A DNA stretch of 19,349 nucleotides, taken from IMG/VR virus record IMGVR_UViG_2576861133_000001; one strand, given 5' to 3'. The notes below the pieces were generated by a model that worked only from the letters and a program-made list of their open reading frames with translations, did not search any database and had not been told where the DNA came from. The translations under genes were made by a program, and so were the position numbers. The DNA is from a virus (lineage: Duplodnaviria > Heunggongvirae > Uroviricota > Caudoviricetes). This document shows positions 1-19,349 of the stretch, one piece after another; within the stretch, counting starts at the first letter, position 1, and each line of letters opens with the position of its first letter.

Positions 1-144
1 CCTCACGAGGCGTGTGTGCCTTACCGCCACCTTTTCCCATACAGCCTTCCCCTGAATAAATTAACCGCCACTTGCCATTCCGTACAGAAGTCGGATATCC
101 TTCGCCCGAAAAGCATGAAACACATTTCTGCCATGCTAAAGAGA

Positions 145-174
145 AACCCCGGTATCAGCAGATACCGGGGTTTT
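145..174. terminator. Rho-independent terminator-like hairpin, possibly bidirectional; may end the minus-strand late operon about 210 nt after gene I
   Basis: Perfect 10-bp stem ccccggtatc (147-156) / gataccgggg (161-170) with a 4-nt loop, followed by tttt (171-174) on plus and flanked by an A/T-rich stretch on the other side. Confidence 0.5.
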
Positions 175-245
175 CTTTCATGCCCACCGATAATCCTGTT
201 GGTTAAAACCGGTAATGGCATAAAAATTCTGAATATCTTCACATT

Positions 246-273
246 TTCACAAACTGACTGTGGCGCGTATAAT
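246..273 (+). promoter_or_regulatory. Sigma70-like promoter candidate (TTCACA, 16-bp spacer, TATAAT)
   Basis: -35-like ttcaca at 246-251 and consensus -10 tataat at 268-273 with a 16-bp spacer; no ORF with a ribosome-binding site follows before the 339-379 terminator. Confidence 0.35.
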
Positions 274-338
274 TTCTCTGCGTTAATTTTTTTGTCGTGA
301 TATAAGAATAATTCCTTACACTTAATCTTCGTAACTCT

Positions 339-379
339 CCCGCAGTTCCTGTCCGCGATCACTGCGGGATTTTTTTATT
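339..379 (+). terminator. Plus-strand rho-independent terminator
   Basis: Stem cccgcagt (339-346) / actgcggg (361-368) followed by atttttttatt; on the minus strand the stem is not followed by a U-run, so it is plus-specific. Confidence 0.5.
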
Positions 380-383
380 CTTT

Positions 384-1316
384 TTACCCCTGCCGCCCGA
401 TAACCACGACCTTTCCGCCCCCGCCTTCATCACGGGTACTGATGTCCTGGGATATACGGCGGGAGCCAACCAGCATTTCCCCGTAAGGCACCGGCATCGG
501 GTTACCCTGGGCAATCATGTTATCCAGGGAGGAAAAGTACGTGTTCTGTTTACCGTTATCCGTGCTTTTGTACTCCGGTGTTTTTGCCTTCGGGGCCAGC
601 ATCTGGGCCACACCGCCCAGTATCATGCTGGCCCCCAGTGAAAACAGCATCGTGGTGGCAGAAAAACCGCCGGCACTCAGGGCTGTACCCCATAACGCCA
701 TCGAGGCACCGGCAGTGAAGAAAGAGCCCACGATGGCTGCCGCCCCCAGCACAATCTGCAGTCCACCCTTTCCGGCCCCGGCCAGTCGCGGCACAATATG
801 GATGACCGTTCCCTCACCCAGCTGTTCGTGAAGACGGGCGTACACCGCCTCCGGTGCCGTGTCATAACCGGCAATACGTATCTGGTACCAGCCTTCGTTC
901 ATCTGACGGCGAAAGCCCGGCACCTGTAACGACAGCGCCCGGATGGCTTCCGCTGCCGTACCGGCAGTGAAGAAAGAGCCCACGATGGCTGCCGCCCCCA
1001 GCACAATCTGCAGTCCACCCTTTCCGGCCCCGGCCAGTCGCGGCACAATATGGATGACCGTTCCCTCACCCAGCTGTTCGTGAAGACGGGCGTACACCGC
1101 CTCCGGTGCCGTGTCATAACCGGCAATACGTATCTGGTACCAGCCTTCGTTCATCTGACGGCGAAAGCCCGGCACCTGTAACGACAGCGCCCGGATGGCT
1201 TCCGCTGCCGTGTTCACATACAGGCTGAGGCGGCGGCCAAATCGTTGTAAATCCCCGTGAAGGCAGATGCGTGCCAGTGGCGGTGACGCCAGACAGAATG
1301 CGTTCGTCGTTGCCAT
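384..1316 (-). CDS. I: Lambda-type tail tip assembly protein I, carrying an internal 84-aa tandem duplication
   Basis: 310-aa ORF with ATG at 1316; recalled lambda gpI-like segments (HGDLQRFGRRLSLYVNTAAEAIRALSLQ, KQNTYFSSLDNM); sits last in the M-L-K-I order; the first 34 codons overlap the K 3' end. Confidence 0.8.
   Translation of the reverse strand: MATTNAFCLASPPLARICLHGDLQRFGRRLSLYVNTAAEAIRALSLQVPGFRRQMNEGWYQIRIAGYDTAPEAVYARLHEQLGEGTVIHIVPRLAGAGKGGLQIVLGAAAIVGSFFTAGTAAEAIRALSLQVPGFRRQMNEGWYQIRIAGYDTAPEAVYARLHEQLGEGTVIHIVPRLAGAGKGGLQIVLGAAAIVGSFFTAGASMALWGTALSAGGFSATTMLFSLGASMILGGVAQMLAPKAKTPEYKSTDNGKQNTYFSSLDNMIAQGNPMPVPYGEMLVGSRRISQDISTRDEGGGGKVVVIGRQG
708..1211. repeat. Perfect direct tandem duplication, 2 x 252 bp, inside gene I
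   Basis: 708-959 is identical to 960-1211 base for base by manual comparison; the protein segment TAAEAIRALSLQ...GSFFTAG occurs twice. Confidence 0.95.
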
Positions 1317-1957
1317 TTTTCGGAATACCTCTCCCGTTTACTCAGTTGTTCAGGCAGATGGTGAAGCAGCTCACCGTTGCCGCAGTAAATGGCGGCATGG
1401 TTCGGTACCGAAGCACCAAAGCAGCACAGCAGAATATCGCCCGCCTGTGCAGAGGACAGGGGCACCCGGTAAAAGCCGGTGACCGCCATATTGTCCAGGT
1501 AAAGGTTCTGACCGTTGCGCCACCAGTCATCCTCGCGATGAAAATCCGGCATTTCAGTCCCCGCCAGATGATAAGCATCCCGGAACAGCGTGTAACAGTC
1601 CGTCACCCCGTGCTCAAAGCGCCGTCCTGTCAGATGTGGCACACAGCGGAATTTGTGAATGTCACCCCGGCAGACCAGCCACCAGGGCAGTGCGCTTTTT
1701 ATCTGCAGCCGCCGGTCAGCCTCGCTCAGCCAGGGCAGCCCACCGGGATGACTGTGGACCAGTGCCACAATCTCCCCCTGCATCTCTGCCCGCAGCCAGT
1801 CTTCCGGTGCGATACGAAAATACGCCTCCGGCTCTGCAGAAATATTCACACAAGGGATATACCACTCCCCCTCCGGCGTGCTTATCACGAAGCCGCACGA
1901 CTCCGCAGGCGCACACCGCCGGGCATGCGCCAGAATCGCTGATTCAGTCTGTGTCAT
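1214..1957 (-). CDS. K: Lambda-type tail assembly protein K (JAMM/MPN-like HSHPGG motif plus NlpC/P60-like Cys/His)
   Basis: Start set at the internal ATG 1957 (MTQTESAILAHARRC...), matching the recalled lambda K N-terminus; the ORF-track upstream extension overlaps L and is rejected; HSHPGG and DCYTL...PNHAAIY motifs are present. Confidence 0.8.
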   Translation of the reverse strand: MTQTESAILAHARRCAPAESCGFVISTPEGEWYIPCVNISAEPEAYFRIAPEDWLRAEMQGEIVALVHSHPGGLPWLSEADRRLQIKSALPWWLVCRGDIHKFRCVPHLTGRRFEHGVTDCYTLFRDAYHLAGTEMPDFHREDDWWRNGQNLYLDNMAVTGFYRVPLSSAQAGDILLCCFGASVPNHAAIYCGNGELLHHLPEQLSKRERYSEKWQRRTHSVWRHRHWHASAFTGIYNDLAAASACM

Positions 1958-1967
1958 AAACCGGGAT

Positions 1968-2918
1968 TTACTGCGAAAGTTTATTAATGGAAAGGAAACC
2001 GCCAAAATTGCCGACATTCCTGCGCAGTTCACACCCGCGCATGCACTTGCTGCATCTGTCCTTACGGATATCCGTGGTGGGGTTGTCGAACTCATCCGCC
2101 ACCGCAGGACCGTTATACCCGCATTCATCTCCCCGGTAATCCCACATACAGGTGTTCGCCAGCATGATGCGACCGGGAAACAGCGCCCCGTCCGTCTCGG
2201 TCGGTGTAGCCAGCACAAACGAGGCCGTCATGGCTGTCAGCTGCGACATCTGCTCCACCACCCAGCGGTCACTCAGCTCCTGCTCCGGGTCCGCCTCCGG
2301 ATTGCCCGCAACGAAATTCACCGCATCCAGAAAACGGGCATACACCCGGCGGCGGACCACCGTGGCCCCCACCAGACTCTGCAGGTCTTCCGCCATCCCG
2401 GTGACCAGACCGAACAGATTGGACACCGTCAGCGACGGTCTGGCACTGCTGCCCAGTGTAGCCAGCACAAACGAGGCCGTCATGGCTGTCAGCTGCGACA
2501 TCTGCTCCACCACCCAGCGGTCACTCAGCTCCTGCTCCGGGTCCGCCTCCGGATTGCCCGCAACGAAATTCACCGCATCCAGAAAACGGGCATACACCCG
2601 GCGGCGGACCACCGTGGCCCCCACCAGACTCTGCAGGTCTTCCGCCATCCCGGTGACCAGACCGAACAGATTGGACACCGTCAGCGACGGTCTGGCACTG
2701 CTGCCCTTCCCGCTCATCTCAAAACCGCTGCCGTCAATCGGGTATGCCTGATATTGCCGCCCCTGCCAGGTGACCGGCTCCCCTTTTTCATTCAGCTCAT
2801 TACAGAAAAAATACCGCTCACCGCCCTGTACCGTCAGGTCGATTTCCCAGAGTACCACCCGCGGTGACTGCTCTGACTTAACCGACTCGTTCAGACTTTC
2901 TTCGCGAATATCCTGCAT
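1968..2918 (-). CDS. L: Lambda-type minor tail protein L, carrying an internal 84-aa tandem duplication
   Basis: 316-aa ORF; N-terminus MQDIREESLNE and C-terminus NVGNFGGFLSINKLSQ match recalled lambda gpL; its ATG (2916-2918) overlaps the M stop as ATGA. Confidence 0.85.
   Translation of the reverse strand: MQDIREESLNESVKSEQSPRVVLWEIDLTVQGGERYFFCNELNEKGEPVTWQGRQYQAYPIDGSGFEMSGKGSSARPSLTVSNLFGLVTGMAEDLQSLVGATVVRRRVYARFLDAVNFVAGNPEADPEQELSDRWVVEQMSQLTAMTASFVLATLGSSARPSLTVSNLFGLVTGMAEDLQSLVGATVVRRRVYARFLDAVNFVAGNPEADPEQELSDRWVVEQMSQLTAMTASFVLATPTETDGALFPGRIMLANTCMWDYRGDECGYNGPAVADEFDNPTTDIRKDRCSKCMRGCELRRNVGNFGGFLSINKLSQ
2204..2707. repeat. Direct tandem duplication with a 252-bp period inside gene L
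   Basis: 2204-2454 is identical to 2456-2706 (251/251), with a single junction base at 2455; the protein segment GSSARPSLTVSNL...ASFVLAT occurs twice. Confidence 0.95.
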
Positions 2919-3259
2919 CAGTTCACCACCTGCTCAATCGTACAACTGAAATCACTGTGCCTGGCGTTATCTGTGACGCTCCACTCCCGGCACACCACCC
3001 TCACCGTCAGGTTATGTTTCGGCGGTCGCCACAAAAAGGCACGGTAACCACCATGCCACGATAAAAATTCATCCAGCCAGCGCCGGGTTGGTTCATCCGT
3101 CACCCGGAACACCGCCTGAAACGTCTTCAGTCTGGCATTAAGTCCCGTCGGTCGGCGCTGTTCATAACCGTCACCAAACCGAACCCTCACCACCGACGGT
3201 TTCTCACTCACCTGCATCCCTTCACGCGGGACCAGATGCAGCGTTTTTATCTCAGCCAC
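2918..3259 (-). CDS. M: Lambda-type minor tail protein M
   Basis: 113 aa with a GTG start at 3259; PSVVRVRFGDGY and C-terminal EQVVN match recalled lambda gpM; the start overlaps the tape-measure stop. Confidence 0.8.
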   Translation of the reverse strand: MAEIKTLHLVPREGMQVSEKPSVVRVRFGDGYEQRRPTGLNARLKTFQAVFRVTDEPTRRWLDEFLSWHGGYRAFLWRPPKHNLTVRVVCREWSVTDNARHSDFSCTIEQVVN

Positions 3260-6200
3260 TCAGCATTCCTCCGTCACGTCGCATGGACAGCATCACCGCC
3301 TGCACCCGCTGGTCAATCAGCTGCACAAGACTGCCTGCCGCCTCCGCCCCTATCTGTCCGTTAGCCCCGTCATTCTGAATGGCGATGTGGTAGACCGGGG
3401 AATACACCAGACCGGCACTGCCGTTCATACTGCCCACCGCGCGTACGCCCAGCGAGCCATCCGCCGCCCGGGTCAGGGGCATAATGGCTTCAGGTCCGGC
3501 TTCCCCCATCAGCCCGGCCCCTTTTGCAAACGCAAAGTACGTGGGCGTGTCCACAATGCTGTTGCTGTACGCACTCAGGTTTGCCGAGGTATACACGCCG
3601 CCTTTTGCATTGGCCACCGCACCGCCCAGCCAGTCACCAATGCTGCCAATAAATCCTCCCGCACCGGACATACCGTTTGCCGCCGTCTTAATTCCGTTGA
3701 CAATCGCAGCATTCATAAGAACTTTTGAGATTTCCTGCAGTACGGATGAGGCCCAGTTGCGCCATTCCACTTTGTTTCCGTTCAGCATCTCCGTGATGTT
3801 ATTCACCATCCCTGAGATACCCTCCGTCGCAAGCTGTGCTGCCTGTGAGGCGTAATCGGATGCATTGTCCACCCAGTTACTGAGCCCCTCCTGCAAGCCT
3901 TTCTGCCAGTCCGCACGCTGCGCATCCGATTCGGCATAAAAGGCTGCCTGGTCCTTAAGGCGTTCGCTCAGATACTGCGCGTTCTGTGCCCGTGCCTGTC
4001 TGTAAAAATCCTCACTGATATCCCCGGTCTGATACTGAGACTGAAGGTCCGCATCCTTCTGGCGGAAGCTGTCACGGATCTGCTGCAACTCCCGCATGCG
4101 TTCCCTGGCTCGTTCTCCCTGCCCGTATCCCAGCAGTTCGGCTTCATTTGATGCACGCGCAGCCACATTATCATTCTTCAGGGTCTCTTCCCGGGATCGC
4201 AACTGTTCCCGGATTTTTTGCTGGTCAATCAGGGCCGCGTTACGCAGCAGTTCCTGCTTCTGCATCTCCGTCAGGGTTTTCAGTTCGCCCTGCGCAGTCT
4301 GGTACTTCAGCTTCGCCAGCTCTGTATTCTGACCCGCCAGTGCCAGTTGCTCTTTCTGCTGCTTCAGTAGCCGGGAAAAACTGTCTTCCGCTTTTTCCGT
4401 CTCTGATTTTCCACCCCGGGATTTAGGTTTGTTCGCCTCGTTATTACGCCAGGCTTCCAGAGCATTACTGATATAACGCTGTCTCGCCTCCTGATACGAA
4501 TCCCCCACAAAACCAAGGTCATCCGCCGCATACCCCAGCCGGGCACGCTCTTTTTCCTCCCCCTTCAGTCGGGACAGGGCCAGCTCACGTTCTGTTTTTG
4601 TCAGGGCGCTCTGCTGTTTATCATCCAGGGTGGCCTGCGGCAGCCGTAACGGTACATTCACCAGTCCCTGACGCTGCTGAAGCAGTTCATTCCCCAGCCC
4701 CAGCAGACGGTTGAATTCCGTATGCTGACCGTTCATAACCAGCATGGACTGGTACACCTTATTCTGCTCTGCCGCCTGCTGACGAATTAACGCCACACGA
4801 CGGTCTTCCAGCCCGGCAAGCACATCCTGAATGGACTGCGCTTTTTCCTGCATCTGTGCCAGACGGGACTGCTCAACGGCAAGCTGCTCTGTTGCCTGAG
4901 AAAGCCCTTCCGTCACGGTCTTCACCGATGTCAGATGGTTTATCATGAATCCGTCACCGGTTGTCCAGCCAGGGTTAGCCAGAACATACTGATATCCAGC
5001 GATTTTTTCCTGCAGGGATTTCACCCGGCTGGCCTGTTCATCAATCAGCCGGTTCTGCTCTGCCAGCGCCGCCCGTGTTCGTCCTTCATTATCTGAGGCT
5101 TCAGGCAAAGACATTGACGGCGTTTTATGCGCGATTTCATCTATCGTCAGTGCATACTGGCGCGCTGACTCCCTGGCCTGCTCCTGATTCTGGTACAGCG
5201 TATACCATGCTGCTGCCCCCAGCATCACCAGTCCGGGTACGCCACCAACCAGTCCCAACGCACCAGTCATCAGACGTGAGCCCACCGCCGTTGTACTGTT
5301 CAGCTCATTCTGGGCTGCGGTTCTGGCAGCAATATTTCTGTTCAGGCGTTCCTGTGTGGCCGCCAGACGGGCTTCTGCAGCAATCTGCATCTCCGTCCCG
5401 CGGGCTGCCGCCACAGCCTGCTGTGCACGGTACACGGCTGCCCTTGCCCGCGCCGTGGCAATCTGCGTCCCCCTGAGCTGTGCTTCCGCCAGTGCCACTT
5501 CATTACGTGCTGCCGTCACAAGTCCTGCCGTGGCAGACACCGCTCCGGAGGCCATATTGCCAAAGTACCGGGCAACCCCGACGGCAACCAGCGCCCCCGC
5601 GGCTGTTGCCACATTATCAATATTACCGGCAACACCGTTCAGCACGCCGGAGAGCGTTTTCGTCGCTCCGCTGGCTTCATTCGCGCCACCCACCCAGGCC
5701 ATAAAGGCGTTTTCCACCTTTGTGATCCCGTCAGAGACCGTTTCCGGCATGGCGGCATATTCATCACGCAATACCCCCAGCTGGCTGATTAACGCAGGAA
5801 CGACTTTATCCGCCGTCAGTTTGCCGTCGTCCGCCATCGCCTTAAGGTCTTTACGGGCCACGCCCATACCCGCAGCCAGTGCACGTACGATCCGGTCTCC
5901 GCTTTCATTGACCGAATTAAATTCCTCACCGCGTAACACACCCTGTGCCAGCGCCTGGCTGAACTGGGTGATCACCGAGCCCGCCTCTGCCGTACTGGCA
6001 CCGGAGATTTTCAGCCCCGTGGAAATGGCCTCCGTCACCTTCAGCACATCATCAGCACTGTAACCATATTCACGCATTGAGGCTGCCGAGCGGGCAAACA
6101 GGGCCGCATTATCTGAAAATGCCGTGCCCGTCCGCTGGCTGATATCCATCAGCACTTTCTGTGATGACGAAAATTCATCGGATGACTGCGACGCCTGTTT

Positions 6201-6494
6201 CAGTCGGGCATTCACGGAACTCCATTCATCGGCCAGAGAAATCAGGTGTCCGGTGGCAAAGGCACCTGCAAATGCCCCCGCCGTTCCGGCAGCTGAAGCG
6301 CGGATTTCCGTCAACTGGCTGTTCAGCTCAGCCAGGGCGCGTCGCTGCACCCGGGCGACTGCGGCAGCCTGACGCCCGCCATTCTGCAGGGTCCGGTAAT
6401 ATTCACTGCCCATGCGGGAAGCCCGCTGGATCTCCGACTGGAATGACTGCGAATTTGCCGAAATTTTGATAATCAGTTCACGTAACGTCGCCAT
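3252..6494 (-). CDS. Tail tape measure protein (lambda H analogue)
   Basis: 1080-aa ORF between the GT chaperone and M; Ala/Gln-rich coiled-coil-like sequence with Gly-rich hydrophobic segments; ATG at 6494 preceded by ggagaaagg. Confidence 0.85.
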   Translation of the reverse strand: MATLRELIIKISANSQSFQSEIQRASRMGSEYYRTLQNGGRQAAAVARVQRRALAELNSQLTEIRASAAGTAGAFAGAFATGHLISLADEWSSVNARLKQASQSSDEFSSSQKVLMDISQRTGTAFSDNAALFARSAASMREYGYSADDVLKVTEAISTGLKISGASTAEAGSVITQFSQALAQGVLRGEEFNSVNESGDRIVRALAAGMGVARKDLKAMADDGKLTADKVVPALISQLGVLRDEYAAMPETVSDGITKVENAFMAWVGGANEASGATKTLSGVLNGVAGNIDNVATAAGALVAVGVARYFGNMASGAVSATAGLVTAARNEVALAEAQLRGTQIATARARAAVYRAQQAVAAARGTEMQIAAEARLAATQERLNRNIAARTAAQNELNSTTAVGSRLMTGALGLVGGVPGLVMLGAAAWYTLYQNQEQARESARQYALTIDEIAHKTPSMSLPEASDNEGRTRAALAEQNRLIDEQASRVKSLQEKIAGYQYVLANPGWTTGDGFMINHLTSVKTVTEGLSQATEQLAVEQSRLAQMQEKAQSIQDVLAGLEDRRVALIRQQAAEQNKVYQSMLVMNGQHTEFNRLLGLGNELLQQRQGLVNVPLRLPQATLDDKQQSALTKTERELALSRLKGEEKERARLGYAADDLGFVGDSYQEARQRYISNALEAWRNNEANKPKSRGGKSETEKAEDSFSRLLKQQKEQLALAGQNTELAKLKYQTAQGELKTLTEMQKQELLRNAALIDQQKIREQLRSREETLKNDNVAARASNEAELLGYGQGERARERMRELQQIRDSFRQKDADLQSQYQTGDISEDFYRQARAQNAQYLSERLKDQAAFYAESDAQRADWQKGLQEGLSNWVDNASDYASQAAQLATEGISGMVNNITEMLNGNKVEWRNWASSVLQEISKVLMNAAIVNGIKTAANGMSGAGGFIGSIGDWLGGAVANAKGGVYTSANLSAYSNSIVDTPTYFAFAKGAGLMGEAGPEAIMPLTRAADGSLGVRAVGSMNGSAGLVYSPVYHIAIQNDGANGQIGAEAAGSLVQLIDQRVQAVMLSMRRDGGMLSG

Positions 6495-6510
6495 TCACCT
6501 TTCTCCGGGC

Positions 6511-6533
6511 GTAAAAAAACCGCCTCAGCGGTT
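6511..6533 (-). terminator. Intra-operon hairpin with U-tract (attenuator-like) between T and the tape-measure gene
   Basis: Minus-strand stem aaccgc/gcggtt (6518-6523 / 6528-6533), 4-nt loop, followed on the minus strand by a run of six T; shares the motif AAAAAAACCGCC-N4-CGGTTC with the element at 14233-14258. Confidence 0.35.
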
Positions 6534-6541
6534 CTCATCAT

Positions 6542-6850
6542 TCATGACTGTGCTGCGAAGCTCAGCGCGTCTTCCAGCGCCGCAAACGGATCCACCTCCG
6601 GCTTATCCTCATCCTCGCCCCAGCAGAGCATGGCGTCCTTCAGTGCAACATTCATCCCCTGTGCCCCAAAAACCGCTTTCACGATCTGTGCATTACGGAT
6701 ATCCCCGCGCTCATCACCCAGCGGGGATACCCTGTCGAACTCCATCCACATCATCGCCTCGCTCACACTCAGGCTGTGCCGCAGTTCGGATAAGGTGCGC
6801 CCCAGACGGAGCGCAAGTCGCATCAGAAAGCGAATTTCCGGGCGGGCTAC
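6542..6850 (-). CDS. T-frame segment of the tail assembly chaperone GT fusion, reached by a -1 frameshift from G
   Basis: The ORF in the -1 frame relative to G is open from the slippery site to the stop at 6542; it encodes LRLGRTLSELR..., which resembles the T domain of lambda-type GT. Confidence 0.6.
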   Translation of the reverse strand, partial: VARPEIRFLMRLALRLGRTLSELRHSLSVSEAMMWMEFDRVSPLGDERGDIRNAQIVKAVFGAQGMNVALKDAMLCWGEDEDKPEVDPFAALEDALSFAAQS

Positions 6851-7221
6851 TTTTTTCTGGCCGACTCTGCATCAGCGATCAGTTCCAGTGCCTGACGCAG
6901 CAACCGGGCATGTACCGGACCATAGACGGCCAGCACCTGCTCACGGTCGTCCGGAGCGAACACCCGCTGCAGATCCGTATCACACAGGACATCGCAGAAC
7001 AGCGTCACATCCGCTTCTAGGTTACGGCGGGTTTTCGCCACCACCGACAGGGTATCGTCATCCTCTCCATCACCATTGAGCACTTCCTGCCACAGATACC
7101 AGGCCTCTGCCGAAGGCTCCCGCAGCACCACGCTGACATTACCCCATTCCGGCACCTTCACCGTTTTATGACGAAACCCTGACAGTCTGGCCAGCGCCAG
7201 CGTTTTCAGATCCTTTTTCAT
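6847..7221 (-). CDS. Tail assembly chaperone G
   Basis: Sits between the major tail and tape-measure genes; ends ...ESARKK immediately after the slippery heptamer; start chosen at ATG 7221 (MKKDLKT), though ATG 7269 is an alternative that would overlap the major tail gene. Confidence 0.65.
   Translation of the reverse strand: MKKDLKTLALARLSGFRHKTVKVPEWGNVSVVLREPSAEAWYLWQEVLNGDGEDDDTLSVVAKTRRNLEADVTLFCDVLCDTDLQRVFAPDDREQVLAVYGPVHARLLRQALELIADAESARKK
6850..6856 (-). promoter_or_regulatory. Programmed -1 ribosomal frameshift slippery heptamer A AAA AAG (G to GT)
   Basis: Minus-strand reading gcc aga aaa aag tag; heptamer A_AAA_AAG lies in the G zero frame two codons before the G stop; the -1 frame continues open into T. 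Confidence 0.6.
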
Positions 7222-7235
7222 GATGACCCATCCCC

Positions 7236-7952
7236 TTATCCGGCGGCTGCGCTCACTGTCACGGTGCATTCAACAGACGTCACACTCTGTGCTTTCTCTG
7301 CCGAATCGGTCACCACGCAGGTATATTTCCCCGCATCAGCGGACTGCGCACCTGGCTTACTGAAGGTGTCTGTCGTCTGCCCGTCAACCGGCTGACCATC
7401 CTTCTTCCAGGCGTATTTATACGGCGGCGTTCCCCCGTTGGCACTGACTGACATTGTCAGCAGCGCACCTGTATTCACGGTAAGTGTTTTATCCAGATTT
7501 TTCACAAACGCCAGCGGTACCACAAAGGACACCGGTTTGCCTTTCATACGCAGTGAAAACGTTGCTGCCACCACGCCGTTGGTACCGGATGACCAGGTGT
7601 GCTGACGCACTTCCGCCAGGAACTTAAAGCCCTTACCGGACGGAAACAGCACCTTAAACGCATACAACGCGTCATTGTCATAGGCATCACGCAGGGCGTT
7701 CTGGGCCTGATTCAGATAAAAATTACCCGACATGGAAATCTCAGACGACGCCCCCAGACCGTTGATGTTCTCCTGCTCGGTGGAGCAGAGCGTGGTCACA
7801 TCAATATCCTGTTTCTGACCAGCGGTGAACTGGACTTCCTTGATGGTGCAGTCCAGGCGCAGATATTCCGCCTTATCCATAGTTTCAGCAGTCGCCGGGG
7901 CAGATGAAATCATCACCTGCGTCAGCTGTGAGCGTTCATACAAAGCAGACAT
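7236..7952 (-). CDS. Major tail protein with a C-terminal Ig-like domain
   Basis: 238 aa; strong AGGAGG ribosome-binding site upstream of ATG 7952; its position before G/GT; C-terminal segment KYAWKKDGQPV...GKYTCVVTD resembles a bacterial Ig-like fold. Confidence 0.8.
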   Translation of the reverse strand: MSALYERSQLTQVMISSAPATAETMDKAEYLRLDCTIKEVQFTAGQKQDIDVTTLCSTEQENINGLGASSEISMSGNFYLNQAQNALRDAYDNDALYAFKVLFPSGKGFKFLAEVRQHTWSSGTNGVVAATFSLRMKGKPVSFVVPLAFVKNLDKTLTVNTGALLTMSVSANGGTPPYKYAWKKDGQPVDGQTTDTFSKPGAQSADAGKYTCVVTDSAEKAQSVTSVECTVTVSAAAG

Positions 7953-7964
7953 TCTGCCTCCTGA

Positions 7965-7989
7965 TAATAAAAAACCCGCACGCGGCGGG
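7965..7989 (-). terminator. Hairpin with U-tract immediately upstream of the major tail gene
   Basis: Stem cccgc (7975-7979) / gcggg (7985-7989) with the A-run 7965-7974 on plus, which reads as a U-run after the stem on the minus strand. Confidence 0.3.
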
Positions 7990-8018
7990 GTATGGGTTTT
8001 GTAGAAAAAAAGAAAAAG

Positions 8019-8363
8019 TCACACCGTGACCTGAAACTCCAGGGTTGCACGGTAACAGCGGTTTTCCGGAATATAGTCCTGCATTTCACTGACGGATCCC
8101 GGGGCCAGCAGCATTATGGCTTCACGGGCGTCCTGACGTATCTGACGCGCCTGCGTCACAGTCCCGGCATAAACGTCTATCTGCACCGACACTGAGGACT
8201 CCGCCTGCCCGCCCATCACGTCCGCAGACACCGATGAAATCAGGCTGAAAACCACCCACGGAAGCGCCACCGACGGCCTGCCATCCAGCAGGGGGACCAC
8301 ATACGGGTACACCTGCCCGCCGGCAAGATGCGCCAGATGAGGATACAAATCCGCCTCCGTCAT
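8019..8363 (-). CDS. Tail completion / tail terminator-like protein (DUF3168-like position)
   Basis: 114-aa ORF; its ATG overlaps the upstream stop as ATGA; assignment is by position between the gp10-like gene and the major tail gene. Confidence 0.55.
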   Translation of the reverse strand: MTEADLYPHLAHLAGGQVYPYVVPLLDGRPSVALPWVVFSLISSVSADVMGGQAESSVSVQIDVYAGTVTQARQIRQDAREAIMLLAPGSVSEMQDYIPENRCYRATLEFQVTV

Positions 8364-8806
8364 CGTCTCAGTACCTCATCAATGGCCCGGTTCATCCGCG
8401 CAATCGCCACCTGAGCTGCCTGTTCACTGCGCACATCAAACGCCGGGCGCACAAACGGGTGCGGTGGCATATTCACGGTCCCCATTTCCACAAACCGCCA
8501 GTAGAAAGCATTGCGCGGGTTATCCGCCTTCATGGTGTTATCGCTGTTACCGGTGTCCGGATTAACACCACGGATATGGACACCGGATTCCATCCCGCCA
8601 TCGCGGGAGCGCCGGGAAAGGACCACCACATTGCGGCGCAGTTTTCCCCTGCGTACCGGTGCCCGTGACACCACTTCTTCTTTCAGCACATTCGCACCCG
8701 CACGGGTTGCCTCACGCAGCACCCGGTTATTTTCCGCACCACTCAGAAGCTGCAAATCGCGGCTGATGTCCTCCAGCCCCGAAAAATCCAGCAGGGTTTC
8801 GATCAT
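8360..8806 (-). CDS. HK97 gp10-family head-tail joining protein
   Basis: 148 aa; translationally coupled at both ends by ATGA overlaps; sequence style and position are typical of the HK97 gp10 family (recollection). Confidence 0.6.
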   Translation of the reverse strand: MIETLLDFSGLEDISRDLQLLSGAENNRVLREATRAGANVLKEEVVSRAPVRRGKLRRNVVVLSRRSRDGGMESGVHIRGVNPDTGNSDNTMKADNPRNAFYWRFVEMGTVNMPPHPFVRPAFDVRSEQAAQVAIARMNRAIDEVLRR

Positions 8807-9153
8807 TTTTCCCCTCCCAGCCGACAGAGAATTTCCAGACGCCCGCCGGTCGCATCCGGCACGGGCAGCCCGACAACGTTCAGGATCCGGTCACGCCATG
8901 GACCACTCAGCACATGAAGTCGTGACGCTGCCGTGATTTCCCGACCGGACTGACCGCGCACCCAGATGCGGATTTCCGCCTGCGCCATTTCCGCACCGGA
9001 CTGCATCCGCTCCCGGCTGCTCCTGCCTCGGATATCCGCATGAATTTTCCCGCATGACACCCATTCTTCCGTCATTTCTCCGGCAGCGTTACGGGTTAAC
9101 ACCGGGTTCAGAACACTTATCATCTGTGTCAGACGACCTGCAGATATTGCCAT
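8803..9153 (-). CDS. Head closure / head-tail adaptor protein
   Basis: 116-aa ORF that is second after the portal in the head-tail joining cluster; stop overlaps the next start. Confidence 0.55.
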   Translation of the reverse strand: MAISAGRLTQMISVLNPVLTRNAAGEMTEEWVSCGKIHADIRGRSSRERMQSGAEMAQAEIRIWVRGQSGREITAASRLHVLSGPWRDRILNVVGLPVPDATGGRLEILCRLGGEK

Positions 9154-9162
9154 TCCCCCTCC

Positions 9163-9489
9163 TCATAACACCGTCGGACAACGCAAATCGTAAATCAGCA
9201 CGGAAACAGAAAACGGCAGCTCCCCCTGAAGCAGTTCTTCCCGCTCCGCAAGATCCGGATTCCGGTACAGCATCCCGGTCAGTCGCATGGCAGCCCCCTT
9301 CATCCGGGTTAATGCCTCGCCCGGGATCAGTTCACCGTCCTCACGGATCACTTTATCCCGGCTGCCCTGAATGTAGGCCAGCAGCACGGCGGTAGCCTGA
9401 CGAACCTTGTCCATCAGCATGTCATCATCCGCGTCATGGTCGACACGCAGATGTGCCTTGATCTCTTCCAGTGTCAGTAATGCCGTCAT
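9163..9489 (-). CDS. gp6-like head-tail connector protein
   Basis: 108 aa; N-terminal motif LTLEEIKAHLRVDHDADDD is typical of gp6-type head-tail connectors; its ATG overlaps the portal stop. Confidence 0.7.
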   Translation of the reverse strand: MTALLTLEEIKAHLRVDHDADDDMLMDKVRQATAVLLAYIQGSRDKVIREDGELIPGEALTRMKGAAMRLTGMLYRNPDLAEREELLQGELPFSVSVLIYDLRCPTVL

Positions 9490-12071
9490 TTTCCGCCTCC
9501 TGCATCCCGCCCACGTTTTGCAGCCAGGGTCCAGGCTGATGAATGAGCTTCTCCGGGTTTATCTTCGGTCATACTGTTGCAGTGCCACAGCGAGCCCCCC
9601 CACGTCACCGTATCGCCGGGGTGGTAGGTTTCACCGGCTCTGAACACACCGCGGTAGAGCATCACCGGCAGGGAAAATGTTTTTTCCGTACGCTGGCCAC
9701 TGCTCTGCCGGACCACCACAGAGAACAACCGCTCACCCGTCATGCTGACGTCAATATCCGCCACCCCGTCAACCAGGCATTCCCATCCCCGCATCCCGTG
9801 CGTTTTTTCATACGCCCGCCAGAGTCCGCCCTGGTGTGTGGCATACGTGCCCCGGGGAAAGGATTTTTGATCGTCAATGGCGGGGAGTATTTCCAGAGCC
9901 GTGGCATCACGCCCGTCCTGCGGAGCCGGCAGGGCACTCACCGCATCCAGAACCGCCTTCTGCAGAACATCCGGATCGTAGTCACGACCATCACGCGGAA
10001 CATGAATATGGCTTACCGCCTCCTTCACCATCTGTTCAAGCATCGGACGCACATCATCCGGGGTGAGACTTTTACCGTCTGCCGGCTGCGGAATATTTGC
10101 GACCGCATCATTCACCGCCTTCTGCAGAACATCGGGATCATAGTCACGACCGTCGCGCGGAACAGGGATATGGCTTACAGCCTCCTTCACCATCTGTTCA
10201 AGCATCGGACGCACATCATCCGGGGTGAGACTTTTACCGTCCGCCGGCTGCGGAATATTTGCGACCGCATCATTCACCGCCTTCTGCAGTACTTCCGGAT
10301 CGTAGTCACGACCATCACGCGGAACAGGGATATGGCTTACAGCCTCCTTCACCATCTGTTCAAGCATCGGACGCACATCATCCGGGGTGAGACTTTTACC
10401 GTCCGCCGGCTGCGGAATATTTGCGACCGCATCATTCACCGCCTGCTGCAGTACATCCGGATCATAATCACGACCATCACGCGGTACCGGAATGGCCCCC
10501 ACAGCGTCATCCACCATCGCCTGCAGAACCGGACGCACCTCATCCACCGTCACATGCTTCTGTAATACCGCCGACAGGGAAGTCAGTTTCTCTTCAAACG
10601 CTTGTGCCTGCGAGGCCATCTTCCCCTCAAATGTGCGCTGTAAATCCGCCAGCACTGTGGAGAATTCTTCTCCCAGTGCACGAATAATGGACAGTTCCCG
10701 TTCCGTCATTTTCTCAGTATCCCCCCTGAACATCGCTTTCACCGCATCATGCTCTGTTTCACTGATTGCCTTATTACCGTCAGATGCGCCGTCAGGCAGC
10801 TGTGATGAAACTGTTTTCCCGGCAGACGCGAACGGATCCTCACGGGCATCACGACGGGACAGCGCCTCCAGACTGTAGTTCTGCTGCTGAAGATACAGTG
10901 CATCACCGCCGGCCAGGGGCGGCAGGTTCTCCCGTTTACGGGCCTCATTGGGCGTGAGAAGCGTATTTTTCACCGCATCCCCCAGCGTTTTCATGCGCCG
11001 CTCACTGTCCATTCTCAGCAGCGTGGTGACATCAAATTCTGTACTCTCGTTTTCCCCCGTTTCCAGCGCCTCATCCAGTAACAGTTCAATGGACTCAATC
11101 AGCGTCTGCAGGCACTGGGAATAATACTGCTGCTCCAGCGCCTCCACGTTGTCACTGGAAGGCGGTTGTCCCACGCCAATCTTGTAGGCCGGGACACGGA
11201 ACACCGAACAGACAATTTCAGCGGTCATCTTCAGTTGTTCCACCGTCTGCGCATCCACAGGTGAAAACGTCGTGGGGTTGTATTTTGCCCCGTTGCTCAG
11301 AATGGCCGTTTTCCCCGCATTTTCGCCTGTATACCCGCTGTCCCAGTTGCTCTTCAGTTTTTTCGCATTTTCTTCCGTAATACTGCCGGGGATCTCAATC
11401 ACCCCGGACGGCCTGCCGCCATTTCTGAAAAAAGACGTCGAATTTTCCTGAATATGATGCCCCTGCGTGGCCGCCAGCCCGGCGGCATACACCGGCGGCA
11501 ATCCTATAAGCGGATGAAAAAAACAGTTAAACCGGTCGTGGATCACTTCCCGGGCAGGCACCGTCACCGCCTCCGTGATCCCGCAGTTCCGGTCCGGCGT
11601 GATGCGGTAGAACACCTCGCCGTCATCCGCCACCAGAGGTTCAACCCGGCTCCAGTCCAGAATACGCAGTTCTTTGATCTGCCCCCGGGCATTACGGATT
11701 TTCAGCACCACCGTATTGCCATGACGCAGTTTGGCGTTCAGCCACAGTTCAAAAAACTGGATGCGGTTCTGCTGGGCGTTGGGACGACGACAGAGGCGGG
11801 CAATATCCCCCCGGCGCGTTTCCCTGCGTATCCCATGCGCATCCGTCTGCATAAGACGCAGCCGCATTTTGGCGATATCCTGGGATATCAGCGAAATACA
11901 TGCAAACACCGCATGAAAGGAGAGGACGGCTTCAGGATCGGCTTTCACGCCCTGCTGCCAGGCGCCGGAAAAGGGCTCAGCCACCGCCTGAAACAGGCTG
12001 GTCCAGCCCGCCTCTCTTACGTCACGTCCTGATTTCTGGTTTTTTCGGGTTCGCCGTAAAAGGTTCCACAT
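9486..12071 (-). CDS. HK97-family portal protein with a roughly 350-aa C-terminal extension (tandem 54-aa repeats plus a terminal aromatic-rich domain)
   Basis: The N-terminal roughly 450 aa align by eye to HK97 portal (FRNGGRPSG...KTAILSNGAKY...FRVPAYKIG against recalled FGNGSRPSG...KTAVL...FGVPPHLVG); the C-terminal part is an uninterrupted extension of the same ORF. Confidence 0.8.
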   Translation of the reverse strand: MWNLLRRTRKNQKSGRDVREAGWTSLFQAVAEPFSGAWQQGVKADPEAVLSFHAVFACISLISQDIAKMRLRLMQTDAHGIRRETRRGDIARLCRRPNAQQNRIQFFELWLNAKLRHGNTVVLKIRNARGQIKELRILDWSRVEPLVADDGEVFYRITPDRNCGITEAVTVPAREVIHDRFNCFFHPLIGLPPVYAAGLAATQGHHIQENSTSFFRNGGRPSGVIEIPGSITEENAKKLKSNWDSGYTGENAGKTAILSNGAKYNPTTFSPVDAQTVEQLKMTAEIVCSVFRVPAYKIGVGQPPSSDNVEALEQQYYSQCLQTLIESIELLLDEALETGENESTEFDVTTLLRMDSERRMKTLGDAVKNTLLTPNEARKRENLPPLAGGDALYLQQQNYSLEALSRRDAREDPFASAGKTVSSQLPDGASDGNKAISETEHDAVKAMFRGDTEKMTERELSIIRALGEEFSTVLADLQRTFEGKMASQAQAFEEKLTSLSAVLQKHVTVDEVRPVLQAMVDDAVGAIPVPRDGRDYDPDVLQQAVNDAVANIPQPADGKSLTPDDVRPMLEQMVKEAVSHIPVPRDGRDYDPEVLQKAVNDAVANIPQPADGKSLTPDDVRPMLEQMVKEAVSHIPVPRDGRDYDPDVLQKAVNDAVANIPQPADGKSLTPDDVRPMLEQMVKEAVSHIHVPRDGRDYDPDVLQKAVLDAVSALPAPQDGRDATALEILPAIDDQKSFPRGTYATHQGGLWRAYEKTHGMRGWECLVDGVADIDVSMTGERLFSVVVRQSSGQRTEKTFSLPVMLYRGVFRAGETYHPGDTVTWGGSLWHCNSMTEDKPGEAHSSAWTLAAKRGRDAGGGK
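9869..10546. repeat. About 4.2 tandem copies of a 162-bp (54-aa) near-identical coding repeat inside the portal gene
   Basis: Period-162 registration at 9961, 10123, 10285 and 10447; the three central copies differ by only a few substitutions; protein unit DDVRPMLEQMVKEAVSHIPVPRDGRDYDPDVLQKAVNDAVANIPQPADGKSLTP. Confidence 0.85.
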
Positions 12072-12238
12072 TCGCCATGCTCCGCATCACGTTTCTTTTT
12101 CTGACCTGCCGGACGTCGCACCGTGATGTACTCCGCCTTTCCCAGGCGAACCAGCACCTCCGCACACGGCTGTGCCACATCACGGATATCCCCGGCCCGG
12201 GCATCATGCGTGCCCTGCAGATATCGGATCTTTGCCAT
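12017..12238 (-). CDS. Hypothetical 73-aa basic protein in the capsid-portal intergenic gap (doubtful)
   Basis: ATG-initiated ORF in the ORF track; weak ribosome-binding site; overlaps the first 18 portal codons out of frame. Confidence 0.2.
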   Translation of the reverse strand: MAKIRYLQGTHDARAGDIRDVAQPCAEVLVRLGKAEYITVRRPAGQKKKRDAEHGECGTFYGEPEKTRNQDVT

Positions 12239-12282
12239 AACCTGTTACGGGAGGCGCACGCCTCCCGTCCTCCTTATCAGAC

Positions 12283-14220
12283 TCAGCCGCCGGACGCACT
12301 GCCGTAGTTCACTCCGGTGATCACCGCCACCGCCGCAGTACGGCGACGACGCCAGTTGATCCAGCGCTCCGCACGGATGGCCACGCTGCCTGTCTGGAAC
12401 ATGGAAACCAGCTCCACCGGGGACGGCGTGGTACTGTCGCCGGTCGGCTCAGACTGCATTTCCAGTGATGCCTCGCGGGACATATCCACTGCCACGCCGC
12501 CGTCATCCGCCAGATAAATATCCGGGGCATTCACCAGCACCAGCTGGTCACCCACGTACTGGGAGACAATCACCGGCAGCCCCTGGAAGGAGCCACCCAG
12601 CAGGGTCATGTCCGGGTATTCCTTCTGACCCAGCGCATTTTTACGCATGGACAGTGCCAGGGCATTGGTGCTGGACATCAGCCAGACCGCACCGGTGGGC
12701 TGCAGGTTTGCTGCCACAAACTGTCCAAACGCAGCCTCTGCATCCGCATCCGGGTTACCGGTTGATGCCGTGCCCTTCACATCATGGGTGATGGACGCCG
12801 GGGAGACATCTGCCACTGCGGCTTTTTTCGGGTCCACAAAGTCTGTATCCAGACGCGCCACCACCGCTTCCGCCAGCGCATTACGGACCAGTGCATCAGC
12901 AGCCGGACTGGAAAAACGGATCAATTCTTCCGTCAGTACCGCAATGGCCGACACCTTCGCATGACTGAAGGTGATGGATTCAAAATCAAACTTCGTCAGG
13001 GGTTTTGCCTTACCCTCACCCACCCAGCCGGCAGCACCGCCGGACACCTGGGCGTGCACACGGATATTGAATGGCACCTGACGAAGTGCAGGGATCCCGC
13101 CCTGACCAAATCGCCCGATAATGGTCTGCGGACGCAGGTAATCAATAAAGTCCTGTGCGTATTCCTGATATTCAGACAGGCTGCCTGCCCACTGCGGATC
13201 CGTGGTGGTCCCCGCGCCCACTGCCGATTTCAGGACATGATGCAGACGACTGTCATCCGGATACTGACGACGGGCCACTTCCAGGGCTTCAGATCGGACG
13301 CCTTTAGCCGCAGCCAGCGATTTGGCAAAGCGGGCGAAGCCAATCCCCTTATCCAGTTTCTGCTCCACACGGATCACCGGCGCAGAAGCCACCGCGGCCA
13401 CATTCCCGTTACCGGCCTGTTTCACCGGCTGCGCCGTGGCGGCCTTACCGGCTTCCAGTTCACGCAGGCGCTTCAGGTGCGCATCCACCTGACGGATTTC
13501 CGCTGCGGTGTTGTCGTAATGCTCTTCCTCCTCCACATCCAGCGTGCGCCCTTCCTCTGCGGCTTTGGTCATGACCTCCTCAAGGGAGGCTGCCAGCGCT
13601 GCACGCTTGTTTTCAAAACTTTTAATCTGTTCGCCAATATTCATTATGGTCTTTTCCTTATGAAAAACGGTTGTTGACTGTGCCGCAGCGCCGGCAGAAG
13701 ATGCGATTTTCACCACCGGTTTCCGGTTGCCGGACGCGGCAGAAAACGGGCGGTCGTAAGATTTAATGGTCCGGATGGTGCATTCCGCATTCGCGGGCAC
13801 GGTGACGGCAGACACCTCCATCAGTTCCCAGCGCAGAAAATGCAGTCCGCCTCCGTCCAGAAAGGTGTATTCATGGGGACGGAAGCCCACGGACAGCCCC
13901 CTGACCAGCCCGGTCTTAATGGCCGCCCAGACCTCATCCAGCCGGGCAGCCAGTTGCGACGGCATATCCGGTACGGGCTTCACCAGTGTTGCCGTGATTT
14001 CCAGCCCTTCGCTGACCCGGCGCACCGTACACTGCCCCACCGGGCGGGAATGGTCATGCTGCCAGAGAAACGGGATCGCACTGCCAAACTCCGCGCCCTC
14101 CGGCTCCAGGATGTCACCATCCCGATCCGGAGAAGGCGTTGACGCAATCCCGGTGATCACCCGTTCATCCTCACTGAAGGATTTCACCGTCAGCAGGGAA
14201 CAGGCCCGTTTAAGAGTCAC
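12283..14220 (-). CDS. Fused HK97-family prohead serine protease (S78-like) and major capsid protein
   Basis: 645 aa; N-terminal protease-like motifs (GIASTP...LWQHD...GLSVGF...EVSAVTVPAN), a central coiled-coil delta-like segment, and a C-terminal HK97-fold capsid-like region; GTG start at 14220 preceded by AGGAGG. Confidence 0.8.
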   Translation of the reverse strand: MTLKRACSLLTVKSFSEDERVITGIASTPSPDRDGDILEPEGAEFGSAIPFLWQHDHSRPVGQCTVRRVSEGLEITATLVKPVPDMPSQLAARLDEVWAAIKTGLVRGLSVGFRPHEYTFLDGGGLHFLRWELMEVSAVTVPANAECTIRTIKSYDRPFSAASGNRKPVVKIASSAGAAAQSTTVFHKEKTIMNIGEQIKSFENKRAALAASLEEVMTKAAEEGRTLDVEEEEHYDNTAAEIRQVDAHLKRLRELEAGKAATAQPVKQAGNGNVAAVASAPVIRVEQKLDKGIGFARFAKSLAAAKGVRSEALEVARRQYPDDSRLHHVLKSAVGAGTTTDPQWAGSLSEYQEYAQDFIDYLRPQTIIGRFGQGGIPALRQVPFNIRVHAQVSGGAAGWVGEGKAKPLTKFDFESITFSHAKVSAIAVLTEELIRFSSPAADALVRNALAEAVVARLDTDFVDPKKAAVADVSPASITHDVKGTASTGNPDADAEAAFGQFVAANLQPTGAVWLMSSTNALALSMRKNALGQKEYPDMTLLGGSFQGLPVIVSQYVGDQLVLVNAPDIYLADDGGVAVDMSREASLEMQSEPTGDSTTPSPVELVSMFQTGSVAIRAERWINWRRRRTAAVAVITGVNYGSASGG

Positions 14221-14232
14221 ATCAGCCTCCTG

Positions 14233-14258
14233 AAAATAAAAAAACCGCCGGAGCGGTT
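14233..14258 (-). terminator. Intra-operon hairpin with U-tract between the terminase large subunit gene and the capsid gene
   Basis: Stem aaccgc (14243-14248) / gcggtt (14253-14258), loop cgga, followed on the minus strand by tttttatttt; same sequence family as the hairpin at 6511-6533. Confidence 0.4.
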
Positions 14259-14283
14259 CGTGATGGTTACAGTGTGAACAGGG

Positions 14284-15945
14284 TTATATGAAAAAAACCG
14301 CATATTCTTTCTTTTTCGGTTCCGGGTTAAGGGACATCAGGGAGACCGCATTGAACAGCGCCATCAGCGGGTCAATTTTTCCCCGTCCACTGGCCTGTTT
14401 GGTGATAAGAATGGCGTTACCTTTAGGCTCCACCCGGGCATTGCCGACACACCAGGCCATCAGGGGCTGGTCACCATGCACCAGCACCCCTTCAGCCAGT
14501 TTGCGCTCGGTGGTTTTAATGGCCCCGCCCAGTTTCCAGCCCTGGCTTATCCCCACCACAATTCCGTCGGGGATCCCGGCTTCCGCCAGTGAATCCAGAA
14601 TCTGCCCCACCCCTGACGGGTCAATACCGATATGGTCCAGTAACTCAGCCTCATGAATGCGACGCACATATTCCGCCACTTCCGCCGTGTCATCCCCGAC
14701 ACGCCGGACAATGGTCATATCTCCACAGGCAACAAGATCCTGAAACCGGGACGCCTCGCTCTTCCGTCGGACCACCGCGGTTTCATGCGCCCAGGCATGG
14801 CCCCAGCCCAGCCATTCGCGGGTCTCCCGGTCACGCCCAATCACATACATCCCCAGCAGATCATCCAGCCCTCCGCCGTCAATCCCCACCGTCACCACAT
14901 CAGCACGACGCAGGATATCGTCCAGGCTGATACAACGGCCCTGCTCTTCCCAGAAATCAGCCCCCGCCCAGCGGTCAGAGCGCAGGGCAAGACCAATTTC
15001 CACATTGGCGTGTTTTGACATGAACCCCCGGAATGTCTCTTCACCGGCTTCCCGGGCTTTACGGTACTCCCGGTACAGAAAGGCCTCATCCACTGAATAG
15101 CCGAGATTCGGATTGACCATGGCGAGGTTTTCCATCAGCAGGTTAGTCCCGCTTTCCACCATTTCAGGAGGGTGTTCAAATATCACCGGCAGAAAGTGCG
15201 GATCATGAATTTTGCCGTCGCGCACATCCCGGGCGTACTGCAGTTTCTGTCTGAACACCCCGGCGGGCGGTTCATTCGACTGGGTGGTCGTATACACCAC
15301 AAACCCTTCCGGGCGGGAGGCAAGGCCGCCTATGGCTTCACGTAACATGTCCTCCGCCTTGCACTGCTTGCCAAACAGCCACAACTCATCAATCAGCGTA
15401 CCCACGGACTTGATACCGGACACCGTATTCGGATCGGCTGCCACCACCTTCAGGGTGGTGTCCGTCACTCGGTGGGTGATGGTCCGGATATGGGTCTGTA
15501 CCTGGCAGAGGTCATCCAGATCATCGTCACGTCGTACCATATCCCGGGCAGGGTTGAAGGCGTTGGCCGCCACCTCCACAGTCGGGGCCAGAATCGTGTA
15601 ACCCGCCGCCTGCCGCCAGTTCAGTAACAGTGCAGTCATCATGATCCCCGCGGCCAGCGTGGACTTCGAGTTTTTCTTGGGGATAAGGATAAAAACTTCC
15701 TTGATATGGCGTACACCGGTCTGCGCATCGTAGGAGCCAAACAGGGCCGCCACCAGGTCAAACACCCACGGTGCACAGGACTCCCCGAACGTAGGGCTAC
15801 CAGGTGCATCCACAATCCGCAGTTGTTTAAAAATCGCCAGGGCATGTGCGGCCTCGTCCGGATAAATCGGATCCGGAATAATCGACAGCCCCTTTTTCAG
15901 GCGCTCTGCCCAGTCCGGGCAGGCTGTGCTCCATACAGGTATCAT
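14284..15945 (-). CDS. Terminase large subunit
   Basis: 553 aa; Walker-A-like LIPKKNSKST; C-terminal nuclease-like region; ATG overlaps the small-subunit stop as ATGA. Confidence 0.85.
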   Translation of the reverse strand: MIPVWSTACPDWAERLKKGLSIIPDPIYPDEAAHALAIFKQLRIVDAPGSPTFGESCAPWVFDLVAALFGSYDAQTGVRHIKEVFILIPKKNSKSTLAAGIMMTALLLNWRQAAGYTILAPTVEVAANAFNPARDMVRRDDDLDDLCQVQTHIRTITHRVTDTTLKVVAADPNTVSGIKSVGTLIDELWLFGKQCKAEDMLREAIGGLASRPEGFVVYTTTQSNEPPAGVFRQKLQYARDVRDGKIHDPHFLPVIFEHPPEMVESGTNLLMENLAMVNPNLGYSVDEAFLYREYRKAREAGEETFRGFMSKHANVEIGLALRSDRWAGADFWEEQGRCISLDDILRRADVVTVGIDGGGLDDLLGMYVIGRDRETREWLGWGHAWAHETAVVRRKSEASRFQDLVACGDMTIVRRVGDDTAEVAEYVRRIHEAELLDHIGIDPSGVGQILDSLAEAGIPDGIVVGISQGWKLGGAIKTTERKLAEGVLVHGDQPLMAWCVGNARVEPKGNAILITKQASGRGKIDPLMALFNAVSLMSLNPEPKKKEYAVFFI

Positions 15946-16505
15946 CCGTTGCCCTCATTATCGTTATTCACCACCAGTCGGGGGGGCGGTGGCACCGCAA
16001 AACGGTTAGCCGCTTTTTTCGCGGCATCACCTTTTGCCGATTTTTTCCCGGTATCCCCTTTTTTATGGTGCGTGAACTGCGCCAGACGCCAGGCCGCATC
16101 CAGTGCCAGTTTCGGATCAATGCAGAGGTTTTCCACCAGGATCCGCCCCATGGCTTTCACCGGATCGGGAAGACCATCCTCCATATATTCAATACCAGGA
16201 GACATCACCGCGGACGGTGGCATCTCCAGATTGTTTTCGTCCGGCTGTGGTATTGCAGCCGCCTCACGGCGACGGGGTTTATCCTCCTGCTCTGATTTTT
16301 TCTGCCGGTAAACAGGAACCTCATCCACCTCCACCGTCTCGCATTGTTTACGGGCTATAAACGCAAGCACCTCAGGATCTTTTGCCAGCTGCGAGCCTTT
16401 AACCCTGGCGGTCTTCGCCGAATAACCGGCGGCAATGGCTGACGCTGTTTTGTTTTTCCCGGACATGAGCGCCAGCGCAAATTTTCGTTTTTGCGTTGTC
16501 AGCAC
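15942..16505 (-). CDS. Terminase small subunit (Terminase_2-type HTH N-terminus)
   Basis: 187 aa; GTG start at 16505 preceded by GGAGGAGG; N-terminus LTTQKRKFALALMSGKNKTASAIAAGYSAKTA resembles small-terminase DNA-binding domains. Confidence 0.75.
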   Translation of the reverse strand: MLTTQKRKFALALMSGKNKTASAIAAGYSAKTARVKGSQLAKDPEVLAFIARKQCETVEVDEVPVYRQKKSEQEDKPRRREAAAIPQPDENNLEMPPSAVMSPGIEYMEDGLPDPVKAMGRILVENLCIDPKLALDAAWRLAQFTHHKKGDTGKKSAKGDAAKKAANRFAVPPPPRLVVNNDNEGNG

Positions 16506-16579
16506 AGCCTCCTCCCGGGTCCAGAACGCACTCAGCCGGGTATGGTTCAGCCCATTTTTCCCGGCGTCTCATGCCGCAA

Positions 16580-16702
16580 ATGTTAACTGCTGCCTGGTTA
16601 ACATTTGCTGAAAAAGCCTGTTAACATTTTTTCCGCACAACAAACTGAATAATAAAGATAAAAACCGCAAAAATGCCCGGGCAGCCAGTTAACATGTTAA
16701 CT
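16580..16702. promoter_or_regulatory. Array of five GTTAAC(AT) palindromic motifs; candidate cos / terminase small-subunit binding region
   Basis: GTTAAC at 16582-16587, 16597-16602, 16620-16625, 16688-16693 and 16696-16701, four of them with the extended 8-mer GTTAACAT/ATGTTAAC, inside the 290-bp gap between the HNH and terminase small-subunit genes. Confidence 0.55.
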
Positions 16703-16795
16703 GCCCTGAAACGGGAATTTTTTCTCTGCGTGAGAGGGGGCGCGGTGTCCAAAGCGATCGTTTTTTACGCCGGATGATACCCCCCCCGGGTTGGG

Positions 16796-17161
16796 TTACA
16801 GTCCGATGATGTCGTCCTCTCTGCCACTACCTCCGGACACCTCCGGCAGCGTCGGGTCCGGCATACCACTCGCCGCTTCACGAGCAGACTTTTGTCGATG
16901 GCATTCGGCACAGAGCGTCCAAAGATTCGTCTCCTCATTACCACCACCGAACTGAAGTGCAATTCGGTGATCGAGTTCACTGTCACAGAGGTCAACCACA
17001 CGACCACAGATACAGCACTGCCCGGCGTCCCTCAGCCAGATATGACGCTTGAGGGAAACACGTGCACTGCCACTGACACGACGCTGCTCCCCCTTCAGAA
17101 TATTCACCCGTCGGGTATTCAGTGTTTTGATTCTGCTCTGGAGTGTACGAAGCTCAGCCAT
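16796..17161 (-). CDS. HNH endonuclease (terminase-associated)
   Basis: 121 aa; zinc-finger-like CCICG...C...DH...N...N...CAECH HNH motif; location immediately upstream of the cos-like region and terminase genes, as in HK97-type packaging modules. Confidence 0.85.
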   Translation of the reverse strand: MAELRTLQSRIKTLNTRRVNILKGEQRRVSGSARVSLKRHIWLRDAGQCCICGRVVDLCDSELDHRIALQFGGGNEETNLWTLCAECHRQKSAREAASGMPDPTLPEVSGGSGREDDIIGL

Positions 17162-17202
17162 GTAAAATCCCCGTCATATGGCAATCAGTAAAGGAAATAA
17201 AT

Positions 17203-17403
17203 ATGTCATCGAAAAACCGGACCCGCAGAACCACAACCCGCAATATCCGTTTCCCCAATCACATAATTGAACAGATCAACATCGCCCTTGAGCATAAAGG
17301 GTCCGGTAACTTTTCAGCGTGGGTTATTGAAGCCTGCAGGAGAAGGCTGGCAACAGATGCAACGCATCTGCGCCCGGCCAGCATGACAAATAACGAGAAA
17401 TGA
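17203..17403 (+). CDS. Small ribbon-helix-helix-like protein, possibly YlcI/YnfO-like (DUF3950-type)
   Basis: 66-aa ORF from ATG 17203 with an AAGGAAA ribosome-binding site 5 nt upstream; sequence NIRFPNHIIEQINIALEHKGSGNFSAWVIEACRRRL resembles RHH-type small prophage proteins (recollection); it is the only plus-strand gene in the window. Confidence 0.5.
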   Translation: MSSKNRTRRTTTRNIRFPNHIIEQINIALEHKGSGNFSAWVIEACRRRLATDATHLRPASMTNNEK

Positions 17404-17601
17404 ACGTTCGGTTTCTTCCACCATCGCACCGGACAGGCGACTATGAGGGGACAACGCCGCGCTCCGTTAACGCGGTAAACCCCGGTGTGTATCGTTTTTG
17501 ATTATCCCCGCACACTCGCGCAGAGGAGTCTCCCTGTCGGGCTGCGGTCTCTGTTAATGCAGGAATACGGCGACAATACCGCGCATGGATAATAAGGTCG
17601 C

Positions 17602-17817
17602 TCAACACACTGGCTGTAATACCATGCGGCATTTAGCGGCATTCATCGTACACTCCACGGTTAGCTCTTCATTCGTGGCATTCACCTGAAAGGTCCGGGA
17701 GTGTAATTGCGTACATTTACCACTGAACGAACCTTCAACAAGAACACGACCACGCTGCAAAATACGGAACGGAATTGTTCCCTGAAAAGGTTCTACGGTT
17801 ACCCGTAATTTCTTCAT
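17602..17817 (-). CDS. Hypothetical 71-aa protein translationally coupled to Rz
   Basis: Its ATG (17815-17817) overlaps the Rz stop as ATGA; Cys-containing, no signal peptide, no family recognised. Confidence 0.45.
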
Positions 17818-18308
17818 GTATCCTCCGGATAATAAAAAGCCAGCTTAGTGCACTGAGTGCGGATATATTCCTGCGCCCCTTCCAGCTGCTTCTGCATTGT
17901 CATCAACCGTTCTCTGAGGATGAAATAATCCCGTTCAGCGGTGTCTGCCAGTCGGGGGCCGGTTGCATTATCCACGCTGGAGGTGCCGGTGGCTTCACGC
18001 ACGGTACCGGGGCAGGTGGCGTTGACCCGCAGGCGCTTACGACCAGCGGCAACATCAGCGCGCAGAGTTTCATTTTCAGCTCTCGCATCGGCTAATTCCT
18101 TCGTGTATCTGGCATCAAGCGCAGCGACATCTCGCTGGCGCTGCTGCATGTCAGTAATAGTGGCATTCGCCAGTTTCAGCTCACTGACTTTTTTATCGCG
18201 CTGCGCTTTGTAGGTGATGGCGTTATCGCGGTAATGATTCAGCCCCAGACTAAGCACACCACAGGCTACCAGCATGACAATAATCACCACACACAGAACA
18301 CGGTTCAT
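17814..18308 (-). CDS. Rz: Spanin inner-membrane subunit Rz
   Basis: Start set at ATG 18308 ([14 protein letters not shown]...); [16 protein letters not shown] and [10 protein letters not shown] match recalled lambda Rz; the ORF-track start at 18392 is a GTG extension. Confidence 0.85.
17903..18088 (-). CDS. Rz1: Spanin outer-membrane lipoprotein Rz1, embedded in the +1 frame of Rz
   Basis: 61 aa; lipobox LVVSAC followed by a Pro-rich segment [26 protein letters not shown], very similar to recalled lambda Rz1. Confidence 0.8.
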
Positions 18309-18407
18309 ATCACCACCAACGGATTGCCCAGACCAGAACAGCAATGGCCACAATACGAATGGCAAATGCCATTGCCCGAATAAGTTCAGCACTCATCTTT
18401 TTAAAGT

Positions 18408-18530
18408 TCACGATTTCAGCGCAATGACCAGTTTTGCCAGCCCATACAGCATCGGAGACACAGCAATACCAACAGCCACCCACTTAATAGCAAAAGCCAG
18501 CGCTCTGCTGATGTCATCAGTCACTGTCAC
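18408..18530 (-). CDS. Candidate 40-aa hydrophobic peptide (third of three coupled small ORFs)
   Basis: GTG at 18530 overlaps the stop of the preceding peptide ORF as GTGA; encodes TVTDDISRALAFAIKWVAVGIAVSPMLYGLAKLVIALKS; codon choices look more natural than the overlapping alternative frame. Confidence 0.25.
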   Translation of the reverse strand: MTVTDDISRALAFAIKWVAVGIAVSPMLYGLAKLVIALKS

Positions 18531-18658
18531 CCCAGCAGCCCCGACGAAGACAACATCACCCAGGCGAGGGACAGAAAAAGAGCAACCAGCATTAGTGAAA
18601 ATGAAATACCGACAATCACACACAGGACCTTTGCCGGCGTTATGAGTTTGTCTGACAT
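18527..18658 (-). CDS. Candidate 43-aa single-pass membrane peptide
   Basis: ATG at 18658 preceded by AAGGGG 5 nt upstream; encodes MSDKLITPAKVLCVIVGISFSLMLVALFLSLAWVMLSSSGLLG. Confidence 0.35.
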   Translation of the reverse strand: MSDKLITPAKVLCVIVGISFSLMLVALFLSLAWVMLSSSGLLG

Positions 18659-18660
18659 AG

Positions 18661-18756
18661 CTACCCCTTAATTGCCACAATTAACTGGGATACTACCCAT
18701 AAAAAAGGGATGCTCCAGACCAGCAAAAATTTCCAGTTTGGTAATTGACTAATCAT
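18661..18756 (-). CDS. Candidate 31-aa hydrophobic peptide
   Basis: ATG at 18756 with GGGAG upstream; encodes MISQLPNWKFLLVWSIPFLWVVSQLIVAIKG; its stop lies 2 nt before the next peptide start. Confidence 0.3.
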   Translation of the reverse strand: MISQLPNWKFLLVWSIPFLWVVSQLIVAIKG

Positions 18757-18825
18757 GAGTCGCAACTCCCTAATCAGTTTGCTAAAATCAATCAAGGCAG
18801 CCTCCCATAGCTTACTGCCATAAAA

Positions 18826-18861
18826 ACAAAACCCCGCTTGCTGCCAACAAACGGGGTTTTT
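18826..18861. terminator. Bidirectional rho-independent terminator-like hairpin downstream of the endolysin gene
   Basis: aaaacccccg ... cggggtttt: stem ccccg (18832-18836) / cgggg (18852-18856) extended by A/T pairs, followed by a T-run on plus and an equivalent U-run on minus. Confidence 0.45.
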
Positions 18862-18950
18862 ACTTTTATTCACTTAGGTTTTGCCAGTTCACAGGACTTC
18901 GTGTTATCCGCCCGCGTTGGCCAACCTCATTTTTCAGCAAAATATTCTGC

Positions 18951-19349
18951 TTATCTGTCGATTCCCCAGCACGCCAGCGCGCTCTCCTGGTCACGACGGA
19001 ATACCTGACCGTAACAGTTATTTGAGCGAATACGGCAGTCTCTGCCACCGTCCTTAATCCACCAGCGAATCGCTTCGCATGCTCCCCTGCGATCACCTGC
19101 ATTAATTCGTCTGTAAAACGTCGACGGGAAACACTTACCGGGACCAATGTTGTACGGACAGAATGACGCGATCCCCGCTTTCTGGGGTTCGGTCAATGGC
19201 ACTTTGATGTTTTTCTCCACCCATGCCAGCGCCTTATCACGCTCAATGGCGTTAACCCGGTCGCATTTTTCCTTCGACAACTTCATGCCCGGAACGACAG
19301 GTTTGCCATCCACCAGGATGGCACCGCGGCAGATGGTCCAGATACCCGC
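18951..19349 (-). CDS. Endolysin, GH24 (T4/P21 lysozyme-type), 3' portion; the 5' end lies beyond the window edge
   Basis: The reading frame is open to the window edge; the C-terminal region aligns by eye to the phage 21 / RrrD-type lysozyme pattern (IWTIC.G, SF.YN.G.G.F..ST....IN.GD..GAC...R.W, C.WG). Confidence 0.8.
   Translation of the reverse strand, partial: AGIWTICRGAILVDGKPVVPGMKLSKEKCDRVNAIERDKALAWVEKNIKVPLTEPQKAGIASFCPYNIGPGKCFPSTFYRRINAGDRRGACEAIRWWIKDGGRDCRIRSNNCYGQVFRRDQESALACWGIDR

Follow-up and report, generated by a model that had tools for sequence, protein, structure and literature searches.

The window, by which we mean the whole 19,349-bp stretch of DNA analyzed here, comes from a lambda-like prophage of E. 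coli and spans its late (structural) region, with terminase, head and tail genes, L, K and I on the minus strand. Between tail assembly gene I and the truncated start of host-specificity gene J lies a 343-bp spacer (41–383), in which a promoter, a short transcript body and an intrinsic terminator are arranged on the plus strand, opposite in strand to the late operon (Table 1). The assignment of I and J is backed by annotated phage records that are 92.5% identical to window positions 1–500. The first-pass annotation had described a candidate small RNA here, antisense to the 3' untranslated tail of the late operon. Its antisense orientation stands, but the location does not: with the I stop codon at 384–386 and the J start at 40, the unit sits in an internal I–J spacer, inside the operon rather than at its 3' tail. 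The same position, on the strand opposite the late genes, is found in E2348/69, in the Sakai prophages Sp11, Sp14 and Sp15, in CFT073 and in 15 further loci, and the spacer is without any PGAP annotation in CFT073 and in the 30 RefSeq E. coli genomes among the matches listed.

Table 1. Features of the I–J spacer and its flanking genes (window coordinates; allele counts refer to the BLAST-collected set).
Feature	Position	Strand	Remarks
Host-specificity gene J, first 40 nt (MGKGGGKAHTPRE...)	1–40	−	ATG at 40; truncated by the window edge
Left module of the I–J spacer, outside the sRNA gene	41–219		Mosaic; hairpin at 144–173 with U-rich tails on both strands
Conserved block ATAAAA	220–225	+	At least 16 of 17 alleles; upstream of the dyad
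Conserved block TTCTGAA	227–233	+	At least 16 of 17 alleles; left half of the dyad
Dyad TCTGA-ATATCT-TCACA, candidate regulator site, CRP-like	228–243	+	Half-sites invariant in 17 BLAST-collected alleles; 6-bp spacer varies
Conserved block TCTTCACATTT	236–246	+	At least 16 of 17 alleles; right half of the dyad
−35 hexamer TTCACA	246–251	+	Sequence read and consensus scan
−10 hexamer TATAAT	268–273	+	16-bp spacer from the −35; ATAAT (269–273) kept in at least 16 of 17 alleles
Start region CTGCGTTA	278–285	+	Conserved in at least 16 of 17 alleles
Predicted PasB-family sRNA, about 97 nt if the start is G280	280–376	+	Aligns with PasB (E2348/69) and EcOnc22 (Sakai)
5' U-run UUUUUUU	287–293	+	In all alleles, with varying length; within the EcOnc22–24 Hfq-CRAC peak
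Conserved T-run	288–292	+	At least 16 of 17 alleles; 5' U-run of the RNA
UUCCUUA, anti-Shine-Dalgarno-like, candidate pairing region	312–318	+	Pattern AAnAAyUCC(U/A)U largely conserved
AAUCUUC, best conserved single-stranded block, likely seed core	324–330	+	Just 5' of the terminator
Intrinsic terminator: 8-bp stem, 16-nt loop, U7 tail	338–376	+	Stem 338–345/362–369; tail 370–376
Conserved block CTGCGGGATTTTTTT	362–376	+	At least 16 of 17 alleles; 3' stem arm and T-run
Tail assembly gene I	384–1316	−	Stop codon 384–386, 7 nt past the sRNA T-run

PPompW-type phages carry an identical copy of the left module of the spacer, but E2348/69 and Sakai have unrelated sequence in its place, with another hairpin. 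In the window, the hairpin of this module has a stem of 10–13 bp and a z-score of about −6 on either strand; it could be an I–J terminator that is passed by Q-modified polymerase, or it could represent a second RNA of about 70 nt. A weak plus-strand promoter match (9/12) lies upstream of this hairpin at 72–101.

Several features elsewhere in the window deserve a record. Genes I and L each carry an exact in-frame 252-bp tandem duplication (708–959 = 960–1211 in I; 2204–2454 = 2456–2706 in L), through which each is 84 codons longer than its homologues. A query across the gene I junction found 1,736 genomes, and the best matches listed consist of two split pieces that span one 252-bp unit and do not run through the junction, so that the gene I duplication has the appearance of an artefact of assembly or construction, or else of a very recent event. 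Within the 861-aa ORF at 9486–12071 there are three copies of a 162-bp-period repeat (9940–10545, 87–94% identical), which gives the protein an internally repeated domain. Finally, towards the lysis-side end of the window there is a strong hairpin at 18830–18858, with a 7-bp G+C-rich stem and a 15-nt loop, which is flanked by T-rich tails on either strand and resembles a bidirectional terminator.

The near-consensus sigma-70 promoter that had been proposed for the sRNA is indeed exceptional in the window: TTCACA-16-TATAAT (246–273) scores 11/12 and is the sole match of at least 11/12 on either strand. Among 300 dinucleotide shuffles, such matches averaged 0.07 per shuffle, with any match at all in 6.7%. 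The −35 hexamer is present as first described, but of the two TTCACA copies it is the one that is conserved less well. The copy at 238–243 is invariant, whereas the one eight bases downstream, at 246–251, decays in divergent alleles to TTTACA, TTTGCA, TCCGCA, TTCTGT or TCCGGC. The invariant copy belongs to the upstream dyad, in which invariant half-sites flank a variable 6-bp spacer, the signature of a dimeric regulator site; this suggests that the promoter is activator-dependent. The dyad matches the CRP core TGTGA-N6-TCACA at 9 of 10 positions and is the only match with at most one mismatch in the window, yet 0.56 such matches are expected by chance. Its centre would lie at about −44.5 relative to G280, compared with the canonical CRP positions of −41.5 or −61.5, and does not fit CRP class II geometry. 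We keep CRP as a lead only; it may be the regulator that binds here.

The claim of a strong plus-strand intrinsic terminator downstream is likewise borne out. Its hairpin starts 65 nt downstream of the promoter, with no ORF between them, and is formed by the G+C-rich arms TCCCGCAG (338–345) and CTGCGGGA (362–369), followed by seven T residues (370–376). The predicted fold has a dG of −15.7 kcal/mol and a z-score of −3.9; none of 200 shuffles was as stable, and equally strong terminators occurred at an average of 0.013 per shuffled window. A promoter followed on the same strand by a terminator within 30–300 nt was found in 0 of 300 shuffles. On the minus strand the hairpin (dG −17, z −4.2) is preceded by A7 and followed by AGAGUUACG, with no U-tail, and so it would terminate transcription of the plus strand only. 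The stem arms and T-run are invariant in both the 18-allele and the 55-allele alignments, and the length and sequence of the loop vary. Being invariant, the stem arms show no compensatory changes.

Between these two signals, the predicted transcript is about 97 nt long, compared with 83–85 nt for its homologues, which leaves about 15 nt of uncertainty at its 5' end; processing there, or imprecision in the published ends, would account for the difference. The consensus fold across the alignment contains the terminator only, with the 5' 55–60 nt either unstructured or in allele-specific folds. Two conserved elements stand out in this body. In single-sequence folds UUCCUUA is unpaired or weakly paired, and AUCUU(C/U), to which the second block reduces in the 55-allele alignment, is unpaired in most; in the smaller set, ATCTTC (325–330) is kept in at least 16 of 17 alleles. 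The predicted RNA thus has the parts of an Hfq-binding module, namely a terminator hairpin, a U7 tail (370–376), a U-run (287–293) and an unstructured body. As the first-pass annotation had stated, no ORF in the interval begins with ATG: the triplet is absent from 274–379, where the sole start-like codon is the GTG at 297–299, followed by ATA TAA.

Two groups of experimentally detected RNAs align with this unit. PasB (E2348CN_0006), from prophage PP6 of EPEC O127:H6 E2348/69, is an 83-nt RNA at NC_011601.1 1466343..1466261 (−) (Pearl Mizrahi et al. 2021, PMC8550237). It gives a northern band and has log2 fold changes of −6.8 and −2.4 in delta-hfq (PMC8550237 tables S2, S5 and S6). In RIL-seq it has 37 interactions, of which 30 involve CDS or 5'UTR regions, and it takes the second-RNA position in at least 98.7% of its chimeras, which the authors regard as a typical sRNA feature (PMC8550237). 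PasB is also more abundant in overnight static LB than in DMEM (PMC8550237), a pattern that is compatible with CRP control and not specific to it. Table S7 of the same paper has no entry for PasB, and no common target motif is reported for it.

The E2348/69 spacer and that of the window can be aligned from promoter to T-run. The published coordinates fall in a 240-bp spacer of E2348/69, from a tail assembly gene to gpJ, so that PasB and the window unit have in common the I–J site, the orientation and the antisense relation to the late operon. They also share TTCACA-N16-TATAAT, the upstream dyad, the start region, the AUCUUC block, the terminator stem CCCGCAG/CTGCGGG and the U7 tail; the U tract of PasB (PMC8550237 table S5) and that of the window RNA are both 7 nt. 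The reverse complement of the PasB northern probe, AATCCCGCAGTGATCGCGGAGCT (PMC8550237 table S6), matches the terminator at window 353–372, with 19 of 23 bases contiguous. Overall, 65 of 83 positions are identical. The 18 that differ, together with indels, lie mostly in the putative pairing region, the terminator loop has 16 nt in the window compared with 11 nt in PasB, and the module to the left of the promoter is unrelated to that of E2348/69 and 103 bp longer.

The second group comes from EHEC O157:H7 Sakai, where EcOnc22, EcOnc23 and EcOnc24 were identified as Hfq-CRAC peaks in prophages Sp15 (Stx1), Sp14 and Sp11, respectively (Tree et al. 2014, PMC4104026 table S2). They give a northern band of about 85 nt that is destabilized in delta-hfq (PMC4104026), and a later review lists them as confirmed by northern blot and Hfq-CRAC, with targets unknown (PMC7873438). 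The coordinates of Tree et al. refer to the first version of the Sakai genome, which is 128 nt shorter, and we applied a +128-nt shift; this was validated on EcOnc10, which then coincides with the 66-nt HnrS described in 2026. After the shift, all three peaks lie on the plus strand of 240-bp I–J spacers, antisense to the late genes, starting 4–6 nt past the G equivalent to position 280 and ending at the 5' arm of the terminator. The promoter, start region, AUCUUC block and terminator of the window all have aligned counterparts in these Sakai spacers. Over promoter and RNA, the spacers are only about 70% identical to the window, with a degenerate −35 (TCCGGC) and a different body sequence.

PasB and EcOnc22–24 appear to be one family. 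We did not find the link stated in the literature searched, and table S6 of PMC8550237 gives EHEC homologues for other Pas RNAs and none for PasB. The small RNA of about 100 nt that the first-pass annotation had suggested, running on the plus strand from promoter to terminator, thereby gains support from homologues that were detected at the equivalent site.

A recent survey of Pas sRNAs reports PasB variants with few nucleotide differences, among them PasB-2 (C27A), and predicts the PasB seed just 5' of the terminator (Zhu, Shabalina and Storz 2026 preprint, 10.64898/2026.05.13.724894). PasB-2, one base from PasB, is the PPompW-type allele and not the allele of the window. The survey used BLAST with a word size of 28 and coverage above 75% (10.64898/2026.05.13.724894). 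The longest exact word shared by the window and PasB is 25 nt, and a search with word size 28 returns no match, while word size 11 gives only 30% coverage. Given these settings, the few-difference variants reported and the identity of PasB-2, the window allele was very probably not counted, and the allele carried by CFT073, S88, CE10 and ATCC 25922 lies beyond the sequence range of the published PasB survey.

Our own collection of alleles shows how a fixed framework accommodates variable sequence. By BLAST we gathered 18 alleles, from 100% down to about 70% identity, and conservation blocks were taken from 17 of them, leaving out one copy whose promoter is replaced by a sodC insertion. Variation between alleles is found in most of the body, in the promoter spacer and in the terminator loop, and together with the conserved promoter elements, start region, AUCUUC block, stem arms and T-run it makes up the pattern of selection that is usual for sRNA genes. 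A pattern scan of IMG/VR added at least 120 viral contigs, for a total of at least 142 loci with those already collected. These comprise at least 57 distinct alleles, of which 55 of usable length were aligned, and the framework is invariant there as in the 18-allele set. The alignment suggests that promoter spacers, 5' bodies, seed flanks and terminator loops have been reassorted among alleles.

Two observations concern individual loci. In E. coli Z1323PEC0014 (NZ_CP148268.1 389364–390264), the body and terminator are retained beside gene I and the promoter and J side are swapped for sequence adjoining sodC, which leaves a promoter-less sRNA remnant. On the late strand of loci L003–L013, directly opposite the sRNA (window ~296–320, minus strand), a mini-ORF (MSRQK...) has a Shine-Dalgarno AAGGA and an ATG; frameshifts in an A-run give it lengths of 6 to more than 21 aa.

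The family is widespread in E. coli. By megablast, the I–J spacer is present in 1,662 of 5,426 complete E. coli genomes. With the window allele as query and a word size of 11, there are 4,685 places in 1,846 of the 5,426 genomes (34%), with up to nine per genome; PasB as a megablast query finds 999 places in 956 genomes. The window allele itself is identical to the copy in the CFT073 prophage adjoining potB, at NC_004431.1 1364141–1364483, and is shared with many other strains, S88, CE10 and ATCC 25922 among them. Of the 5,426 complete genomes, 633 carry it at 99% identity or more, which makes it the commonest allele there. Nothing relevant emerged when the literature was searched for signs that uropathogenic E. 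coli express the CFT073-type allele. Of the GTDB species representatives, only E. albertii and a single 460-bp contig, filed under Parendozoicomonas, contain the pattern. That contig (NZ_FWPT01000051.1, from the assembly of the marine gammaproteobacterium Parendozoicomonas haliclonae) holds an allele one base from EcOnc22 and is most likely E. coli or phage contamination.

Taken together, the evidence makes it very likely that 228–376 on the plus strand is a complete PasB-family sRNA gene, carried as prophage cargo between I and J and transcribed against the late operon. The RNA that it encodes is, judging by its homologues, most likely an Hfq-dependent, trans-acting base-pairing sRNA made in lysogens. 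In such a scheme, the RNA would be transcribed in the lysogen from its own promoter, possibly through an activator at the TCTGA-N6-TCACA dyad, and Hfq would hold it by the U7 tail and the U-rich body. AAUCUUC, and perhaps UUCCUUA, would then pair with purine-rich regions resembling ribosome-binding sites in host or prophage mRNAs, and this pairing would alter the translation or stability of those mRNAs. Because the bases that flank the invariant core differ between alleles, their target sets probably differ as well. More tentatively, we suggest as a possibility that the I–J spacer holds a recombining sRNA cassette, far more widespread and diverse than published work shows.

The main rival to a trans-acting sRNA is that the RNA acts chiefly in cis on the late mRNA, through pairing or transcription collision that trims J or silences leaky tail transcripts in lysogens, in which case it would resemble oop, sar and other phage antisense RNAs. 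Its full complementarity to the I–J spacer of the late mRNA is given by construction, and both spacer types carry a terminator-like hairpin on the late strand between the sRNA gene and J. Moreover, the late strand facing UCCUU and CAU reads, in about half of the alleles, as the AAGGA and ATG of the mini-ORF, which the sRNA would mask. In the window allele, however, the start of the mini-ORF is gone, its ATG having become ATA (complement of 301–303), and the mini-ORF was never present in E2348/69 PasB or in several other alleles. Unlike the oop and sar type, the RNA (280–376) overlaps neither gene I (from 384) nor the J start region (to ~55), and thus no coding sequence or ribosome-binding site of either gene; it ends 7 nt before the I stop and about 240 nt from the J start. 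The homologues, furthermore, are abundant on Hfq and have many trans partners in lysogens, where transcription of the late operon is not expected. With this balance of evidence, we regard a mainly cis-acting role as improbable.

Far less credible is the proposal that there is no RNA gene here, the hairpin being a stability or processing element of the late mRNA and the promoter a chance match in an AT-rich spacer. The region is AT-rich, and the minus-strand hairpin does fold equally well. Against this, the U7 tail belongs to the plus strand only and is invariant, and the −10, start region and dyad are co-conserved with the hairpin while adjoining spacer modules swap; the paired promoter and terminator arose in none of the shuffles, and the homologues show plus-strand northern bands and Hfq crosslinks. 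A small protein encoded here, on whichever strand, fares just as poorly as an explanation of the interval: mechanical ORFs overlap the interval at 16–300 (+) and 21–362 (−), and some phage records annotate hypothetical proteins of 32–50 aa on the late strand, but 17 of 18 alleles have no plus-strand ORF of at least 8 aa inside the RNA, late-strand ORFs change from allele to allele in reading frame and length and are not always there (with indels of 1, 2 and 5 nt being common), the RefSeq PGAP records noted above annotate none, and we rejected a product of 274–379 on either strand because no ORF is conserved on either strand across the compared alleles.

On the tentative reading of the spacer as a recombining cassette, if the variable flanks do retarget the RNA, each co-resident prophage would add a different regulator built on one chassis, and in strains of extraintestinal pathogenic E. 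coli the CFT073-type allele would be such a regulator. The locus adds no new category: sRNAs that depend on Hfq and are encoded by prophages are well established, and experiments have detected this family twice.

The Rfam search that had been put forward as a check on the small RNA came back empty: with Rfam 15 there were no matches at gathering thresholds in the whole window to any family, Esr41 and STnc100 included, and sub-threshold hits on 1–700 were at chance level, the best having E-values of 0.19 or more. Rfam has no model for the PasB/EcOnc22–24 family, so that independent covariance support is lacking, and with the RefSeq records examined also unannotated, genome scans will go on rediscovering this sRNA gene.

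AgvB/AsxR and the other moron-site sRNAs (Tree et al. 2014) resemble the window RNA in being short, Hfq-binding, prophage-encoded and convergent with late transcription. We rejected identity with them, as those RNAs lie at the moron site downstream of PR' and the window RNA lies in the tail region; RF02702 and RF02703 have no Rfam match in the window.

HnrS (EcOnc10–12), a prophage sRNA that represses hha and is present in multiple copies, up to nine (Poudyal et al. 2026, PMC13502914), is closer in kind. Like the window family, it is multicopy, Hfq-associated and located in the late region of lambdoid prophages of EHEC and EPEC. Its seed, AAUCUUCUACC, has AAUCUUC in common with the conserved block of the window RNA, and the rest of its sequence is unrelated. 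Identity was rejected here too, because EcOnc10 maps between the terminase-adjoining DNase gene and the lysis genes, in a module that the window lacks. At window ~17,200–17,500, a ynfO-like gene stands beside the DNase gene, without the ~230-bp HnrS module of Sakai Sp12.

Because AAUCUUC occurs in both HnrS and the window RNA, we examined hha as a target and found no support for it. The window RNA can match only GAAG of the hha site GGUAGAAG. RNAduplex gave no pairing at the hha ribosome-binding site, in which the window RNA differs from HnrS, and it produced long spurious duplexes. Against the hha initiation region, the window RNA had a z-score of −1.8, with 4% of shuffles as good, and PasB and EcOnc22 did no better than shuffles.

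The closest known system is the PasB/EcOnc22–24 family itself, with which the window unit shares the I–J site, sequence homology and the possession of its own promoter and U-tract terminator. The RNA family is already known, and the copy in the window is an unannotated, divergent allele of it.

Follow-up and report, generated by a model that had tools for sequence, protein, structure and literature searches.

Does a perfect in-frame tandem repeat in a tail gene record a recent event in the life of a prophage, or was it made when the sequence was assembled? The question is raised by tail assembly gene I in IMG/VR virus record IMGVR_UViG_2576861133_000001, a stretch of 19,349 nucleotides that was analysed as a whole and is hereafter called the window. 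A sequence-only reading of the window had reported a perfect 252-bp tandem duplication inside gene I (here D1), and the base-for-base identity of the two copies (252/252) was reproduced by repeat search, by TRF and by direct comparison. The identity run at period 252 is exactly 252 long and ends in mismatches on both sides (C vs T on the left, A vs G on the right), and direct comparison revealed no microhomology on either side of the D1 junction. A perfect repeat of 252 nt cannot have arisen by chance. Translation of the ORF also agreed with the lengthened gene I product that had been described (Table 1), in which the 84-aa segment TAAEAIRAL...FFTAG occupies residues 36-119 and again residues 120-203. 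As well, that reading had mentioned two identical antisense mini-ORFs generated by the repeat (677..874 and 899..1126), which proved to be a misdescription: both lie on gene I's own minus strand in another frame, and they have only their first 56 residues in common, being 65 and 75 aa long.

The assignment to lambda tail assembly gene I was upheld, since PF06805 and PDB 8IYK chain I agree on it. The ORF matches the Pfam profile with E = 3.4e-28 and chain I (223 aa) with E = 1.4e-103 in two stretches, and it possesses both the N-terminal Lambda_tail_I domain and the conserved C-terminal plug region that characterize the lambda tail I family. Its 310 aa lie outside the range of 193-260 aa for intact members of the PF06805 family, a departure that we ascribe to the probable artefact described below. 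Gene K, which was identified from the RefSeq annotation of the identical backbone and from Pfam PF14464 and PF00877 in frame, lies between genes I and L, and the remainder of the lambdoid morphogenesis operon, including gene M and the tape measure gene, lies downstream. The gene L ORF carries the full-length Phage_tail_L profile (PF05100, E = 1.1e-126) with four Fe-S cysteines in the C-terminal domain, and the match to PF05100 is split into two stretches because of an insert, D2, which is described below. It also matches 8IYK chain L (232 aa) with E = 6.6e-155, again in two stretches and with the Fe-S cysteines aligned.

In phage lambda, gpL is a trimeric hub with a C-terminal Fe-S domain at residues 154-232, the roles of its Cys173, 182, 205 and 212 have been described, and residues 135-223 of gpI form a plug in the lumen of the tip (PMC10721106). 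Compared with lambda gpI and gpL (PDB 8IYK, 8IYL, 8K35, 8XCG, 9E7M; PMC10721106), the single-copy forms of the window proteins are full-length homologues, with 226 aa for I and 232 aa for L against 223 and 232 aa in lambda, and all four gpL Fe-S cysteines are kept. The additional 84 aa in I correspond to residues 36-119, which make up most of the N-terminal PF06805 domain and lie outside the virion-resolved residues 135-223, while those in L correspond to residues 72-155, in the hub domain just before the Fe-S domain.

A comparison with homologues, which the sequence-only reading had proposed as a check, showed that a single copy is typical of both families and that the two-copy form is not the norm. 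Among 5.8 billion protein clusters, homologues of I are 193-226 aa long, varying with the called start codon, and those of L are 232 aa long, and no natural family member with a duplicated I or L architecture was found. The idea that two copies of the segment might be the family norm was rejected, because the longer proteins, which are few, proved to be either fusions or perfect duplications of other lengths from draft assemblies, each unique or nearly so. In the protein clusters, I and L proteins with perfect internal duplications of other lengths are few and nearly all singletons; the over-long proteins derived from drafts include I proteins of 290 aa and L proteins of 284-307 aa.

D1 has a twin. 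A second tandem duplication of period 252 (D2), which the earlier reading had missed, was detected inside the gpL homologue by repeat search and TRF. Direct comparison resolved D2 into a 251-nt exact run and one junction base, A, and the sole difference between the two 84-residue copies in the gene L product is their last residue (L vs P). A relationship in sequence between D1 and D2 was rejected, as their best local alignment scores 18. That two events of the same period should have happened independently is very unlikely.

Table 1. Coordinates of the duplicated units, junction bases, putative graph edges and tail genes in the window (L001, locus on NZ_CM190145.1 of E. coli strain 21437; P1 and P2, paralogous prophages; de-duplicated, after removal of both 252-bp insertions).
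Feature	Position	Strand	Size	Remarks
D1 copy 1	708..959			Variant base 708 plus last 251 nt of edge A (709-959); identical to 960-1211
D1 copy 2	960..1211			Junction base plus first 251 nt of edge B
Putative 1-base filler A	960			Basis: anatomy of D2 (251 + A) and analogues L002 and L005 (c, t or n)
D2 copy 1	2204..2454			Last 251 nt of edge B; ends at L001 19819, final base of the 4,108-bp exact repeat of strain 21437
Filler base A	2455			Differs from both flanks (native G at 2203, T at 2707); makes a Leu codon (CTG)
D2 copy 2	2456..2706			First 251 nt of edge C; P2 diverges at the next base, window 2707 = L001 19820
Putative edge A	1..959			Allele-specific, with P2-type variants at 252-708; flanked by 251 shared nt on either side
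Putative edge B	961..2454		1,494 nt	Common to P1 and P2 (de-duplicated 709-2202, L001 18326-19819)
Putative edge C	2456..19349			P1-specific segment (tail, head, lysis region), flanked by 251 shared nt at both ends
Gene I homologue (tail tip assembly / plug)	384..1316	-	310 aa with D1, 226 aa single-copy	PF06805
Gene K homologue (JAB/MPN + NlpC/P60 peptidase)	1214..1957	-		All inside edge B, unaffected
Gene L homologue (tail tip hub)	1968..2918	-	316 aa with D2, 232 aa single-copy	PF05100

Neither repeat was encountered elsewhere. After removal of both 252-bp insertions, the window is identical in BLAST to NZ_CM190145.1 (E. coli strain 21437, Germany; L001) over 18,845 of 18,845 bases, and this record has one copy at the D1 site and one at the D2 site. 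A 2,917-bp query covering I, K, L and M matches 4,342 of the 5,426 complete E. coli genomes, and its best matches all span 2,413 bp, that is, the query minus 504; the same result was obtained in the phage collection, so the matches carry single copies. Only one record, NZ_CM190145.1, matches this query at 100%. Queries of 60 nt centred on the D1 or the D2 junction, run at a strict E-value such that only a contiguous match counts, had no match in the 5,426 complete E. coli genomes, exact 40-mers over either junction are absent from IMG/VR, JGI metagenome contigs and GTDB species genomes, and neither the 310-aa nor the 316-aa protein has a record among 153 billion gene positions. No relative carrying D1 or D2 was found among the E. 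coli genomes, the phage collection and the protein clusters.

The genuine in-frame duplication of gene I that the sequence-only reading implied is not supported by these results: the otherwise identical record of 18,845 bases has a single copy, the junction and the long protein are unrecorded in the collections searched, gene L holds a twin of equal period, and the boundaries, as shown below, lie at a fixed offset of 251 nt from paralogue divergence. Junction microhomology or independent sizes, together with inheritance by relatives, would be expected of genuine duplications and were not observed. It could nevertheless be argued that two independent 252-bp events of illegitimate recombination or slippage took place recently in a decaying prophage and were tolerated as the prophage is defective. 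Both repeats are present in the sequence as given and both are in frame, their copies are identical or one base apart, as for very recent events, and selection on the tail genes may be relaxed, gene J being annotated as frameshifted and IS elements lying in the tail fibre region. Against this stand the identical period found twice, the lack of microhomology at D1, the filler base in D2, and the absence of both repeats from the identical backbone of strain 21437 and from every collection searched, so that we consider genuine tandem duplications improbable. Slightly less probable again is that both 84-residue duplications are real and co-occur, giving a gpI whose N-terminal ubiquitin-like domain is partly doubled and a gpL in which a half-domain is doubled; if so, they would hint at a mechanism making fixed-length (252-nt) duplications at the edges of homology blocks between prophages.

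The positions of the repeats were found to follow a second locus. Two lambdoid prophages that are paralogous to each other reside in ST131-type genomes, P1 at ompW and P2 at yecD; the P1 examples are L009 and L012 (AR_0086), and the P2 examples are L010 (THO-003) and L011 and L013 (strain 21437). The de-duplicated window differs from P1 at 64 positions, 62 of which fall in 252-708, and the last of these clustered differences, 708, coincides with the base at which the D1 unit begins; beyond it, only two SNPs relative to P1 occur in the remaining 18 kb (de-duplicated 1624 and 1938). The backbone agrees with P2 without a difference for kilobases to the left and, to the right, through L001 19819; divergence starts at the first base past D2. 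Strain 21437 contains the P2 paralogue as well, and the resulting exact intragenomic repeat of 4,108 bp ends on the last base of the D2 unit.

When the clusters of P1/P2 variants are extended by 251 nt in both directions, they predict an allele-specific edge of 1..959 exactly, with 252-251 = 1 being the start of the window and 708+251 = 959 the end of the first D1 copy, and the same clustering predicts that the right-hand edge starts at de-duplicated 1952, which is window 2456. When set directly against the lysis region of P2 in strain 21437, the right end of the window, L001 36462, proved to lie inside a 369-nt exact run shared by P1 and P2 in the lysozyme gene; the last P1/P2 difference before this run is L001 36211, and 36211+251 = 36462. 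Six coordinates (1, 959, 961, 2454, 2456 and 19349) are reproduced to the base by one parameter (251) and two alleles. Random placement of the duplications was rejected, because randomly placed duplications would not fall on five paralogue-defined coordinates to the base. For genuine duplications this is a further difficulty, as D1, D2 and both window ends lie 251 nt from divergence at another locus, to which local mutation is blind: a local biological duplication is not expected to respect divergence points that belong to a locus half a megabase away, and the window ends respect them too.

The fixed 251-nt relation to P1/P2 divergence is most likely the mark of unmerged assembly-graph overlaps. 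From the anatomy of the repeats and from sequence comparison, we put the probability that D1 and D2 are an assembly artefact, and not a real feature of the prophage, at roughly 0.93. In a de Bruijn graph, adjacent edges share exactly k bases. The whole window would be a complete scaffold of three de Bruijn-type graph edges with k = 251, in the order A + a + B + a + C, where each lower-case a stands for a single base (Table 1). Scaffolding or gap closing would have set the edges end to end with a 1-base gap, without collapsing the 251-base overlaps, and the 1-base gaps would later have been written as A; that they were originally N is a guess. Each overlap would then occur twice in the window because the 251-base overlaps were left unmerged, and genes I and L would stay open, with an apparent duplication of 84 residues, because 251+1 = 252 is divisible by three. 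D1 would have an exact run of 252 rather than 251 because its putative filler, A at 960, is the same as the native base found at 708. For a k, 251 is unusually large; it coincides with the read length that 500-cycle MiSeq runs usually give (2x251).

The proposed edges were compared with the available prophages. Edge B is 100% identical in the second prophage of many ST131 genomes and in strain 21437 (L011), and P1 differs from it only at the two SNPs named above, de-duplicated 1624 and 1938. The branch points at 252 and 708 would need a P1-type left allele in the read set. In strain 21437, a P1-type allele at 252-708 was not located, and the two located copies (of three matching places) are P2-type; for this reason this part of the model relies on an ordinary ST131-like source, for example THO-003 or AR_0086, in which P1 and P2 are both intact. 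Edges A and B match P2 of THO-003 without a difference, as edge C does P1 of AR_0086; exactly these three edges would result from an ordinary ST131-like genome in which both prophages are intact, and the window therefore need not derive from strain 21437. The scaffold may consequently be chimeric, with P2-derived A and B joined to P1-derived C via a two-copy repeat.

Strain 21437 is itself a hybrid at this locus. Its ompW prophage (L001 15712-19819, equivalent to the backbone up to de-duplicated 2202) is P1-type with a contiguous patch of P2 alleles: in de-duplicated coordinates, the P1 alleles seen at -2086 and -1906 give way to P2 alleles at 69 sites (-912 to 1938), and from 2203 the alleles are P1 again. 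Over window 384-3300, this P1/P2 hybrid is matched at 100% in just one of the 5,426 genomes, that of strain 21437. It owes its patch either to gene conversion, with the yecD prophage at a distance of 0.5 Mb as donor, or to a chimeric assembly that was inherited. A chimeric query for the reciprocal hybrid (P1-left / shared / P2-right) found none in strain 21437, so a simple reciprocal exchange does not explain the backbone. In addition, P1- and P2-type I-K-L segments occupy swapped positions (about 2.25 and 2.80 Mb) in S13 compared with THO-003, which suggests an inversion of about 0.55 Mb via recombination between both prophages.

These observations bear on another explanation, in which the duplications are a by-product of P1/P2 recombination or gene conversion, through exchange in a misaligned register where the shared 1.5-kb segment ends. 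The P1 backbone with its contiguous P2-allele patch, whose right edge falls within the D2 unit, would fit such an origin, and the positions exchanged between S13 and THO-003 indicate that the prophages do recombine. However, homologous exchange in register makes no duplication, while unequal exchange needs internal repeats 252 nt apart, and the repeat search found none. Moreover, strain 21437 has the same patch without the duplications, and the 251-nt offset holds at both window ends, where recombination plays no part. We regard this origin as highly improbable, and the unmerged overlaps of an assembly graph remain the preferred reading.

Similar repeats were identified in public draft contigs, namely BDKX01000007.1, BDKB01000084.1, BDKD01000007.1 and BDID01000049.1, which, like the window, hold several perfect duplications per contig, in the lambda-like tail genes V, K, I, L and J. 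In BDKX01000007.1 (L002), three tail genes each carry a perfect tandem duplication, always with period 300, and BDKD01000007.1 (L007) has two duplications, with period 300. BDKB01000084.1 (L005) has two of period 300, where one junction base is a literal n (position 2261). BDID01000049.1 (L003) has four within 6 kb, with periods of 177, 164, 128 and 47, some of which are out of frame and break gene J. The likeness to the window lies in a period that stays constant within an assembly (300 in L002, L005 and L007) and in junction anatomy, while the period itself is 300 or variable in the drafts and 252 in the window. In these drafts the exact run is typically one base shorter than the period and is accompanied by a single odd base at the junction; at the I-gene junction shared by L002 and L005 this base is c in one assembly and t in the other. 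The odd junction base appears to be the remnant of overlapping contig ends that were abutted with a minimal 1-base gap and filled arbitrarily. D2 (251 + A) has exactly this anatomy, and D1 fits it if its filler A equals the native A at 708. Over-long I, K, L and V proteins (e.g. P0029, P0031, P0098 and P0135) have been deposited in NCBI/nr, and some of them are in UniRef.

The error could also have entered after assembly, through the concatenation of overlapping fragments, tiling, or polishing or local reassembly in which pieces of read length were inserted at sites where paralogue reads were soft-clipped. Boundaries that lie one 251-nt MiSeq read length from paralogue divergence would agree with this, and reads anchored on the variant base would fit as well; but both window ends obey the 251-nt rule, which graph edges or contigs fit better than local polishing, and this variant appears the least probable of the explanations considered. 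Its verdict is the same as that of the main explanation: the duplications are not a real feature.

Gaps and incorrect gap filling between duplicated pairs have been described as hallmarks of false duplications, with read depth as the main diagnostic (Ko et al. 2022, PMC9516828). The duplications of the window resemble those cases in that identical copies are adjacent, a gap or filler lies between them, better assemblies lack them and false gene content is created. In the window, the boundaries coincide with branch points and the length is constant, with both overlaps being 251 nt; an unsupported filler separates the copies of D2 (A at 2455), and D1 is compatible with a filler equal to the native base. 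Independent, near-identical assemblies lack both repeats, as seen in strain 21437, in all ST131-type relatives and in four collections. Unlike the cases in PMC9516828, which are mostly large heterotype (haplotype) duplications in vertebrates, the filler here is one base and the overlap equals k, the organism is a haploid bacterium, a two-prophage repeat is the trigger, and the judgement was made from sequence alone.

Tandem repetition of a different kind is present in the portal gene. The portal protein (861 aa, ORF 9486..12071, minus strand) has PF04860 at residues 54-382 followed by a long C-terminal extension, in which an array at 9952-10545 comprises 3.3 in-frame copies of a 54-aa unit with 88-95% DNA identity. 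Like D1 and D2, this array is an in-frame tandem repetition in a virion gene, but its copies are diverged and it is unrelated to paralogue boundaries, whereas D1 and D2 are perfect, unique to the window and tied to such boundaries. Every relative has the array, strain 21437 and the ST131 prophages among them, and it is considered a natural repeat for that reason. An ORF of 645 aa (12283-14220, minus strand) combines a prohead protease domain (PF04586, residues 48-152) and a major capsid domain (PF05065, residues 386-635) in one frame; its position between the large terminase and portal genes is an unusual gene order.

At the other end, the window holds the first 40 nt of gene J (L001 14185-17657), the rest of which lies just to its left; J is annotated as frameshifted at the same length of 3,473 nt in P1, in P2 and in several strains (L009, L012, L010, L011). 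The stop of gene I and the start of J are separated by a spacer at window 41-383, a 343-nt non-coding insert, compared with only about 60 nt between I and J in a lambda-like contig. The part running from this spacer into the 3' end of gene I, with its 62 differences in 252-708, is the most divergent between P1 and P2. On the plus strand, opposite to the tail operon, the spacer contains at 246-377 a near-consensus predicted sigma-70 promoter (TTCACA-16-TATAAT, 11/12), about 80 nt upstream of a GC hairpin and U-run terminator, and the two predicted elements would give an antisense transcript of roughly 95 nt. The predicted fold has z = -2.15. Rfam, searched with the whole window and with the I-J spacer, returned no family at the gathering threshold and only weak hits at chance level.

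The stitching error matters for quality control, as it places over-long tail proteins in public protein databases, and it can fake a domain duplication whenever overlap plus gap is a multiple of three. This class of error can be screened for by several perfect tandem duplications of one period per contig, exact runs one base shorter than that period, and boundaries at the points where paralogues diverge. Because the scaffold may be a chimera of two prophages, gene linkage within it is not to be trusted. As for the prophage itself, its I and L are ordinary single-copy lambda-type tail-tip genes, and the apparent duplications carry no biological weight.

Follow-up and report, generated by a model that had tools for sequence, protein, structure and literature searches.

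Contigs in draft assemblies built from de Bruijn graphs carry a characteristic positional signature, wherein the variants that distinguish one copy of a repeat from another lie exactly one k-mer length from the contig ends (PMC5368935, BMC Genomics 2017). The locus described here, a pair of perfect tandem duplications in the tail genes of a lambdoid prophage, has the same signature. Within the window, by which we mean the entire 19,349-nt stretch of DNA that was analyzed, each contig extends into a repeat by a fixed overlap length and stops there, and this length is 251 nt at all six contig ends. The locus departs from the published signature in two respects. Overlapping contigs have been concatenated here without trimming, which creates the appearance of tandem duplication, and an overlap of 251 nt is unusually long.

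A second group of related cases consists of the false duplications that draft assemblies acquire where scaffolds are joined or gaps are closed, with similar cases in BDID01000049.1 and CXAQ01000042.1. As in our locus, these duplications are adjacent perfect copies in multi-copy prophage regions and are missing from finished genomes. However, the periods vary among the joins of BDID01000049.1 (177, 164, 128 and 47), whereas they are equal in the window, most likely because both periods consist of the raw graph overlap plus one filler base. A third possible comparison is with genuine duplications that arise by slippage. These also are head-to-tail perfect copies within a gene that can preserve the reading frame, but our locus differs from them by its lack of microhomology, a non-templated base at one junction, the equal lengths of the two duplications, and their placement relative to the assembly graph.

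Judging from sequence comparisons, both duplications are almost certainly the untrimmed, fixed 251-nt overlaps of three contigs from a short-read de Bruijn graph that were joined end to end. The duplications are not a real feature of the prophage and represent no biological novelty.

Results and Discussion

Genes of the tail-tip region

Pfam matches and the RefSeq annotation of the matching genome identify the region as the tail-tip block of a lambdoid prophage. Its genes are as follows.

40 downward, minus strand: start of J (Pfam matches and RefSeq annotation of the matching genome)
384-1316, minus strand: I, lambda tail tip assembly protein I (Pfam Lambda_tail_I; 310 aa in the window)
1214-1957, minus strand: K, JAB/MPN and NlpC/P60 tail tip protein (Pfam Prok-JAB and NLPC_P60; RefSeq annotation of the strain 21437 locus)
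1968-2918, minus strand: L, lambda minor tail protein L (Pfam Phage_tail_L; 316 aa in the window)
2918-3259, minus strand: M (Pfam matches and RefSeq annotation of the matching genome)
3252-6494, minus strand: H, tape measure (Pfam matches and RefSeq annotation of the matching genome)

The Pfam family Lambda_tail_I matches the duplicated form of I as two stretches, and the same is true of Phage_tail_L and the duplicated form of L. When the extra copies are left out, the 226-aa I protein aligns end to end with lambda gpI (PDB 8IYK chain I, E = 3e-96), and residues 1-232 of the 232-aa L protein align with lambda gpL (PDB 8IYK chain L, E = 4e-127). The true products are an I protein of 226 aa and an L protein of 232 aa, and the 310-aa and 316-aa forms are not real proteins. 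Gene K, which lies between the two affected genes, is untouched by the artefact.

Structure of the two tandem repeats

The first-pass annotation had described two in-frame duplications with a period of 252 in neighboring tail genes, and both were recovered when Tandem Repeats Finder was applied to the 19,349-nt window. Repeat 1 (708-1211) and repeat 2 (2204-2706) each have a period of 252, 2.0 copies and 100% matches, and both are located inside minus-strand ORFs that stay open. The window, which is the scope of this check, holds no further period-252 arrays, and an independent repeat search agrees. The latter search also refined the description of repeat 2, wherein the pairing covers 251 positions and not 252 (2204-2454 = 2456-2706), and base 2455 (A) differs from both 2203 (G) and 2707 (T). 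Repeat 1 can be given in the same notation, as 709-959 followed by A at 960 and then 961-1211; its appearance as a clean 252-mer is due to native base 708, which likewise is an A. Each repeat is composed of a 251-nt copy, one filler A (960 or 2455) and the same 251-nt copy again.

The units of the two repeats are unrelated to each other, as had been proposed: their local alignment score is 18, compared to 13.5 +/- 2.1 for shuffled sequences. Between the end of the first array and the start of the second there are 992 nt, and with the extra copies taken out the two starts are separated by 1244 nt. Preservation of the reading frame is automatic, because 252 = 3 x 84. Selection for in-frame products, which the first-pass annotation had offered as one explanation, is thus unnecessary, since any insertion of 252 nt keeps the frame.

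One reading of these repeats is that they are genuine tandem duplications in the chromosome of the isolate, which replication slippage or template switching could have produced in two events, or in one complex event, within an already defective prophage. In favor of this reading, both copies are intact and in frame, and J is frameshifted in the strain 21437 copy of this prophage (RefSeq annotation), so perhaps there is no selection against damaged tail genes. However, microhomology amounts to 0 nt at both junctions, a non-templated base is present at one of them, and the two duplications are identical in length, all of which speaks against such events.

Two further candidate mechanisms were tried and rejected. 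The ends of the units contain complementary words of 6 and 5 nt that might suggest a hairpin or quasi-palindrome, but 2.8% and 13% of positions in this sequence have such words by chance alone, and they are not significant. Stitching of fixed-size chunks was also considered. The joins are 1496 nt apart, yet a third repeat is absent at that spacing.

A finished genome with single copies

The best match to the window is the chromosome of E. coli strain 21437 (NZ_CM190145.1), in which the prophage adjoins trpA and an ompW remnant. Without the two 252-nt insertions, the window is 100.000% identical to this chromosome over 18,845 nt. BLAST reports three pieces, each 100.000% identical, that overlap on the NZ_CM190145.1 chromosome, and therefore both segments are present there in single copy. 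The sister-strain comparison suggested in the first-pass annotation consequently yields an otherwise identical prophage that lacks both duplications.

The relationship between the two sequences can be stated exactly. When slices 1-959, 709-2202 and 1952-18845 of NZ_CM190145.1 (de-duplicated coordinates) are joined by single A's, the result equals the window base for base, with lengths of 959 nt + A + 1494 nt + A + 16894 nt. The window is accordingly divided into the following parts.

1-959: contig (unitig) 1, identical (100%) to the strain 21437 locus 17702-18660
709-959 (copy 1) and 961-1211 (copy 2): overlap 251-mer of join 1 (repeat searches; junction analysis)
960: filler A of join 1, which equals native base 708 by chance (exact rebuild as slice + A + slice + A + slice)
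961-2454: contig (unitig) 2, 1494 nt, corresponding to de-duplicated 709-2202 and exact in related prophage copies
2204-2454 (copy 1) and 2456-2706 (copy 2): overlap 251-mer of join 2 (repeat searches; junction analysis)
2455: filler A of join 2, which differs from both flanking bases (2203 G, 2707 T) and from the C allele of the other prophage
2456-19349: contig (unitig) 3, identical (100%) to the strain 21437 locus 19653-36546

From the region of the J start codon, contig 1 extends across the I-J spacer into gene I, of which it carries the 3' two-thirds. Contig 2 carries the 5' part of I, the whole of K and the 3' part of L. Contig 3 is the unique part of the ompW-trp prophage; it begins in L and continues past M, H, the genes of the tail and head, and terminase as far as the lysis region.

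Searches for the duplications in other sequences gave the same outcome as the finished chromosome. Probes of 50 nt centered on each junction had no match in 5,426 complete E. coli genomes, and the junction 30-mers were absent from species-representative genomes, JGI metagenome contigs and IMG/VR contigs. Exact-match junction probes of this type would miss a source that has N rather than A at the joins. No extra copies were found among 50,697 phage records. The duplicated I and L proteins were likewise absent from a 15-billion-protein collection and its contig index, although this result is weak, since the collection predates the strain 21437 assembly and lacks a protein specific to that strain. 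A genuine duplication would thus be missing from every public sequence searched, including a sister sequence that is 100% identical.

Repeat boundaries and prophage variants

The positions of the repeats become intelligible when related prophages are compared (all coordinates in this section are de-duplicated). Strain Ecol_AZ146, a member of ST131, carries two related prophages, A and B, of which B is the type that ST131 usually carries at ompW-trp. Over 1-2202 the window has the same sequence as prophage A, and the two first diverge at 2203. Relative to prophage B, the window has many differences in 252-708 and matches it from 709 onward, apart from positions 1624 and 1938. Variant 708 has the alleles A/C and variant 2203 the alleles T/C; the filler of join 2, an A, corresponds to neither of the latter. 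The duplicated 251-mers, 709-959 and 1952-2202, are exactly the first and the last 251 nt between variants 708 and 2203.

An A-type prophage is also found in strain 21437 itself, at yecD. Three places in the strain 21437 record match the window, and the one further place that was found is this yecD prophage. It shares with the ompW-trp prophage an exact repeat of 4108 nt that ends at 2202, and the first difference is at 2203, directly after the second duplicated 251-mer. The overlap 251-mer of join 2 is thus the final 251 nt of that repeat.

The same distance appears at the free ends of the window, each of which is exactly 251 nt from a variant, as are both joins. Position 1 of the window equals 252 - 251, where 252 is the first difference from the B type. 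On the lysis-gene side, the yecD and ompW-trp prophages differ for the last time at 18594, and the end of the window, 18845, is 18594 + 251, even though the identity of the two strain 21437 prophages runs past the window end to 18963. Overall, the 251-nt distance to the nearest variant holds at all six contig ends. Contig 1, which corresponds to one arm of the bubble that the prophage variants form, begins 251 nt before the first variant relative to the ST131 B-type prophage (252) and stops 251 nt past the last (708). The limits of contig 2 are set by variant 708, relative to the B type, and by variant 2203, relative to the yecD prophage of strain 21437 and that of Ecol_AZ146. Contig 3 begins 251 nt before variant 2203 and stops 251 nt after the last variant relative to the yecD prophage (18594).

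A k-mer comparison for exact tracts of 251 nt or more found just two in common with the yecD prophage, 1-2202 and 18595-18845, and four in common with the B-type prophage, 1-251, 709-1623, 1625-1937 and 1939-3796. Of 18,595 possible 251-mers, 8 lie at the edge of such a repeat, and all four boundary 251-mers of the window are among these 8, an agreement with a chance probability of ~3e-14.

These distances bear on each of the readings in which the duplications are something other than assembly overlaps. Genuine duplications by polymerase slippage or template switching, as the first-pass annotation had entertained, would not be expected to abut positions of prophage variation to the base, as both units do. 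The strongest point against them is that the ends of the window, which mutation cannot set, follow the same 251-nt rule, and we regard this origin as very improbable. A variant of this reading holds that the duplications are real and were formed in vivo, when recombination or template switching between co-resident prophages stalled at borders of heterology and re-copied a constant length of ~251 nt. The agreement at the window ends would then be coincidental, and such an explanation is scarcely credible.

It could also be imagined that the tandem copies were planted in silico, as insertions of fixed length placed arbitrarily in a real sequence. Apart from the insertions, which are equal in size, the window matches a public chromosome at 100% identity, as this reading would predict. 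Nevertheless, arbitrary sites would not abut variants between co-resident prophages, nor would the start and end of the window sit exactly 251 nt from such variants (the same ~3e-14 applies), and deliberate insertion is accordingly very hard to believe.

Proposed origin of the joins

The preferred reading, in which both duplications are untrimmed contig overlaps, can be stated as a sequence of steps. Of its elements, the division into three pieces, the constant overlap of 251 nt, the position of every contig end relative to a variant and the lack of the duplications in an otherwise identical finished genome are demonstrated by the comparisons above. The window would be a scaffold of a short-read draft assembly, in which contigs 1-959, 961-2454 and 2456-19349 were written consecutively. 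A contig from a de Bruijn graph stops where near-identical repeat copies become identical or cease to be so. Each contig includes the first or last shared k-mer, which it has in common with the neighboring contig, and this produces a fixed overlap, here of 251 bases. The joining step would have left these overlaps untrimmed and added one placeholder base, such that the period is 251 + 1 = 252 at each join. The breaks would fall in I and L because the other lambdoid prophages of the host share an identical J-I-K-L region with this one except at 252-708 and from 2203 onward. The filler may originally have been a one-base gap (N) that was later written as A.

Two suggestions in the first-pass annotation are borne out by this arrangement. 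The equal length of the duplications is no coincidence, since both joins consist of a 251-nt overlap and one filler base, and the proposal that assembly or construction left a systematic artefact of fixed length agrees with the exact rebuild from three slices and with the 251-nt distances to variants.

SPAdes, the most common bacterial assembler, has a maximum k of 127, which is below the 251-nt overlap. The overlap would correspond to K = 251 if neighboring edges share K bases, or to k = 252 in the other convention (both conventions are described in PMC5368935), and a k-mer size and a read length would look alike here. It is also possible, though we consider it unlikely, that the artefact arose downstream of the assembler, either because a later pipeline or the submitter concatenated three separate contigs, or through a string-graph or gap-closing tool tied to reads of ~251-252 nt. 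A filler of one base points to joining outside the assembler, and MiSeq reads are 251 nt in length. Moreover, in string-graph assemblies the same positional signature follows the read length (PMC5368935). However, each of the four overlaps and edges measures exactly 251 nt, and a fixed graph overlap fits this better than would read overlaps that depend on placement. The verdict on the duplications is the same for an assembler origin and a downstream origin, as they are absent from the genome in either case.

For contig overlaps to explain join 1, we infer that the source genome holds a copy with B-type alleles at 252-708. No such alleles were found in strain 21437, where both of the prophages read at these positions carry the A-type arm. 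A query with the B arm returned more than 60 tied ST131 records, and strain 21437 was not among them. With a synthetic query composed of the B-type left side, the shared segment and the A-type right side, mosaics of this structure were found at 99.9% identity in other genomes, and strain 21437 was not listed. The source genome may therefore differ from strain 21437, or the finished assembly of strain 21437 may have been homogenized in the repeat. The pairing of contig 1, with its A-type alleles, and contig 3, from the B-type side, is accordingly provisional, and the window could be a chimera of two prophages.

Implications for database records

The significance of these findings is one of quality control. 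The 310-aa gpI and the 316-aa gpL are unfit for protein databases or comparative analyses, and the record needs to be corrected, either by trimming 252 nt at each join or by splitting it into three contigs. The locus also provides a simple diagnostic: where perfect tandem repeats of equal length are found in multi-copy prophage genes, a difference between repeat copies should be looked for directly outside each unit.

Longer gpL proteins in draft assemblies

Public gpL variants with internal repeats exist, and they could be taken as support for genuine duplication. A search with the duplicated L protein returned several longer gpL proteins (284-307 aa), all of which are singletons. We read three of the contigs that encode them as possible natural precedents for internal duplication of gpL, and rejected all three. 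Each is a draft, and two contain other assembly errors, which argues against reading these public 'duplications' as biological. In BDID01000049.1, 6 kb of tail genes contain four perfect two-copy tandem repeats (177, 164, 128 and 47 nt). A contig from Shigella sonnei has the gene order M-L-M-L-K-I, followed by a second tail block. The third contig is 4 kb in length; its L gene contains a repeat of 156 nt, and the contig ends just after this gene. Draft assemblies are often broken in this region, as is evident from the many 'partial' L and I proteins located at contig ends.

Possible exchange and variation among prophage arms

On the finished chromosome of E. coli strain 21437 (NZ_CM190145.1), the prophages at ompW-trp (locus L001) and yecD (locus L007) have in common an exact tract of 4108 nt that extends from J to L (L001 15796-19903; L007 22811-26917). 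Two related prophage versions, the A-type and B-type of ST131 strain Ecol_AZ146, differ in this arm. The B-type arm is present at an identity of at least 99% in 841 records, whereas the ompW-trp prophage of strain 21437 has the A-type arm instead, and has it, therefore, by virtue of the tract shared with the yecD prophage. Either the two co-resident prophages underwent gene conversion, or assembly or polishing homogenised their sequences. The most divergent patch between A-type and B-type prophages, which includes indels, occupies positions 252-708 and straddles the I-J spacer and the 3′ part of I.

Window 41-383: I-J spacer, 343 nt, separating the I stop from the J start

The G+C content of this spacer is ~0.40-0.41, versus 0.55-0.65 in the tail genes beyond position ~400; in lambda, I and J lie ~60 nt apart. 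The spacer and the variable patch could mark a recombination hotspot or the insertion of a small cassette (moron).

A further gene pair, located in the yecD prophage at its tail-fibre end, looks like a prophage-borne defence cassette.

L007 13935-15834 (NZ_CM190145.1 3018934-3020833): SLATT-domain gene, then reverse-transcriptase-domain gene

Genuine and suspect tandem repeats

One tandem repeat lies within a portal gene of the window.

Window 9940-10545: diverged tandem repeat with a 162-nt (54-aa) unit, in minus-strand ORF 9486-12071

The ORF encodes an 861-aa protein whose portal domain is confined to residues 54-382, and the repeat, with ~3.3-3.7 copies at 87-95% identity, is located in the C-terminal half. 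This repeat is genuine, because the finished strain 21437 genome has it too.

In two public draft contigs that encode longer gpL proteins, L and J contain clustered tandem repeats, each made of two perfect copies; the periods in BDID01000049.1 are 177, 164, 128 and 47.

L002 10446-16205: repeat region in BDID01000049.1 (GCA_003113655.1)
L003 8321-10870: repeat region in CXAQ01000042.1 (GCA_001261215.1)

One of these contigs also has a duplicated M-L block, in which the L copies encode 341 aa and 289 aa. The repeats in both contigs are probably assembly errors, through which singleton variants of gpL and gpJ have found their way into protein databases.

Gene models

The RefSeq version of I (193 aa) begins at an internal GTG (window 1217, minus strand) and looks 33 codons too short. 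An upstream ATG at window 1316 yields a 226-aa product, which aligns to lambda gpI (PDB 8IYK_I) from residue 1. Read from this ATG, I shares a 103-nt overlap with the end of K, and I of lambda likewise overlaps the end of K.

Window 12283-14220, minus strand: 'major capsid protein', 645 aa

In this product a prohead protease domain (Peptidase_S78) at residues 48-152 is fused to an HK97-type capsid domain at residues 386-635, an arrangement known from some HK97-like phages.

Follow-up and report, generated by a model that had tools for sequence, protein, structure and literature searches.

Perfect 252-bp tandem repeats in the tail genes L and I of a lambdoid prophage are very likely untrimmed contig overlaps

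Background

In assemblies based on de Bruijn graphs, variants stemming from repeats that could not be resolved are concentrated at position k from the contig ends, while in string-graph assemblies such variants accumulate at read length from the ends (Briskine and Shimizu 2017, PMC5368935). Scaffolders can also insert gaps between contigs that truly overlap (PMC5368935). Typically, contigs of this kind stop k bases past a variant that distinguishes the repeat copies, and neighbouring contigs share k-1 bases. The locus described here resembles these contig-end artefacts in both respects, but the published cases are false SNP calls, whereas in our case tandem duplications, very probably false ones, appear inside genes. 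Two further differences are apparent: the overlap of 251 nt exceeds what is usual in bacterial short-read assembly, and the spacer base is called 'A' and not N.

Internal duplications are also known from nature. Tandem repeats in phage tail genes, for example those in tape measure genes that change tail length, consist of copies that have diverged or that recur among relatives. The repeats considered here are like natural tail-gene duplications in being internal to a gene and in frame. Unlike these, they are paired, each with a twin of the same length at the other edge of a repeat shared between prophages.

The protein in which the first of the two repeats is located belongs to the family of the lambda minor tail protein gpL (PF05100; PDB 8iyk, 8iyl, 8k35, 8xcg, 9e7m). 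The gene order M-L-K-I is as in lambda. When the repeat is collapsed to a single copy, the protein has the 232 aa of gpL, including the C-terminal cysteines, which bind an iron-sulfur cluster. As written in the window, however, and unlike lambda gpL, the protein contains residues 72-155 twice, and this is seen in none of the homologues compared.

Results

Organization of the window

The window, that is the whole stretch of 19,349 nt that was analysed, represents the late-operon half of a lambdoid prophage, all of it on the minus strand. The start of J is followed by I, K, L, M, a tape measure gene (1080 aa), the T/G chaperone genes and the gene for a major tail protein with an Ig-like domain. 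Beyond the latter, head-tail connectors, an 861-aa portal protein, a fused prohead protease-capsid protein (645 aa), the large and small terminase subunits, an HNH endonuclease and lysis genes are encoded. The tail-tip operon is lambda-like (H-M-L-K-I-J) and specifies the tape measure protein, M (PF05939), L, K (JAB plus NlpC/P60) and I (PF06805); in relatives, J adjoins I. The features that are important for the following analyses are listed in Table 1.

Table 1. Segments, genes and repeats at the left side of the window
Feature	Position	Strand	Remarks
Segment X, P2-type-specific graph piece	1-959		from 251 nt before the first P1/P2 site (252) to 251 nt after the last site of the cluster (708)
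J gene (a)	L001 1-3040; L002 1-2918; L003 14568-18040; L004 1861-5333		first 40 nt correspond to window 1-40
P2-type patch	window 252-2190 (collapsed backbone); L003 18252-19938
Tail assembly protein I gene	384-1316	minus	310 aa as read; true length probably 226 aa
Twin tandem repeat in gene I	708-1211		last 251 nt of X (709-959), spacer, first 251 nt of Y (961-1211)
Spacer 'A' between X and Y (1 nt)	960
Segment Y, repeat block common to both prophage types, native 709-2706	961-2454
Tail tip protein K gene (b)	1214-1957	minus	JAB/MPN plus NlpC/P60, annotated as C40 peptidase; untouched by either repeat
Minor tail (tail tip) protein L gene	1968-2918	minus	316 aa as read; true length probably 232 aa (699 nt)
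Reported tandem repeat in gene L	2204-2706		last 251 nt of Y (2204-2454), spacer, first 251 nt of Z (2456-2706)
Spacer 'A' between Y and Z (1 nt)	2455		creates a non-native Leu codon
Segment Z, P1-type-specific piece	2456-19349		from 251 nt before 2707 to 251 nt after the last variant site, 19098

a L001 to L004 are the prophage loci of AR_0086, AZ146, strain 21437 and S13 (at 2.79 Mb), respectively.

b The coordinates of K were carried over from the RefSeq annotation of L003.

The tandem repeat in the minor tail gene L

An earlier note on this DNA had described a perfect tandem repeat with one junction base and a period of 252 within a lambda-type L gene, the product of which was thereby extended from roughly 232 to 316 aa. 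Both statements were borne out. The two copies are identical at 251 of 251 positions, the base 'a' at 2455 lies between them, and the translation of the open reading frame contains a block of 84 residues, GSSARPSL...ASFVLAT, twice. An exact repeat of 251 nt cannot be obtained by chance. The copies are joined by the Leu codon CTG, while the native flanks are AAG upstream and CCG downstream. The joining base at 2455 is also unlike both native neighbours, which are g at 2203 and t at 2707. The event in L is a 251-nt copy plus one foreign base. It was considered whether this base could represent the P2-type allele of position 2707 (for the prophage types, see below), but P2-type prophages have C and P1-type prophages have T at this site. 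The base is therefore a spacer and not a variant.

The assignment to L is clear from the match to PF05100 (minor tail protein L; E = 1.1e-126), which scored 420 bits against a cut-off of 25. The match falls into two stretches, and hence the form in the window breaks the colinearity with the model. After collapsing the repeat, residues 1-232 could be aligned without a gap to residues 1-232 of the lambda tail tip protein L (PDB 8iyk; E = 3.8e-127), and RefSeq annotates a 699-nt L gene (WP_001296027.1) in the identical backbone.

A twin repeat in the tail assembly gene I

A second perfect tandem repeat of 252 bp (708-959/960-1211), which the earlier note had missed, was reported by Tandem Repeats Finder as well as by a repeat finder. 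It is located in the tail assembly gene I, the product of which matches PF06805 in two stretches. This repeat can be rewritten as a 251-nt copy, an 'A' at 960, and another 251-nt copy; it reads 252/252 because the spacer A960 happens to equal the native base at 708. The repeats in L and I have therefore the common form 251 + A + 251 with a period of 252, in genes that are 1.5 kb apart. The overlap has the same length at both joins, although the sequences of the repeat units are not related. The occurrence of events with one and the same length and form in two different genes suggests a process governed by a fixed parameter rather than biology.

The reading frame is maintained in both cases. 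The repeat in I is codon-aligned, and the one in L is aligned only if a substitution in the last codon is allowed. Deliberate design of codon-aligned duplications, or an arbitrary edit, was considered as well, but is disfavoured by the coincidence of the repeat edges with mosaic boundaries of the DNA and by the 252-nt signature at the window ends, both described below.

Two prophage types share the block between the repeats

The window, with the two extra blocks collapsed, was compared with two types of prophages. P1-type prophages possess an HK97-like head module and are represented by those of AR_0086 (L001) and of S13 at 2.25 Mb (L006). P2-type prophages contain a lambda-like head module and are represented by those of AZ146 (L002) and of S13 at 2.79 Mb (L004). 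The locus of strain 21437 (L003) provided the RefSeq annotation.

In comparison to the P1-type locus L001, differences are dense from 252 to 708, and only two SNPs, at 1876 and 2190, follow thereafter. Window positions 2456 to 19349 are 100% identical to the P1-type prophage of AR_0086 over 16,894 nt, and the BLAST segment against this locus begins at 961. P2-type prophages are identical to the window without exception from 1 to 2706 and diverge from 2707 on. Strain S13 harbors both types, and here the sequences common to both extend from 709 to 2189 and from 2191 to 2706, separated by the SNP at 2190 and bordered by mismatches at 708 and 2707. The shared block, native 709-2706, covers the 3' part of L, all of K and the 5' part of I. 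Its first 251 nt and its last 251 nt are exactly the duplicated segments, a coincidence of repeat edges and paralogue borders shown on relatives carrying both prophages (S13).

The collapsed backbone as a whole is a P1-type prophage with a P2-type patch comprising the spacer between I and J, I, K and the 3' end of L. Among 5,426 complete genomes, this mosaic was found in one, strain 21437, which also carries two further related places besides the mosaic. The patch reflects either genuine gene conversion among prophages of the same genome or a scaffold path that is chimeric. In any event, the source genome must carry one copy differing at 252-708 and another one differing at 2707-19098. If the source was a common genome with one prophage of each type, the window would in addition be a chimeric walk from a P2-type left arm through the shared block into a P1-type right arm. 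Alternatively, the source could be a genome like that of strain 21437, in which the mosaic is present in a complete assembly.

The window ends and graph pieces show the same length parameter

The signature of 252 nt was also detected at the ends of the window. The first difference between P1 and P2 is found at 252, and 252-251 = 1, the first position of the window. At the other side, the last mismatch to the P2-type locus L002 is at 19098, and 19098+251 = 19349, the last position; after this mismatch, an exact block with L002 follows (19099-19467, 369 nt). Both offsets were predicted from the graph model before checking, and both were confirmed. Thus, all four contig ends, including the two window ends, are at position 252 from a site that is variant between P1 and P2. 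Apparently, the window constitutes an entire scaffold that begins and ends at branch points of a graph.

Compacted de Bruijn graphs were built from the real prophages L001 and L002, and also from the S13 pair, L004 and L006. With k=252, pieces identical to window 1-959 were obtained from L002 (2879-3837) and L004 (5294-6252), and the piece from L001 (4951-21844; 16,894 nt) was identical to window 2456-19349. The L004 piece came from the S13 pair, the P1-type locus of which (ending after 4,669 nt) matched the start of segment Z. Shared pieces at k=252 tile segment Y from its first base, with SNP bubbles as the sole interruptions. At k values of 127, 201, 249, 250, 251, 253, 254, and 301, neither of the segments 1-959 and 2456-19349 was reproduced. 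The lengths of the segments add up exactly to the window, 959+1+1494+1+16894 = 19349, and both fillers are 'A'.

Searches for the junctions and the long proteins

Stretches of 201 nt across the junctions yielded matches in thousands of E. coli genomes, with a level of at least 99% in about 790-840 of these. Among the matches listed, the hits always consist of two pieces that extend over 251-252 nt of the record, corresponding to a single copy. For a more stringent search, 50-mers centred on the junctions were used, since these match only where the junction itself exists. Neither the L-junction nor the I-junction 50-mer had a match in 5,426 complete E. coli genomes. In addition, a 46-nt pattern for the L junction was absent from viral (IMG/VR) contigs, GTDB species genomes and JGI metagenomes, and a 42-nt pattern for the I junction was absent from viral (IMG/VR) contigs. 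The 316-aa L and the 310-aa I proteins were both absent from an exact-sequence index of 153 billion gene positions.

When the two 252-bp blocks are taken out, the remaining 18,845 nt of the window occur as one uninterrupted, identical stretch in the chromosome of E. coli strain 21437 (NZ_CM190145.1). This strain possesses a 100% identical backbone with neither repeat; its annotated L and I genes have 699 and 582 nt, respectively, and the operon is ordinary. L is also present as a single copy in all E. coli relatives among the matches listed.

Discussion

From these analyses, the repeat in L and its twin in I are very probably untrimmed joins of overlapping contigs and not mutations, with L of 232 aa and I of 226 aa both being single-copy proteins. 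According to the proposed origin, the sequence would derive from an E. coli genome that contains at least two related lambdoid prophages and that was assembled from short reads by means of a graph. As these would be near-identical over native 709-2706 and different at either side, the de Bruijn graph would split into the segments X, Y, and Z. Each arm, X and Z, would reach 251 nt into the repeat, corresponding to k = 252 as node length with an overlap of 251 nt, or to k = 251 if k denotes the length by which contigs overlap. A scaffolder would then have placed X, Y, and Z in this order but left the 251-nt overlaps unmerged, with one filler base per join. The outcome would be an apparent perfect in-frame tandem duplication of 252 bp in each of the two genes, I and L. 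Where an overlap is expected but not detected, some scaffolders insert a lone 'n', and the filler may, at a guess, have been such an 'n' that was later written as A. Two observations count against untrimmed overlaps. A node length of 252 with an overlap of 251 lies beyond what the most widely used bacterial assemblers allow by default, and the collapsed mosaic is present in one complete genome only.

Other explanations have to be weighed against untrimmed overlaps. Two real and very recent tandem duplications, independent in-frame events of 252 bp in L and I of one prophage, are highly unlikely. Template switching and unequal exchange, accompanying recombination between prophages where the shared block ends, are among the conceivable mechanisms. 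The maintenance of the reading frame in both repeats would fit such events, and their position at the edges of a homology block could link them to inter-prophage recombination, the more so as the backbone is itself a P1/P2 mosaic. Yet length and form (251 + A + 251) do not differ between the two events, microhomology is found at neither junction, and an extra non-templated base is present at the L junction. A biological duplication mechanism would also leave the 252-nt offset at the window's own ends unexplained, and X and Z are exact graph pieces at k=252. Moreover, none of the collections searched contains the junctions, and neither does the one genome whose backbone is 100% identical. A version of this scenario, with both duplications being genuine and generated jointly in a single isolate as a side effect when two resident prophages recombined precisely at the borders of their shared block, is exceedingly unlikely; if true, the tail-tip proteins L and I would each possess an internally doubled segment of 84 residues. 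The earlier note had left the choice between a very recent event and an assembly artefact. With the twin in I and the signature at the window ends, the evidence speaks for the artefact.

Artefacts of another kind are very improbable, too. Polishing, local reassembly or editing after assembly could have inserted 252-bp blocks where reads from paralogous prophages are mis-mapped, and the alignments of such reads would indeed be interrupted precisely at 708/709 and 2706/2707, where the repeats have their outer edges. However, arbitrary editing would not hit the mosaic boundaries to the base, and 1-959 and 2456-19349 being exact graph pieces at a single k would not be accounted for. The same is true for the start and the end of the window, 251 nt beyond variant sites, and polishing was rejected on account of these ends. 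We give virtually no credence to an old domain repeat, according to which the L proteins of this lineage naturally carry the 84-aa block in two copies. Nothing but the presence of two copies in the window speaks for it. The copies are 100% identical at the DNA level, the Pfam model and lambda gpL (232 aa, PDB 8iyk) are single-copy and the collapsed L aligns to the latter without gaps, and about 790 genomes matching the flanking halves at at least 99% are single-copy among the matches listed. This alternative, raised in the earlier note, was consequently dismissed, as the homologues (the Pfam model, lambda gpL and the E. coli matches listed) have one copy.

If the repeats are untrimmed overlaps, as the constant length parameter suggests, they are of little consequence for the biology of the phage, and the prophage would encode an ordinary lambda-type L of 232 aa and an ordinary I. 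It had been suggested that a non-functional L might indicate a defective prophage, but this suggestion is unsupported, the 84 extra codons very probably being an untrimmed overlap of 251 nt plus a spacer of 1 nt. The repeat in L has no bearing on whether the prophage is defective, and an argument for a defective tail tip cannot be made from the repeats in L or I. For quality control, the repeats are more significant. Perfect in-frame 'duplications' of equal length at the edges of sequences shared by paralogous prophages should be regarded as a recognisable mark of contig overlaps that have remained unmerged. The sequence alone is sufficient for the diagnosis, which depends on whether repeat edges and contig ends keep a constant distance from the sites at which the paralogues differ. 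Gene callers turn such joins into plausible longer proteins, and these may enter protein databases as contaminants and lead searches for domain duplications astray.

Further features of the window

Several other features were noted along the window. The gene for tail tip attachment, J, carries the annotation of a frameshifted pseudogene in each of the four related prophages compared. This frameshift is a better lead on a defect of the prophage, or on recoding, than the repeat in L.

The spacer between I and J, 344 nt in length, is the most diverged stretch between the P1 and P2 types. Its plus strand, which is antisense to the operon of the tail genes, contains a sigma-70-like promoter close to the consensus (TTCACA-16-TATAAT, 11 of 12 matches) at 246-273, followed after about 65 nt by a GC-rich hairpin with a T-run (338-378). 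This arrangement (244-378) could specify a transcript of roughly 100 nt, as predicted from the promoter and the hairpin. The fold z-score of the candidate is -2.0, and Rfam scans of the window gave no known RNA family.

The portal gene (9486-12071, minus strand) contains a 162-bp unit (54 codons) repeated about 3.7 times at 9940-10545, with copies that are 87-94% identical. The repeat is present also in AR_0086 and strain 21437, and it is therefore considered a genuine, older in-frame repeat located in the C-terminal extension of the portal protein, and thus the true case of a natural internal duplication in this window. A small open reading frame of 73 aa (12017-12238) is located between the portal gene and the next large reading frame on the minus strand (12283-14220), in which a prohead serine protease domain (Peptidase_S78) is fused to an HK97-type major capsid domain. 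Finally, an imperfect tandem repeat of two 27-bp units (85%) was detected at 16009-16062 in the reading frame of the small terminase subunit, close to where this gene overlaps that of the large subunit; it is unlikely to be of significance.

Follow-up and report, generated by a model that had tools for sequence, protein, structure and literature searches.

The window, by which we mean the whole stretch of 19,349 nucleotides analysed here, forms part of a prophage in E. coli strain 21437 and carries structural genes on its minus strand, of which four are central to what follows; the sequence-only reading of this DNA had placed a tape-measure, a major tail and a capsid gene downstream of three hairpin elements, and these assignments are right.

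14284..15945, minus strand: terL, large terminase gene (PF03354, PF20441), upstream of site 3
12283..14220, minus strand: prohead protease-major capsid fusion gene, downstream of site 3
7236..7952, minus strand: major tail (tube) protein gene with a C-terminal Ig domain, 70% identical to HK97 gp12, downstream of site 2
3252..6494, minus strand: tape-measure protein gene, downstream of site 1

Of the three gaps concerned, the one from terL to the capsid gene holds site 3, that from the tail-completion to the major tail gene holds site 2, and that from T to the tape-measure gene holds site 1.

6513..6536, minus strand: site 1, GAGAACCGC-UGAG-GCGGUUUUU, arms at 6536-6528 and 6523-6515, U7 at 6519-6513
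7969..7989, minus strand: site 2, CCCGC-CGCGU-GCGGG (7989-7975) followed by U6 (7974-7969)
14238..14259, minus strand: site 3, GAACCGC-UCCG-GCGGUUU (14259-14242), U7 at 14244-14238

All three elements lie downstream of stop codons, outside coding sequence and oriented with transcription, in gaps of 47-66 nt. Site 1 begins 5 nt past the T stop codon (6544-6542) and stops 18 nt short of the tape-measure ATG (6494); site 2 is followed by the Shine-Dalgarno sequence AGGAGG and then the ATG of the major tail protein (7952), and site 3 by AGGAGG at 14231-14226 and, at 14220, the GTG with which the protease-capsid fusion starts. No sigma70-like promoter is predicted near the three sites on the coding strand, and the genes on either side are therefore assigned to one operon. 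Furthermore the gaps hold neither an ORF nor a promoter-like site on the minus strand, and so none of them amounts to a moron.

The similarity between sites 1 and 3 was what first drew attention to the region, and reading the sequence directly places the exact motif AAAAAAACCGCC-N4-CGGTTC at 6513-6534 and 14238-14259, one position away from the 6512-6534 and 14237-14259 originally reported. The window contains two copies against 0.03 expected, a number that none of 200 shuffles reaches. The related hairpin described before the major tail gene is also present, as A6 at 7969-7974 and CCCGC/GCGGG at 7975-7989 on the given strand, and it is equally true, as had been suggested, that on the minus strand each element reads as a stem-loop followed by a U-run inside one operon. 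The U-run (U7, U6 and U7) directly adjoins the stem at all three sites, and does so on the coding strand only, with no U-tails on the complements. When folded, all three form hairpins of moderate stability: a 9-bp stem with a tetraloop at site 1 (-10.8 kcal/mol), an all-GC 5-bp stem with a 5-nt loop at site 2 (-8.5 kcal/mol) and a 7-bp stem with a tetraloop at site 3 (-10.9 kcal/mol), with modest z-scores against shuffles of -1.0 to -4.4, the latter for site 3. Stems of 5-9 bp, loops of 4-5 nt and an adjoining U-tract give them the form of intrinsic terminators, in which a GC-rich stem of about 5-14 bp, a loop of 3-8 nt and a U-tract of about 6-8 are expected; the hairpins are short and moderately stable, and the weight of the three elements rests on placement, strand and conservation.

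Taken over the whole window, a generic scan for terminator-like sequences finds no overall excess (23 matches against 17.3 +/- 4.5), which together with the modest z-scores is what might be expected if these were GC palindromes that happen to stand beside T-runs and mean nothing. It is the position of the matches that is not random: five of the eight on the coding strand fall within the intergenic 8.6% of the window (p=2e-4), and only one lies antisense inside the operon. This bias, the repeated motif and, in addition, conservation across phages at hundreds of loci effectively refute chance resemblance. At gathering thresholds Rfam has no match anywhere in the window; below them, the terminator hairpin and U-run of the three sites give weak matches to isrK (RF01394) of 27.3, 18.2 and 18.1 bits, for a gathering threshold of 50. 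Short RNAs of the IsrK and StxS type are ended by tR' and are encoded directly after the Q gene and late promoter (PMC4825925, PMC7547250), and IsrK itself follows antQ in Gifsy-1 (PMC4825925). Identity with isrK was rejected on these scores and on the location of the three sites, which are between structural genes and not after a Q-like gene.

The comparative data come from unique junction sequences drawn from hundreds of related loci in E. coli, Salmonella, Citrobacter, Enterobacter, Proteus, Phlomobacter, Pseudomonas and other hosts. A hairpin with its U-run is kept in 51 of 59 unique terL to capsid junctions and in 49 of 54 between the tail-completion and major tail genes, the latter with differing stems, and in these junctions the 3' end of the hairpin is 16-25 nt from the start codon. 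There are 17 distinct loops at the first of these junctions and 24 at the second, whilst the stems (CCGC, CCCGC, CCGGC, CCACC, CCGCC and GACCGC) are paired in all the perfect-stem hairpins tabulated. Among close relatives no column of the U-run is variable at any of the three sites, the loops and 5' spacer being what varies most, and at site 1 a second allele with a different stem is found, GAAAACCUGC-UGUG-GCAGGUUUUUUUU. Such a pattern indicates a structure maintained by compensatory change, with loops free to vary. Site 1 is missing from Salmonella-type relatives, where the gap is 1-21 nt, and would thus be dispensable in that lineage.

Beyond the three sites the window contains four further hairpins of interest.

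8016..8032, minus strand: weak AU-rich hairpin with a U-rich tail; it overlaps the stop codon of the tail-completion gene and shares its gap with site 2
12253..12274, minus strand: hairpin without a U-run, ACGGGAGGCGUGCGCCUCCCGU, 8 nt past the capsid stop codon, -17.8 kcal/mol
18828..18860, minus strand: 15-bp hairpin with a U-rich tail in the gap between endolysin and the Rz region, -20 kcal/mol
146..172, minus strand: bidirectional 13-14-bp hairpin in the I to J gap, -22.6 and -23.3 kcal/mol

The last two are further members of the same series as the three sites; the complement of 18828..18860 folds too, and the PGAP annotation of strain 21437 makes it intergenic. The hairpin at 8016..8032 is not conserved, being partly deleted or variable in close relatives, whose sequences differ most in the 5' spacer. 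The one that follows the capsid gene was overlooked in the sequence-only reading. A strong hairpin is found after the capsid gene in 70 of 73 unique relatives, 57 of these having three U or fewer in the next 8 nt, and HK97 and lambda have the same arrangement. Intercistronic hairpins that stabilise mRNA are known from polycistronic operons such as pap, puf and, as REP elements, malEFG. Unlike the three sites, such hairpins have no U-tract and no likeness to terminators, and they provide the best analogy for 12274-12253, possibly also for a secondary role of the three sites. The post-capsid hairpin is a candidate 3' mRNA-stabilising element, and a better candidate for RNA stability or processing than sites 1 to 3.

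The series extends well outside the window. In the prophage of strain 21437 there are about 12-13 terminator-like elements, and almost all the larger gaps in the late operon contain one; the sequence-only reading had proposed a search for further copies of the motif in the full prophage. Outside the window, in the same prophage, is an annotated antitermination protein gene of the Q type, followed about 100 nt later by CCCGCC-GCCU-GGCGGG-U6 and then by the series itself; a Q-type gene and a promoter-proximal terminator therefore lie upstream on the same strand, with several terminators in series within one transcription unit. The intact phage 2851 (98.8% identical) likewise has a Q-like gene, a tR'-like hairpin and some 16 intergenic terminator-like hairpins on the coding strand through to the tail-fibre genes, along with seven weak intragenic ones, and Salmonella relatives carry Q genes of family PF06530. 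Elements also precede the holin gene, K, J, lom and stf, and the tape-measure protein is itself a low-copy product; the association with highly expressed genes that had been proposed is thus not a specific one.

Terminators of this kind are already on record in related phages. HK97 (GenBank NC_002167; Juhala et al. 2000) is annotated with a putative terminator at 6692-6719 before the major tail gene and another at 8398-8422 before the tape-measure gene, of the same form (AACCCGCC-AGAT-GGCGGGUUUU and ACCCGC-UAUCAA-GCGGGUUUUUUUU) though with stem sequences that differ from those of the window. The flanking genes are homologous (gp10 75%, tail completion 48%, major tail 70%, T 60%, tape-measure N-terminus 78%), and sites 1 and 2 hold the same positions between them as the HK97 terminators. 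In HK97 a terminator also precedes the protease and capsid genes, and the capsid gene is followed by a hairpin whose U-tract is poor, but site 3 is analogous and not orthologous because the head genes are ordered differently, portal preceding protease and capsid. Lambda, which like the window's operon has a single late promoter and a Q-type antiterminator, carries AAAGGCCGCC-UGUG-CGGCUUUUUUU in the D to E gap before its major capsid gene; E is followed by a UUCG hairpin, and hairpins with U-rich tails precede J and follow lom. It has no counterparts of sites 1 and 2 since it has far fewer gaps (U to V is 7 nt and T and H overlap). To our knowledge, among the hairpins of the lambda late operon tR' alone has been characterised experimentally. 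In P22-like phages such as phage L, predicted Rho-independent terminators stand at module borders in a late operon with one promoter, as here, whereas the structural genes are unrelated (it is a podovirus) and the positions are different (PMC8022706). Moron units, made up of promoter, gene and terminator, are exemplified by HK97 gene 15 and lambda lom and bor; relatives host morons at the same junctions, the hairpin serving as the moron's terminator (PMC3594210). In one relative (L081) and in HK97 a promoter and gene are inserted between the T stop codon and the homologous hairpin, which ends the insert; in HK97 the insert is the gene-15 moron, absent from the window, and the terminator before the tape-measure gene comes after it. 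Of such a unit the window has the terminator alone at these junctions; an additional gene and a predicted promoter are both missing.

From these comparisons we consider that the three elements are probably Rho-independent terminators in a Q-dependent lambdoid late operon, members of a series of about a dozen which Q-modified RNA polymerase would bypass and which would insulate the late genes and end the transcripts of inserted morons. In polymerase lacking the Q modification the GC hairpin would form over the U-tract and the transcript would be released; such polymerase may come from leakage through tR', from spurious internal starts or from moron transcripts in the lysogen, and its release at the hairpins is proposed to keep the structural genes silent and moron transcripts insulated, insulation being the putative selected benefit. 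Once the prophage is induced, polymerase that starts at the late promoter and carries Q would ignore the terminators and transcribe the whole operon. The positions of the hairpins may be explained by these being the sole gaps in an otherwise overlapping, translationally coupled string of genes, and their ending about 20 nt before the start codon by the Shine-Dalgarno sequence alone following. Q is known to make RNA polymerase resistant to terminators and to load at a promoter-proximal site, not at hairpins (PMC6606751). Of the roles suggested in the sequence-only reading a late antiterminator therefore fits best, given the Q-type gene upstream, though the hairpins would be bypassed rather than targeted. 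Terminators within late operons have been recognised elsewhere, with a proposed role in stopping spurious non-antiterminated transcription that the same report calls unresolved (PMC8022706). A GEO series with Term-seq for O157 Sakai is cited in PMC7547250.

Several observations count against this view, namely the shortness and moderate stability of the hairpins (-8.5 to -10.9 kcal/mol), the absence of site 1 from Salmonella-type relatives, and an apparent cost in that residual termination would cut expression of capsid and tail tube, the products most needed. The tight spacing of 16-25 nt and a U-run beside the Shine-Dalgarno sequence could equally reflect a role in translation or RNA stability. 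Indeed it is possible, if unlikely, that hairpin and U-run act in the mature late mRNA and not on RNA polymerase, where they could form a 5'-proximal protective hairpin after endonucleolytic processing, a U-rich landing site for the ribosome (S1) that insulates the Shine-Dalgarno sequence, or both. Together with 3' hairpins lacking a U-run they would bracket the capsid and tail-tube cistrons as stable, highly translated segments, a reading that draws on the constant distance to the start codon, on U-runs abutting a strong AGGAGG, on the strong hairpin without a U-run in those 70 of 73 relatives and often after the major tail gene, and on the like bracketing of lambda gene E and HK97 genes 4-5 and 12. 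It has difficulty with the U-run always abutting the stem, which intrinsic termination requires and S1 binding or 5' protection does not, and with the elements that precede low-copy genes (tape-measure, K, J, lom and holin).

Attenuation of even the late transcription complex, so that mRNA dosage steps down the operon to set stoichiometry, has been proposed for P22-like phages (PMC8022706) and had been suggested here as partial termination. It suits site 1 at best, where many copies of tail tube and chaperone are followed by few of tape-measure, but sites 2 and 3 stand directly before the genes for the two virion proteins made in largest number and after those for low-copy terminase and connector, so that the polarity is wrong and attenuation there would lower the products most needed; a dozen partial terminators in series would also starve the distal tail-fibre genes, and Q-type antitermination is present. 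We therefore regard attenuation as doubtful. That the elements are evolutionary residue, either terminators of deleted morons or conserved linkers at mosaic junctions without a present function for the phage, seems improbable. The T to tape-measure junction is a classic moron site (HK97 gene 15; PMC3594210) and carries an Ail/Lom gene in one relative (L161) and a gene for a 111-aa membrane protein in L081, a third (L162) retains two hairpins with no gene between them, and similarity to relatives shifts across the junctions; yet residues would decay, whereas stems and U-runs are kept by compensatory change across genera as loops and spacers drift, and at sites 2 and 3 a moron is absent from most relatives.

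Read as bypassed terminators, the elements are a sound but ordinary finding, of a kind already annotated in HK97 and noted in P22-like phages. A more speculative and rather unlikely idea is that the elements before capsid and tail tube are more than bypassed terminators: a hairpin and U-run about 20 nt before the start and a strong 3' hairpin without a U-run would make up a conserved two-part bracket, present in lambda (gene E), HK97 and this family alike, by which an equimolar late transcript would yield stable, highly translated stretches of mRNA for the most abundant virion proteins. If this were true, differential expression of late genes would be partly encoded in intergenic RNA structures.

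The three hairpin-plus-U-run elements, sites 1-3, belong to the intra-operon terminators of lambdoid late operons, a kind already known. The window represents a lambdoid prophage's late region, with 100% identity to the partial phage record ON470626, ~98.8% to the Stx2c phage 2851 and 95-98% to many Stx1/Stx2 phages; furthermore the prophage at ompW in E. coli strain 21437 is identical to it, two duplications excepted. On the minus strand the order is endolysin, Rz region, HNH, terS, terL, site 3, a prohead-protease/major-capsid fusion and a 73-aa ORF, followed by portal, connector, head closure, gp10-like, tail completion and site 2, and then by major tail protein (Ig domain), G, T, site 1, tape measure, M, L, K, I and J, an annotation with which the gene assignments of the sequence-only reading agree. 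Neighbouring late genes mostly overlap by 1-4 nt; true gaps are few, and sites 3, 2 and 1 take up three of them (63, 66 and 47 nt respectively). As gene J starts at position 40, the prophage is not cut off after gene I.

Two exact in-frame 252-bp tandem duplications lie in tail-tip genes at 708-1211 (I/K region) and 2204-2706 (L); neither is present in the otherwise 100% identical strain 21437 chromosome or in ON470626, and they may stem from an artefact of assembly, from an event in this strain or from an introduced change. In the HNH to terS gap (16506-16795, minus strand) (A)TGTTAAC occurs five times, counting both orientations, along with a G8 run; the gap probably serves HNH-dependent packaging of the HK97 type as its cos or small-terminase binding region. 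A gene of the YlcI/YnfO (DUF3950) family (17203-17403, plus strand) lies within the late operon but on the opposite strand, flanked by the Rz region and HNH, an antisense moron (an inserted promoter-gene-terminator unit) in the position that corresponds to that of bor in lambda.

Direct reading and minus-strand folding bore out the hairpins and U-runs that had been picked out from the sequence:

6513-6534, plus strand: site 1 motif (T to tape-measure gap), AAAAAAACCGCCTCAGCGGTTC, read directly
6513-6536, minus strand: site 1 fold, GAGAACCGC-UGAG-GCGGUUUUU, U-run abutting, -10.8 kcal/mol (RNA fold)
7969-7989, plus strand: site 2 (tail-completion to major-tail gap), A6 at 7969-7974, then CCCGC-ACGCG-GCGGG at 7975-7989, read directly
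7969-7989, minus strand: site 2 fold, CCCGC-CGCGU-GCGGG, U-run abutting, -8.5 kcal/mol (RNA fold)
14238-14259, plus strand: site 3 motif (terL to capsid gap), AAAAAAACCGCCGGAGCGGTTC, read directly
14238-14259, minus strand: site 3 fold, GAACCGC-UCCG-GCGGUUU, U-run abutting, -10.9 kcal/mol (RNA fold)

On the minus strand U6-7 stands directly 3' of the stem-loop at all three sites. The exact motif shared by sites 1 and 3 occurs twice in the window against 0.03 expected, and none of 200 shuffles reached two copies. The stem-loops folded at the three sites, at -8.5 to -10.9 kcal/mol, are short and only moderately stable (z -1.0 to -4.4 against shuffles), and a generic consensus scan of the window found no overall surplus of terminator-like sites (23 vs 17.3 +/- 4.5), so that energy and count by themselves are insufficient as a case. 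A strict hairpin-plus-U-run scan, run at one setting on both strands of the whole window with intergenic sequence taken from the PGAP annotation, gave eight coding-strand matches, five of them within the intergenic 8.6% of the window (binomial p=2e-4), namely sites 1, 2 and 3, the endolysin-Rz gap (18860-18828) and the I-J gap (172-146); on the antisense strand there was one match within the operon. No sigma70-like promoter was predicted on the coding strand near the three sites. A bidirectional terminator at sites 1-3 was ruled out, as their complements are without U-tails.

The hairpin in the I-J gap (146-172) is a perfect bidirectional one of 13-14 bp (-23 kcal/mol), ~105 nt upstream of the J start codon. 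That at 18828-18860, of 15 bp (-20 kcal/mol) with U-rich tails on both strands, lies in the 292-nt gap from the endolysin gene to the small ORFs preceding Rz, where the overlapping ORFs, called mechanically, are unlikely to be genes. Of the intragenic terminator-like sites on the coding strand, the strongest is an 8-bp GC hairpin with U5 inside M (3038-3057, minus strand, -11.8 kcal/mol), which is present in phage 2851 too.

Further copies were found as a series of similar elements across the full prophage of strain 21437 and phage 2851. In the latter, which is intact, the gene for a Q-like late-operon antiterminator is followed by a hairpin like tR', the promoter-proximal terminator, and beyond it come ~15 further intergenic coding-strand hairpin-plus-U-run elements, together with seven weak intragenic matches:

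Phage 2851, upstream part: after the tRNAs; after stx2B; before the holin gene; after Rz
Phage 2851, structural part: terL/capsid; tail terminator/major tail; T/tape measure
Phage 2851, distal part: L/arc; ant/K; I/J; J/lom; lom/stf; after tfa

In the strain 21437 prophage an antitermination protein gene is annotated with a hairpin and U6 ~100 nt downstream, and the same series continues through J, lom and the tail fibre.

Conservation was assessed in 332 related loci gathered from IMG/VR, GTDB genomes, metagenome contigs and GenBank, the junction analyses covering the first 325 and the window, with -7 kcal/mol as the weakest fold counted. Across distant relatives, with TerL 57-90% identical (Salmonella, Citrobacter, Enterobacter, Proteus, Phlomobacter, Hafnia-type, Pseudomonas and others), a hairpin and U-run is found in 51 of the 59 unique terL to capsid junctions, the failures being mostly long gaps or mis-called starts, and in 49/54 unique tail-completion to major-tail junctions; for T to tape measure the figure is 5/10, the gap being merely 1-21 nt in Salmonella-type phages. 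The start codon lies 16-25 nt from the 3' end of the hairpin in nearly all junctions. In HK97-order phages of Burkholderiales and Pseudomonas most terL to portal junctions are without a hairpin (10/73 have one, those dubious), as are most overlapping portal to protease junctions (4/25, solely where a gap exists). Overlapping genes, as in most of these phages, have no hairpin and where a gap is present there usually is one; what counts is thus the gap, not a position after terL.

Among close relatives the U-run showed no variable columns at site 1, 2 or 3, variability being highest in the loops and in the spacer on the 5' side of the hairpin. Site 1 has two alleles with different stems and the same design, GAGAACCGC-UGAG-GCGGU7 and GAAAACCUGC-UGUG-GCAGGU8, and at site 3 the stem is intact around a loop of UCCG, UGCG, UGUCG or UGUG. 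Stem pairs were counted with a structure-anchored script, MAFFT alignment being unsuitable since differing loop lengths put the 5' arms in two registers. Perfect-stem hairpins number 24 at terL to capsid, with 17 distinct loops, and 35 at the major-tail junction, with 24 distinct loops; the tabulated variants are all fully paired (stems CCGC, CCCGC, CCCCGC, CCGGC, CCACC, CCGCC, GACCGC and GCCGC). Such a pattern marks selection for a GC stem and U-tract and not for a sequence motif, and the near-identity of sites 1 and 3 is therefore best taken as a constrained design occurring twice.

The GenBank record of HK97 already carries "terminator, putative" features within the late operon:

HK97, head: before the protease-capsid gene pair; after the capsid gene
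HK97, tail: before and after the major tail gene; before the tape-measure gene (after moron gene 15); before I; before J

The tail genes of HK97 and the window are homologous (gp10 75%, major tail 70%, T 60%, tape-measure N-terminus 78%), so that sites 2 and 1 have positional orthologues among the annotated features. In lambda, AAAGGCCGCC-UGUG-CGGCU7 stands in the D to E gap, directly upstream of the major capsid gene, and further hairpins precede J and follow lom. Term-seq on O157 Sakai has been reported (PMC7547250); the Sakai prophage Sp15 has a lambda-type head module, unlike that of the window.

Rfam at gathering thresholds gave no match in the window, and a permissive search placed isrK below threshold at the three sites (27.3, 18.2 and 18.1 bits vs 50):

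6513-6580, minus strand: sub-threshold Rfam match to isrK
7969-8072, minus strand: sub-threshold Rfam match to isrK
14238-14323, minus strand: sub-threshold Rfam match to isrK

IsrK is a short transcript just downstream of antQ in Gifsy-1 (PMC4825925). An isrK identity was rejected, the matches being driven by the isrK terminator portion in a different context; the site 1 alignment rests largely on the terminator hairpin plus U-run.

The same junctions receive morons, indeed HK97 gene 15, at the T to tape-measure junction, was the first moron described (PMC3594210). Two related loci, L081 from Enterobacter and L161, carry inserts at the site 2 or site 1 junctions:

L081 8780-9610: moron insert
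L081 10734-11169: moron insert
L161 13591-14199: moron insert

In L081 a promoter-like TTGACC...TAGGAT and a 111-aa membrane/zinc-ribbon ORF stand between the T stop codon and a downstream hairpin, AAAACCGC-UUCG-GCGGU7-ACG, which is clearly homologous to site 1, and a KilA-N-like 176-aa ORF is enclosed by two hairpins, one following the tail-completion gene and a second one preceding the major tail gene; L161 has an Ail/Lom gene at the T to tape-measure junction. The inserts in both loci are each ended by the resident hairpin or by a second one, and their positions, with that in HK97, indicate that inserts land upstream of a resident terminator and use it.

The plus strand of the I-J gap holds a strong sigma70-like promoter (TTCACA-16-TATAAT, 11/12, 246-273) followed by a hairpin and U7 terminator (352-368), a unit of ~95 nt within 246-376 that runs antisense to the late operon. 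This unit, a candidate sRNA or small "reverse moron", matches nothing in Rfam and resembles HK97 gp23 in lying between I and J.

A second class of hairpin follows the capsid gene, which has a different class on either side:

12274-12253, minus strand: hairpin ACGGGAGGCGUGCGCCUCCCGU, -17.8 kcal/mol, without U-run, 8 nt after the capsid stop codon

A strong hairpin occupies this position in 70/73 unique relatives, with at most three U in the next 8 nt in 57 of the 70, and a similar one follows the major tail gene in many relatives; lambda, with a UUCG hairpin downstream of E, and HK97, downstream of gene 5, offer parallels. It is likely a 3' mRNA stabiliser, distinct from sites 1-3.

The purpose of intra-operon terminators in lambdoid late operons has been stated to be unknown, the proposed roles being partial termination or the stopping of spurious non-antiterminated transcription (PMC8022706), and our literature search found no direct tests of those before capsid genes. 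For partial termination as a means of setting stoichiometry, the polarity is wrong at sites 2 and 3. Against a functionless residue stands the compensatory conservation of the stems. A less likely alternative, kept alive by the fixed spacing to the start codon, is a post-transcriptional role in which the elements, protecting 5' ends as hairpins or enhancing translation through their U-rich stretch, would bracket the capsid and tail genes jointly with the 3' hairpins.

From U6-8 abutting a GC stem, strand specificity, a series downstream of a Q-type gene and use by morons, we infer that sites 1-3 are conditional intrinsic terminators. Termination, read-through and a benefit from insulation are all predicted there: unmodified RNA polymerase would stop at them, Q-modified polymerase would ignore them (on Q function, PMC6606751), and the selected benefit would be insulation, in the lysogen, of late genes and moron transcripts. 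The sequence-only reading is partly supported: it stands as to intrinsic-terminator-like structures within one operon, and its tie to highly expressed genes is not specific, as low-copy genes are preceded by such elements as readily as abundant ones.

Whilst none of this will surprise phage specialists, the demonstration of structural conservation, the view of a series, the connection with the places where morons land and the distinct class of hairpin behind the capsid gene are useful additions, chiefly for annotation and experimental design, and the family offers well-conserved, easily mutable test cases for what intra-operon terminators do. Throughout this widespread family of prophages, Stx phages included, conserved terminators stand at essentially every sizeable gap of Q-dependent late operons, and moron genes (toxin, Lom and exclusion genes among them) insert just upstream of terminators that already exist.

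What the first reader, a model, noticed from the sequence alone, without database searches (positions are those of the whole stretch)
9486..12071. Portal protein with a long C-terminal extension: expanding 54-aa repeat array plus an aromatic-rich terminal domain
The N-terminal roughly 450 aa look like a standard HK97-family portal, but the ORF continues for about 350 more residues. About 4.2 copies of a 54-aa unit follow, with a recurring IP.P.DG(R/K)D...P.D motif, and are encoded by near-identical 162-bp DNA repeats that could expand or contract by recombination. After them comes a roughly 126-aa terminal domain whose motif YHPGDTVTWGGSLWHC...PGE...AW resembles small carbohydrate-binding modules (CBM5/12, ChtBD3-like); that resemblance is my inference only. 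Portal C-termini normally face the capsid interior, so a repeat-bearing, possibly glycan-binding tail on a portal is unexpected and could be a cleaved or externally displayed module, or a gene fusion.
Basis: partly seen in the sequence, partly recalled or inferred. Interest (0 to 1): 0.7.

Follow-up and report, generated by a model that had tools for sequence, protein, structure and literature searches.

The report
Portal gene fused to downstream gene
The 861-residue "portal with a long tail" is real, but it is two phage head genes joined by one extra G: an ordinary HK97-type portal and a widespread, uncharacterised stalked protein with chitin-binding-like end domains that seems to work at the portal.

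Summary
The ORF (9486-12071, minus strand, 861 aa) is real and identical in hundreds of E. coli genomes. Residues 1-454 are a standard HK97-family portal. Residues 455-861 are a separate gene in nearly all relatives.

- **The join.** In 43 of 45 species-level loci the order is TerL, protease/capsid, portal, this gene, gp6-like connector. In all 43 the two genes are in different frames and mostly overlap as ATGA. In the window a G6 run (10721-10726) replaces G5. This removes the conserved portal ending (...FRGILRK*) and fuses the frames. The G run is the downstream gene's Shine-Dalgarno-like motif, and its ATG (10707-10709) is kept.
- **The alleles.** Both are common in E. coli: 1338 G6 and 708 G5 copies on identical flanks. 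RefSeq labels the ancestral G5 form "frameshifted".
- **The module.** It has an N-terminal helix and an acidic helix-loop stalk of 54-aa units (25+29 aa). Copy number varies, and some relatives carry collagen-like repeats instead. It ends in a conserved beta domain with two CBM5/12-like units, supported by fold and family-level Pfam matches.
- **Location.** A Moraxella-type portal clade carries one such unit natively at its C-terminus. That points to the capsid-lumen side of the portal.

Ligand and function are unknown.

The parts
9486..12071 (-). Fused ORF, 861 aa, annotated in RefSeq as 'phage portal protein' WP_000267294.1
10710..12071 (-). Portal gene proper (aa 1-454). The Pfam portal domain covers aa 54-382 (10926-11912). 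An acidic, Ser/Gly-rich linker covers aa about 400-450.
   Evidence: The equivalent stand-alone portals are 446-478 aa in the related loci and about 425-510 aa in the species loci.
10721..10726 (-). G6 run. It is G5 in the split form. The extra G shifts the frame, removes the native portal ending ILRK* and fuses the two genes. The run also serves as the Shine-Dalgarno-like motif of the downstream gene.
10707..10709 (-). ATG of M455, the retained start codon of the downstream gene (MTERELSIIRALGEE...). In the G5 form it overlaps the portal stop as ATGA.
9489..10709 (-). Downstream-gene module, 407 aa (stop codon at 9486-9488). It belongs to a family of 200-650-aa stand-alone proteins.
10560..10709 (-). 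N-terminal long helix of the module (module aa 3-50; pLDDT 77-83 over aa 1-40). It is conserved only within Enterobacterales.
9940..10545 (-). Tandem array of 162-nt (54-aa) units, about 3.7 copies. Each unit has a 25-aa and a 29-aa helix-loop sub-unit beginning IPxPxDG. The stalk is acidic (pI 4.5).
9501..9917 (-). Conserved all-beta terminal domain (ORF aa 719-857). AlphaFold2 pLDDT is 87.6 for the domain alone.
9795..9875 (-). First, weaker CBM5/12-like unit (aa 733-759, FPRGTYATHQGGLWRAYEKTHG)
   Evidence: 9.3 bits, i-E 0.008. 51 of 148 family members show two units.
9504..9662 (-). Second CBM5/12-like unit (aa 804-856, YRGVF..YHPGDTVTWGGSLWHC..AWTLAAKRG). It is homologous to the C-terminal tail of Moraxella-type portals.
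   Evidence: 43.2 bits, i-E 2e-13
9163..9489 (-). gp6-like head-tail connector gene. Its start overlaps the stop of the fused ORF by 4 nt.
12283..14220 (-). Prohead protease / major capsid protein fusion gene, part of the conserved head module

Best explanation
**What the ORF is (shown).** It is a fusion of two ancestrally separate head genes.
- Gene 1 is an ordinary HK97-family portal of about 454 aa. Its native end is ...KAMFRGILRK*.
- Gene 2 encodes a 407-aa elongated accessory protein. Its start codon overlaps the portal stop (ATGA), and its Shine-Dalgarno-like motif is a run of G just upstream.
- In this window the run has six G instead of five. The portal frame therefore skips its stop and reads straight into gene 2.
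- The Shine-Dalgarno-like motif and the ATG of gene 2 are intact.

**Expected products (inferred).** Besides the 95-kDa fusion, the free 407-aa protein can probably still be made by internal initiation.

**Architecture of gene 2 (shown).** It has an N-terminal helix, then an acidic helix-loop stalk of recombining 54-aa units. Relatives carry collagen-like Gly-X-Y repeats in that position, which suggests a trimer. It ends in a highly conserved beta domain made of two CBM5/12-like units.

**Location and mechanism (inferred).** The protein works at the portal vertex on the capsid-lumen side. The N-terminal helix would dock on the portal crown. The stalk would project the beta domain along the capsid axis. 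The beta domain would bind a ligand that is the same in all hosts, such as packaged DNA or a virion component, rather than a host-specific surface glycan. In the fused allele the module is simply tethered covalently where it would sit anyway. That would explain why the fusion is tolerated and common.
For: **Fusion by +1 G**
- The alignment with phage Stx2_EH2201 differs by G6 versus G5. It yields a 454-aa portal plus a 407-aa ORF with an ATGA overlap.
- G5 was verified in three loci (L002, L011, L012) and G6 in L001 and L013.
- Deleting one G from the window restores ...FRGILRK*.
- That ending matches the conserved portal C-terminus (K[AST][MIV]xRGxxxK*, with two divergent K-G variants) seen in 17 other Enterobacterales loci.

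**Separate gene is the norm**
- In 43 of 45 species-representative loci from alpha-, beta- and gamma-proteobacteria, the portal and this gene are adjacent, in different frames, with overlapping or abutting stop and start. The 4-nt overlap is commonest, at 25 loci. The upstream purine motif is AGAGGA, AGGGGG or GAAGGAG.
- The same order is seen.
- 140 of the 148 best representative homologues start with Met, and their median length is 304 aa.

**Architecture**
- AlphaFold2 models.
- Pfam Collagen in 30 of 92 and CBM_5_12 in 77 of 92 family members.
- Foldseek lists chitin-binding domains among its best matches, although none reaches E 0.001.

**Lumen-side location**
- 38 of the 120 best clusters of Moraxella-type HK97 portals are 473-521 aa. 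They are 51-99% identical to Mcat9 and end in a linker plus a single homologous unit, with no separate gene.
- A profile built from those tails hits window aa 804-856 at 43 bits and hits all 148 family members.
- An independent 1237-aa portal fusion exists, P0142.
- Portal C-terminal domains point into the capsid, as in the P22 barrel (abstract of PMC4992974). The clip-stem-wing-crown convention is given in PMC7296036.

**Conservation**
- Median identity to the window is 63% for the terminal domain, 51% for the portal, 48.5% for protease-capsid and 49.5% for the connector.

**Tolerance of the fusion**
- On identical 35-nt flanks there are 1338 G6 and 708 G5 copies, sometimes both in one genome.
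- The fused form is present in the classified phage 2851.
Against: - No experiment or solved structure places this protein in a virion. No paper on it was found.
- An acidic stalk (pI 4.5), collagen-like repeats and CBM-like tips are what external fibres usually look like.
- The next-best structural matches after the chitin-binding domains are phage tail fibres and tailspikes.
- Weak PHROG matches are to tail fibre proteins.
- Some relatives, such as the 436-aa Moraxella catarrhalis portal, have neither the tail nor the gene. The module is therefore dispensable, and the fusions could be neutral accidents.
- Prophage abundance does not prove that G6 virions are infectious.
- Docking of the N-terminal helix on the portal crown is pure inference.
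Confidence: 0.55

Rival explanations
1. The downstream gene encodes an external head or neck fibre, an adhesin. It would be a trimeric stalk with a glycan-binding CBM5/12 tip, attached near the portal vertex by its N-terminal helix, in the manner of T4 fibritin or RcGTA head fibres. On this reading the fused allele traps twelve copies inside the capsid. It survives only because free fibre is still made from the retained internal Shine-Dalgarno-like motif and ATG.
For: - The terminal units have a CBM5/12-like fold.
- Collagen-like or repeat stalks of very variable length occur across the family.
- The stalk is acidic.
- Structural matches include tail fibres and tailspikes, and there are weak PHROG tail-fibre hits.
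- The gene lies beside the head-tail connector genes.
- The internal Shine-Dalgarno-like motif and ATG are retained.
- External head fibres that bind capsule polysaccharide are known for RcGTA (PMC7296036).
Against: - The putative binding domain is the most conserved part of the protein. It is more conserved than the portal and capsid proteins across hosts from Rhizobium to E. coli. Receptor-binding tips normally show the opposite pattern.
- A whole clade of portals carries the unit at its C-terminus, which is on the lumen side.
- Translational coupling to the portal gene suggests a low copy number similar to the portal's.
Confidence: 0.25
2. The G5/G6 tract is a regulatory switch. It would set the ratio of plain portal, free accessory protein and fusion, either by ribosomal frameshifting at the G run (or at A-AAA-TGA) or by reversible slipped-strand mutation.
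For: - Both alleles are abundant on identical flanking sequence, and both can occur in one genome.
- A -1 slip in the G5 form, or a +1 slip in the G6 form, would produce the other allele's product. This follows from reading the sequence.
Against: - The other 17 Enterobacterales relatives examined mostly have AGAGGA, with G5 in two (L014, L015). None has a slippery heptamer at the junction.
- Five or six G is short for high-frequency phase variation.
- The split arrangement alone is the norm in 43 species-level loci.
Confidence: 0.1
3. The fused allele is simply a defect. On this reading a frameshift has damaged the portal of a decaying prophage and has no functional meaning.
For: - The change removes a conserved portal C-terminus.
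- Prophages persist without making virions.
- The large G6 count is inflated by clonal lineages such as ST131 and O157.
Against: - The whole 407-aa downstream frame remains intact, and so do all neighbouring head and tail genes.
- G6 occurs on several sequence backgrounds, at up to 6 copies per genome.
- G6 is present in phage 2851, an ICTV-classified Stx2c phage. From my memory of Strauch et al. 2008, which I did not check here, that phage lysogenises laboratory strains.
- C-terminal additions to portals are tolerated elsewhere, as in the P22 barrel and the Moraxella-type tails.
Confidence: 0.15
4. One reading: a native single-gene portal that evolved a long C-terminal extension.
For: - There is a single uninterrupted ORF, annotated as one protein in RefSeq, and PHROG 2271 covers its full length.
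- Natural portal-CBM fusions do exist in another clade.
Against: - A one-base difference from the split form accounts for the ORF.
- The native portal stop and the last residues are conserved in relatives.
- The start codon and Shine-Dalgarno-like motif of the second gene are conserved.
- The two genes are adjacent and in separate frames in 43 of 45 species-level loci.
Confidence: 0.03

Closest known systems
HK97-family portal proteins (Pfam PF04860, TIGR01537; solved portal chains 8cez and 9lbn)
   Same: Residues 1-454 match over the whole portal domain and sit in an HK97-like head module with an S78 protease, an HK97-fold capsid protein and a gp6-like connector.
   Different: The ORF runs on for 407 aa because of a frameshift fusion. 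The gene order is terminase, protease-capsid, portal, rather than terminase, portal, protease, capsid.
P22 portal C-terminal barrel
   Same: It is a C-terminal portal extension that projects into the capsid lumen (abstract of PMC4992974).
   Different: The P22 barrel is a native alpha-helical barrel within a single gene. Here the addition is a separate gene product or a frameshift fusion, with helix-loop repeats and a beta-domain tip. No sequence similarity was found.
SPP1 gp7 / Mu gpF (MuF) minor head proteins
   Same: The gene lies immediately downstream of the portal gene, and the protein is thought to be portal-associated inside the capsid and sometimes fused to portals. These points come from my own knowledge and were not tested here.
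   Different: There is no Pfam Phage_Mu_F match and no sequence or fold similarity. The resemblance is positional only.
CBM5/12 (ChtBD3) chitin- and cellulose-binding modules of chitinases (Serratia ChiB, Streptomyces griseus ChiC, Pyrococcus ChBD 2rts, Erwinia EGZ)
   Different: The window sequence is below Pfam's gathering score. In the alignment to 2rts, that domain's 'YW' pair is replaced by polar residues. The context is a phage head module, not a secreted enzyme. No binding has been tested.
External phage fibres with collagen-like or coiled stalks (SPP1 gp12, RcGTA head fibre, T4 fibritin)
   Same: They are elongated and probably trimeric, have variable-length stalks and are encoded among head or neck genes (PMC7296036; SPP1 gp12 and T4 fibritin from my own knowledge).
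   Different: Those proteins are outside the capsid. Here the recurrent fusions to the portal C-terminus and the unusually conserved tip argue for the inside.
Lambda C/Nu3-type nested in-frame genes
   Same: In the fused allele a complete gene, with its own ribosome-binding site and ATG, lies in frame within the 3' part of a longer head gene. The lambda comparison is from my own knowledge.
   Different: In lambda the nesting is the native design. Here it is a secondary result of a 1-nt insertion, and internal initiation has not been shown.

Membership tests
HK97-family portal (PF04860 / TIGR01537) | Profile match above the curated cut-off | tested here: met
   PF04860 scores 272.6 bits against 39.1. 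TIGR01537 scores 349.4 bits against 112.
HK97-family portal (PF04860 / TIGR01537) | Sequence homology to solved portal structures over the whole portal domain | tested here: met
   9lbn at 1e-28 and 8cez at 4e-20, covering aa about 43-420.
HK97-family portal (PF04860 / TIGR01537) | Single-domain protein of about 400-480 aa that ends after the crown | tested here: not met
   The ORF is 861 aa. The portal part alone (454 aa in the G5 form) does meet this feature.
CBM5/12 (ChtBD3) carbohydrate-binding module | Pfam CBM_5_12 match above the gathering score | tested here: not met
   The window scores 19.1-21.1 bits against 26.2. However, 77 of 92 family members match at E <= 0.01, best 2.6e-8.
CBM5/12 (ChtBD3) carbohydrate-binding module | Small antiparallel beta fold superposable on solved chitin-binding domains | tested here: met
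CBM5/12 (ChtBD3) carbohydrate-binding module | Conserved surface aromatic residues that contact the polysaccharide | tested here: inconclusive
   W and Y are conserved in the GD.V.W.G.LW motif. The 'YW' pair of 2rts aligns to polar residues. No structure-based mapping was possible.
CBM5/12 (ChtBD3) carbohydrate-binding module | Binding to chitin, cellulose or another glycan | not testable with these tools
   This needs pull-down or glycan-array experiments with the isolated domain.
Bacterial/phage collagen-like proteins (PF01391) | Runs of Gly-X-Y triplets | tested here: not met
   There is no Collagen hit and no Gly-X-Y run in the window protein. 30 of 92 relatives have them, with runs of up to 49 triplets.
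SPP1 gp7 / MuF minor head protein | Pfam Phage_Mu_F domain | tested here: not met
   No such hit appears for the window or for the 92 relatives.
SPP1 gp7 / MuF minor head protein | Gene directly downstream of the portal gene, with occasional fusion to the portal | tested here: met
   This is a positional analogy only.
Programmed ribosomal frameshift site | Slippery sequence conserved among relatives at the junction | tested here: not met
   The other 17 Enterobacterales loci examined mostly carry AGAGGA and lack a slippery heptamer.
Phase-variable homopolymeric tract | Length polymorphism of the tract on otherwise identical sequence | tested here: met
   G6 occurs in 752 genomes (1338 copies) and G5 in 367 genomes (708 copies) on identical 35-nt contexts. 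L011 compared with the window shows the same.
Phase-variable homopolymeric tract | High-frequency reversible switching within a population | not testable with these tools
   This needs deep sequencing of single-clone cultures or lysates. A tract of only 5-6 G makes a high switching rate unlikely.

The most novel reading that the evidence does not exclude
A large, undescribed family defines a new kind of internal, portal-anchored head component. Representative searches found 5,491 clusters at 50% identity with E <= 0.001, all encoded in one conserved head module across Proteobacteria. The component would be a stalked rod, sometimes collagen-like and probably trimeric, that carries CBM5/12-like domains into the capsid lumen. 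It would be attached to the portal crown either non-covalently or covalently. The covalent forms are the Moraxella-type portals and the E. coli G6 frameshift fusion. The domain would bind a universal ligand such as the packaged DNA or its end. That would influence genome organisation, retention or ejection.
Probability: 0.35. Interest if true: 0.75.

Novelty: new variant of a known kind. Interest (0 to 1): 0.6.

Why it matters
- **Annotation.** RefSeq treats the 861-aa fusion as the reference 'phage portal protein' and flags the ancestral two-gene form as a frameshifted pseudogene. The second gene is misnamed 'portal protein' or 'gp6-like head-tail connector' in many genomes. This affects Stx-converting phages and the prophages of pandemic E. 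coli lineages.
- **Biology.** The work exposes a very widespread head-module protein with no solved structure. I also found no paper describing it. It has an unusual mix of features: a recombining helix-loop or collagen-like stalk and chitin-binding-like domains. Genetic evidence places it at the inner face of the portal. If that location is confirmed, it would add a new type of internal portal accessory to the P22 barrel, the T7 core and the MuF/gp7 proteins.
- **A natural experiment.** Paired G5 and G6 phages, and the Moraxella-type portals, allow a direct test of how tethering cargo to the portal affects packaging and ejection.

Tried and rejected
- **PDB sequence searches.** Searches with the extension and with a family profile found no homologue, only local CBM-like matches and designed helical repeats.
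- **NCBIfam.** It has no model for the extension.
- **Names given by source databases.** They are uninformative carry-over from neighbouring genes.
- **PF28083.** This precomputed Pfam accession is attached to many homologues. It is absent from the local Pfam copy and from the literature library, so I could not identify it.
- **Literature.** Searches for collagen-like or CBM-bearing portal-associated proteins, head fibres, Sakai prophage portal frameshifts and phage 2851 virion proteins found nothing about this protein.
- **Programmed frameshifting.** I considered it and set it aside, because relatives lack any slippery site.
- **Complementary distribution.** I tested whether portals without the tail always have the separate gene. 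They do not: Moraxella catarrhalis short portals have neither.
- **Failed runs.** A first hmmsearch returned an empty table because of a pipe problem and was repeated. One script failed on a missing start codon and was fixed.


Full report
**1.

The window is a lambdoid E. coli prophage with its genes on the minus strand: lysis genes, HNH endonuclease, TerS, TerL, a protease/major-capsid fusion, a small ORF, the ORF in question, a gp6-like connector, head closure, and tail genes. ORF 9486..12071 encodes 861 aa.

Residues 1 to about 450 are an HK97-family portal:
- PF04860 covers aa 54-382 with E = 6e-81.
- TIGR01537 scores 349 bits.
- Solved portals 9lbn and 8cez match at 1e-28 and 4e-20.

The repeat is real:
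- Tandem Repeats Finder reports period 162 nt, 3.3 copies and 95% matches.
- The repeat finder extends the array to 9940-10545, about 3.7 units.
- Eight IPxPxDG motifs show that the 54-aa unit is made of a 25-aa and a 29-aa sub-unit.

The sequence is not an error. It is 100% identical in many complete E. coli genomes and was found in 1246 of 5426 genomes overall. RefSeq annotates it as a single 861-aa 'phage portal protein'.

**2. The ORF is two genes joined by one extra G**

In Stx2a phage Stx2_EH2201 the same region is annotated as two CDSs of 454 and 407 aa that overlap by 4 nt. Alignment shows a single relevant difference. The window reads TTCAGGGGGGATACTGAGAAAATGACGG, and the phage has one G fewer.

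With G5 the portal ends ...AMFRGILRK*. The second ORF starts at the overlapping ATG as MTERELSIIRALGEEF.... The run lies at window 10721-10726 and the ATG at 10707-10709. Pattern checks confirmed G5 in L002, L011 and L012, and G6 in L001 and L013.

Three results show that the split form is ancestral:
- **Separate genes elsewhere.** In 45 species-representative loci from gamma-, beta- and alpha-proteobacteria the order is TerL, protease/capsid, portal, this gene, gp6-like connector, head closure. In 43 of these loci the portal and this gene are adjacent and in different frames. In one (L025) the portal lies about 3 kb upstream, and one (L058) keeps only a remnant. The same order was seen.
- **Coupled starts.** The junctions are typical of translational coupling. 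The overlap is 4 nt in 25 loci, 1 nt in 6 and 14 nt in 6. A purine-rich Shine-Dalgarno-like motif (AGAGGA, AGGGGG, GAAGGAG, AAAGGG) lies about 11-14 nt upstream. The E. coli G run is therefore the ribosome-binding motif of gene 2.
- **A conserved portal ending.** The portal ends K[AST][MIV]xRGxxxK* in most of 17 other Enterobacterales loci (two diverge, with K before the G). Removing one G from the window restores ...KAMFRGILRK*.

The window allele is therefore a +1 frameshift inside the last five codons of the portal gene.

Both alleles are common. On identical 35-nt contexts, G6 occurs in 752 genomes (1338 copies) and G5 in 367 genomes (708 copies). Some genomes carry both. NCBI's annotation pipeline marks the G5 form as a 'frameshifted' pseudogene, which is the reverse of the evolutionary direction. 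Among sequenced Stx phages most are split. Some, including phage 2851 (Pankowvirus pv2851), are fused.

**3. What gene 2 encodes**

A full HMMER scan of 1.84 billion representative proteins with the last 143 aa found 5491 clusters at E <= 0.001, and 342 at E <= 1e-30. Of the best 148, 140 start with Met, and the median length is 304 aa. The conserved domain is always at the C-terminal end, in some members followed by a short tail. Only two of them contain a portal: a fragment of this E. coli fusion and P0142, an independent 1237-aa fusion with about 25 repeats.

The family architecture is:
- **An N-terminal amphipathic helix.**
- **A variable stalk.** It is built either from the same two-part P.P.DGK..(D/T)P(E/D)..V....A unit, which also occurs in Variovorax and Pseudomonas, or from collagen-like Gly-X-Y runs of up to 49 triplets. 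Pfam Collagen matches 30 of 92 members. The collagen-like repeats suggest a trimer.
- **A conserved beta domain of about 140 aa.**

Within E. coli the stalk length varies. Modules of 245 aa (three units fewer), 407 aa and about 461 aa (inferred from a 915-aa fused portal) occur, along with irregular 890- and 895-aa fusions.

AlphaFold2 gives a confident N-terminal helix (module aa 3-50). It gives eight further short helices separated by low-confidence loops, and an all-beta terminal domain with pLDDT 83-94. Modelled alone, the terminal domain reaches pLDDT 87.6.

**4. The chitin-binding resemblance**

The window scores 19-21 bits on Pfam CBM_5_12, below the 26.2 cut-off. However, 77 of 92 relatives match at E <= 0.01, the best at 2.6e-8.

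The domain contains two such units. Unit 2 (aa 804-856) is strong and unit 1 (aa 733-759) is weak. So the fold assignment is supported, while carbohydrate binding is untested. In the alignment to 2rts, that domain's 'YW' pair falls on polar residues.

**5. Where it probably acts**

- **Natural portal fusions.** Moraxella phage Mcat9 has a 479-aa portal. Its C-terminus is a linker followed by a single unit (...YKGVFSSDVAYQVGDFVTRNGSLWHC...NWTLAVKKG), and the connector gene follows directly. This is not a one-off. Among the 120 best relatives of that portal, 38 clusters of 473-521 aa, 51-99% identical, end the same way. Two of them checked in context show portal followed by connector, with no separate gene.
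- **Homology to the window.** A profile of those 38 tails hits window aa 804-856 at 43.2 bits (i-E 2e-13) and hits all 148 family members.
- **Portal topology.** Portal C-termini belong to the crown and point into the capsid. The clip-stem-wing-crown convention is given in PMC7296036, and the P22 barrel abstract is PMC4992974. The rest is established knowledge of portal structures. A domain natively attached there is on the lumen side.
- **Conservation.** Median identity to the window is 63% for the terminal domain. It is 51% for the portal, 48.5% for protease-capsid and 49.5% for the connector in the same loci. The N-terminal helix is recognisable only within Enterobacterales. A host-receptor tip would be expected to be the most variable part, not the most conserved.
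- **Expression.** Translational coupling to the portal gene suggests a similar, low copy number.

Several points argue the other way. The stalk is acidic (pI 4.5). Collagen-like stalks and CBM-like tips are typical of external fibres. The next-best structural neighbours are tail fibres. Some relatives lack the module entirely, so it is accessory.

On balance I favour a portal-crown-associated internal accessory protein, at moderate confidence. The docking of the N-terminal helix and the nature of the ligand are inferred, not shown.

**6. Consequences for this window**

Translation from the portal start should give a 95-kDa portal-module fusion. If it assembles, twelve modules are tethered inside the head. 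The intact Shine-Dalgarno-like motif and ATG make internal initiation of the free 407-aa protein plausible.

A plain 454-aa portal would require frameshifting or proteolysis, and neither is supported by conserved signals. The abundance of G6 copies, their presence on several sequence backgrounds and their presence in phage 2851 suggest that the fusion is tolerated. That is easiest to understand if the module normally sits at the crown.

**7. Comparison and novelty**

- The portal part is a plain member of the HK97 portal family.
- The terminal units are CBM5/12-like by fold, but this sequence is not a curated member of that family.
- Functionally, the nearest analogues are the P22 portal barrel and the SPP1 gp7/MuF proteins. 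The latter are encoded next to the portal gene and sometimes fused to it. There is no homology to either.
- No solved structure exists, and I found no paper about this protein.
- The ORF itself is already in the databases. Its composite origin, the family behind it and the likely lumen-side location appear to be undescribed.
- I rate it a new variant of a known kind, namely portal-associated accessory or extension, with interest 0.6.

Noticed in passing
window 708-1211 and 2204-2706: There are two perfect (100%) tandem duplications, each exactly 252 bp and in frame. One lies in the tail assembly (gpI-like) gene and one in the minor tail protein L gene. Neither junction is contiguous in any of the 5426 complete E. 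coli genomes. In the records listed, the junction queries align as two pieces spanning the single-copy unit, and the otherwise identical prophage L001 lacks both duplications. They may be an assembly artefact, a strain-specific event or an insertion made in preparing the window.
   Followed up: partly
L011 320-2904, L012 320-2904 (E. coli RefSeq genomes): NCBI's annotation pipeline marks the G5 (two-gene) form as a 'frameshifted' pseudogene of the 861-aa portal. Comparative evidence shows that G5 is the ancestral, intact arrangement.
   Followed up: yes
L060 2726-4165 (Moraxella phage Mcat9) and proteins P0387-P0407, P0409, P0410, P0412, P0422, P0493, P0495-P0506: A clade of HK97-type portals of 473-521 aa natively ends in a low-complexity linker plus a single CBM5/12-like unit. 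Related 421-451-aa portals lack it, and their loci have no separate gene either.
   Followed up: yes
proteins P0274-P0386 (precomputed Pfam column): Many homologues carry a precomputed hit to Pfam accession PF28083. It is not in the local Pfam copy and is not mentioned in the paper library, so its identity is unknown. It may already describe part of this module.
   Followed up: partly
window 12283-14220 (-): The prohead protease (S78) and the HK97-fold major capsid protein are fused in one 645-aa ORF. The portal gene follows the capsid gene instead of preceding it. This order is conserved across the related loci, although a few have protease and capsid split.
   Followed up: partly
window 12017-12238 (-): A small 73-aa ORF lies between the capsid and portal genes and overlaps the portal start. 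It matches PHROG 829 (unknown function), and an ORF of similar size sits at the same position in relatives.
   Followed up: no
window 16009-16062: A 27-bp tandem repeat (2 copies, 85% matches) lies inside the terminase small-subunit gene.
   Followed up: no
protein P0142 (1237 aa, source not identified): This is an independent portal fusion. Its stalk has about 25 copies of a different repeat of about 27 aa (LPxPEPLPDIxxMVxxAVxxI). The former start Met is still visible at the junction.
   Followed up: partly

Follow-up and report, generated by a model that had tools for sequence, protein, structure and literature searches.

Organization of the head module

The window, meaning the whole 19,349-nt stretch that was analysed, carries all of its head genes on the minus strand, in the order HNH endonuclease, terminase small subunit (TerS), terminase large subunit (TerL), a fusion of S78 protease, scaffold and HK97 capsid, a 73-aa gene, portal, head-tail adaptor (Ad1) and head closure protein (Hc1); all features described below lie on this strand. 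Domain matches in Pfam, PHROG and NCBIfam confirmed both the gene assignments of a sequence-only reading of this DNA and the order it had proposed (TerL, protease/capsid, portal, connectors). The same three resources rejected a swap of labels in which the 645-aa product would be the portal and the 861-aa product the protease-capsid protein. That reading was also right to call the order a departure from the usual one: the HK97 record runs TerS-TerL-portal-protease-MCP, and the canonical HK97/lambda layout (TerL - portal - protease - (scaffold) - capsid) was not found in the window, where the portal sits after the capsid gene.

Upstream of the terminase genes lies an HNH endonuclease gene, a packaging accessory of HK97 type (16796-17161; PF01844, E = 2.7e-7; phrog_589, E = 1.8e-44; PGAP "HNH endonuclease"), and an HNH match precedes TerL in many related loci. 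The stop of TerS (15942-16505; PF03592; phrog_641, E = 7.6e-68) overlaps the TerL start by 4 nt, and TerL itself (14284-15945; phrog_9, E = 4.5e-145) combines a PF03354 ATPase with a PF20441 nuclease. A 63-nt spacer then separates TerL from the capsid gene. It contains a terminator-like hairpin (GAACCGC-TCCG-GCGGTTT, 14242-14259) with a T-run, recognized by a consensus scan and in the sequence, followed by AGGAGG, 5 nt and the GTG capsid start. Compared with shuffles, the fold of this hairpin is unexceptional within the window (z = -1.0); its sequence suggests that it may act as a terminator. The claim that every junction other than capsid-portal is translationally coupled is compatible with TerS/TerL and portal/Ad1, which overlap by 4 nt each, and fails at the spaced TerL-capsid junction.

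The 645-aa product (12283-14220) joins an S78 prohead protease, a coiled-coil scaffold/delta region and an HK97-fold major capsid protein (PF04586, PF05065, TIGR01554; phrog_617, E = 1e-261). Peptidase_S78 matches aa 48-152 and Phage_capsid aa 386-635, and the approximate parts of the polypeptide are the protease (aa ~20-160), the coiled-coil scaffold/delta region and the capsid (aa ~200-645). Evidence for the protease came from PF04586 (E = 2.4e-8), from BLASTP similarity to HK97 gp4 (E = 4e-8) and from His (FLWQHDH) and Ser (GLSVGF) motifs in register with gp4; the match to TIGR01543 (46.5 bits) lies below its cutoff of 59. The capsid part passed TIGR01554 (78.1 bits, cutoff 27.5) and PF05065 (53 bits, cutoff 24.2); BLASTP detected no direct similarity to HK97 gp5, and a PDB sequence search with the fusion matched no solved relative. 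The NF045541 model "prohead protease/major capsid protein fusion protein" (scaf_prot_MCP2) scored 54 bits against a cutoff of 525, with the protease part alone matching. The fusion shares the architecture of NF045541 proteins but belongs to a different sequence family. Protease and capsid are fused in 40 related loci; in another 32, they are separate genes or are cut off by the contig end.

The 211-bp interval between the capsid and portal genes (12072-12282), previously taken for a gap, is not empty. Directly 3′ of the capsid stop lies a hairpin with a 9-bp stem, a 4-nt loop and no T-run (12247-12268; centroid structure ~-19 kcal/mol), and beyond it a conserved 73-aa gene (12017-12238; phrog_829, E = 3.7e-39; PGAP CDS WP_001063099.1) that overlaps the portal start by 55 nt. 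Within the window the hairpin is unexceptional against shuffles (z = -1.4). In a comparison of 73 loci, the ~80 nt that follow the capsid stop proved more stable than random windows of the same locus, the background windows being mostly coding (median z -2.1, 92% with z < -1, Wilcoxon p = 3e-13), and a stable structure at this position appears to be a general feature of the clade. Homologues of the 73-aa gene occupy the capsid-portal interval of 32 related loci; conservation is concentrated in the N-terminal ~40 aa of the protein, and 6 of 30 family members show a weak DUF7210 match. The gene has a weak ribosome-binding site (AGG alone), and the portal start lies inside it. Lambda W also precedes a portal gene, which suggested a gpW-like head completion protein; this candidate was rejected, as sequence gave no support for it (no Pfam match at E ≤ 1, no NCBIfam match and no PDB sequence match at E ≤ 1). 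Of two single-sequence structure predictions, that of the 73-aa protein (AF2) reached a pLDDT of 43 and the other one of 40, both too low for use. Collectively, the interval is a conserved gene plus a stem-loop, not a scar.

On the far side of the portal gene follow Ad1 (9163-9489; HK97 gp6-like; PF05135; phrog_40), whose start produces the overlap with the portal stop, and Hc1 (8803-9153; PF05521, E = 1.9e-17; phrog_25).

The portal ORF and its fused accessory protein

The 861-aa ORF (9486-12071) begins with a portal protein of the HK97 family, as revealed by a Phage_portal match at aa 54-382 (PF04860, E = 6e-81), by TIGR01537 (351.5 bits, cutoff 112) and by sequence matches to the solved HK97-family portals 9lbn, HK97 8cez/8fql and RcGTA 6tba; identity to the HK97 portal is 26.6%. 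The portal proper covers aa 1-~452 of 861 (10707-12071). The remainder (9486-10709) is a portal-coupled, fibre-like accessory protein, here joined to the portal C-terminus and identified by homology to the separate ORF007 of phage PAJU2 (E = 1e-26). It consists of helical/"PxPxDG" repeats and a C-terminal CBM5/12-like beta domain, with a profile match to the CBM region of chitinase 60 (E = 5e-5), and it includes a 162-bp (54-aa) tandem repeat in 3.3 copies (9952-10545; TRF, 95% matches). Repeat copy number differs among phages, Stx2_EH1904 lacking exactly one 162-bp unit (10080-10241). The entries listed by a homologue search with the extension were only near-identical ones from E. coli. Among 41 members of the accessory family, 11 carry collagen repeats and 12 a CBM_5_12 domain; neither these members nor the extension gave a Phage_Mu_F Pfam match, and a MuF-like portal extension was rejected on that basis.

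A homopolymer tract of six G residues (G6; 10721-10726) was recognized in the sequence and by alignment with JLK-2012, Stx1_JNE122398 and Stx2_EH1904. The sixth G shifts the portal frame into that of the downstream gene, creating the 861-aa fusion of the portal with a normally separate collagen/CBM5-12-like gene. In alleles with five residues (G5), the portal terminates at a TGA overlapping the ATG that comes next, and the JLK-2012 annotation accordingly lists portal and accessory protein as two ORFs. Both alleles occur among IMG/VR contigs (41 G6, 57 G5). With a single exception, 50 related loci encode the accessory protein as a gene of its own, which in ~40 of them starts ≤16 nt from the portal stop. 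A clade-wide programmed frameshift between the two genes was rejected because tightly coupled loci fall into two frame classes (0/-3 nt versus -7/-13 nt).

It is conceivable, though improbable in our judgement, that the G5/G6 tract serves as a functional switch instead of being a mutation with a neutral or harmful effect, the accessory protein being either free or tethered to the twelve portal C-termini and a single prophage family thus yielding two forms of virion. Such a switch could operate by slipped-strand phase variation or, in G5 alleles, by a low level of -1 slippage at AGG-GGG-AUA. Bearing on this idea, each allele is common, and phage 2851, which is inducible and able to lysogenize, has the fused one. 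The portal/accessory-protein fusion is perhaps the sole element of this locus worth an experiment.

Conservation and origin of the gene order

To place the module among its close relatives, we compared a 7.6-kb block with complete E. coli genomes and phage records. Complete E. coli chromosomes and phage vB_EcoS-783R2 match the block at 100% identity, and 419 E. coli records reach ≥99% identity, single-piece 100% matches among them. Of the 5,426 complete E. coli genomes, 1,240 cover at least 80% of the block in one place, as do 90 of the 95 phage records that match it. Aligned in one piece, the block shares 98.1% identity with phage 2851 (over 7.6 kb) and 95.6% with JLK-2012, and the same order is annotated in both of these phages and in PGAP records. 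Nucleotide identity and a collinear structural module, compared over the 19-kb late-region window, place the sequence with Pankowvirus/Marienburgvirus-type prophages; for assignment to a genus, ICTV applies a whole-genome identity of about 70%. Pankowviruses have been isolated as siphovirus virions (PMC12502783).

The order extends far beyond E. coli. Of 72 loci, 71 have a codirectional portal downstream of the capsid gene (all 3 phage records and 68 of the 69 loci from other bacterial species), and TerL, where detected, always lies upstream; at the remaining locus, no portal was found within 8 kb downstream of the capsid. IMG/VR, which holds at least 472 relatives, gave a downstream portal in 76/76 loci and an upstream TerL in 79/79. 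Phages and prophages of Alpha-, Beta- and Gammaproteobacteria whose capsids are 33-54% identical show the order again, including Pseudomonas phage PAJU2 (48%), Burkholderia vB_FKKS2 (39%) and Moraxella Mcat6 (37%). Across the relatives, capsid identity correlates with portal identity (Spearman 0.45, p = 7e-5), whereas TerL forms two classes, and in 10 loci a TerL less than 30% identical stands beside the same capsid type. Where the modules of relatives differ, the differing component is TerL, not the capsid-portal pairing.

We therefore consider it very probable that a large and old clade of HK97-like head modules, carried by proteobacterial phages, has this order as its fixed, inherited layout, and that the window belongs to a Pankowvirus/Marienburgvirus-type E. 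coli prophage. The sequence-only reading had itself named a well-populated clade with exactly this order as what would make it a lineage trait, and the E. coli prophages, the phages and the relatives in three proteobacterial classes form such a clade. The region would then encode head morphogenesis within the late operon of a lambdoid, long-tailed E. coli prophage with long-tailed Stx1/Stx2c-phage relatives, in which two adjacent units, the portal cassette and the hairpin-flanked protease-capsid cassette, would have swapped places relative to HK97. Because the genes are codirectional and probably read from one Q-antiterminated late transcript, such a swap would require no altered assembly mechanism. 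The fusion protein would co-assemble with the portal dodecamer, the S78 domain would then remove itself and the scaffold region, terminase with the HNH protein would package DNA, and Ad1 and Hc1 would close the head. The strong AGGAGG and the post-capsid stem-loop may favour high capsid output, and the overlaps linking the small gene, portal, accessory protein and Ad1 may couple the 12-copy ring proteins to one another and hold their levels down.

These features invite the further proposal that the order was selected for expression control, with the hairpin-bounded capsid cassette placed first and the 12-copy portal, Ad1 and Hc1 behind an attenuating or stabilising stem-loop that sets stoichiometry. 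This proposal is compatible with an inherited layout, to which it would add adaptive value, and it agrees with the clade-wide structure after the capsid stop, with the difference between a strong capsid AGGAGG and a weak small-gene AGG, and with the chain of overlapping genes that begins with a portal start inside the small gene. However, HK97 obtains the same stoichiometry with an upstream portal and also has hairpins around its protease-MCP block, so the order is not required for such control, and the major tail protein, needed in high copy, is likewise encoded downstream. We regard selection of this kind as possible but rather doubtful.

Far less plausible is a recent rearrangement or module exchange, in which the interval would be the joint between a TerL-capsid and a portal-connector module; the sequence-only reading had named a rearrangement or exchange junction here as a possibility. 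Two observations lean weakly towards such a joint: in JLK-2012, one of four close relatives, identity falls from ~100% to 87-97% at a homologous-recombination breakpoint near 12.2-12.0 kb, and the interval contains additional genes, amounting to 1.3-4 kb, in 7 of 71 distant relatives (those examined include large Ig-like/He_PIG/fn3 proteins), indicating that the slot tolerates insertion. Nevertheless, relatives from three proteobacterial classes retain the order at capsid identities as low as 33-39%, and the rearrangement therefore cannot be recent. Other close relatives break elsewhere, at ~14.8 kb inside TerL (phage 2851) and ~11.8 kb inside the portal (EH1904), as expected of ordinary homologous mosaicism, and the covariation of capsid and portal points to TerL as the variable partner. 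An assembly misjoin at 12072-12282 is effectively refuted, in line with the earlier view that this was no obvious assembly scramble: nothing was found in its favour beyond the fact that this had seemed the only non-overlapping junction, and the same junction recurs base for base in many independently closed E. coli chromosomes and in independently sequenced phage genomes, encodes a conserved gene overlapping the portal start, and has its order in common with distant relatives.

The capsid-before-portal order is thus already known and ordinary, a stable synteny variant of HK97-like head modules, where "known" refers to annotated public records rather than to published analysis; our literature search found no explicit published discussion of this order or of the portal/accessory fusion. 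It carries little biological import. Hundreds of annotated E. coli prophages and Stx-phage genomes display it, as do relatives across the Proteobacteria. For annotators and prophage callers, neither the order nor a short capsid-portal interval is a sign of misassembly or decay; a small conserved gene should be expected in that interval, and "portal" ORFs of ~450 or ~860 aa should be expected depending on a single G.

Comparison with known head modules

Among E. coli phages, the Stx2c phage 2851 (Pankowvirus pv2851), JLK-2012 (Marienburgvirus), long-tailed Stx1a/Stx2c-converting phages and PPompW prophages share 95-98% identity over 7.6 kb in identical order, and like the window they have a fused protease-capsid gene, the small gene and the same set of connectors. 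The portal of phage 2851 is also fused (859 aa), whereas JLK-2012, the sampled Stx1a phage Stx1_JNE122398 and the sampled Stx2c phage Stx2_EH1904 carry the G5 allele, with portal and accessory protein as two genes. The 100% matches of the window are non-Stx E. coli prophages (strain 4/4, phage vB_EcoS-783R2).

HK97 resembles the window in its S78 protease, with His and Ser motifs in register, in the families of its capsid (TIGR01554) and portal (TIGR01537), in its gp6/gp7/gp10/gp11-like connectors and in having its protease-MCP block flanked on either side by annotated putative terminators. An HNH endonuclease adjoins the terminase genes of the window, as it does in HK97. HK97 differs in placing the portal between TerL and protease, in encoding protease and capsid as separate genes, and in having neither a small gene before the portal nor a portal-coupled accessory protein.

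Pseudomonas phage PAJU2, annotated with a "prohead protease fused capsid protein", matches the window in its succession of TerS, TerL, protease/capsid fusion, small ORFs, portal, accessory protein and adaptor, with identities of 39% for the portal and 28% for the accessory protein (ORF007). However, separate genes with a 4-nt overlap encode its portal (464 aa) and its ORF007 product (334 aa), and two small ORFs lie between its capsid and portal; one of them, ORF005, seems hydrophobic and shows no clear homology to the 73-aa gene. Phages of the Burkholderia vB_FKKS2 type and Moraxella Mcat phages have the same order, and their small-gene homologue (58-62 aa) likewise overlaps the start of the portal, but their protease and capsid are separate and no accessory protein follows the portal.

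For the accessory protein alone, an analogy is offered by actinophage portal-MuF fusions and by the portal-associated minor head proteins of SPP1 gp7 type, encoded directly 3′ of the portal and either separate or fused to its C-terminus; Arthrobacter phage records name a "Portal and MuF-like fusion protein". The extension in the window is unlike MuF in lacking a Phage_Mu_F domain and in having instead collagen-like or "PxPxDG" repeats and a CBM5/12-like end.

Gene content and order of the head module

Every relevant open reading frame (ORF) lies on the minus strand, and genes were assigned with Pfam, PHROGs and NCBIfam. From high to low coordinates, the genes encode an HNH endonuclease (16796-17161; PF01844, phrog_589), TerS (15942-16505; PF03592, phrog_641), TerL (14284-15945; ATPase and nuclease domains), a 645-aa protease-capsid fusion (12283-14220; Peptidase_S78 at aa 48-152, Phage_capsid at aa 386-635, TIGR01554 at 78 bits), an 861-aa portal ORF (9486-12071; Phage_portal at aa 54-382, E 6e-81; TIGR01537 at 351 bits, aa 1-450), Ad1 (9163-9489; PF05135, phrog_40), Hc1 (8803-9153; PF05521, phrog_25), an HK97 gp10-like protein (8360-8806; PF04883), a tail terminator (8019-8363; PF11367) and a major tail protein (7236-7952). 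Four-nucleotide overlaps join TerS to TerL and portal to Ad1. The His and Ser motifs of the protease part align in register with those of HK97 gp4. Together with the domain matches, this alignment bears out the gene calls of the sequence-only reading and its order of TerL, protease-capsid fusion, portal and connectors.

The C-terminal Ig-like domain of the major tail protein is of the Ig_3/I-set type and resembles Hoc-like PHROGs. Upstream of the gene for the 1080-aa tape measure protein is a tail assembly chaperone pair (6542-7269, minus strand; phrog_344 and phrog_337), arranged like G and T.

Lysis genes precede the head module and lambda-type tail genes follow it, which marks the window as the late region of a lambdoid siphovirus prophage. 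Its G+C content is 0.55-0.62 in the structural genes versus 0.47-0.52 at 1-500 and 17000-19349, the stretches that hold the lysis/accessory region and the tail-tip J end. Phage vB_EcoS-783R2 and many complete E. coli chromosomes carry the 7.6-kb block at 9000-16600 in a single piece with 100% identity. Identity reaches 98.1% with Stx2c phage 2851 (Pankowvirus) and 95-96% with JLK-2012 (Marienburgvirus) and many Stx1a/Stx2c-converting phages. The block matched 1,258 of 5,426 complete E. coli genomes, with at least 80% covered in one place in 1,240, and the same coverage was found in 90 of 95 matching phage records. Pankowviruses have been isolated as siphovirus particles (PMC12502783).

Age and spread of the capsid-before-portal order

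The records of phage 2851, JLK-2012 and E. coli 4/4 annotate exactly the same order. Among more distant phages, tblastn with the capsid fusion as query recovered Pseudomonas PAJU2 (48% capsid identity), Burkholderia vB_FKKS2-type phages (39%), Ralstonia phages (36-39%) and Moraxella Mcat phages (35-37%). As in the window, the PAJU2, vB_FKKS2 and Mcat6 records run TerS, TerL, protease and capsid, small ORF, portal and connectors; the protease is either fused to the capsid or separate from it, and the small ORF overlaps the portal start.

Scanning bacteria with one genome for each species yielded 69 loci from Alpha-, Beta- and Gammaproteobacteria and a few other MAGs. When three phage loci are included, 71 of 72 have capsid and portal on one strand with the portal downstream, and TerL was upstream of the capsid wherever detected. 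IMG/VR holds at least 472 relatives; among the 80 examined for order, the portal was downstream in 76/76 and TerL upstream in 79/79. A well-populated clade thus shares exactly this order, the outcome that the sequence-only reading had itself named as a refutation. The arrangement is genuine and a normal trait of its lineage, one that annotated public records already display, and is neither a rearrangement scar nor an artefact.

The capsid-portal interval

The 211-bp interval had been described as a gap and as a possible module joint. It in fact holds a 9-bp, G+C-rich stem-loop (12247-12268, minus strand; about -19 kcal/mol), followed by a 73-aa ORF (12017-12238, minus strand; phrog_829, E 3.7e-39) that shares 55 nt with the start of the portal gene and is listed as WP_001063099.1 in the PGAP annotation of identical E. 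coli chromosomes. Several phage records, such as that of phage 2851, leave this gene unannotated. An iterative profile search placed the family in the capsid-portal interval of 32 loci. Its N-terminal ~40 aa are kept across the clade and its tails vary, with an E3-binding/PSBD-like C-terminal motif added in some relatives; 6 of 30 members weakly match DUF7210. Since the distance from capsid stop to portal start is typically 216-700 nt in related loci (median about 340), the window's interval sits at the short end.

The evidence on a module joint points away from this interval: besides the conserved small gene, capsid identity varies with portal identity (Spearman 0.45, p 7e-5), and beside the same capsid type TerL falls into two classes (at least 40% identity in 34 loci, below 30% in 10). 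Where relatives diverge in their modules, TerL is the diverging component. Homologous-recombination breakpoints in close relatives are scattered, at ~14.8 kb in phage 2851 (inside TerL), ~12.2-12.0 kb in JLK-2012 and ~11.8 kb in EH1904. TerS at 16001-16200 and the 5′ half of TerL at 14800-16000 are 85-95% identical to close relatives, versus 99-100% further downstream; this patch reflects the mosaicism usual among lambdoid phages, its breakpoint falling within TerL near 14.8 kb.

Seven distant loci carry an extra 1.3-4 kb in the interval. Among the insertions examined, two (L010, 10058-13612; L026, 4280-7771) encode large Ig-like/He_PIG/fn3/BNR or SWM/PKD-like proteins that plausibly decorate the capsid, and a 310-aa ORF in L031 (10687-11619) had no Pfam match. 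The slot tolerates cargo, which has no bearing on the present element.

Portal fusion and proposed expression of the swapped layout

The 861-aa "portal" combines a portal with a normally separate downstream gene, the two being fused through a single additional G in a G5/G6 tract. The part spanning residues ~455-861 has a homologue in PAJU2 ORF007 (E 1e-26), a separate gene after the portal in PAJU2. A homologue follows the portal in 50 related loci, separate in all but one; in about 40 of the 50, its start and the portal stop are at most 16 nt apart. A single G in this run distinguishes JLK-2012, Stx1_JNE122398 and Stx2_EH1904 from the window. In the G5 allele the portal stops at a TGA overlapping the next ATG, whereas the G6 allele (10721-10726, minus strand; also in phage 2851) is read through in frame. 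Neither allele is rare: IMG/VR contigs comprised 41 G6 and 57 G5. Both states occurred in 3 of 46 otherwise identical ±250-nt haplotypes, through either repeated slippage or sequencing error in the homopolymer. Among IMG/VR loci, fused portals were confined to the E. coli group at 90% or more (9 fused versus 34 not fused), and the 73-78% group was split in 22/22. This G-tract-dependent fusion is the only element that may merit experiment.

The accessory part (9486-10709, minus strand) belongs to a portal-coupled family characterised by repeats of collagen-like or 'PxPxDG' type and by a conserved C-terminal domain resembling CBM5/12 (11 and 12 of 41 members with collagen repeats and the domain, respectively); most loci encode 167-427 aa. 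The family profile matches the chitinase 60 CBM region (E 5e-5). A precomputed table also lists PF28083 for this family. In the middle of this part, a 162-bp (54-aa) tandem repeat (9952-10545; 3.3 copies, 95% identity) varies in copy number between phages, with Stx2_EH1904 lacking exactly one unit (10080-10241).

TerL and the capsid gene, read earlier as translationally coupled, are set 63 nt apart; the spacer carries a terminator-like hairpin followed by a T-run (14242-14259, minus strand), and the GTG start comes 5 nt after an AGGAGG. The protease-capsid gene is bracketed by a T-run hairpin upstream and a stem-loop downstream. Such downstream structure is general in the clade: across 73 related loci, the ~80 nt past the capsid stop are more stably folded than random same-locus windows (median z -2.1, Wilcoxon p 3e-13). 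A single late Q-antiterminated transcript may span all head genes, with high capsid output from the strong AGGAGG site and stem-loop, low-level portal translation coupled to the overlapping small gene, and portal, accessory protein and Ad1 forming an overlapping-gene expression chain. Assembly itself should be indifferent to gene order: the fusion protein and the portal would assemble together, after which the S78 domain would cut out both itself and the scaffold region. Of the related loci, 40 have protease and capsid fused; the other 32 have them as separate genes or have the frame cut off at a contig end, so the fusion is a variable character in the clade.

The closest portals outside the clade are at most 30% identical (HK97, 26.6%). 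In phage genomes starting at the packaging end, sampled non-clade portals immediately follow the terminase, 2-3.5 kb from the genome start. Relative to HK97, the portal and protease-capsid cassettes have swapped places. Annotated putative terminators flank the HK97 protease-MCP block (gp4-gp5), as hairpins flank the fusion gene of the window.

Follow-up and report, generated by a model that had tools for sequence, protein, structure and literature searches.

The window, i.e., the whole stretch of 19,349 nucleotides that was analysed (IMG/VR record IMGVR_UViG_2576861133_000001, Caudoviricetes), belongs to a lambdoid, long-tailed, Stx-type (Pankowvirus-like) E. coli prophage, of which it forms the late region. 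Its head module is composed, in this order, of terS, terL, the protease-capsid gene that is the subject of this work, a small ORF, the portal gene and a connector gene (Table 1). The placement of the capsid gene before the portal gene is unusual and is conserved from the Enterobacterales to the Alphaproteobacteria (loci L001-L026). A separate scaffold gene had been reasoned to be absent, and the conserved head module indeed leaves no room for either a separate protease gene or a scaffold gene. The neighbouring genes possess features of their own. The Phage_portal domain of the portal protein (861 aa) ends near residue 382 and is followed by a C-terminal extension of about 450 aa, which contains a 162-bp (54-aa) tandem repeat (3.3 copies, 95% identity), shows a weak CBM_5_12-like match in its C-terminal part and was identified by tblastn to be conserved in most related loci. 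Between the capsid and portal genes, and overlapping the portal start, a 73-aa ORF matches PHROG 829 (E 4e-39); this ORF is conserved in most enterobacterial loci and is unannotated in the phage 2851 record. Upstream of terS, the translation of a 121-aa ORF reveals an HNH-type motif (CxxC...HxxxxxxGG...N...CxxCH); the equivalent ORF carries the note 'Restriction endonuclease' in the record of phage 2851. An HNH endonuclease adjoining the terminase is typical of cos phages. A terminator-like hairpin with a T-run (GAACCGCTCCGGCGGTTT TTTTATTTTC) resides just ahead of the Shine-Dalgarno (SD) site of the protease-capsid gene, within the 63 nt that separate this gene from terL. Late transcription that is antiterminated by Q may pass through it, or it may have an effect on translation from the first start; a scan for terminator-like hairpins revealed such sites to be no more frequent than expected by chance.

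The gene itself is located on the minus strand, which the original prediction had left unnamed, and the single polypeptide of 645 aa claimed there was confirmed as one uninterrupted ORF: one frame is kept throughout, and neither a stop codon nor a frameshift is found between the protease and capsid halves. The GTG start and the strong AGGAGG site before it were likewise found as described. GTG was identified as the start since an ATG located two bases upstream reads directly into TGA; homologues mostly carry ATG at the equivalent codon.

Table 1. Features of the protease-capsid gene and its surroundings (positions in the window) and segments of the AlphaFold model.
Feature	Residues	Position	Strand	Description
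Head module		9163..16505	minus	terS to connector
Portal gene		9486..12071	minus	861 aa
Portal tandem repeat		9952..10484		54-aa unit
73-aa ORF		12017..12238	minus	between capsid and portal genes
121-aa ORF		16796..17161	minus	HNH-type motif
Terminator-like hairpin		14242..14259	minus	between terL and protease-capsid gene
Full ORF	1-645	12283..14220	minus	645 aa, 69.0 kDa; protease, linker, delta-like scaffold hairpin and HK97-fold capsid protein; stop codon 12283-12285
Shine-Dalgarno AGGAGG		14226..14231	minus	5 nt upstream of GTG start; anti-SD duplex -10.3 kcal/mol
GTG start codon	1	14218..14220	minus	
Prohead serine protease domain	~17-154	13759..14172	minus	S78, assemblin-like fold
His55 codon	55	14056..14058	minus	candidate catalytic residue
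Ser110 codon	110	13891..13893	minus	candidate catalytic residue
Linker 1	155-192	13645..13758	minus	disordered, pLDDT <50; amino acid identity 14-58%; proposed internal translation initiation region
RNA hairpin A		13711..13755	minus	putative; apical stem-loop GCC-GCGUCC-GGC (13729-13740) on covarying lower stem
RNA hairpin B		13682..13695	minus	putative; GCCG-GCGCUG-CGGC
Internal SD-like AAGGA		13655..13659	minus	10 nt upstream of internal ATG; A-rich unstructured stretch
Internal in-frame ATG (Met193)	193	13642..13644	minus	proposed start of 453-aa, 48.2-kDa delta-capsid precursor
Delta-like scaffold segment	195-262	13435..13638	minus	helices 195-222 and 229-262 as hairpin; pLDDT ~96
Linker 2	263-292	13345..13434	minus	variable, partly disordered
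HK97-fold major capsid domain	293-645	12286..13344	minus	
Lys331/Ser332 codons	331-332	13225..13230	minus	guessed vicinity of maturation cleavage
AlphaFold model	1-16			disordered
AlphaFold model	17-154			beta-rich domain, one long helix
AlphaFold model	155-189			disordered linker
AlphaFold model	195-222 and 229-262			two long helices
AlphaFold model	268-278			second weak stretch
AlphaFold model	~293 onward			capsid domain

An N-terminal HK97-type serine protease, a coiled-coil, delta-like linker and an HK97-fold capsid domain had been proposed to follow each other within this polypeptide, and all three parts were confirmed by domain searches of both halves, by the predicted structure, by Foldseek, by the invariance of His55 and Ser110 and by a resemblance to 9gyi_B. 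Within the protease half, Pfam Peptidase_S78 (PF04586) matches residues 48-152 with 34.7 bits (cut-off 21) and PHROG 80 'head maturation protease' matches with E 1.9e-41, the domain possessing the herpesvirus-assemblin-like fold. The equivalog level of TIGR01543 (HK97 proheadase; cut-off 59) was missed, the score being 46.5 bits and, when the N-terminal part was taken by itself, 49.5 bits; by this NCBI threshold the domain is a relative, not an equivalog, of the HK97 proheadase. Both candidate catalytic residues are invariant in an alignment of 118 sequences (A4), and among the fused representatives from the best 150 of 1197 cluster representatives His55 was found in 144/144 and Ser110 in 143/144. 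Within the other half, Pfam Phage_capsid (PF05065) matches residues 386-635 with 53.1 bits (cut-off 24.2) and TIGR01554 (HK97 capsid) matches residues 204-584 with 78.1 bits (cut-off 27.5), this domain possessing the HK97 fold, and PHROG 617 spans the whole protein (E 1e-261). AlphaFold prediction based on 118 diverse sequences reached a mean pLDDT of 86.7, an earlier run with 17 close homologues having been unusable (mean pLDDT 40.7), and all three parts are seen in the resulting model, with the predicted coiled coil appearing as a two-helix hairpin. A Foldseek search carried out with this model returned the Bxb1 capsid protein (E 8e-15) and HK97 (about 1e-10). The profile of the scaffold segment matches residues 4-70 of 9gyi_B, which form the N-terminal segment of a solved capsid protein. 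Maturation cleavage was guessed to occur near Lys331/Ser332, leaving a mature subunit of about 314 aa and 33 kDa, since the alignment of 8gta_A, a mature capsid chain, begins at profile position ~346 and since the pLDDT dips at residues 331-350. An hhalign comparison of a shallow profile with HK97 gp5 gave no alignment, hence the HK97-equivalent cleavage site could not be mapped and the position stays a guess.

The fusion gene is real, common and already annotated, as documented by its identity to genes in phage records, its prevalence in E. coli and the size of its cluster. Three Escherichia phage records contain genes with 100% identity to it; the identity is 99.8% for phage 2851 (Pankowvirus, EP2851_53) and 99.7% for YYZ-2008 and Stx2a_WGPS6, whereby records of Stx-type phages annotate it as 'major head protein/prohead protease' or 'phage major capsid protein'. 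At the nucleotide level, the genes of phage 2851, YYZ-2008, Stx2a_WGPS6 and JLK-2012 are 99.5-100% identical to it over the whole ORF and are flanked by alike terS, terL and portal genes; no difference of substance separates them from the gene described here, and their records annotate neither an internal start nor an RNA element. The ORF was found in 1255 complete E. coli genomes out of 5426 (the identical ORF in 1252), at up to seven copies each and under the name 'phage major capsid protein', as well as in 92 phage records, and its cluster at 90% identity comprises 9916 member sequences. Its identity as a protease-delta-capsid fusion, representing the head gene of a Stx-type prophage, is regarded as virtually certain. 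Matches from the Enterobacterales were filled by fused homologues of 644-650 aa. Among 26 homologous genome loci, which reach down to 39% identity and include Proteus, Hydrocarboniphaga, Marinobacter, Hyphomicrobiales and Caulobacteraceae, 25 span the whole gene; intact fused homologues of 632-708 aa are present in 23 of these, which places the ORF far beyond chance, and one ORF is retained in all but one, the divergence of the protease half keeping pace with that of the capsid half. The exception, the homologous gene of an Arsenophonus endosymbiont (L021, 4001-5928), is broken, its frame closing after 65 codons, which is consistent with prophage decay in an endosymbiont. An exhaustive search yielded 1197 cluster representatives at E <= 1e-30, and both halves are present in 144 of the best 150; as judged from these sequence comparisons, the fusion is old and conserved. 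The 705-aa protein P0261 carries a different N-terminal domain, read from the sequence by eye as ClpP/S49-like, joined to the same capsid protein with a Met at the junction, and if this reading holds, proteases of a different family have been fused independently to this capsid family.

At the domain boundary following linker 1, the sequence signatures of a nested arrangement were identified, namely an internal in-frame start codon, that of Met193, preceded by a ribosome-binding site, and it is probable that translation initiates here as well. Met193-Asn194 is invariant in one alignment of homologues (A1) while the preceding linker varies and contains indels. Comparison of 24 homologous genes (39-100% identity) revealed ATG at column 193 or, in Hydrocarboniphaga, GTG, the two most distant loci having an ATG two to seven codons upstream, and in 23 of the 24 an AAGGA or GGAGG(G) motif resides 6-10 nt upstream of the internal start, this motif being weak only in a locus from Hyphomicrobiales (L022). 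The amino acids that encode the internal SD differ by lineage (KG, KE, QG, QE, RE or TE), and where a Gly codon lies within it, 16 of 19 relatives use the rare GGA. Codon choice is scrambled among all four codons at 38 further conserved Gly columns, with no more than 4 of the 24 genes using GGA at any one of these. A sliding measure of synonymous-codon identity has its sole peak within the gene at codons ~157-192, where it reaches 0.70-0.85 as compared to a mean of 0.46. When all 631 codon columns were ranked, column 193 came first for SD presence (duplex of -5 kcal/mol or better in a fraction of 0.92 of the homologues), third for A+T content (64%) and fourth for weakest local folding (-3.2 versus about -10 kcal/mol), and six other conserved Met columns have none of these SD, A+T or folding traits. 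Among the 144 fused representatives from the best 150 of 1197, a Met is located within the 16 residues before the EQI motif in 131, with mostly Val or Leu in the remainder. Five high-scoring homologues of 456-478 aa (P0200, P0229, P0251, P0257 and P0264) begin at the residue equivalent to Met193; these could result from choices of the gene caller rather than being true stand-alone genes.

The internal SD of the enterobacterial homologues, which are related to one another and do not represent independent samples, is of moderate strength (about -5.6 kcal/mol, approximately the top 10% of in-frame positions), that of the first start being stronger (-9 to -12 kcal/mol), and the spacing of 10 nt between AAGGA and ATG in the window is on the long side. 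Part of the nucleotide conservation within the linker may reflect protein function, e.g., a cleavage site, as even very distant relatives keep its peptide motifs AAxG and PGxxG. Recombination that homogenised the linker was considered as a cause of the nucleotide conservation and was rejected, since the linker shows the lowest protein identity of the gene. A scan for sigma-70 promoters detected no internal promoter within the gene, thus a separate transcript in the style of UL26.5 is unsupported. No report of an internal start in protease-capsid fusions, nor of proteomics of heads of the phage 2851 type, was found in the searchable literature.

Upstream of the internal SD, linker 1 encodes two putative RNA hairpins, A and B, and confidence is fairly high that these, as predicted from comparative data, represent real RNA structure. 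The apex of hairpin A, GCC-GCGUCA-GGC, is invariant in the relatives and has C as the last loop base in the window; at this apex, the wobble base of an Ala codon is paired with the leading base of a Gly codon, and the reverse pairing occurs too. The lower stem of hairpin A varies in sequence by lineage with the pairing being kept, and individual folds of hairpin A gave a mean z of -2.1, 17 of 23 being below -1.5. Hairpin B reads GCUG-GCGCUA-CAGC in most relatives, its U-A pair joining two synonymous sites for which a compensatory C-G pair is found in the window, in Marinobacter and in Hyphomicrobiales; 100% of its cells are paired, with both partners changed in two of its four pairs. Hairpins A and B are equally far apart in 20 of 23 loci, which allowed for an ungapped alignment of 86 nt that was not fitted to the structure. 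Within this alignment, 82.9% of the cells are paired as compared to 23-43% for slid partners, nine pairs have both sides changed and none of 500 shuffles reached the observed values, whereby the tested structure had been derived from the same, mutually related sequences. RNAalifold recovers both apical hairpins. When 151 nt of the window were folded on their own, a z of -1.3 only was obtained, hence the case for an RNA structure rests on the comparison. An Rfam search of the hairpin region gave no match at either threshold, and a two-hairpin element of about 75-85 nt with GCGYYA loops and fixed spacing was found neither in the searchable literature nor among the Rfam families. Functionally, the hairpins may keep the A-rich start region from pairing with the G+C-rich coding sequence; they could instead be a processing or binding site.

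The explanation favoured here, which taken as a whole is considered rather likely, assumes a nested gene, i.e., one frame that gives rise to two products, which co-assemble and are trimmed after assembly. Ribosomes initiating at the GTG would synthesise a 69-kDa protease-delta-capsid chain, and those initiating at the internal ATG a 48-kDa delta-capsid chain. Long and short chains would co-assemble via their identical capsid and delta parts, and the protease would thereby enter the procapsid as an N-terminal appendage of some of the subunits, a mode of delivery that would take the place of the C-terminal tail by which a free protease is targeted. Once the procapsid is assembled, the protease would remove itself and the delta segment, probably cutting near residues 331/332, and the outcome would be a shell of mature subunits of about 33 kDa, with a separate scaffold gene being unneeded. 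The two products, their ratio, the cleavage sites and the role of the hairpins are what we infer from the signatures described above.

In HK97, a separate protease gene follows the portal gene, and the protease enters the prohead by means of its own C-terminal tail. As compared to HK97 gp4 and gp5 (delta domain plus capsid), protease and delta-capsid protein are here fused in frame, and their common gene is located between terL and the portal gene; at the sequence level, the similarity to gp5 is too low for profile methods. Precedents for nested protease/scaffold genes were reported for lambda, HSV-1 and the archaeal virus HFTV1, which was profiled recently (bioRxiv 10.64898/2026.09.13.751334). 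Lambda C/Nu3, HSV-1 UL26/UL26.5 and HFTV1 gp17 each combine a long protease product with a shorter in-frame product of common C-terminus, as is proposed here, and few proteases are thereby delivered among many scaffold-bearing chains. However, the shared part is in these systems scaffold only, with the capsid gene being separate, whereas here it would comprise both scaffold and capsid protein, and the internal start was demonstrated there, whereas here we infer it. Protease-scaffold-capsid fusions were also reported for actinobacteriophages of clusters EE, AN, AM/AU and EL (BurtonThePup gp5, Maggie gp7 and Circum gp12; PMC7302621, PMC5513430), and in the available portions of these papers the same three functions in one gene appear as unusual but recurrent and are tied to very small genomes, with no discussion of an internal start. 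The phage described here has about 57 kb and the hosts are different; the likeness is one of architecture. The curated NCBIfam model NF045541 ('prohead protease/major capsid protein fusion protein') describes the same architecture and matches residues 48-287 in part, with 54 bits against a cut-off of 525, which places the 645-aa protein outside this narrow family.

Different readings of the gene were considered. An artefact or pseudogene, in which adjacent protease and capsid genes had been merged by a sequencing error or a recent frameshift, is of negligible probability and is already refuted by the conservation data: nothing specific argues for it, even though odd fused database entries do exist, and it is countered by the identical ORF in 1252 complete E. 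coli genomes, by the cluster of 9916 members and the 92 phage records and by the retention of the fusion in distant Proteobacteria. One such entry, P0001 (1079 aa, from one E. coli record), holds a terminase ATPase domain and the protease-capsid protein in one chain, the terL stop having probably been lost through a frameshift or an artefact of assembly. More weight is to be given to the reading that the gene is a fusion and nothing else, whereby only the 645-aa chain would be made, the protease of each subunit would digest itself and the delta segment away, and the internal Met and SD would be a relic of the start of an ancestral capsid gene or serve another purpose. A single ORF that begins behind a strong SD is in agreement with this, the published descriptions of actinobacteriophages treat such genes as simple fusions, and by the author's rough estimate about 415 copies of the internal part of ~36 kDa would still fit a T=7 procapsid. 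However, a relic would not be expected to retain a start codon, an SD with a rare codon, an A-rich unfolded context and the synonymous peak across 39-100% identity, nor does such an origin account for the Met near the junction in 131 of 144 distant fused representatives; this reading is thus considered unlikely, though not negligible.

Similarly doubtful is the idea that the hairpins are unrelated to the translation start and mark a site at which the RNA is processed or bound, e.g., an entry point for RNase III or RNase E by which the late mRNA would be split, or an operator recognised by a protein of the phage or the host, or else represent a feature of single-stranded DNA. The similar GCGYYA hexaloops of the two hairpins, their fixed spacing and their covariation, together with the lack of a matching Rfam family, would be compatible with such a function, and hairpin A has a bulged stem and is of sufficient length to be reminiscent of phage RNase III sites. 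On the other hand, nothing points to a binding partner or to cleavage, and the hairpins lie immediately upstream of the SD and ATG; the two functions do not exclude each other, as processing could expose the start.

The original interpretation was supported overall, and the fusion as noted there was correctly read, being an ordinary gene, annotated long ago, from a prophage type that ranks among the commonest in E. coli. Only the probable start at Met193 and the RNA element within the ORF are possibly new. For the family, the evidence tips slightly towards the view that its widespread 'protease-capsid fusion' genes are nested two-product genes, which would provide the delta-capsid precursor in bulk and a minority of chains with protease, the RNA element of about 75-85 nt helping to set the ratio. 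If true, this would explain how fused genes avoid a protease on every capsid subunit, and the nested-gene logic of lambda and the herpesviruses would be extended to a shared part that includes the capsid protein itself. A second CDS, starting from codon 193, would then be needed in thousands of prophage records, including those of the Stx phages of EHEC.

Follow-up and report, generated by a model that had tools for sequence, protein, structure and literature searches.

The cos region of phage HK97 is located in a module with the gene order HNH endonuclease (gp74), cos, small terminase subunit TerS (gp1) and large terminase subunit TerL (gp2). A 10-nt C-rich 3′ overhang has been reported for it, the stimulation of cos cleavage by the HNH protein is established, and the binding site of TerS is one 15-bp stretch, located at +15 to +29 beside an A-tract (PMC11331095). 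Furthermore, a G8 tract lies about 43–44 bp from the right genome end and an A/T tract just inside the left end.

In phage lambda and phage 21, the R-sites of cosB and the recognition helix of TerS jointly set the packaging specificity, and both “simple” and “complex” forms of cosB exist (PMC4669245). The lambda cosB (R3-I1-R2-R1) consists of multiple short repeats of mixed orientation, which lie between the cut and terS. Its TerS, gpNu1, is a winged-helix protein, and the genome ends have a 12-nt 5′ overhang.

The phages SPP1 and SF6 package their DNA by the headful mechanism starting from pac and have neither fixed cohesive ends nor an HNH partner. Around the cleavage site, where the DNA is bent, their small subunit G1P recognises a number of short boxes that occur repeatedly.

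The locus analyzed here is the 290-bp gap between an HNH endonuclease gene and terS in a 19,349-bp stretch of DNA, which is referred to as the window. It is probably a cos region with a multi-site TerS array in the position of the lambda cosB, and the packaging module to which it belongs would be that of a Stx-type (Pankowvirus-like) lambdoid prophage, organized as in HK97. The gene order is that of HK97, a G8 tract at a similar distance from the cut and an A/T tract inside the left end recur, and the 10-nt 3′ overhang has its counterpart in one predicted for the window from the phage Lys8385Vzw. Counted from the left genome end, HK97 has one TerS site and terS at +50, whereas the window has five octamers at +34 to +155 and terS at +230. 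Like those of cosB, the repeats are multiple, short and of mixed orientation, and they lie between the cut and terS. As described for lambda, 21 and N15, repeats and TerS recognition helix co-vary in the family of the window, the cut site is constant, and simple and complex forms coexist (PMC4669245). In contrast to the lambda cosB, the window lacks an IHF consensus, has phased T-tracts and contains one site that is a perfect palindrome. Its TerS is an SF6-like Terminase_2 protein instead of a winged-helix one, and the overhang reported for a near-identical phage is a 10-nt 3′ instead of a 12-nt 5′ overhang. With G1P of SPP1/SF6, the TerS of the window shares the DNA-binding fold and the family (PF03592; TM 0.84 to 4zc3), whereas the box sequences are unrelated.

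Organization of the packaging module

On the minus strand, Pfam assigns the order HNH, 290-bp gap, terS, terL and protease-capsid fusion. The HNH endonuclease gene (16796–17161) is located directly upstream of cos and matches PF01844 (E = 2.7e-7); it is labelled HNH endonuclease in the records of BP-4795 and phage 2851 and in E. coli RefSeq records. The terS gene (15942–16505) codes for 187 amino acids, matches PF03592 (Terminase_2, E = 1.3e-8) and starts with GTG, whereas relatives have ATG at the same codon. The terL gene (14284–15945), coding for the large terminase of 553 amino acids, matches PF03354 (ATPase domain) and PF20441 (nuclease domain). Thus, the HNH-gap-terminase arrangement pointed out in a preliminary description, made from the letters and open reading frames, is borne out by domains in this order. 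HK97 gp2 presumably belongs to the same two families, PF03354 and PF20441. When compared by family assignment, the small subunits differ, as HK97 gp1 had no Pfam match. The protease-capsid fusion is encoded by a single ORF of 645 amino acids (12283–14220, minus strand) in which a prohead serine protease domain (PF04586) and a major capsid domain (PF05065) are joined.

A Shine-Dalgarno sequence of terS, GGGAGGAGG, was read from the minus strand at 16511–16519, with GGAGG 5–6 nt before the GTG. The operon HNH-terS-terL is unidirectional, and the gap is transcribed as part of it; no intrinsic terminator was found within the HNH-terS gap. A scan of the whole window against Rfam at gathering thresholds gave no match, and no feature is annotated in the gap across the complete E. 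coli genomes that carry it. An ORF for a hydrophobic peptide of 24 amino acids, starting from an ATG at 16701 (MLTGCPGIFAVFIFIIQFVVRKKC), was rejected, since its frame ends after 5 codons in the related locus L004 and PGAP annotates none.

Predicted position of the cohesive ends

The Stx1 phage Lys8385Vzw was induced by Zhang et al. [quoted passage not shown] Its GenBank record MT225100 ends with GGACACCGCCCCCCCT and starts with CTCACGCAGAGAAAAAATTCCCGTTTCAGGGCAGTTAACATGTTAAC (also written CTCACGCAGAGAAAAAATTCCCGTTTCAGGGCAGTTAACATGTTAACTGG), and the minus strand of the window reads GGACACCGCGCCCCCT followed across the junction by CTCACGCAGAGAAAAAATTCCCGTTTCAGGGCAGTTAACATGTTAACTGG. From the alignment of the record ends to the window, a 10-nt cohesive-end sequence (cosN core), CGCGCCCCCT, is predicted at 16735–16744 on the minus strand, and position 16734, reading along this strand, would then be the left genome end (+1). 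The cos region of Lys8385Vzw is about 97% identical here and has five copies of ATGTTAAC at the same positions; the cohesive 10-mers, CGCCCCCCCT vs. CGCGCCCCCT, differ by one base. The passages searched in the paper on Lys8385Vzw report the ends alone and do not mention the repeats.

The published ends, together with those of MT225100, thus place a cos site in the interval for which the preliminary description had proposed one. This description had regarded the GTTAAC array as the candidate cos or recognition site. The array does lie in the cos region, and it may well serve recognition, but the cut itself falls into one of the accompanying G/C tracts. Both tracts are located as first described (gagaggggg at 16732–16740 and C8GGG at 16780–16790). 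As the cohesive 10-mer is located inside the gagaggggg tract, the GTTAAC repeats are not the cut site. They span +34 to +155, between the cut and terS, so that 33 bp separate the left genome end from the array.

These termini derive from one PhageTerm analysis, performed for the related phage Lys8385Vzw and not for the prophage of the window; apart from Lys8385Vzw, no phage record with ends in this region was found. By analogy, the published cos-type ends of Lys8385Vzw argue against headful packaging at this locus. The record of phi330 (PV189401.1; L001, 1–521) starts inside terS, and its note states both “circularly permutated genome” and “cohesive ends.” Its deposited ends are therefore not physical termini and are unusable for the position of cos. 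A Serratia phage paper naming HK97 and PhageTerm was discarded, because it deals with unrelated cos types.

Conservation of the cut region

The comparison set comprised 19 enterobacterial loci, the Salmonella phage FSL SP-016 and several E. coli variants. The enterobacterial loci were obtained by scanning genome contigs with a TerS alignment as query, whereas a scan with the single TerS sequence gave no relatives.

The left-end core from +1 to +31, CTCACGCAGAGAAAAAATTCCCGTTTCAGGG (16704–16734, minus strand), includes an A6 tract at +12 to +17 (16718–16723) and is almost invariant from Escherichia to Serratia, Erwinia, and Morganella. On the other side of the cut, a G8 tract (16780–16790, minus strand; C8GGG on the plus strand) about 45 bp upstream is present family-wide. 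Every complex-type locus has a tract of seven or eight G at −50 to −52, and such a tract appears in nearly all of the 19 enterobacterial loci. The core GGACACCGCGCCCCCT, joined at the cut to CTCACGCA, was found in 27 of 28 tabulated loci from about 12 genera, and the remaining one, L027, is a contig which starts downstream of it. The arrangement shared by all loci that cover the region is the G7–8 tract, followed after an interval by GGACACCGCGCCCCCT and, beyond the cut, CTCACGCACAGAAAAAAT. As judged from these alignments, the cut core is conserved with about 30 bp on each side across the Enterobacterales. In a global alignment, the end junction of HK97 reached z = 2.4 against the window and z of about 5.5 against the Serratia and Rouxiella members. 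Given the G8 tract of HK97 and the alignment of its end junction with these members, the cos of the locus may be regarded as HK97-type in its DNA sequence and not in its gene order alone.

A CGATCG sequence, which includes the Dam site GATC, was observed about 20 bp upstream of the predicted cut (16757–16762); it occurs in many relatives but not in all (CGACCG in Atlantibacter). In addition, most relatives have an extra GTAAACAT on the right-end side, about 27 bp upstream of the cohesive 10-mer, where the window has only the degenerate GTAAAAAAC (16764–16772). Provided that GTAAACAT has a function, the simple type described below would have recognition sites on both sides of the cut.

The high conservation of the left-end core raises the question of where TerS binds. 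TerS might read the A-tract region from +12 to +30, which would leave the ATGTTAAC array to a different step of packaging, like a cosQ-like function in termination or processivity, or to a host factor. This is suggested by HK97, whose TerS binds at +15 to +29 beside an A-tract (PMC11331095), and by the stretch from +1 to +31, which includes the A6 tract and varies least of all parts of the gap when genera are compared. The TerS of the window, a Terminase_2 protein with an SF6-like helix-turn-helix, nevertheless belongs to a different family from HK97 gp1, which gave no Pfam match, and the variable motif tracks variable TerS residues. The stretch from +1 to +31 is invariant across TerS classes, which makes the conserved TerL and HNH proteins its more likely readers. 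A binding of TerS to the A-tract region is therefore unlikely, and the docking of TerS on the repeats is preferred.

Structure of the repeat array

The hexamer GTTAAC starts at 16582, 16597, 16620, 16688, and 16696 in the gap. In the whole window it occurs 8 times, with 2.5 copies expected, and none of 200 shuffles reached at least 8. The octamer ATGTTWAC has 5 matches in the 19,349 bp (0.63 expected; at least 5 in none of 200 shuffles), and all of them are located within 122 bp, at 16580–16701. The cluster of five GTTAAC copies had been noticed before with four of them assigned to the octamer; in fact, all five are part of ATGTTAAC or its complement GTTAACAT.

Site 1, detected by an inverted-repeat search, is a perfect 18-bp palindrome, CAGTTAACATGTTAACTG, at 16686–16703 (+32 to +49), formed by two head-to-head half-sites, of which the octamer pair covers +34 to +47. 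Site 2 is a direct copy at 16620–16629 (GTTAACATTT, reading AAATGTTAAC on the minus strand) with its octamer at +108 to +115; it is found at +106 to +108 in all complex-type loci. Sites 3 and 4 form a 12-nt inverted repeat, GCAAATGTTAAC-N9-GTTAACATTTGC, at 16576–16608, with octamers at +131 and +148. Its centre, GGCAGC, is conserved, and the lineage with the second motif class (class II, see below) keeps the repeat with both arms changed.

Site 1 and the downstream sites are separated by an AT-rich spacer (16630–16685, minus strand) with phased T-tracts at +62 and +71, as well as at +79 in relatives. The positions of the T-tracts are kept in five divergent loci despite differing spacer sequence; the spacer is a candidate for intrinsic bending of the DNA at this place. 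A search for the IHF consensus WATCAANNNNTTR, allowing one mismatch, gave no match in 16506–16795.

In relatives, ATGTTTAC or ATGTTTAT is located at the same positions, so that the palindromy of GTTAAC is incidental and the true unit is asymmetric. This real unit is the motif AAATGTTWAC of about 8–10 nt.

The inverted repeat, and perhaps the palindrome, could also act as RNA, as a hairpin in the terS leader that tunes translation, mRNA processing or stability. The gap is transcribed within an operon of one direction and has no terminator. RNAalifold predicts a hairpin of 10–11 bp for each of the five divergent loci, two of which differ at both positions of one pair, and the leader of the window folds better than its shuffles (z = −2.5). 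Such a hairpin nevertheless accounts for only two of the five copies. It leaves unexplained why the same lineage has an A to T exchange at the unpaired copy at +108 as well as in both palindrome halves, and why the motif keeps its distance of +33/+34 from the cut. Furthermore, the palindrome is loopless and cannot fold alone, Rfam gave no match, and the Shine-Dalgarno sequence, about 75 nt downstream of the hairpin, stays unsequestered. A function as RNA structure is distinctly unlikely, and the repeats are considered in the following as candidate TerS sites on the DNA.

Distribution and types of the array

The gap is 95–100% identical in 93 records of Stx or lambdoid phages, including BP-4795, 2851, YYZ-2008, 1717 and many Stx1a/Stx2 prophages of the genus Pankowvirus. 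Among 5,426 complete E. coli genomes, 1,277 contain it, and single genomes of EHEC strains have as many as 7 copies. In total, E. coli has roughly 3,000 copies, and 422 relatives were obtained from IMG/VR. Arrays of class II, in which the octamer reads ATGTTTAY (e.g., L029, 730–900), are rare and occur in 11 of the 5,426 genomes, compared to about 1,240 for the GTTAAC class. Measured from the predicted cut, the first hexamer of 26 among the 27 loci with the cos core starts at +33/+34; the exception, L025, has it at +36.

Two types can be distinguished by the length of the gap. In 17 “simple” loci from many genera, the sequence GTAAAC-ATG-TTAAC forms the start of terS, with GGAGG 8 nt upstream and a gap of about 105 bp. 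The first codons, ATG TTA ACA for Met-Leu-Thr, are here part of GTAAACATGTTAAC (L003, 2495–2508; L007–L022 and L024 just before position 1201). The rare leucine codon TTA and the preceding GTAAAC are invariant in this type, while the downstream codons vary. This suggests that a constraint at the DNA level overlaps the terS start codon in the simple type. The “complex” type of Escherichia, to which the window belongs, has about 190 extra bp between the Site 1 element and the start of terS (GTG or ATG, followed by CTG ACA), and this extra DNA bears three further motif copies. Site 1 is homologous to the terS start region (GTAAAC ATG TTA AC) of the simple relatives. From the sequences, unequal crossing-over between ATGTTAAC and ATGCTGAC could interconvert the two types in either direction, and a similar route of conversion has been proposed for N15 and Monarch, two lambda-like phages (PMC4669245).

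In addition, E. coli loci with another TerS type (P0063, 47% identity; L031 and L032, around 833–860) have the same cos core and, in place of ATGTTAAC, two direct repeats of AAGTTACAC at +33 and +45. For both loci, gene calling gave no upstream HNH gene.

Constraint on the array

The preliminary description had named the comparison of the motif with related prophages as a check, and this comparison speaks for the array, as the repeats keep their distances from the cut while the spacers diverge. When 46 near-identical but distinct sequences are compared, all 38 motif columns are constant, whereas 16 of the 191 other columns between the cut and terS vary. In the four divergent complex-type loci L004, L028, L029, and L030, the spacers have about 60–70% identity, and the sites stay at +34/+40, +107±1, +131±1, and +148±1 with T-tracts at +62, +71, and +79. 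In L004, L029, L030 and the partial contig L027, every covered copy reads ATGTTTAY/RTAAACAT instead of ATGTTAAC/GTTAACAT, and this lineage keeps both the palindromy (as ATAAACATGTTTAT) and the inverted repeat. L028 shows an exact 10-bp tandem duplication of TGTTAACCGG (around 330–360), corresponding to one helical turn; it has a sixth GTTAAC, and its last site is shifted from +148 to +158.

These data also bear on the possibility that repeated duplication or unequal crossing-over at the 5′ end of terS (ATG TTA ACx, Met-Leu-Thr) left behind copies without a function, which would persist simply owing to the youth and near-identity of the prophages. In the 17 simple relatives, the start of terS is ATGTTAAC itself, the third copy with its flank (ATGTTAACCAGGCAGCAG) resembles the 5′ end of the simple type (ATGTTAACAGCGCAGAAG), and most database copies are at least 95% identical. 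The motifs and their positions persist, though, where the spacers have diverged to 60–70% identity, and zero motif columns vary among the 46 distinct sequences. Moreover, all copies share a lineage-specific base, whereas neutral relics would decay independently. A relic origin without function is very unlikely, which leaves a role in TerS recognition as the preferred explanation.

Co-variation of the motif with TerS

The motif class was compared with the residues of TerS. The ATGTTTAY loci L004, L027, L029, and L030 have E25, S32, and C35, whereas the GTTAAC loci (the window, L028, Lys8385Vzw and 79 IMG/VR loci) have A25, T32, and V35. Positions 25, 32, and 35 are the only ones among the first 70 which separate the classes. 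The overall relationship does not follow this division: L004 is the closest locus (HNH 97% and TerL 98% identical to the window), yet it has the other motif, and L028 is the most distant one (HNH 68%, TerL 86%, C-terminal part of TerS 60%), yet it has the motif of the window. HNH and TerL were therefore rejected as readers of the motif, as their identities to the window are unrelated to the motif class. A Pantoea locus, whose TerS has T32 and V35, shows GTTAAC, GTTAAC, and GTAAAC at the corresponding positions.

An AlphaFold model of TerS residues 1–56 (pLDDT above 92) shows helices at 4–14, 19–25, 33–41, and 44–56. The best Foldseek match of this N-terminal domain is the DNA-binding domain of SF6 G1P (4zc3; TM 0.84, rmsd 1.6 Å), and profile matches in the PDB are 4zc3, 2cmp, and 3zqp. 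In the model, residues 25, 32, and 35 are located at the end of helix 2 and in the N-terminal part of the recognition helix (helix 3). From the conserved positions of the array and its co-variation with the TerS helix-turn-helix, the GTTAAC repeats most likely are docking sites of the small terminase subunit.

The correlation between motif class and TerS is based on about two lineages, and it may partly reflect linkage, because the array adjoins the 5′ end of terS and mosaic recombination could co-inherit both. In the simple type the element overlaps the start codon of terS, so that part of its conservation could be due to coding or translation. Most relatives have the element at +34 to +47 alone, and copies 2–4 are therefore accessory at best.

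The same co-variation bears on the operator sites for a regulator that the preliminary description had offered as alternative. In that case, the repeats would bind not TerS but a transcription factor of the phage or the host, such as a regulator of late genes or an anti-packaging regulator. Short palindromic and inverted repeats are typical of operators, and a weak sigma-70-like match on the plus strand overlaps two of the copies. Promoter-like matches, however, number 2 compared to 1.4 expected in shuffles, and the match is made of the motif itself. A promoter in the gap was accordingly rejected, as its single hit is built from the motif and does not exceed the shuffle level. Furthermore, there is no regulator gene nearby, the fixed distance to the mapped cos cut suits packaging, and the motif variant tracks the three helix-turn-helix residues of TerS and no other neighbour protein tested, i.e., neither HNH nor TerL. 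The operator reading thus found no support and is highly improbable, and TerS stays the most likely partner of the repeats.

Proposed mechanism and packaging specificity

Based on these comparisons, the following course of packaging can be proposed. From about −55 to +31, the conserved core would be the substrate of the conserved nuclease pair TerL and HNH, and the terminase, probably aided by the adjacent HNH protein, would introduce staggered nicks that leave the 10-nt 3′ overhang (CGCGCCCCCT, 16735–16744). The variable octamers from +34 on would act as docking sites for the helix-turn-helix domains of an oligomeric TerS, forming a cosB-like specificity element, and TerS bound there would keep the distance of TerL and HNH to the cut constant. 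The spacer with its phased T-tracts may permit the DNA to bend or wrap, so that several sites reach one TerS assembly. The dyad of the palindrome (about +41) and that of the inverted repeat (about +143) are about ten helical turns apart, and both might contact one TerS oligomer. We infer in this way that TerS binds the repeats, that the DNA is bent or wrapped and that HNH takes part in cleavage in this phage.

More tentatively, and with somewhat less than even confidence, the array and the TerS residues 25, 32, and 35 may form an exchangeable cassette for packaging specificity on an invariant HK97-type cut. E. coli would then have at least two classes (GTTAAC with A/T/V and GTTTAY with E/S/C), and maybe more (GTTACAC). 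The class would decide on the cross-packaging of the many co-resident prophages of EHEC genomes, including defective ones, and of satellites, and the complex and simple forms would be linked by unequal crossing-over.

The cut site has already been published for Lys8385Vzw, and the array and its co-variation with TerS are the new detail of what is otherwise a fairly ordinary, expected feature of a packaging module. In the literature searched, neither the repeat array nor its co-variation with TerS was found, and full-text matches to the motif string were unrelated papers. The cos region is present in about a quarter of the complete E. coli genomes, in EHEC with up to seven copies per genome. 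If the repeats set the specificity, they would decide which Stx and non-Stx prophages in one cell share a terminase, including the defective PPompW prophages, and such shared packaging, if true, would matter for how Shiga-toxin and effector genes are mobilised. The two natural classes, which differ in one base pair of the site and three residues of TerS, also offer a system for how an SF6-type TerS reads DNA in a cos phage.

Finally, an IS110-family element, ISEc20, was observed in the PPompW prophages beside the C8/G8 tract (L115, 2775–4233; around 16783 of the window). The HNH and lysis genes are absent there, and tRNA genes and Q follow directly, while the cos core and terS-terL are kept. 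A defective prophage of the PPompW type might be packageable by the terminase and HNH protein of another prophage.

Follow-up and report, generated by a model that had tools for sequence, protein, structure and literature searches.

A lone YlcI/YnfO-family gene oriented against the late operon of a lambdoid prophage, and its possible role as a ribbon-helix-helix regulator

Arc and Mnt of phage P22, which control ant in immI, are small phage-encoded proteins with a basic arm, a strand of the form N-x-R-aromatic-P (NLRWP in Arc, NFRMP in Mnt) and two helices; the contact residues are Q9, N11 and R13, and in Arc N11 and R13 of the strand contact bases. Corresponding features are predicted for the product of the small phage gene analysed here, although this protein has no significant sequence or profile match to Arc or Mnt, no operator was identified in the window (the whole 19,349-nucleotide stretch of caudoviricete DNA under analysis, IMG/VR record IMGVR_UViG_2576861133_000001), and the window has no arrangement like that of ant in immI.

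Nearer relatives are YlcI (prophage DLP12, b4589) and YnfO (prophage Qin, b4533) of Escherichia coli K-12 together with an ORF of phage lambda, which are 90% identical to the window protein over residues 1-50, match the same family models and share its placement and its orientation divergent from the first packaging gene. They differ from the window gene in the divergent neighbour, which is cos and a Nu1-type TerS at 388 bp in their case and an HNH gene at 41 bp, followed by an HK97-type terminase, in ours; in their C-terminal tails, to which that of the window protein is unrelated; and in the downstream DUF1398 or YbcW gene, which the window lacks. The K-12 gene ynfO stands on the curators' list of uncharacterised genes (PMC11551758). 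The gene, like its family, has been annotated before, and the locus is an ordinary one; the present analysis adds backing for the fold, the copy in lambda, an operator signature in satellites and the finding that a mosaic junction lies within the gene.

The gene, its family and its surroundings

The window covers the late genes of a lambdoid prophage, all of them on the minus strand, in the order tail, head (portal, capsid), terminase, HNH and lysis (Table 1). An earlier note on this DNA had pointed to a lone plus-strand ORF of 66 amino acids with a good ribosome-binding site, 41 bp from the HNH ATG, had likened it to the YlcI/YnfO-type (DUF3950) proteins and had seen no partner toxin gene downstream, and all of these statements are borne out. 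The coordinates and the AAGGA site are read directly from the sequence: the ORF begins with the ATG at 17203-17205 and ends with the stop at 17401-17403, homologues all begin with MSSKN or MSTKN, and the divergent gap to the HNH ATG, read from 17161, is 17162-17202, exactly 41 bp with two back-to-back ribosome-binding sites inside. Because the gap ends at 17202, the range 17162-17403 given in the earlier note is the intergenic gap plus the ORF. In a DNA alignment phage PPyecE keeps an AGGA-type site despite its differing leader. The remaining long ORFs of the window are all on the minus strand, and the RefSeq annotation of an identical ST131 prophage has, from tail tape measure to lysozyme, no plus-strand gene other than the YlcI/YnfO gene; this annotated stretch misses the first ~4.7 kb of the window, where the all-minus reading rests on long minus-strand ORFs. 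The gene thus stands alone, runs opposite to the late operon and separates the lysis cassette from the packaging genes.

Table 1. Features of the locus (coordinates of the window)
Feature	Position	Strand	Basis or remark
TerL	14284-15945	-	late region gene
TerS	15942-16505	-	HK97-type small terminase
HNH endonuclease gene	16796-17161	-	PF01844 E = 2.7e-7; phrog_589; RefSeq annotation
Candidate -10 TAAAAT for the plus-strand gene	17163-17168	+	read from sequence; without good -35
RBS AAGGA	17191-17195	+	read from sequence; 7 nt before ATG
YlcI/YnfO-family (DUF3950) CDS, 66 aa, stop included	17203-17403	+	ORF, HMMs, RefSeq, substitution bias
Conserved N-terminal domain, residues 1-50 (MSSKNRTRRTTTRNIRFPNHIIEQINIALEHKGSGNFSAWVIEACRRRLA)	17203-17352	+	alignments, AlphaFold
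Variable C-terminal tail, residues 51-66 (TDATHLRPASMTNNEK)	17353-17400	+	PPyecE alignment; NCBI E. coli sequences
Non-coding stretch, 198 bp	17404-17601		3' of the YlcI/YnfO-family gene
71-aa ORF, lysis cassette end, convergent neighbour	17602-17817	-	RefSeq hypothetical protein WP_000736382.1
Rz/Rz1, then lysozyme and holins (lysis cassette)	Rz/Rz1 17814-18392	-	

On the 3' side, the plus strand of the non-coding stretch has no ORF of at least 40 aa beyond out-of-frame noise and the next gene is convergent, so there is no co-directional partner gene; neither the ORF list nor the RefSeq annotation shows a toxin gene downstream. The start of the convergent 71-aa ORF overlaps the Rz stop codon, and since this ORF covers just part of the phrog_2571 profile (unknown function; positions 100-165 of 291 only) it is possibly what remains of a truncated gene. 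In related phages insertions of ~0.2 to 1.1 kb lie between the YlcI gene and the 71-aa ORF, the matches joining two to three pieces spread over a longer span. The non-coding stretch itself contains a 16-nt direct repeat, GGGGACAACGCCGCGC / GGCGACAATACCGCGC, at 17447-17462 and 17569-17584.

On the other side the divergent HNH gene heads the HNH-TerS-TerL packaging block. Between the HNH stop (16796) and the TerS start (16505), at 16576-16704, there are five copies of GTTAACAT(T/G)T or ATGTTAAC, direct and inverted, among them perfect 12-nt arms GCAAATGTTAAC/GTTAACATTTGC, and a C8 tract is found at 16781-16788. In this HNH-dependent packaging system they probably mark cos or the site where the small terminase binds.

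By curated thresholds for its sequence the window gene belongs to the YlcI/YnfO (DUF3950) family. Its product matches Pfam DUF3950 (PF13132) over residues 21-50 with E = 3.1e-19 and 69 bits against a cut-off of 25, NCBIfam YlcI_YnfO_N (NF041551) over residues 10-49 with 35.2 bits against a cut-off of 30, and phrog_949 with E = 8e-33; the identical protein encoded by 100% identical E. coli ST131 prophage DNA is called a YlcI/YnfO family protein in RefSeq (WP_000095741.1). The family core motifs are present (IRFP at residues 15-18, NFSAWVIEAC at 36-45), the size is within the ~50-80 aa of the family, and the site between lysis and packaging modules of a lambdoid prophage, opposite the late genes, is the one typical of it. 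In a 38-sequence alignment I15, R16, F17, I25, F37, W40, V41 and C45 are invariant across Enterobacterales, and the window protein has all of them.

Comparison with the lambda copy shows that the ORF is a real gene. Over the first 50 codons the two DNAs differ at 29 nucleotides, distributed as 5, 0 and 24 over first, second and third codon positions, and the proteins differ at only 5 residues of this stretch; since 24 of the 29 substitutions are at third positions, the protein is under purifying selection. E. coli members hardly vary over residues 1-50; the tails beyond them differ in sequence and length, with at least 8 different ones among NCBI E. coli sequences. In the DNA alignment with PPyecE near identity extends to about codon 50 and the sequences are unalignable afterwards, so a mosaic junction lies inside the 3' end of the gene.

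The locus is common and the family small. The 1.2 kb around the gene recurs with 100% identity in prophages of numerous E. coli ST131 and O25b:H4 genomes, and of 5426 complete E. coli genomes 2063 contain related DNA. Clustered at 50% identity, the family yields 99 clusters in a set of 1.84 billion representatives. The genuine members found come from Enterobacterales once contamination by lambda control DNA is set aside: contigs of ~3.5 kb in unrelated taxa, one of them deposited as a "plasmid" of Arcanobacterium hippocoleae (CP136411.1), correspond to lambda 45042-48488 at 99.8-100% identity. They are sequencing control DNA with nanopore errors, and such error-laden copies have inflated the apparent diversity of the family and of its tails, further apparent tails being derived from these assemblies. 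A match in a Pasteurella phage was dismissed, as it is antisense to an annotated repressor.

Predicted fold and the question of a toxin partner

The N-terminal domain consists of a basic arm (KNRTRRTTTRN), a predicted strand containing NIRFP (~12-18), helix A (19-32) and helix B, which starts from NFSAWV. The AlphaFold monomer, based on the 38-sequence alignment and with a mean pLDDT of 66.7, has coil at 1-18 and helices at 19-32 and 34-55, and such a coil with two helices is what one would expect of an isolated chain from an obligate RHH dimer. Foldseek places ParD2 and NikR (N-domain) at the top with weak scores and non-significant E-values, and CopG-family proteins are the best structural neighbours of the model, mostly RHH antitoxins: CopA_SO (6iya), 5ceg, Rv0298 (8u12), TacA2 (7ak7) and ParD2 (7r5a).

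Sequence methods give less. Among 38 family members the Pfam RHH models found nothing significant (RHH_1 at E = 0.24 in 1/38), HicB-like matches were weak (HicB_lk_antitox in 3/38, best E = 0.022), sequence and profile searches of the PDB were empty, and hhalign against Arc and CopG was not significant (probability 3% for Arc); in this non-significant register the NIRFP of the window protein falls on the NLRWP of Arc. The RHH-like character proposed in the earlier note thus has moderate backing from the AlphaFold helices and the Foldseek matches and no significant match to the Pfam RHH models. Taking this together, we consider an RHH fold of the protein quite likely, short of proof.

As most of the structural neighbours are antitoxins, one may ask whether the gene is an orphan antitoxin or the remnant of a toxin-antitoxin module, that is, the RHH head of a type II antitoxin whose variable tail once neutralised a lost downstream toxin. 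The weak HicB-like matches would fit such an origin, as would the hypervariable tail, which changes with the downstream DNA, and the DUF1398 gene that Qin-type prophages and phage Kati carry directly 3' in the same orientation. DUF1398, however, is not a known toxin family, PADLOC models match neither protein, and no co-directional 3' gene follows in the window, in BP-4795, WGPS2 and PPyecE, or in the satellite loci examined. Unlike the CopG-family antitoxins, the window gene has no cognate toxin gene, and its conserved part is the whole N-terminal domain, with no partner-related conservation of the tail. Since no toxin partner appears in any context examined, we regard the antitoxin interpretation as very unlikely.

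Operator-like boxes beside satellite homologues

The best indication of a function comes from distant members of the family. Satellite DUF3950 proteins, which Pfam and RefSeq names place in one family with the window protein, are 30-50% identical and occur in Klebsiella, Serratia, Xenorhabdus, Pectobacterium, Enterobacter, Pantoea, Providencia and E. coli (for example, WP_000190571.1 in E. coli ABW_S38, and P0240 in Klebsiella). In about 25 satellite loci the gene is likewise a lone opposite-strand gene in a one-directional integrated element, the order being integrase, AlpA or HTH, AntA, DUF3950 (opposite strand), Icd-like, small ORFs, primase, capsid, protease and portal, which is the architecture of capsid-forming PICIs (bioRxiv 10.1101/2022.09.08.507074). 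Unlike the phage version, the satellite genes lie between the int/alpA side and the Icd-like/primase/capsid operon and are accompanied by three operator-like boxes. One satellite protein, P0188 (4714-5103 of its contig), has DUF3950 fused C-terminally to a segment resembling the N-terminal DNA-binding part of small terminases, with a weak Terminase_2 match, and its gene is again a lone opposite-strand one, between integrase and primase.

The satellite gene diverges from the Icd-like/primase/capsid operon across a gap of ~190 bp whose layout is conserved. A GCCCGG...CCGGGC hairpin by the Icd-like start is followed by box O1, box O2 and box O3; after O2 comes an invariant ACGTCAA (on the other strand TTGACG, a would-be leftward -35), so that O2 stands in the spacer before a TATAGT-like -10, and O3 overlaps the TATAGT or TATGGT -10 in front of the DUF3950 gene itself. 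The boxes have the form rGTG-N7-CAC with palindromic ends and are found at about -100, -77 and -30, over two divergent promoter-like sites; most loci have three, and in some the close resemblance is confined to O1 and O2. Such positions, covering the promoter of a divergent operon and not the front of a two-gene cassette, speak further against an antitoxin. Rfam had no match to the satellite leader hairpin or in the window.

The box centres are nearly constant within one element and different between elements, and they vary together with the protein. In a Mantel test over 23 loci the box centre correlated with the 7 residues before IRF (r = 0.72, p = 2e-4), whereas the internal control, box centre versus the two helices, gave r = -0.02 (p = 0.58); the test ignores phylogeny, and some box registers were hand-shifted by 1-2 nt. 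The variable positions before IRF correspond to the positions of the Arc strand that read bases. This co-variation is the best evidence for, and suggests, a family of sequence-specific repressors that would use an Arc-like arm and strand, while the protein that binds the boxes could also be another one linked to the satellite. By homology the window protein should then bind DNA through KNRTRRTTTRN-IRFP.

One could go further and take DUF3950 proteins for the master repressors of capsid-forming PICI satellites, binding three rGTG-N7-CAC operators by an Arc-like arm and strand, with the lambdoid copy (the window gene and the lambda ORF) as a paralogue engaged in helper-satellite cross-talk or prophage silencing. 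If this were so, the cross-talk could run by mixed dimers or by competition with the satellite repressor through the near-invariant helix core, and alternatively the lambdoid copy near cos could silence something in the prophage packaging region. In this full form the proposal seems to us improbable. The repeated boxes over own and divergent promoter that are present in satellites were found neither around 17000-17650 of the window nor in lambda or Qin. More specifically, GTG-N6-8-CAC boxes were sought and no rGTG-N7-CAC box was seen near the gene in the window, lambda or Qin, and near-matches to the satellite TTKG-type box, or triples of similar 12-mers, did not exceed chance. Repeat searches of 16500-17650 and of the Qin upstream region likewise gave no operator-like set above chance, and the non-homologous upstream regions of the window and of lambda/Qin share a single 11-mer, which is the chance level (0.13 expected). 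A 25-nt inverted repeat (17112-17136 / 17225-17249) was not taken for a structure, as the PPyecE differences, judged by eye, break pairs and are non-compensatory.

Placement, expression and probable function

In phage lambda (NC_001416) the copy is encoded at complement 48109-48303, divergent from nu1 and ~200 bp away from the right cos end, and its 64-aa product is identical to K-12 YlcI; the lambda "orf-64" of a CRISPRi paper is a different gene, lambdap73, and was rejected as the homologue. Across the same 388-bp cos region ylcI of DLP12 and ynfO of Qin diverge from nohD and nohA, respectively, and the HNH arrangement with an identical 41-bp divergent gap recurs in PPyecE, BP-4795 and Stx2a_WGPS2, so that the antisense placement between lysis cassette and packaging genes is common to lambda, DLP12, Qin, Stx phages and Kati. 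Further along the same strand lie lambda p78 / DLP12 ybcV (DUF1398) and bor, and neither a DUF1398 nor a bor gene is found 3' of the YlcI/YnfO gene in the window. The sequence GATAATGATTATCATC, upstream of ynfO at 4580-4600 of the Qin locus, agrees at 15 of 19 positions with the Fur-box consensus, and it also occurs in lambda ~30-45 nt from the right cos end, upstream of the ylcI homologue and near cosQ.

Such constancy of place could mean that the protein is an accessory packaging factor, which binds near cos and aids or modulates the terminase (HNH/TerS/TerL). The gene adjoins cos and a Nu1-type TerS in lambda, DLP12 and Qin, and HNH with an HK97-type TerS here, so that its position has been kept across two unrelated terminase types, and the fusion of one satellite homologue to a TerS N-terminal-like domain points the same way. 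The minimal cos function of lambda, on the other hand, consists of cosQ, cosN and cosB without a ylcI-type gene, satellite homologues adjoin the replication operon far from packaging genes, and no motif is common to the gene and the cos-proximal DNA of both terminase types. Besides, the gene is antisense to the late operon, and strong late transcription would be expected to oppose its expression during packaging. We therefore give a packaging role little credit.

How the gene is expressed is suggested by its K-12 orthologue. The ybcW-ylcI pair was reported as a convergent transcriptional overlap in at least 50% of RNA-seq samples (PMC12288877), and ylcI is accordingly transcribed in uninduced cells. 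In the window the scan for a terminator 3' of the gene (17404-17601) stayed at shuffle level with no canonical intrinsic one, so a transcript would meet the one converging from the lysis cassette, like the overlap reported for ybcW-ylcI. The earlier note had expected expression mainly in the lysogen and had proposed looking for a promoter within 17162-17202 and in the distal part of the HNH coding region; the K-12 overlap favours such expression only indirectly, and the promoter scan gave no match above shuffle expectation. The sole plus-strand match nearby is CTGACA-17-CAGAAT at 17073-17101, and the number of matches equals that in shuffled sequence. The candidate -10 overlaps the spacer between ribosome-binding site and ATG of HNH on the opposite strand, any -35 paired with it would fall inside HNH codons, and its conservation in PPyecE may reflect the translation signals of HNH.

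With target, promoter and partner sought in the window and none identified, the gene might be viewed as a dispensable hitch-hiker, a minor moron-like ORF of no regulatory role kept by linkage to a recombination-prone junction between lysis and packaging. The mosaic junction at its 3' end and the uncharacterised status that ynfO still has in K-12 would agree with that. Against it stand the wide occurrence of related DNA in complete E. coli genomes and the comparison of lambda, Qin and HNH-type phages, which, at a DNA divergence of ~20%, shows residues 1-50 to be under strong purifying selection; we find mere hitch-hiking rather doubtful.

Of the two roles put forward in the earlier note, regulator or antitoxin, the second is disfavoured and the first is strengthened by the satellite boxes that co-vary with the N-terminal arm. 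On balance, and largely by analogy, we are inclined to see in the window protein a small, probably dimeric DNA-binding regulator of the Arc/Mnt/CopG type within the YlcI/YnfO (DUF3950) family, mainly because of the lone-gene layout and the co-varying boxes in capsid-forming PICI-like satellites. We propose that two helices would form the dimer core and that the basic N-terminal arm and the NIRFP strand would read DNA. Such a regulator of transcription would be expressed by a weak promoter of its own while the prophage is uninduced and late transcription does not cross the gene, and its transcript would end by collision with the convergent lysis-cassette transcript.

For the window itself the gene is of small consequence; the family deserves modest attention. 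Phage lambda has a member that its RefSeq record does not annotate, E. coli K-12 counts the family among its uncharacterised genes, and over a third of complete E. coli genomes contain DNA related to the 1.2-kb locus. As for the satellites, the clean repressor-operator signature described here could reveal which protein is the missing repressor of capsid-forming PICIs; their induction has so far been explained only via AlpA.

Follow-up and report, generated by a model that had tools for sequence, protein, structure and literature searches.

We analysed a stretch of 19,349 nt, referred to here as the window, from an E. coli prophage of the Caudoviricetes (IMG/VR record IMGVR_UViG_2576861133_000001), one end of which carries part of a lysis cassette encoded on the minus strand. 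The genes and signals at this locus are as follows.

18951-19349, minus strand: 3' part of the endolysin gene, encoding a GH24 lysozyme; the stop codon is at 18953-18951 and the gene runs off the end of the window
18818-18860, minus strand: intrinsic-terminator-like hairpin between the endolysin gene and ORF a, with an A-run in front, the stem at 18860-18828 and then TTTTGTTTTT
18780-18788, plus strand: extended -10-like motif TGCTAAAAT, pointing toward the hairpin; candidate promoter
18661-18795, minus strand: ORF a, 44 aa from TTG 18795 or 31 aa from ATG 18756, MIDFSKLIRELRLMISQLPNWKFLLVWSIPFLWVVSQLIVAIKG; phrog_6632
18527-18658, minus strand: ORF b, 43 aa from an ATG, MSDKLITPAKVLCVIVGISFSLMLVALFLSLAWVMLSSSGLLG; phrog_4906; RefSeq WP_001280935.1
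18408-18530, minus strand: ORF c, 40 aa from GTG 18530 or 38 aa from GTG 18524, VTVTDDISRALAFAIKWVAVGIAVSPMLYGLAKLVIALKS
18310-18396, minus strand: ORF d, 28 aa, with the stop codon TGA at 18312-18310; RefSeq WP_032140280.1
17814-18308, minus strand: Rz i-spanin gene, 164 aa, forming the 3' border of the insert; 'lysis protein' 18308-17814 in RefSeq
17903-18088, minus strand: Rz1 o-spanin gene (18088-17903), embedded in Rz, with the lipobox LVVSAC; from the ORF list

The endolysin gene was identified from the ORF list and from a RefSeq entry, 'lysozyme / rrrQ', in the corresponding position of a genome with 100% identity, and its full-length homologues (loci L003 and L006) have an N-terminal SAR-like segment. 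On the other side of the interval, the product of 18308-17814 matches PF03245 (E = 4e-51) and phrog_13 (E = 1e-77), with residues 1-155 aligned to phrog_13 positions 1-154. Because the RefSeq model, the phrog_13 alignment and the Rz starts of homologues agree, sequence comparison places the Rz start at ATG 18308, which is preceded by GGTGGTGAT, and not at GTG 18392. The PF03245 and phrog_13 matches extend from the N-terminal transmembrane segment, which sets the downstream limit of the insert and leaves ORF d outside Rz. The initial annotation had described three tandem mini-ORFs in a gap of about 560 bp; all three are present on the minus strand (18756-18661, 31 aa; 18658-18527, 43 aa; 18530-18408, 40 aa from a GTG), but with Rz beginning at ATG 18308 the distance from the endolysin stop codon to Rz is 642 bp and contains the terminator and four small ORFs, the fourth of which (ORF d, 18396-18310, 28 aa) had been hidden in the stretch assigned to Rz. 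The interval is also AT-richer, as had been suggested, with a GC content of 0.455 at 18393-18950 versus 0.566 for the whole window, and 18600-18899 ranks among the lowest 0.5% of 300-nt windows.

The four ORFs are closely packed. Two nucleotides separate the stop codon of ORF a from the start codon of ORF b, the stop codon of ORF b and the start codon of ORF c overlap as GTGA, and a single nucleotide lies between ORF d and Rz; Shine-Dalgarno-like motifs (GGGAG, AAGGGG, and GGGG) are found upstream. The proposed linkage of the mini-ORFs by near-overlapping stop and start codons is therefore borne out, and so is their predicted transmembrane character: the Kyte-Doolittle averages over 19-residue windows are 2.19 for ORF a, which consists of a single hydrophobic helix, 2.87 for ORF b, the most hydrophobic of the four, and 1.90 for ORF c, all above the usual transmembrane threshold. 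Given PHROG matches for all four, RefSeq coding sequences for ORFs b, c, and d, and the pN/pS values, we regard ORFs a-d as genuine genes for tiny, predicted membrane proteins of uncharacterised function. The pN/pS ratio in the annotated frame is 0.24 for ORF a (approximately 1 in other frames), 0.17 for ORF c (0.95 and 6.9 in others), and 0.23 for ORF d (1.0 and 2.4); for ORF b it is 0.49, the lowest of six frames with the next two at 0.57 and 0.72, and selection on ORF b is weak. A comparison proposed in the initial annotation, whether related prophages keep this interval as a conserved non-coding spacer with frame-disrupting indels, gave the opposite picture: across approximately 20 alleles per family the frames are kept, and pN/pS is well below 1 in the annotated frames only. 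The ORF products are already annotated in databases as hypothetical proteins, and all record names in the ORF b family read 'hypothetical'.

ORF b matches phrog_4906 (E = 4.5e-21, profile positions 7-49 of 49), a family confined to phages of E. coli and Shigella, and full-length 43-codon matches with 63-100% identity are present in 276 phage records, mostly of Stx phages. Among 22 distinct ORF b alleles 21 are intact. Scans with alignments of ORF a and of ORF b recovered near-identical E. coli loci only. The ORF track reads this region differently, as one 90-aa TTG-initiated protein (18680-18408) in place of ORFs b and c, and the gene model had been called uncertain on this account. This frame is open in the window and in some relatives. 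However, its part overlapping ORF b has a pN/pS of 1.17 and contains stop codons in some alleles, ORF c occurs alone with its own start or before ORF b in other prophages, and ORF b has an ATG, the AAGGGG motif and a PHROG family of its own. The mini-ORF model thus stands, a single 90-aa protein is hardly credible, and we discarded the TTG ORF as an artefact whose upstream part shows no selection in the TTG frame. A 123-aa plus-strand ORF (18274-18645) probably owes its existence to hydrophobic, T-rich coding sequence on the minus strand; it crosses module borders that vary among prophages.

For ORF a the start codon had to be reconsidered as well. The form extended to TTG 18795 matches phrog_6632 with E = 1.3e-12 (profile positions 2-43 of 45), versus 6e-5 for the 31-aa form, and GGGAGG at 18806-18801 lies 5 nt upstream of this TTG. 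Homologues of ORF a that match phrog_6632 were found at locus L212, with the same N-terminal motif, and at locus L211, as a short form beside a SAR endolysin. Because both the profile and the L212 homologue span the N-terminal extension, TTG 18795 is the probable start of ORF a, which then encodes 44 aa. A still longer 70-aa GTG ORF (18873-18661), which carries the name 'TPR_REGION domain' in some phage records, was rejected: it crosses the terminator hairpin, and its first 27 residues fall outside the family profile. The corrected gene model, with four ORFs and revised starts for Rz and ORF a, is a practical gain whichever of the functional readings considered below holds.

ORFs c and d are paralogues. 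ORF c matches phrog_1115 (E = 6e-25) as well as phrog_3246 and phrog_4493, in each case through the C-terminal half of the profile only, and ORF d matches the C-terminal half of phrog_4493 (E = 3.8e-6). Alignment identifies ORF c as a short form of a 'YKRILLRLT-MKNGLE...RWW/ALKS' family that is devoid of the first approximately 20 residues of the 60-aa form, and ORF d as a short form of the RWW-ending subtype that likewise has no N-terminal YKRILLRLT segment. For the 60-aa form, AlphaFold2 predicts a helix at residues 2-18 and one long helix at residues 23-59 (mean pLDDT 78). A start at MKNG, giving 48 aa, was considered for full-length ORF c and dismissed in favour of the upstream start, because the codon changes seen across ILLRLT in Klebsiella, Serratia, and Enterobacter are synonymous and leave the segment conserved. 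Members of the family were found in these three genera and in Escherichia and Salmonella; a search of PDB sequences with the family profile gave only weak irrelevant matches (E of approximately 0.4-0.5).

That ORFs c and d are short forms raises the question of whether the array does anything. One could suppose that the four ORFs are largely functionless passengers, dispersed through recombination at the hairpin and retained because they are harmless, with translation of the small ORFs merely carrying ribosomes to Rz and with ORFs c and d representing decaying, 5'-truncated copies. The missing N-terminal residues agree with this, as do a frameshifted ORF c allele in phiSTEC1589, a b-c fusion in P0094, the seven loci with a frameshifted ORF b, and the many prophages that have none of these ORFs; moreover, the RWW-stop sequence GGTGGTGA may simply provide the Shine-Dalgarno sequence of the next gene. 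However, the protein sequences are under purifying selection across genera, an identical a-b-c-d array is retained in hundreds of genomes, and the short forms have conserved N-termini of their own. All short ORF c alleles start with GTG, whereas at the aligned position the full-length alleles mostly have GTA, with TTG (Leu) in three Salmonella alleles. One cluster representative, P0242, differs from ORF d by one residue, MSA[DE][FL]IRA is the N-terminus common to other short forms, and short forms of ORFs c and d with shared N-termini make up clusters of their own. We therefore judge it quite unlikely that the ORFs are mere passengers.

Upstream of ORF a, the terminator scan identified the hairpin at 18860-18828 with 15 pairs, six of which are G-C, and a consensus fold of eight variants from E. 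coli and Salmonella contains 13 pairs, five of them with compensatory changes. With an A-run before the hairpin and a T-run after it, the terminator looks bidirectional. The hairpin precedes members of the c/d family in every context examined and so forms a conserved 'head' of the cassette. A promoter scan of the coding strand found no sigma-70-like site in any of the heads examined. On the plus strand, TGCTAAAAT matches TGNTAWAAT, a pattern that the two strands of the 19.3-kb window contain nowhere else and for which 0.61 matches are expected over the whole window, and is a hypothetical candidate promoter of an antisense RNA of approximately 75 nt (about 18795-18870, plus strand); the fold of this putative RNA has a predicted energy of -21.9 kcal/mol (z = -3.6). 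The antisense TATACT/TATAAT is kept in heads from E. coli, Salmonella, Klebsiella, Serratia, and Enterobacter. A scan of genome contigs with the head motif gave chance matches only (e.g., transposase, pyrH), and the Rfam search yielded, within the window, a single sub-threshold chance match, STnc100 lying elsewhere. Small RNAs described in the literature were set aside as well: the Pas sRNAs are encoded in the space separating the esterase gene from the holin gene and svsR at cI, neither of them within the interval.

These antisense signals could be read as those of a type I toxin-antitoxin-like module, in which ORF a, and elsewhere full-length members of the c/d family, would be membrane toxins whose ribosome-binding site is masked by an antisense RNA starting near 18795 and ending at the hairpin. 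The products are small (28-44 aa, i.e., less than 60 aa) and hydrophobic, with 19-residue Kyte-Doolittle windows of 1.9-2.9, and the window's only extended -10 motif lies antisense in the ORF a leader and points at the hairpin. The latter has T-runs on both sides and in tail-fibre contexts follows another terminator, so that it is redundant there as a sense terminator. An antisense -35/-10 pair occupies the same place in the heads of loci L009, L176, and L179, and the putative RNA, which folds stably, would cover the Shine-Dalgarno sequence and start codon of the long forms. Against this, the antisense -10 is lost in the distant homologues L211 and L212, no toxin promoter is seen, and the matches in the promoter scan occur at chance frequency. 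In addition, the conserved TATAAACGA also encodes the conserved Y-K-R, and the next codons, I-L-L, show synonymous changes; conservation is therefore mainly at the protein level. Both the loss at L211 and L212 and the overlap with the Y-K-R codons, whose neighbours vary synonymously, led us to abandon the idea that cassette heads in general carry an antisense promoter, which we retain as a minority reading for the window alone. There are also no matches to Hok/Gef, Ldr, TisB, Ibs, ShoB or further toxin families of Pfam at E values up to 1, nor to any Rfam family. Overall, a toxin-antitoxin module is improbable.

The distribution of the ORFs shows that the interval is not a single insert. The four modules belong to three families of unknown function, represented by PHROG models 6632 (ORF a), 4906 (ORF b), and 1115/3246/4493 (ORFs c and d), and between the endolysin gene (R) and Rz we observed the architectures R-a-b-c-d-Rz, R-c-b-Rz, R-c-d-Rz, R-Ant-a-b(-c-d)-Rz, and R-d-Rz. 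At least 80% of the arrangement seen here is present in 585 of the 5426 complete E. coli genomes, and DNA matching parts of the interval in about 2,000 of the 5,426, including ST131-type and Stx prophages; the ST131 strains JJ1887 and 4/1-1 carry this prophage and are 100% identical here. The idea of a lambdoid lysis cassette with a variable insert was thus well founded, since occupancy differs among prophages; that of one unit was not, the insert being a mosaic of modules that shuffle separately. Sequence comparison accordingly describes the interval as a mosaic cargo cassette, with four genes for small, predicted single-helix proteins of the inner membrane, that recurs at one site in many enterobacterial prophages.

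The surrounding genes are those of the canonical lambdoid lysis cassette (lambda, phage 21, DLP12, Qin), with which the locus shares gene order and endolysin and Rz/Rz1 families; in identical genomes the genes for a class II holin, YdfR and lysozyme are located upstream. In the K-12 cryptic prophages DLP12 and Qin, however, the lysozyme gene and Rz share 4 nt, in contrast to the 642 bp separating them here. A close parallel is the 'ant' insertion between R and Rz in Stx phages (933W-type, Min27, BP-4795, and Stx1a phages), which uses the same junction and in which Ant is followed by ORFs of the a' and/or b families, ORF50 of BP-4795 being an ORF b homologue. The window differs in having no ant but a terminator-led head, a long ORF a, and extra c and d copies. 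The junction also carries unrelated cargo, namely two kinds of Ant and one DNA methylase.

Such a distribution invites comparison with morons, and the small membrane proteins might act outside lysis, being made in the lysogen or early in infection and altering the host envelope, for example by blocking DNA entry of other phages, as does HK97 gp15, a small inner-membrane exclusion protein. As with the lambdoid morons bor and lom and HK97 gp15, extra genes for small envelope proteins with deviating base composition and patchy, modular distribution are found among conserved late genes, here separating genes that are adjacent in the related prophages DLP12 and Qin. The R/Rz junction holds other cargo, and members of the c/d family also occupy classic cargo sites, after tail-fibre genes and at prophage ends, and are flanked by terminators in L179. 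However, classical morons are preceded by a promoter of their own and followed by a terminator, whereas here the terminator is upstream, Rz follows ORF d without one and in tight coupling with it, and the coding strand has no detectable sigma-70-like promoter in any head examined. PADLOC-DB defence models did not match ORFs a, b, and d or the long forms of ORFs c and d at E values up to 1. A role outside lysis is in our view unlikely.

The lack of a recognisable sense promoter and the translational coupling of the ORFs into Rz instead favour late expression, and the reading we prefer, to which we give a probability of roughly 45%, is that ORFs a-d encode inner-membrane proteins, expressed late, that are accessory to the lysis cassette. 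Since no promoter can be recognised within the cassette and a terminator precedes it, it would be silent in the lysogen, and its transcription would depend entirely on read-through by polymerase that comes from the late promoter and that Q has made resistant to terminators. ORFs a, b, c, and d would then be translated serially by ribosomes that move on to Rz. The products, which would not be lysogenic-conversion factors, may insert into the inner membrane late in infection in an N-in/C-out orientation and act as accessory factors at the lysis step, for example by altering the integrity or the energisation of the membrane, which would in turn change when lysis occurs or how complete it is. If they do so, phage release would be affected, and in Stx phages toxin release too; if they are inert passengers or exclusion factors, the junction would be a mere cargo hot spot.

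There is a possible functional analogue for such accessory proteins in hokW-sokW of the Sakai prophage Sp5, a type I toxin-antitoxin locus which also encodes a small hydrophobic inner-membrane protein, made upon induction: HokW, a membrane toxin, makes lysis faster and doubles phage release (PMC8621323). It differs from the present case in location, ORFs a-d show no sequence similarity to Hok, the antisense RNA is conjectural here, and here four tandem ORFs are coupled to Rz. Literature searches by RefSeq and PHROG accession returned no papers on ORFs a-d, and searches by topic returned background only. Additional small membrane proteins are common in lysis cassettes and mostly unstudied. LydB, LydC, and LydD of P1 and the 'releasin' gp25 of Mu are reportedly small membrane proteins encoded in or beside lysis genes that tune the action of holins or SAR endolysins. 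They have no detectable homology to ORFs a-d, and in contrast to these systems the c/d family also accompanies endolysins that are not of the SAR type (GH19, GH108) and extends beyond lysis cassettes. Searches of Pfam, NCBIfam, and PHROG assigned none of the four ORFs to a holin or antiholin family, even at E values up to 1, and in Pfam and NCBIfam the four had no match of any kind. Their C-terminal flanks (KG, SLAWVMLSSSGLLG, ALKS, and AIRWW) have no charged tail, unlike that of the holin at L211 (RWRRERKRPPD).

Several observations speak against a lysis-accessory role: c/d-family genes occur in tail or head operons away from lysis genes, in eight distinct contexts; ORFs c and d are short forms; some alleles of ORFs b and c are frameshifted; and selection on ORF b is weak. 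A model with no internal promoter also fits poorly with the terminator found within myovirus baseplate operons (L205, L208). Since unrelated cargo uses the same junction, the position of ORFs a-d may reflect a tolerated insertion site and not their function.

In the 275 loci that we fetched, however, the c/d family lies mostly between endolysin and spanin genes. The endolysins flanking it are of six kinds (GH24, GH19, GH108, phrog_873-type, M15, and PG_binding_1-type) and the spanins of three (PF03245, DUF2514/phrog_312, and phrog_214). Lysis by phages of Gram-negative bacteria is described as proceeding in three steps, carried out by holin, endolysin, and spanin. A broader proposal, which we put forward as speculative and expect is more probably wrong than right by some distance, is that the c/d family together with the a and b families constitutes an undescribed accessory component of these lysis cassettes: a small N-in/C-out inner-membrane protein that would be encoded between endolysin and i-spanin whatever their families, silenced by its own upstream terminator (perhaps together with an antisense RNA), translationally coupled to the spanin, and would control the last steps of lysis, such as spanin activation or membrane depolarisation. 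At locus L211, two c/d-like genes, a holin gene, an a-like gene and a SAR endolysin gene are present in one block.

The segment between the endolysin gene (R) and the Rz i-spanin gene of this prophage carries four small ORFs, here called a, b, c, and d, and all genes in this part of the window lie on the minus strand:

18953-18951, minus: endolysin stop codon
18860-18828, minus: strong terminator-like hairpin, followed by TTTTGTTTTT
18756-18661, minus: ORF a, 31 aa (44 aa if the start is TTG 18795)
18658-18527, minus: ORF b, 43 aa
18530-18408, minus: ORF c, 40 aa, GTG start
18396-18310, minus: ORF d, 28 aa
18308, minus: ATG start of Rz, one base past the d stop
18088-17903, minus: Rz1, inside Rz

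The insert has a GC content of 0.461 versus 0.566 for the window, positions 18600-18899 are among the lowest 0.5% of 300-nt windows by GC, and every one of the four products has a 19-residue Kyte-Doolittle window with a hydropathy of 1.9-2.9. These values agree with the initial annotation, which correctly described an AT-richer interval with three minus-strand mini-ORFs (a, b, and c) encoding hydrophobic peptides; it overlooked d, took the 642-bp insert for a gap of about 560 bp, and wrongly placed the Rz start at 18392. We fixed this start at ATG 18308 because RefSeq uses it in its model of a genome with 100% identity, and because it gives a full-length match to PF03245 and phrog_13, and agrees with homologs. 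The 192-aa GTG-initiated Rz in the mechanical ORF list is 28 codons too long, and its extension overlaps d in another frame.

The four ORFs are real small membrane-protein genes of three uncharacterized families. ORF a belongs to phrog_6632 and b to phrog_4906, whereas c and d both belong to phrog_1115/3246/4493 and are therefore paralogs; all these PHROGs are of unknown function, and b, c, and d are already annotated in RefSeq as hypothetical proteins. None of the four matched Pfam, NCBIfam, or PADLOC. To assess coding status, we calculated Nei-Gojobori pN/pS in every frame from distinct alleles of 160 IMG/VR loci and approximately 20 GenBank/assembly loci. Values in the annotated frames were 0.24 for a, 0.17 for c, and 0.23 for d, compared with 0.95-6.9 in the other forward frames; the signal for b was weak, although its value of 0.49 is the lowest among six frames. 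The 43-codon b ORF is ungapped in 276 phage records, mostly Stx phages, at 63-100% identity, and 21 of the 22 distinct alleles keep it intact. The mechanical ORF list instead offers a single 90-aa TTG-initiated protein (18680-18408), which amounts to c extended upstream across b; we give this gene model next to no credence, as the part over b has a pN/pS of 1.17 and contains stop codons in some alleles. Disrupted copies do occur: c is frameshifted in phiSTEC1589, b is frameshifted at seven loci, and one b-c fusion exists. That the genes are harmless passengers whose short copies are decaying seems quite improbable to us.

The region is 100% identical to many Escherichia coli chromosomes, including those of JJ1887 and O25b:H4 strains; at least 80% of the arrangement is present in 585 of 5426 complete genomes and some part of it in 2090. 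The initial annotation had proposed comparing related prophages to see whether the insert is variable, and it is: DLP12 and Qin of K-12 have no insert, their lysozyme gene overlapping Rz, and elsewhere the modules occur in free combination, as listed here (Ant, unrelated cargo gene of Stx phages; a', a-family ORF next to Ant).

Arrangements found at the endolysin-Rz junction
R-a-b-c-d-Rz: the window; approximately 70 IMG/VR loci
R-c(60 aa)-b-Rz: approximately 70 IMG/VR loci
R-c-d-Rz: found
R-c-b-c-d-Rz: found
R-Ant-a'-b-c-d-Rz: found
R-Ant-a'-b-Rz: Stx1a phages
R-Ant-b-Rz: Min27, BP-4795 ORF50
R-d(long)-Rz: GER2

The four ORFs form a modular, tightly packed cassette that is headed by a terminator, abuts Rz, and recurs at the endolysin-spanin junction.

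The c/d family is narrow, with 25 clusters at 50% identity among 1.84 billion representatives in word-indexed and exhaustive HMM searches, and its members, from Escherichia, Salmonella, Klebsiella, Serratia, and Enterobacter, are named hypothetical or uncharacterized in every source that names them. Full-length members (45-60 aa) begin M-x-x-Y-K-R-I-L-L-R-L-T-M-K-N-G-L-E-x-D-A-P..., continue in a long hydrophobic helix, and end in RWW, ALKS, or ...LK; AlphaFold2 predicts a helix at 2-18, a short break, and a single long helix at 23-59 (mean pLDDT 78). The N-terminal segment is coding, with Ile and Leu codons varying synonymously among the copies from E. coli, Klebsiella, Serratia, and Enterobacter. 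ORF a has an N-terminal motif in common with this family (SKLIRELRLM in the window, IKFIREVRIM in comparison locus L212), and GGGAGG lies five bases upstream of TTG 18795; together these support the 44-aa form of a. In the window, c and d are short forms that do not have the N-terminal segment; short forms have recurring N-termini of their own, MSA[DE][FL]IRA. Every short allele of c starts with GTG; at the corresponding position most full-length alleles have GTA, and three from Salmonella have TTG. Salmonella and GER2 heads (L176-L178, L007, L214-L217, L225) have an 8-codon ORF (ATG...TGA) upstream of the long c/d form, its stop and the GTG start of that form overlapping as GTGA; E. coli c heads instead have a 28-nt deletion that fuses an ATG in frame.

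Among 275 fetched loci, a sample biased toward E. coli, nearly all c/d hits lie between endolysin and spanin genes, and these are of six (GH24 of several subtypes, GH19, GH108, phrog_873-type, M15, and PG_binding_1) and three kinds (PF03245 Rz, DUF2514/phrog_312, and phrog_214), respectively. In the metagenomic phage contig L211 (3001-4185), lysis genes directly follow the major capsid gene in the order two hairpin-led c/d-like genes, phrog_920 holin, 51-aa hydrophobic ORF, a-like gene ending in RWW, and SAR endolysin. Eight further contexts are structural operons rather than lysis regions: downstream of tail-fiber or assembly genes, downstream of the tail-tip gene J, between baseplate genes in myoviruses of Klebsiella and Serratia, and between tail tube and chaperone genes. 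Unrelated cargo at the R-Rz junction comprises two Ant types and one DNA methylase (N6/N4; L218 2634-3566, also L110 and L122, between a c/d-family gene and Rz). The family is therefore strongly enriched at the lysis junction, yet this junction also takes up cargo in general. That the genes are cargo with a function outside lysis, such as exclusion, we consider unlikely.

Two tandem cassettes, one c/d-like and one a-like, lie behind the tail-tip gene in L212 (2880-3470), and each is led by the same hairpin pair, one hairpin copied from the terminator of the upstream gene and the other belonging to the cassette, which suggests that the target terminator was duplicated on insertion. Many c/d genes end in R-W-W-stop (CGNTGGTGGTGA) with the next start codon 1-3 nt on (window 18306-18321, minus; L205 ~3160-3180; L206 ~3125-3145), the next gene being Rz in the window and, in a Klebsiella myovirus, Sheath_initiator. 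Within this end, GGTGGTGA may also act as Shine-Dalgarno sequence for the gene that follows, and cassette insertion would therefore be non-polar.

Every cassette examined opens with a GC-rich hairpin between an A-run and a T-run; eight variants fold into a common stem of 13 pairs, five of which show compensatory changes, and in tail contexts another terminator precedes it. No sigma-70-like promoter was found on the coding strand between hairpin and first ORF, and no Rfam family matched the cassette. On the plus strand, TGCTAAAAT (18780-18788) is the sole extended -10 match in 19.3 kb and points at the hairpin, and most heads have TATACT or TATAAT at the corresponding antisense position. This motif has been lost from L211 and L212 and falls on the codons of conserved Tyr-Lys-Arg residues, so that a candidate antisense RNA from the head is a minority reading. 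A type I toxin-antitoxin-like module is very doubtful; tests by profile and by architecture did not place the ORFs in holin/antiholin, type I toxin, or defense families. A further antisense site resembling a promoter (CTGACA, 18 nt, CACAAT, and a TG ahead of the -10) is at the a/b junction (18652-18681, plus), where such sites are at chance level (1 found versus 2.0 expected in the region). A second short stem, seen in a fold and in alignments, sequesters the first ORF's Shine-Dalgarno sequence: in the window (18782-18806, minus) it is GGCAG...CTGCC with GGGAGG in the loop, and in other heads (L009, L176, and L212) it is CCTTG...CAAGG overlapping AAGGAG; translational control by such stems is possible.

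We tentatively favor, at somewhat below even odds (roughly 0.45), an accessory role in lysis. The cassette would be transcribed only through read-through of the late transcript antiterminated by Q, a-d would be translated serially and coupled to Rz, and, late in infection, their products would enter the inner membrane. In function, the nearest precedent is the small membrane toxin HokW of prophage Sp5, which brings lysis forward and raises phage yield twofold (PMC8621323), although it has no homology to a-d. RefSeq and PHROGs already list the sequences themselves as hypothetical proteins, and our literature search found no paper on these proteins or families; the family definition with the N-terminal motif linking a to c/d, the modular shuffling, and the recurrence between unrelated endolysins and spanins seem not to have been described so far. 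The cassette is an uncharacterized instance of the small membrane proteins, accessory or cargo, that lysis cassettes contain.

Several neighboring features were also recorded. Just past Rz, a 71-aa ORF (17602-17817, minus; hypothetical in RefSeq, WP_000736382.1) matches only positions 100-165 of the 291-position phrog_2571 and appears to be a piece of a longer gene. Between Rz and an HNH endonuclease gene (16796-17161, minus), the opposite strand carries a YlcI/YnfO (DUF3950) gene (17203-17403, plus); the HNH gene immediately precedes that of the small terminase subunit (15942-16505, minus) in an HK97-like arrangement. L176, a Salmonella prophage with a c-family gene, has two copies of the STnc100 sRNA (RF02076; 45-245 and 977-1201) upstream of the holin gene, with a match of 86 bits, above the gathering score.
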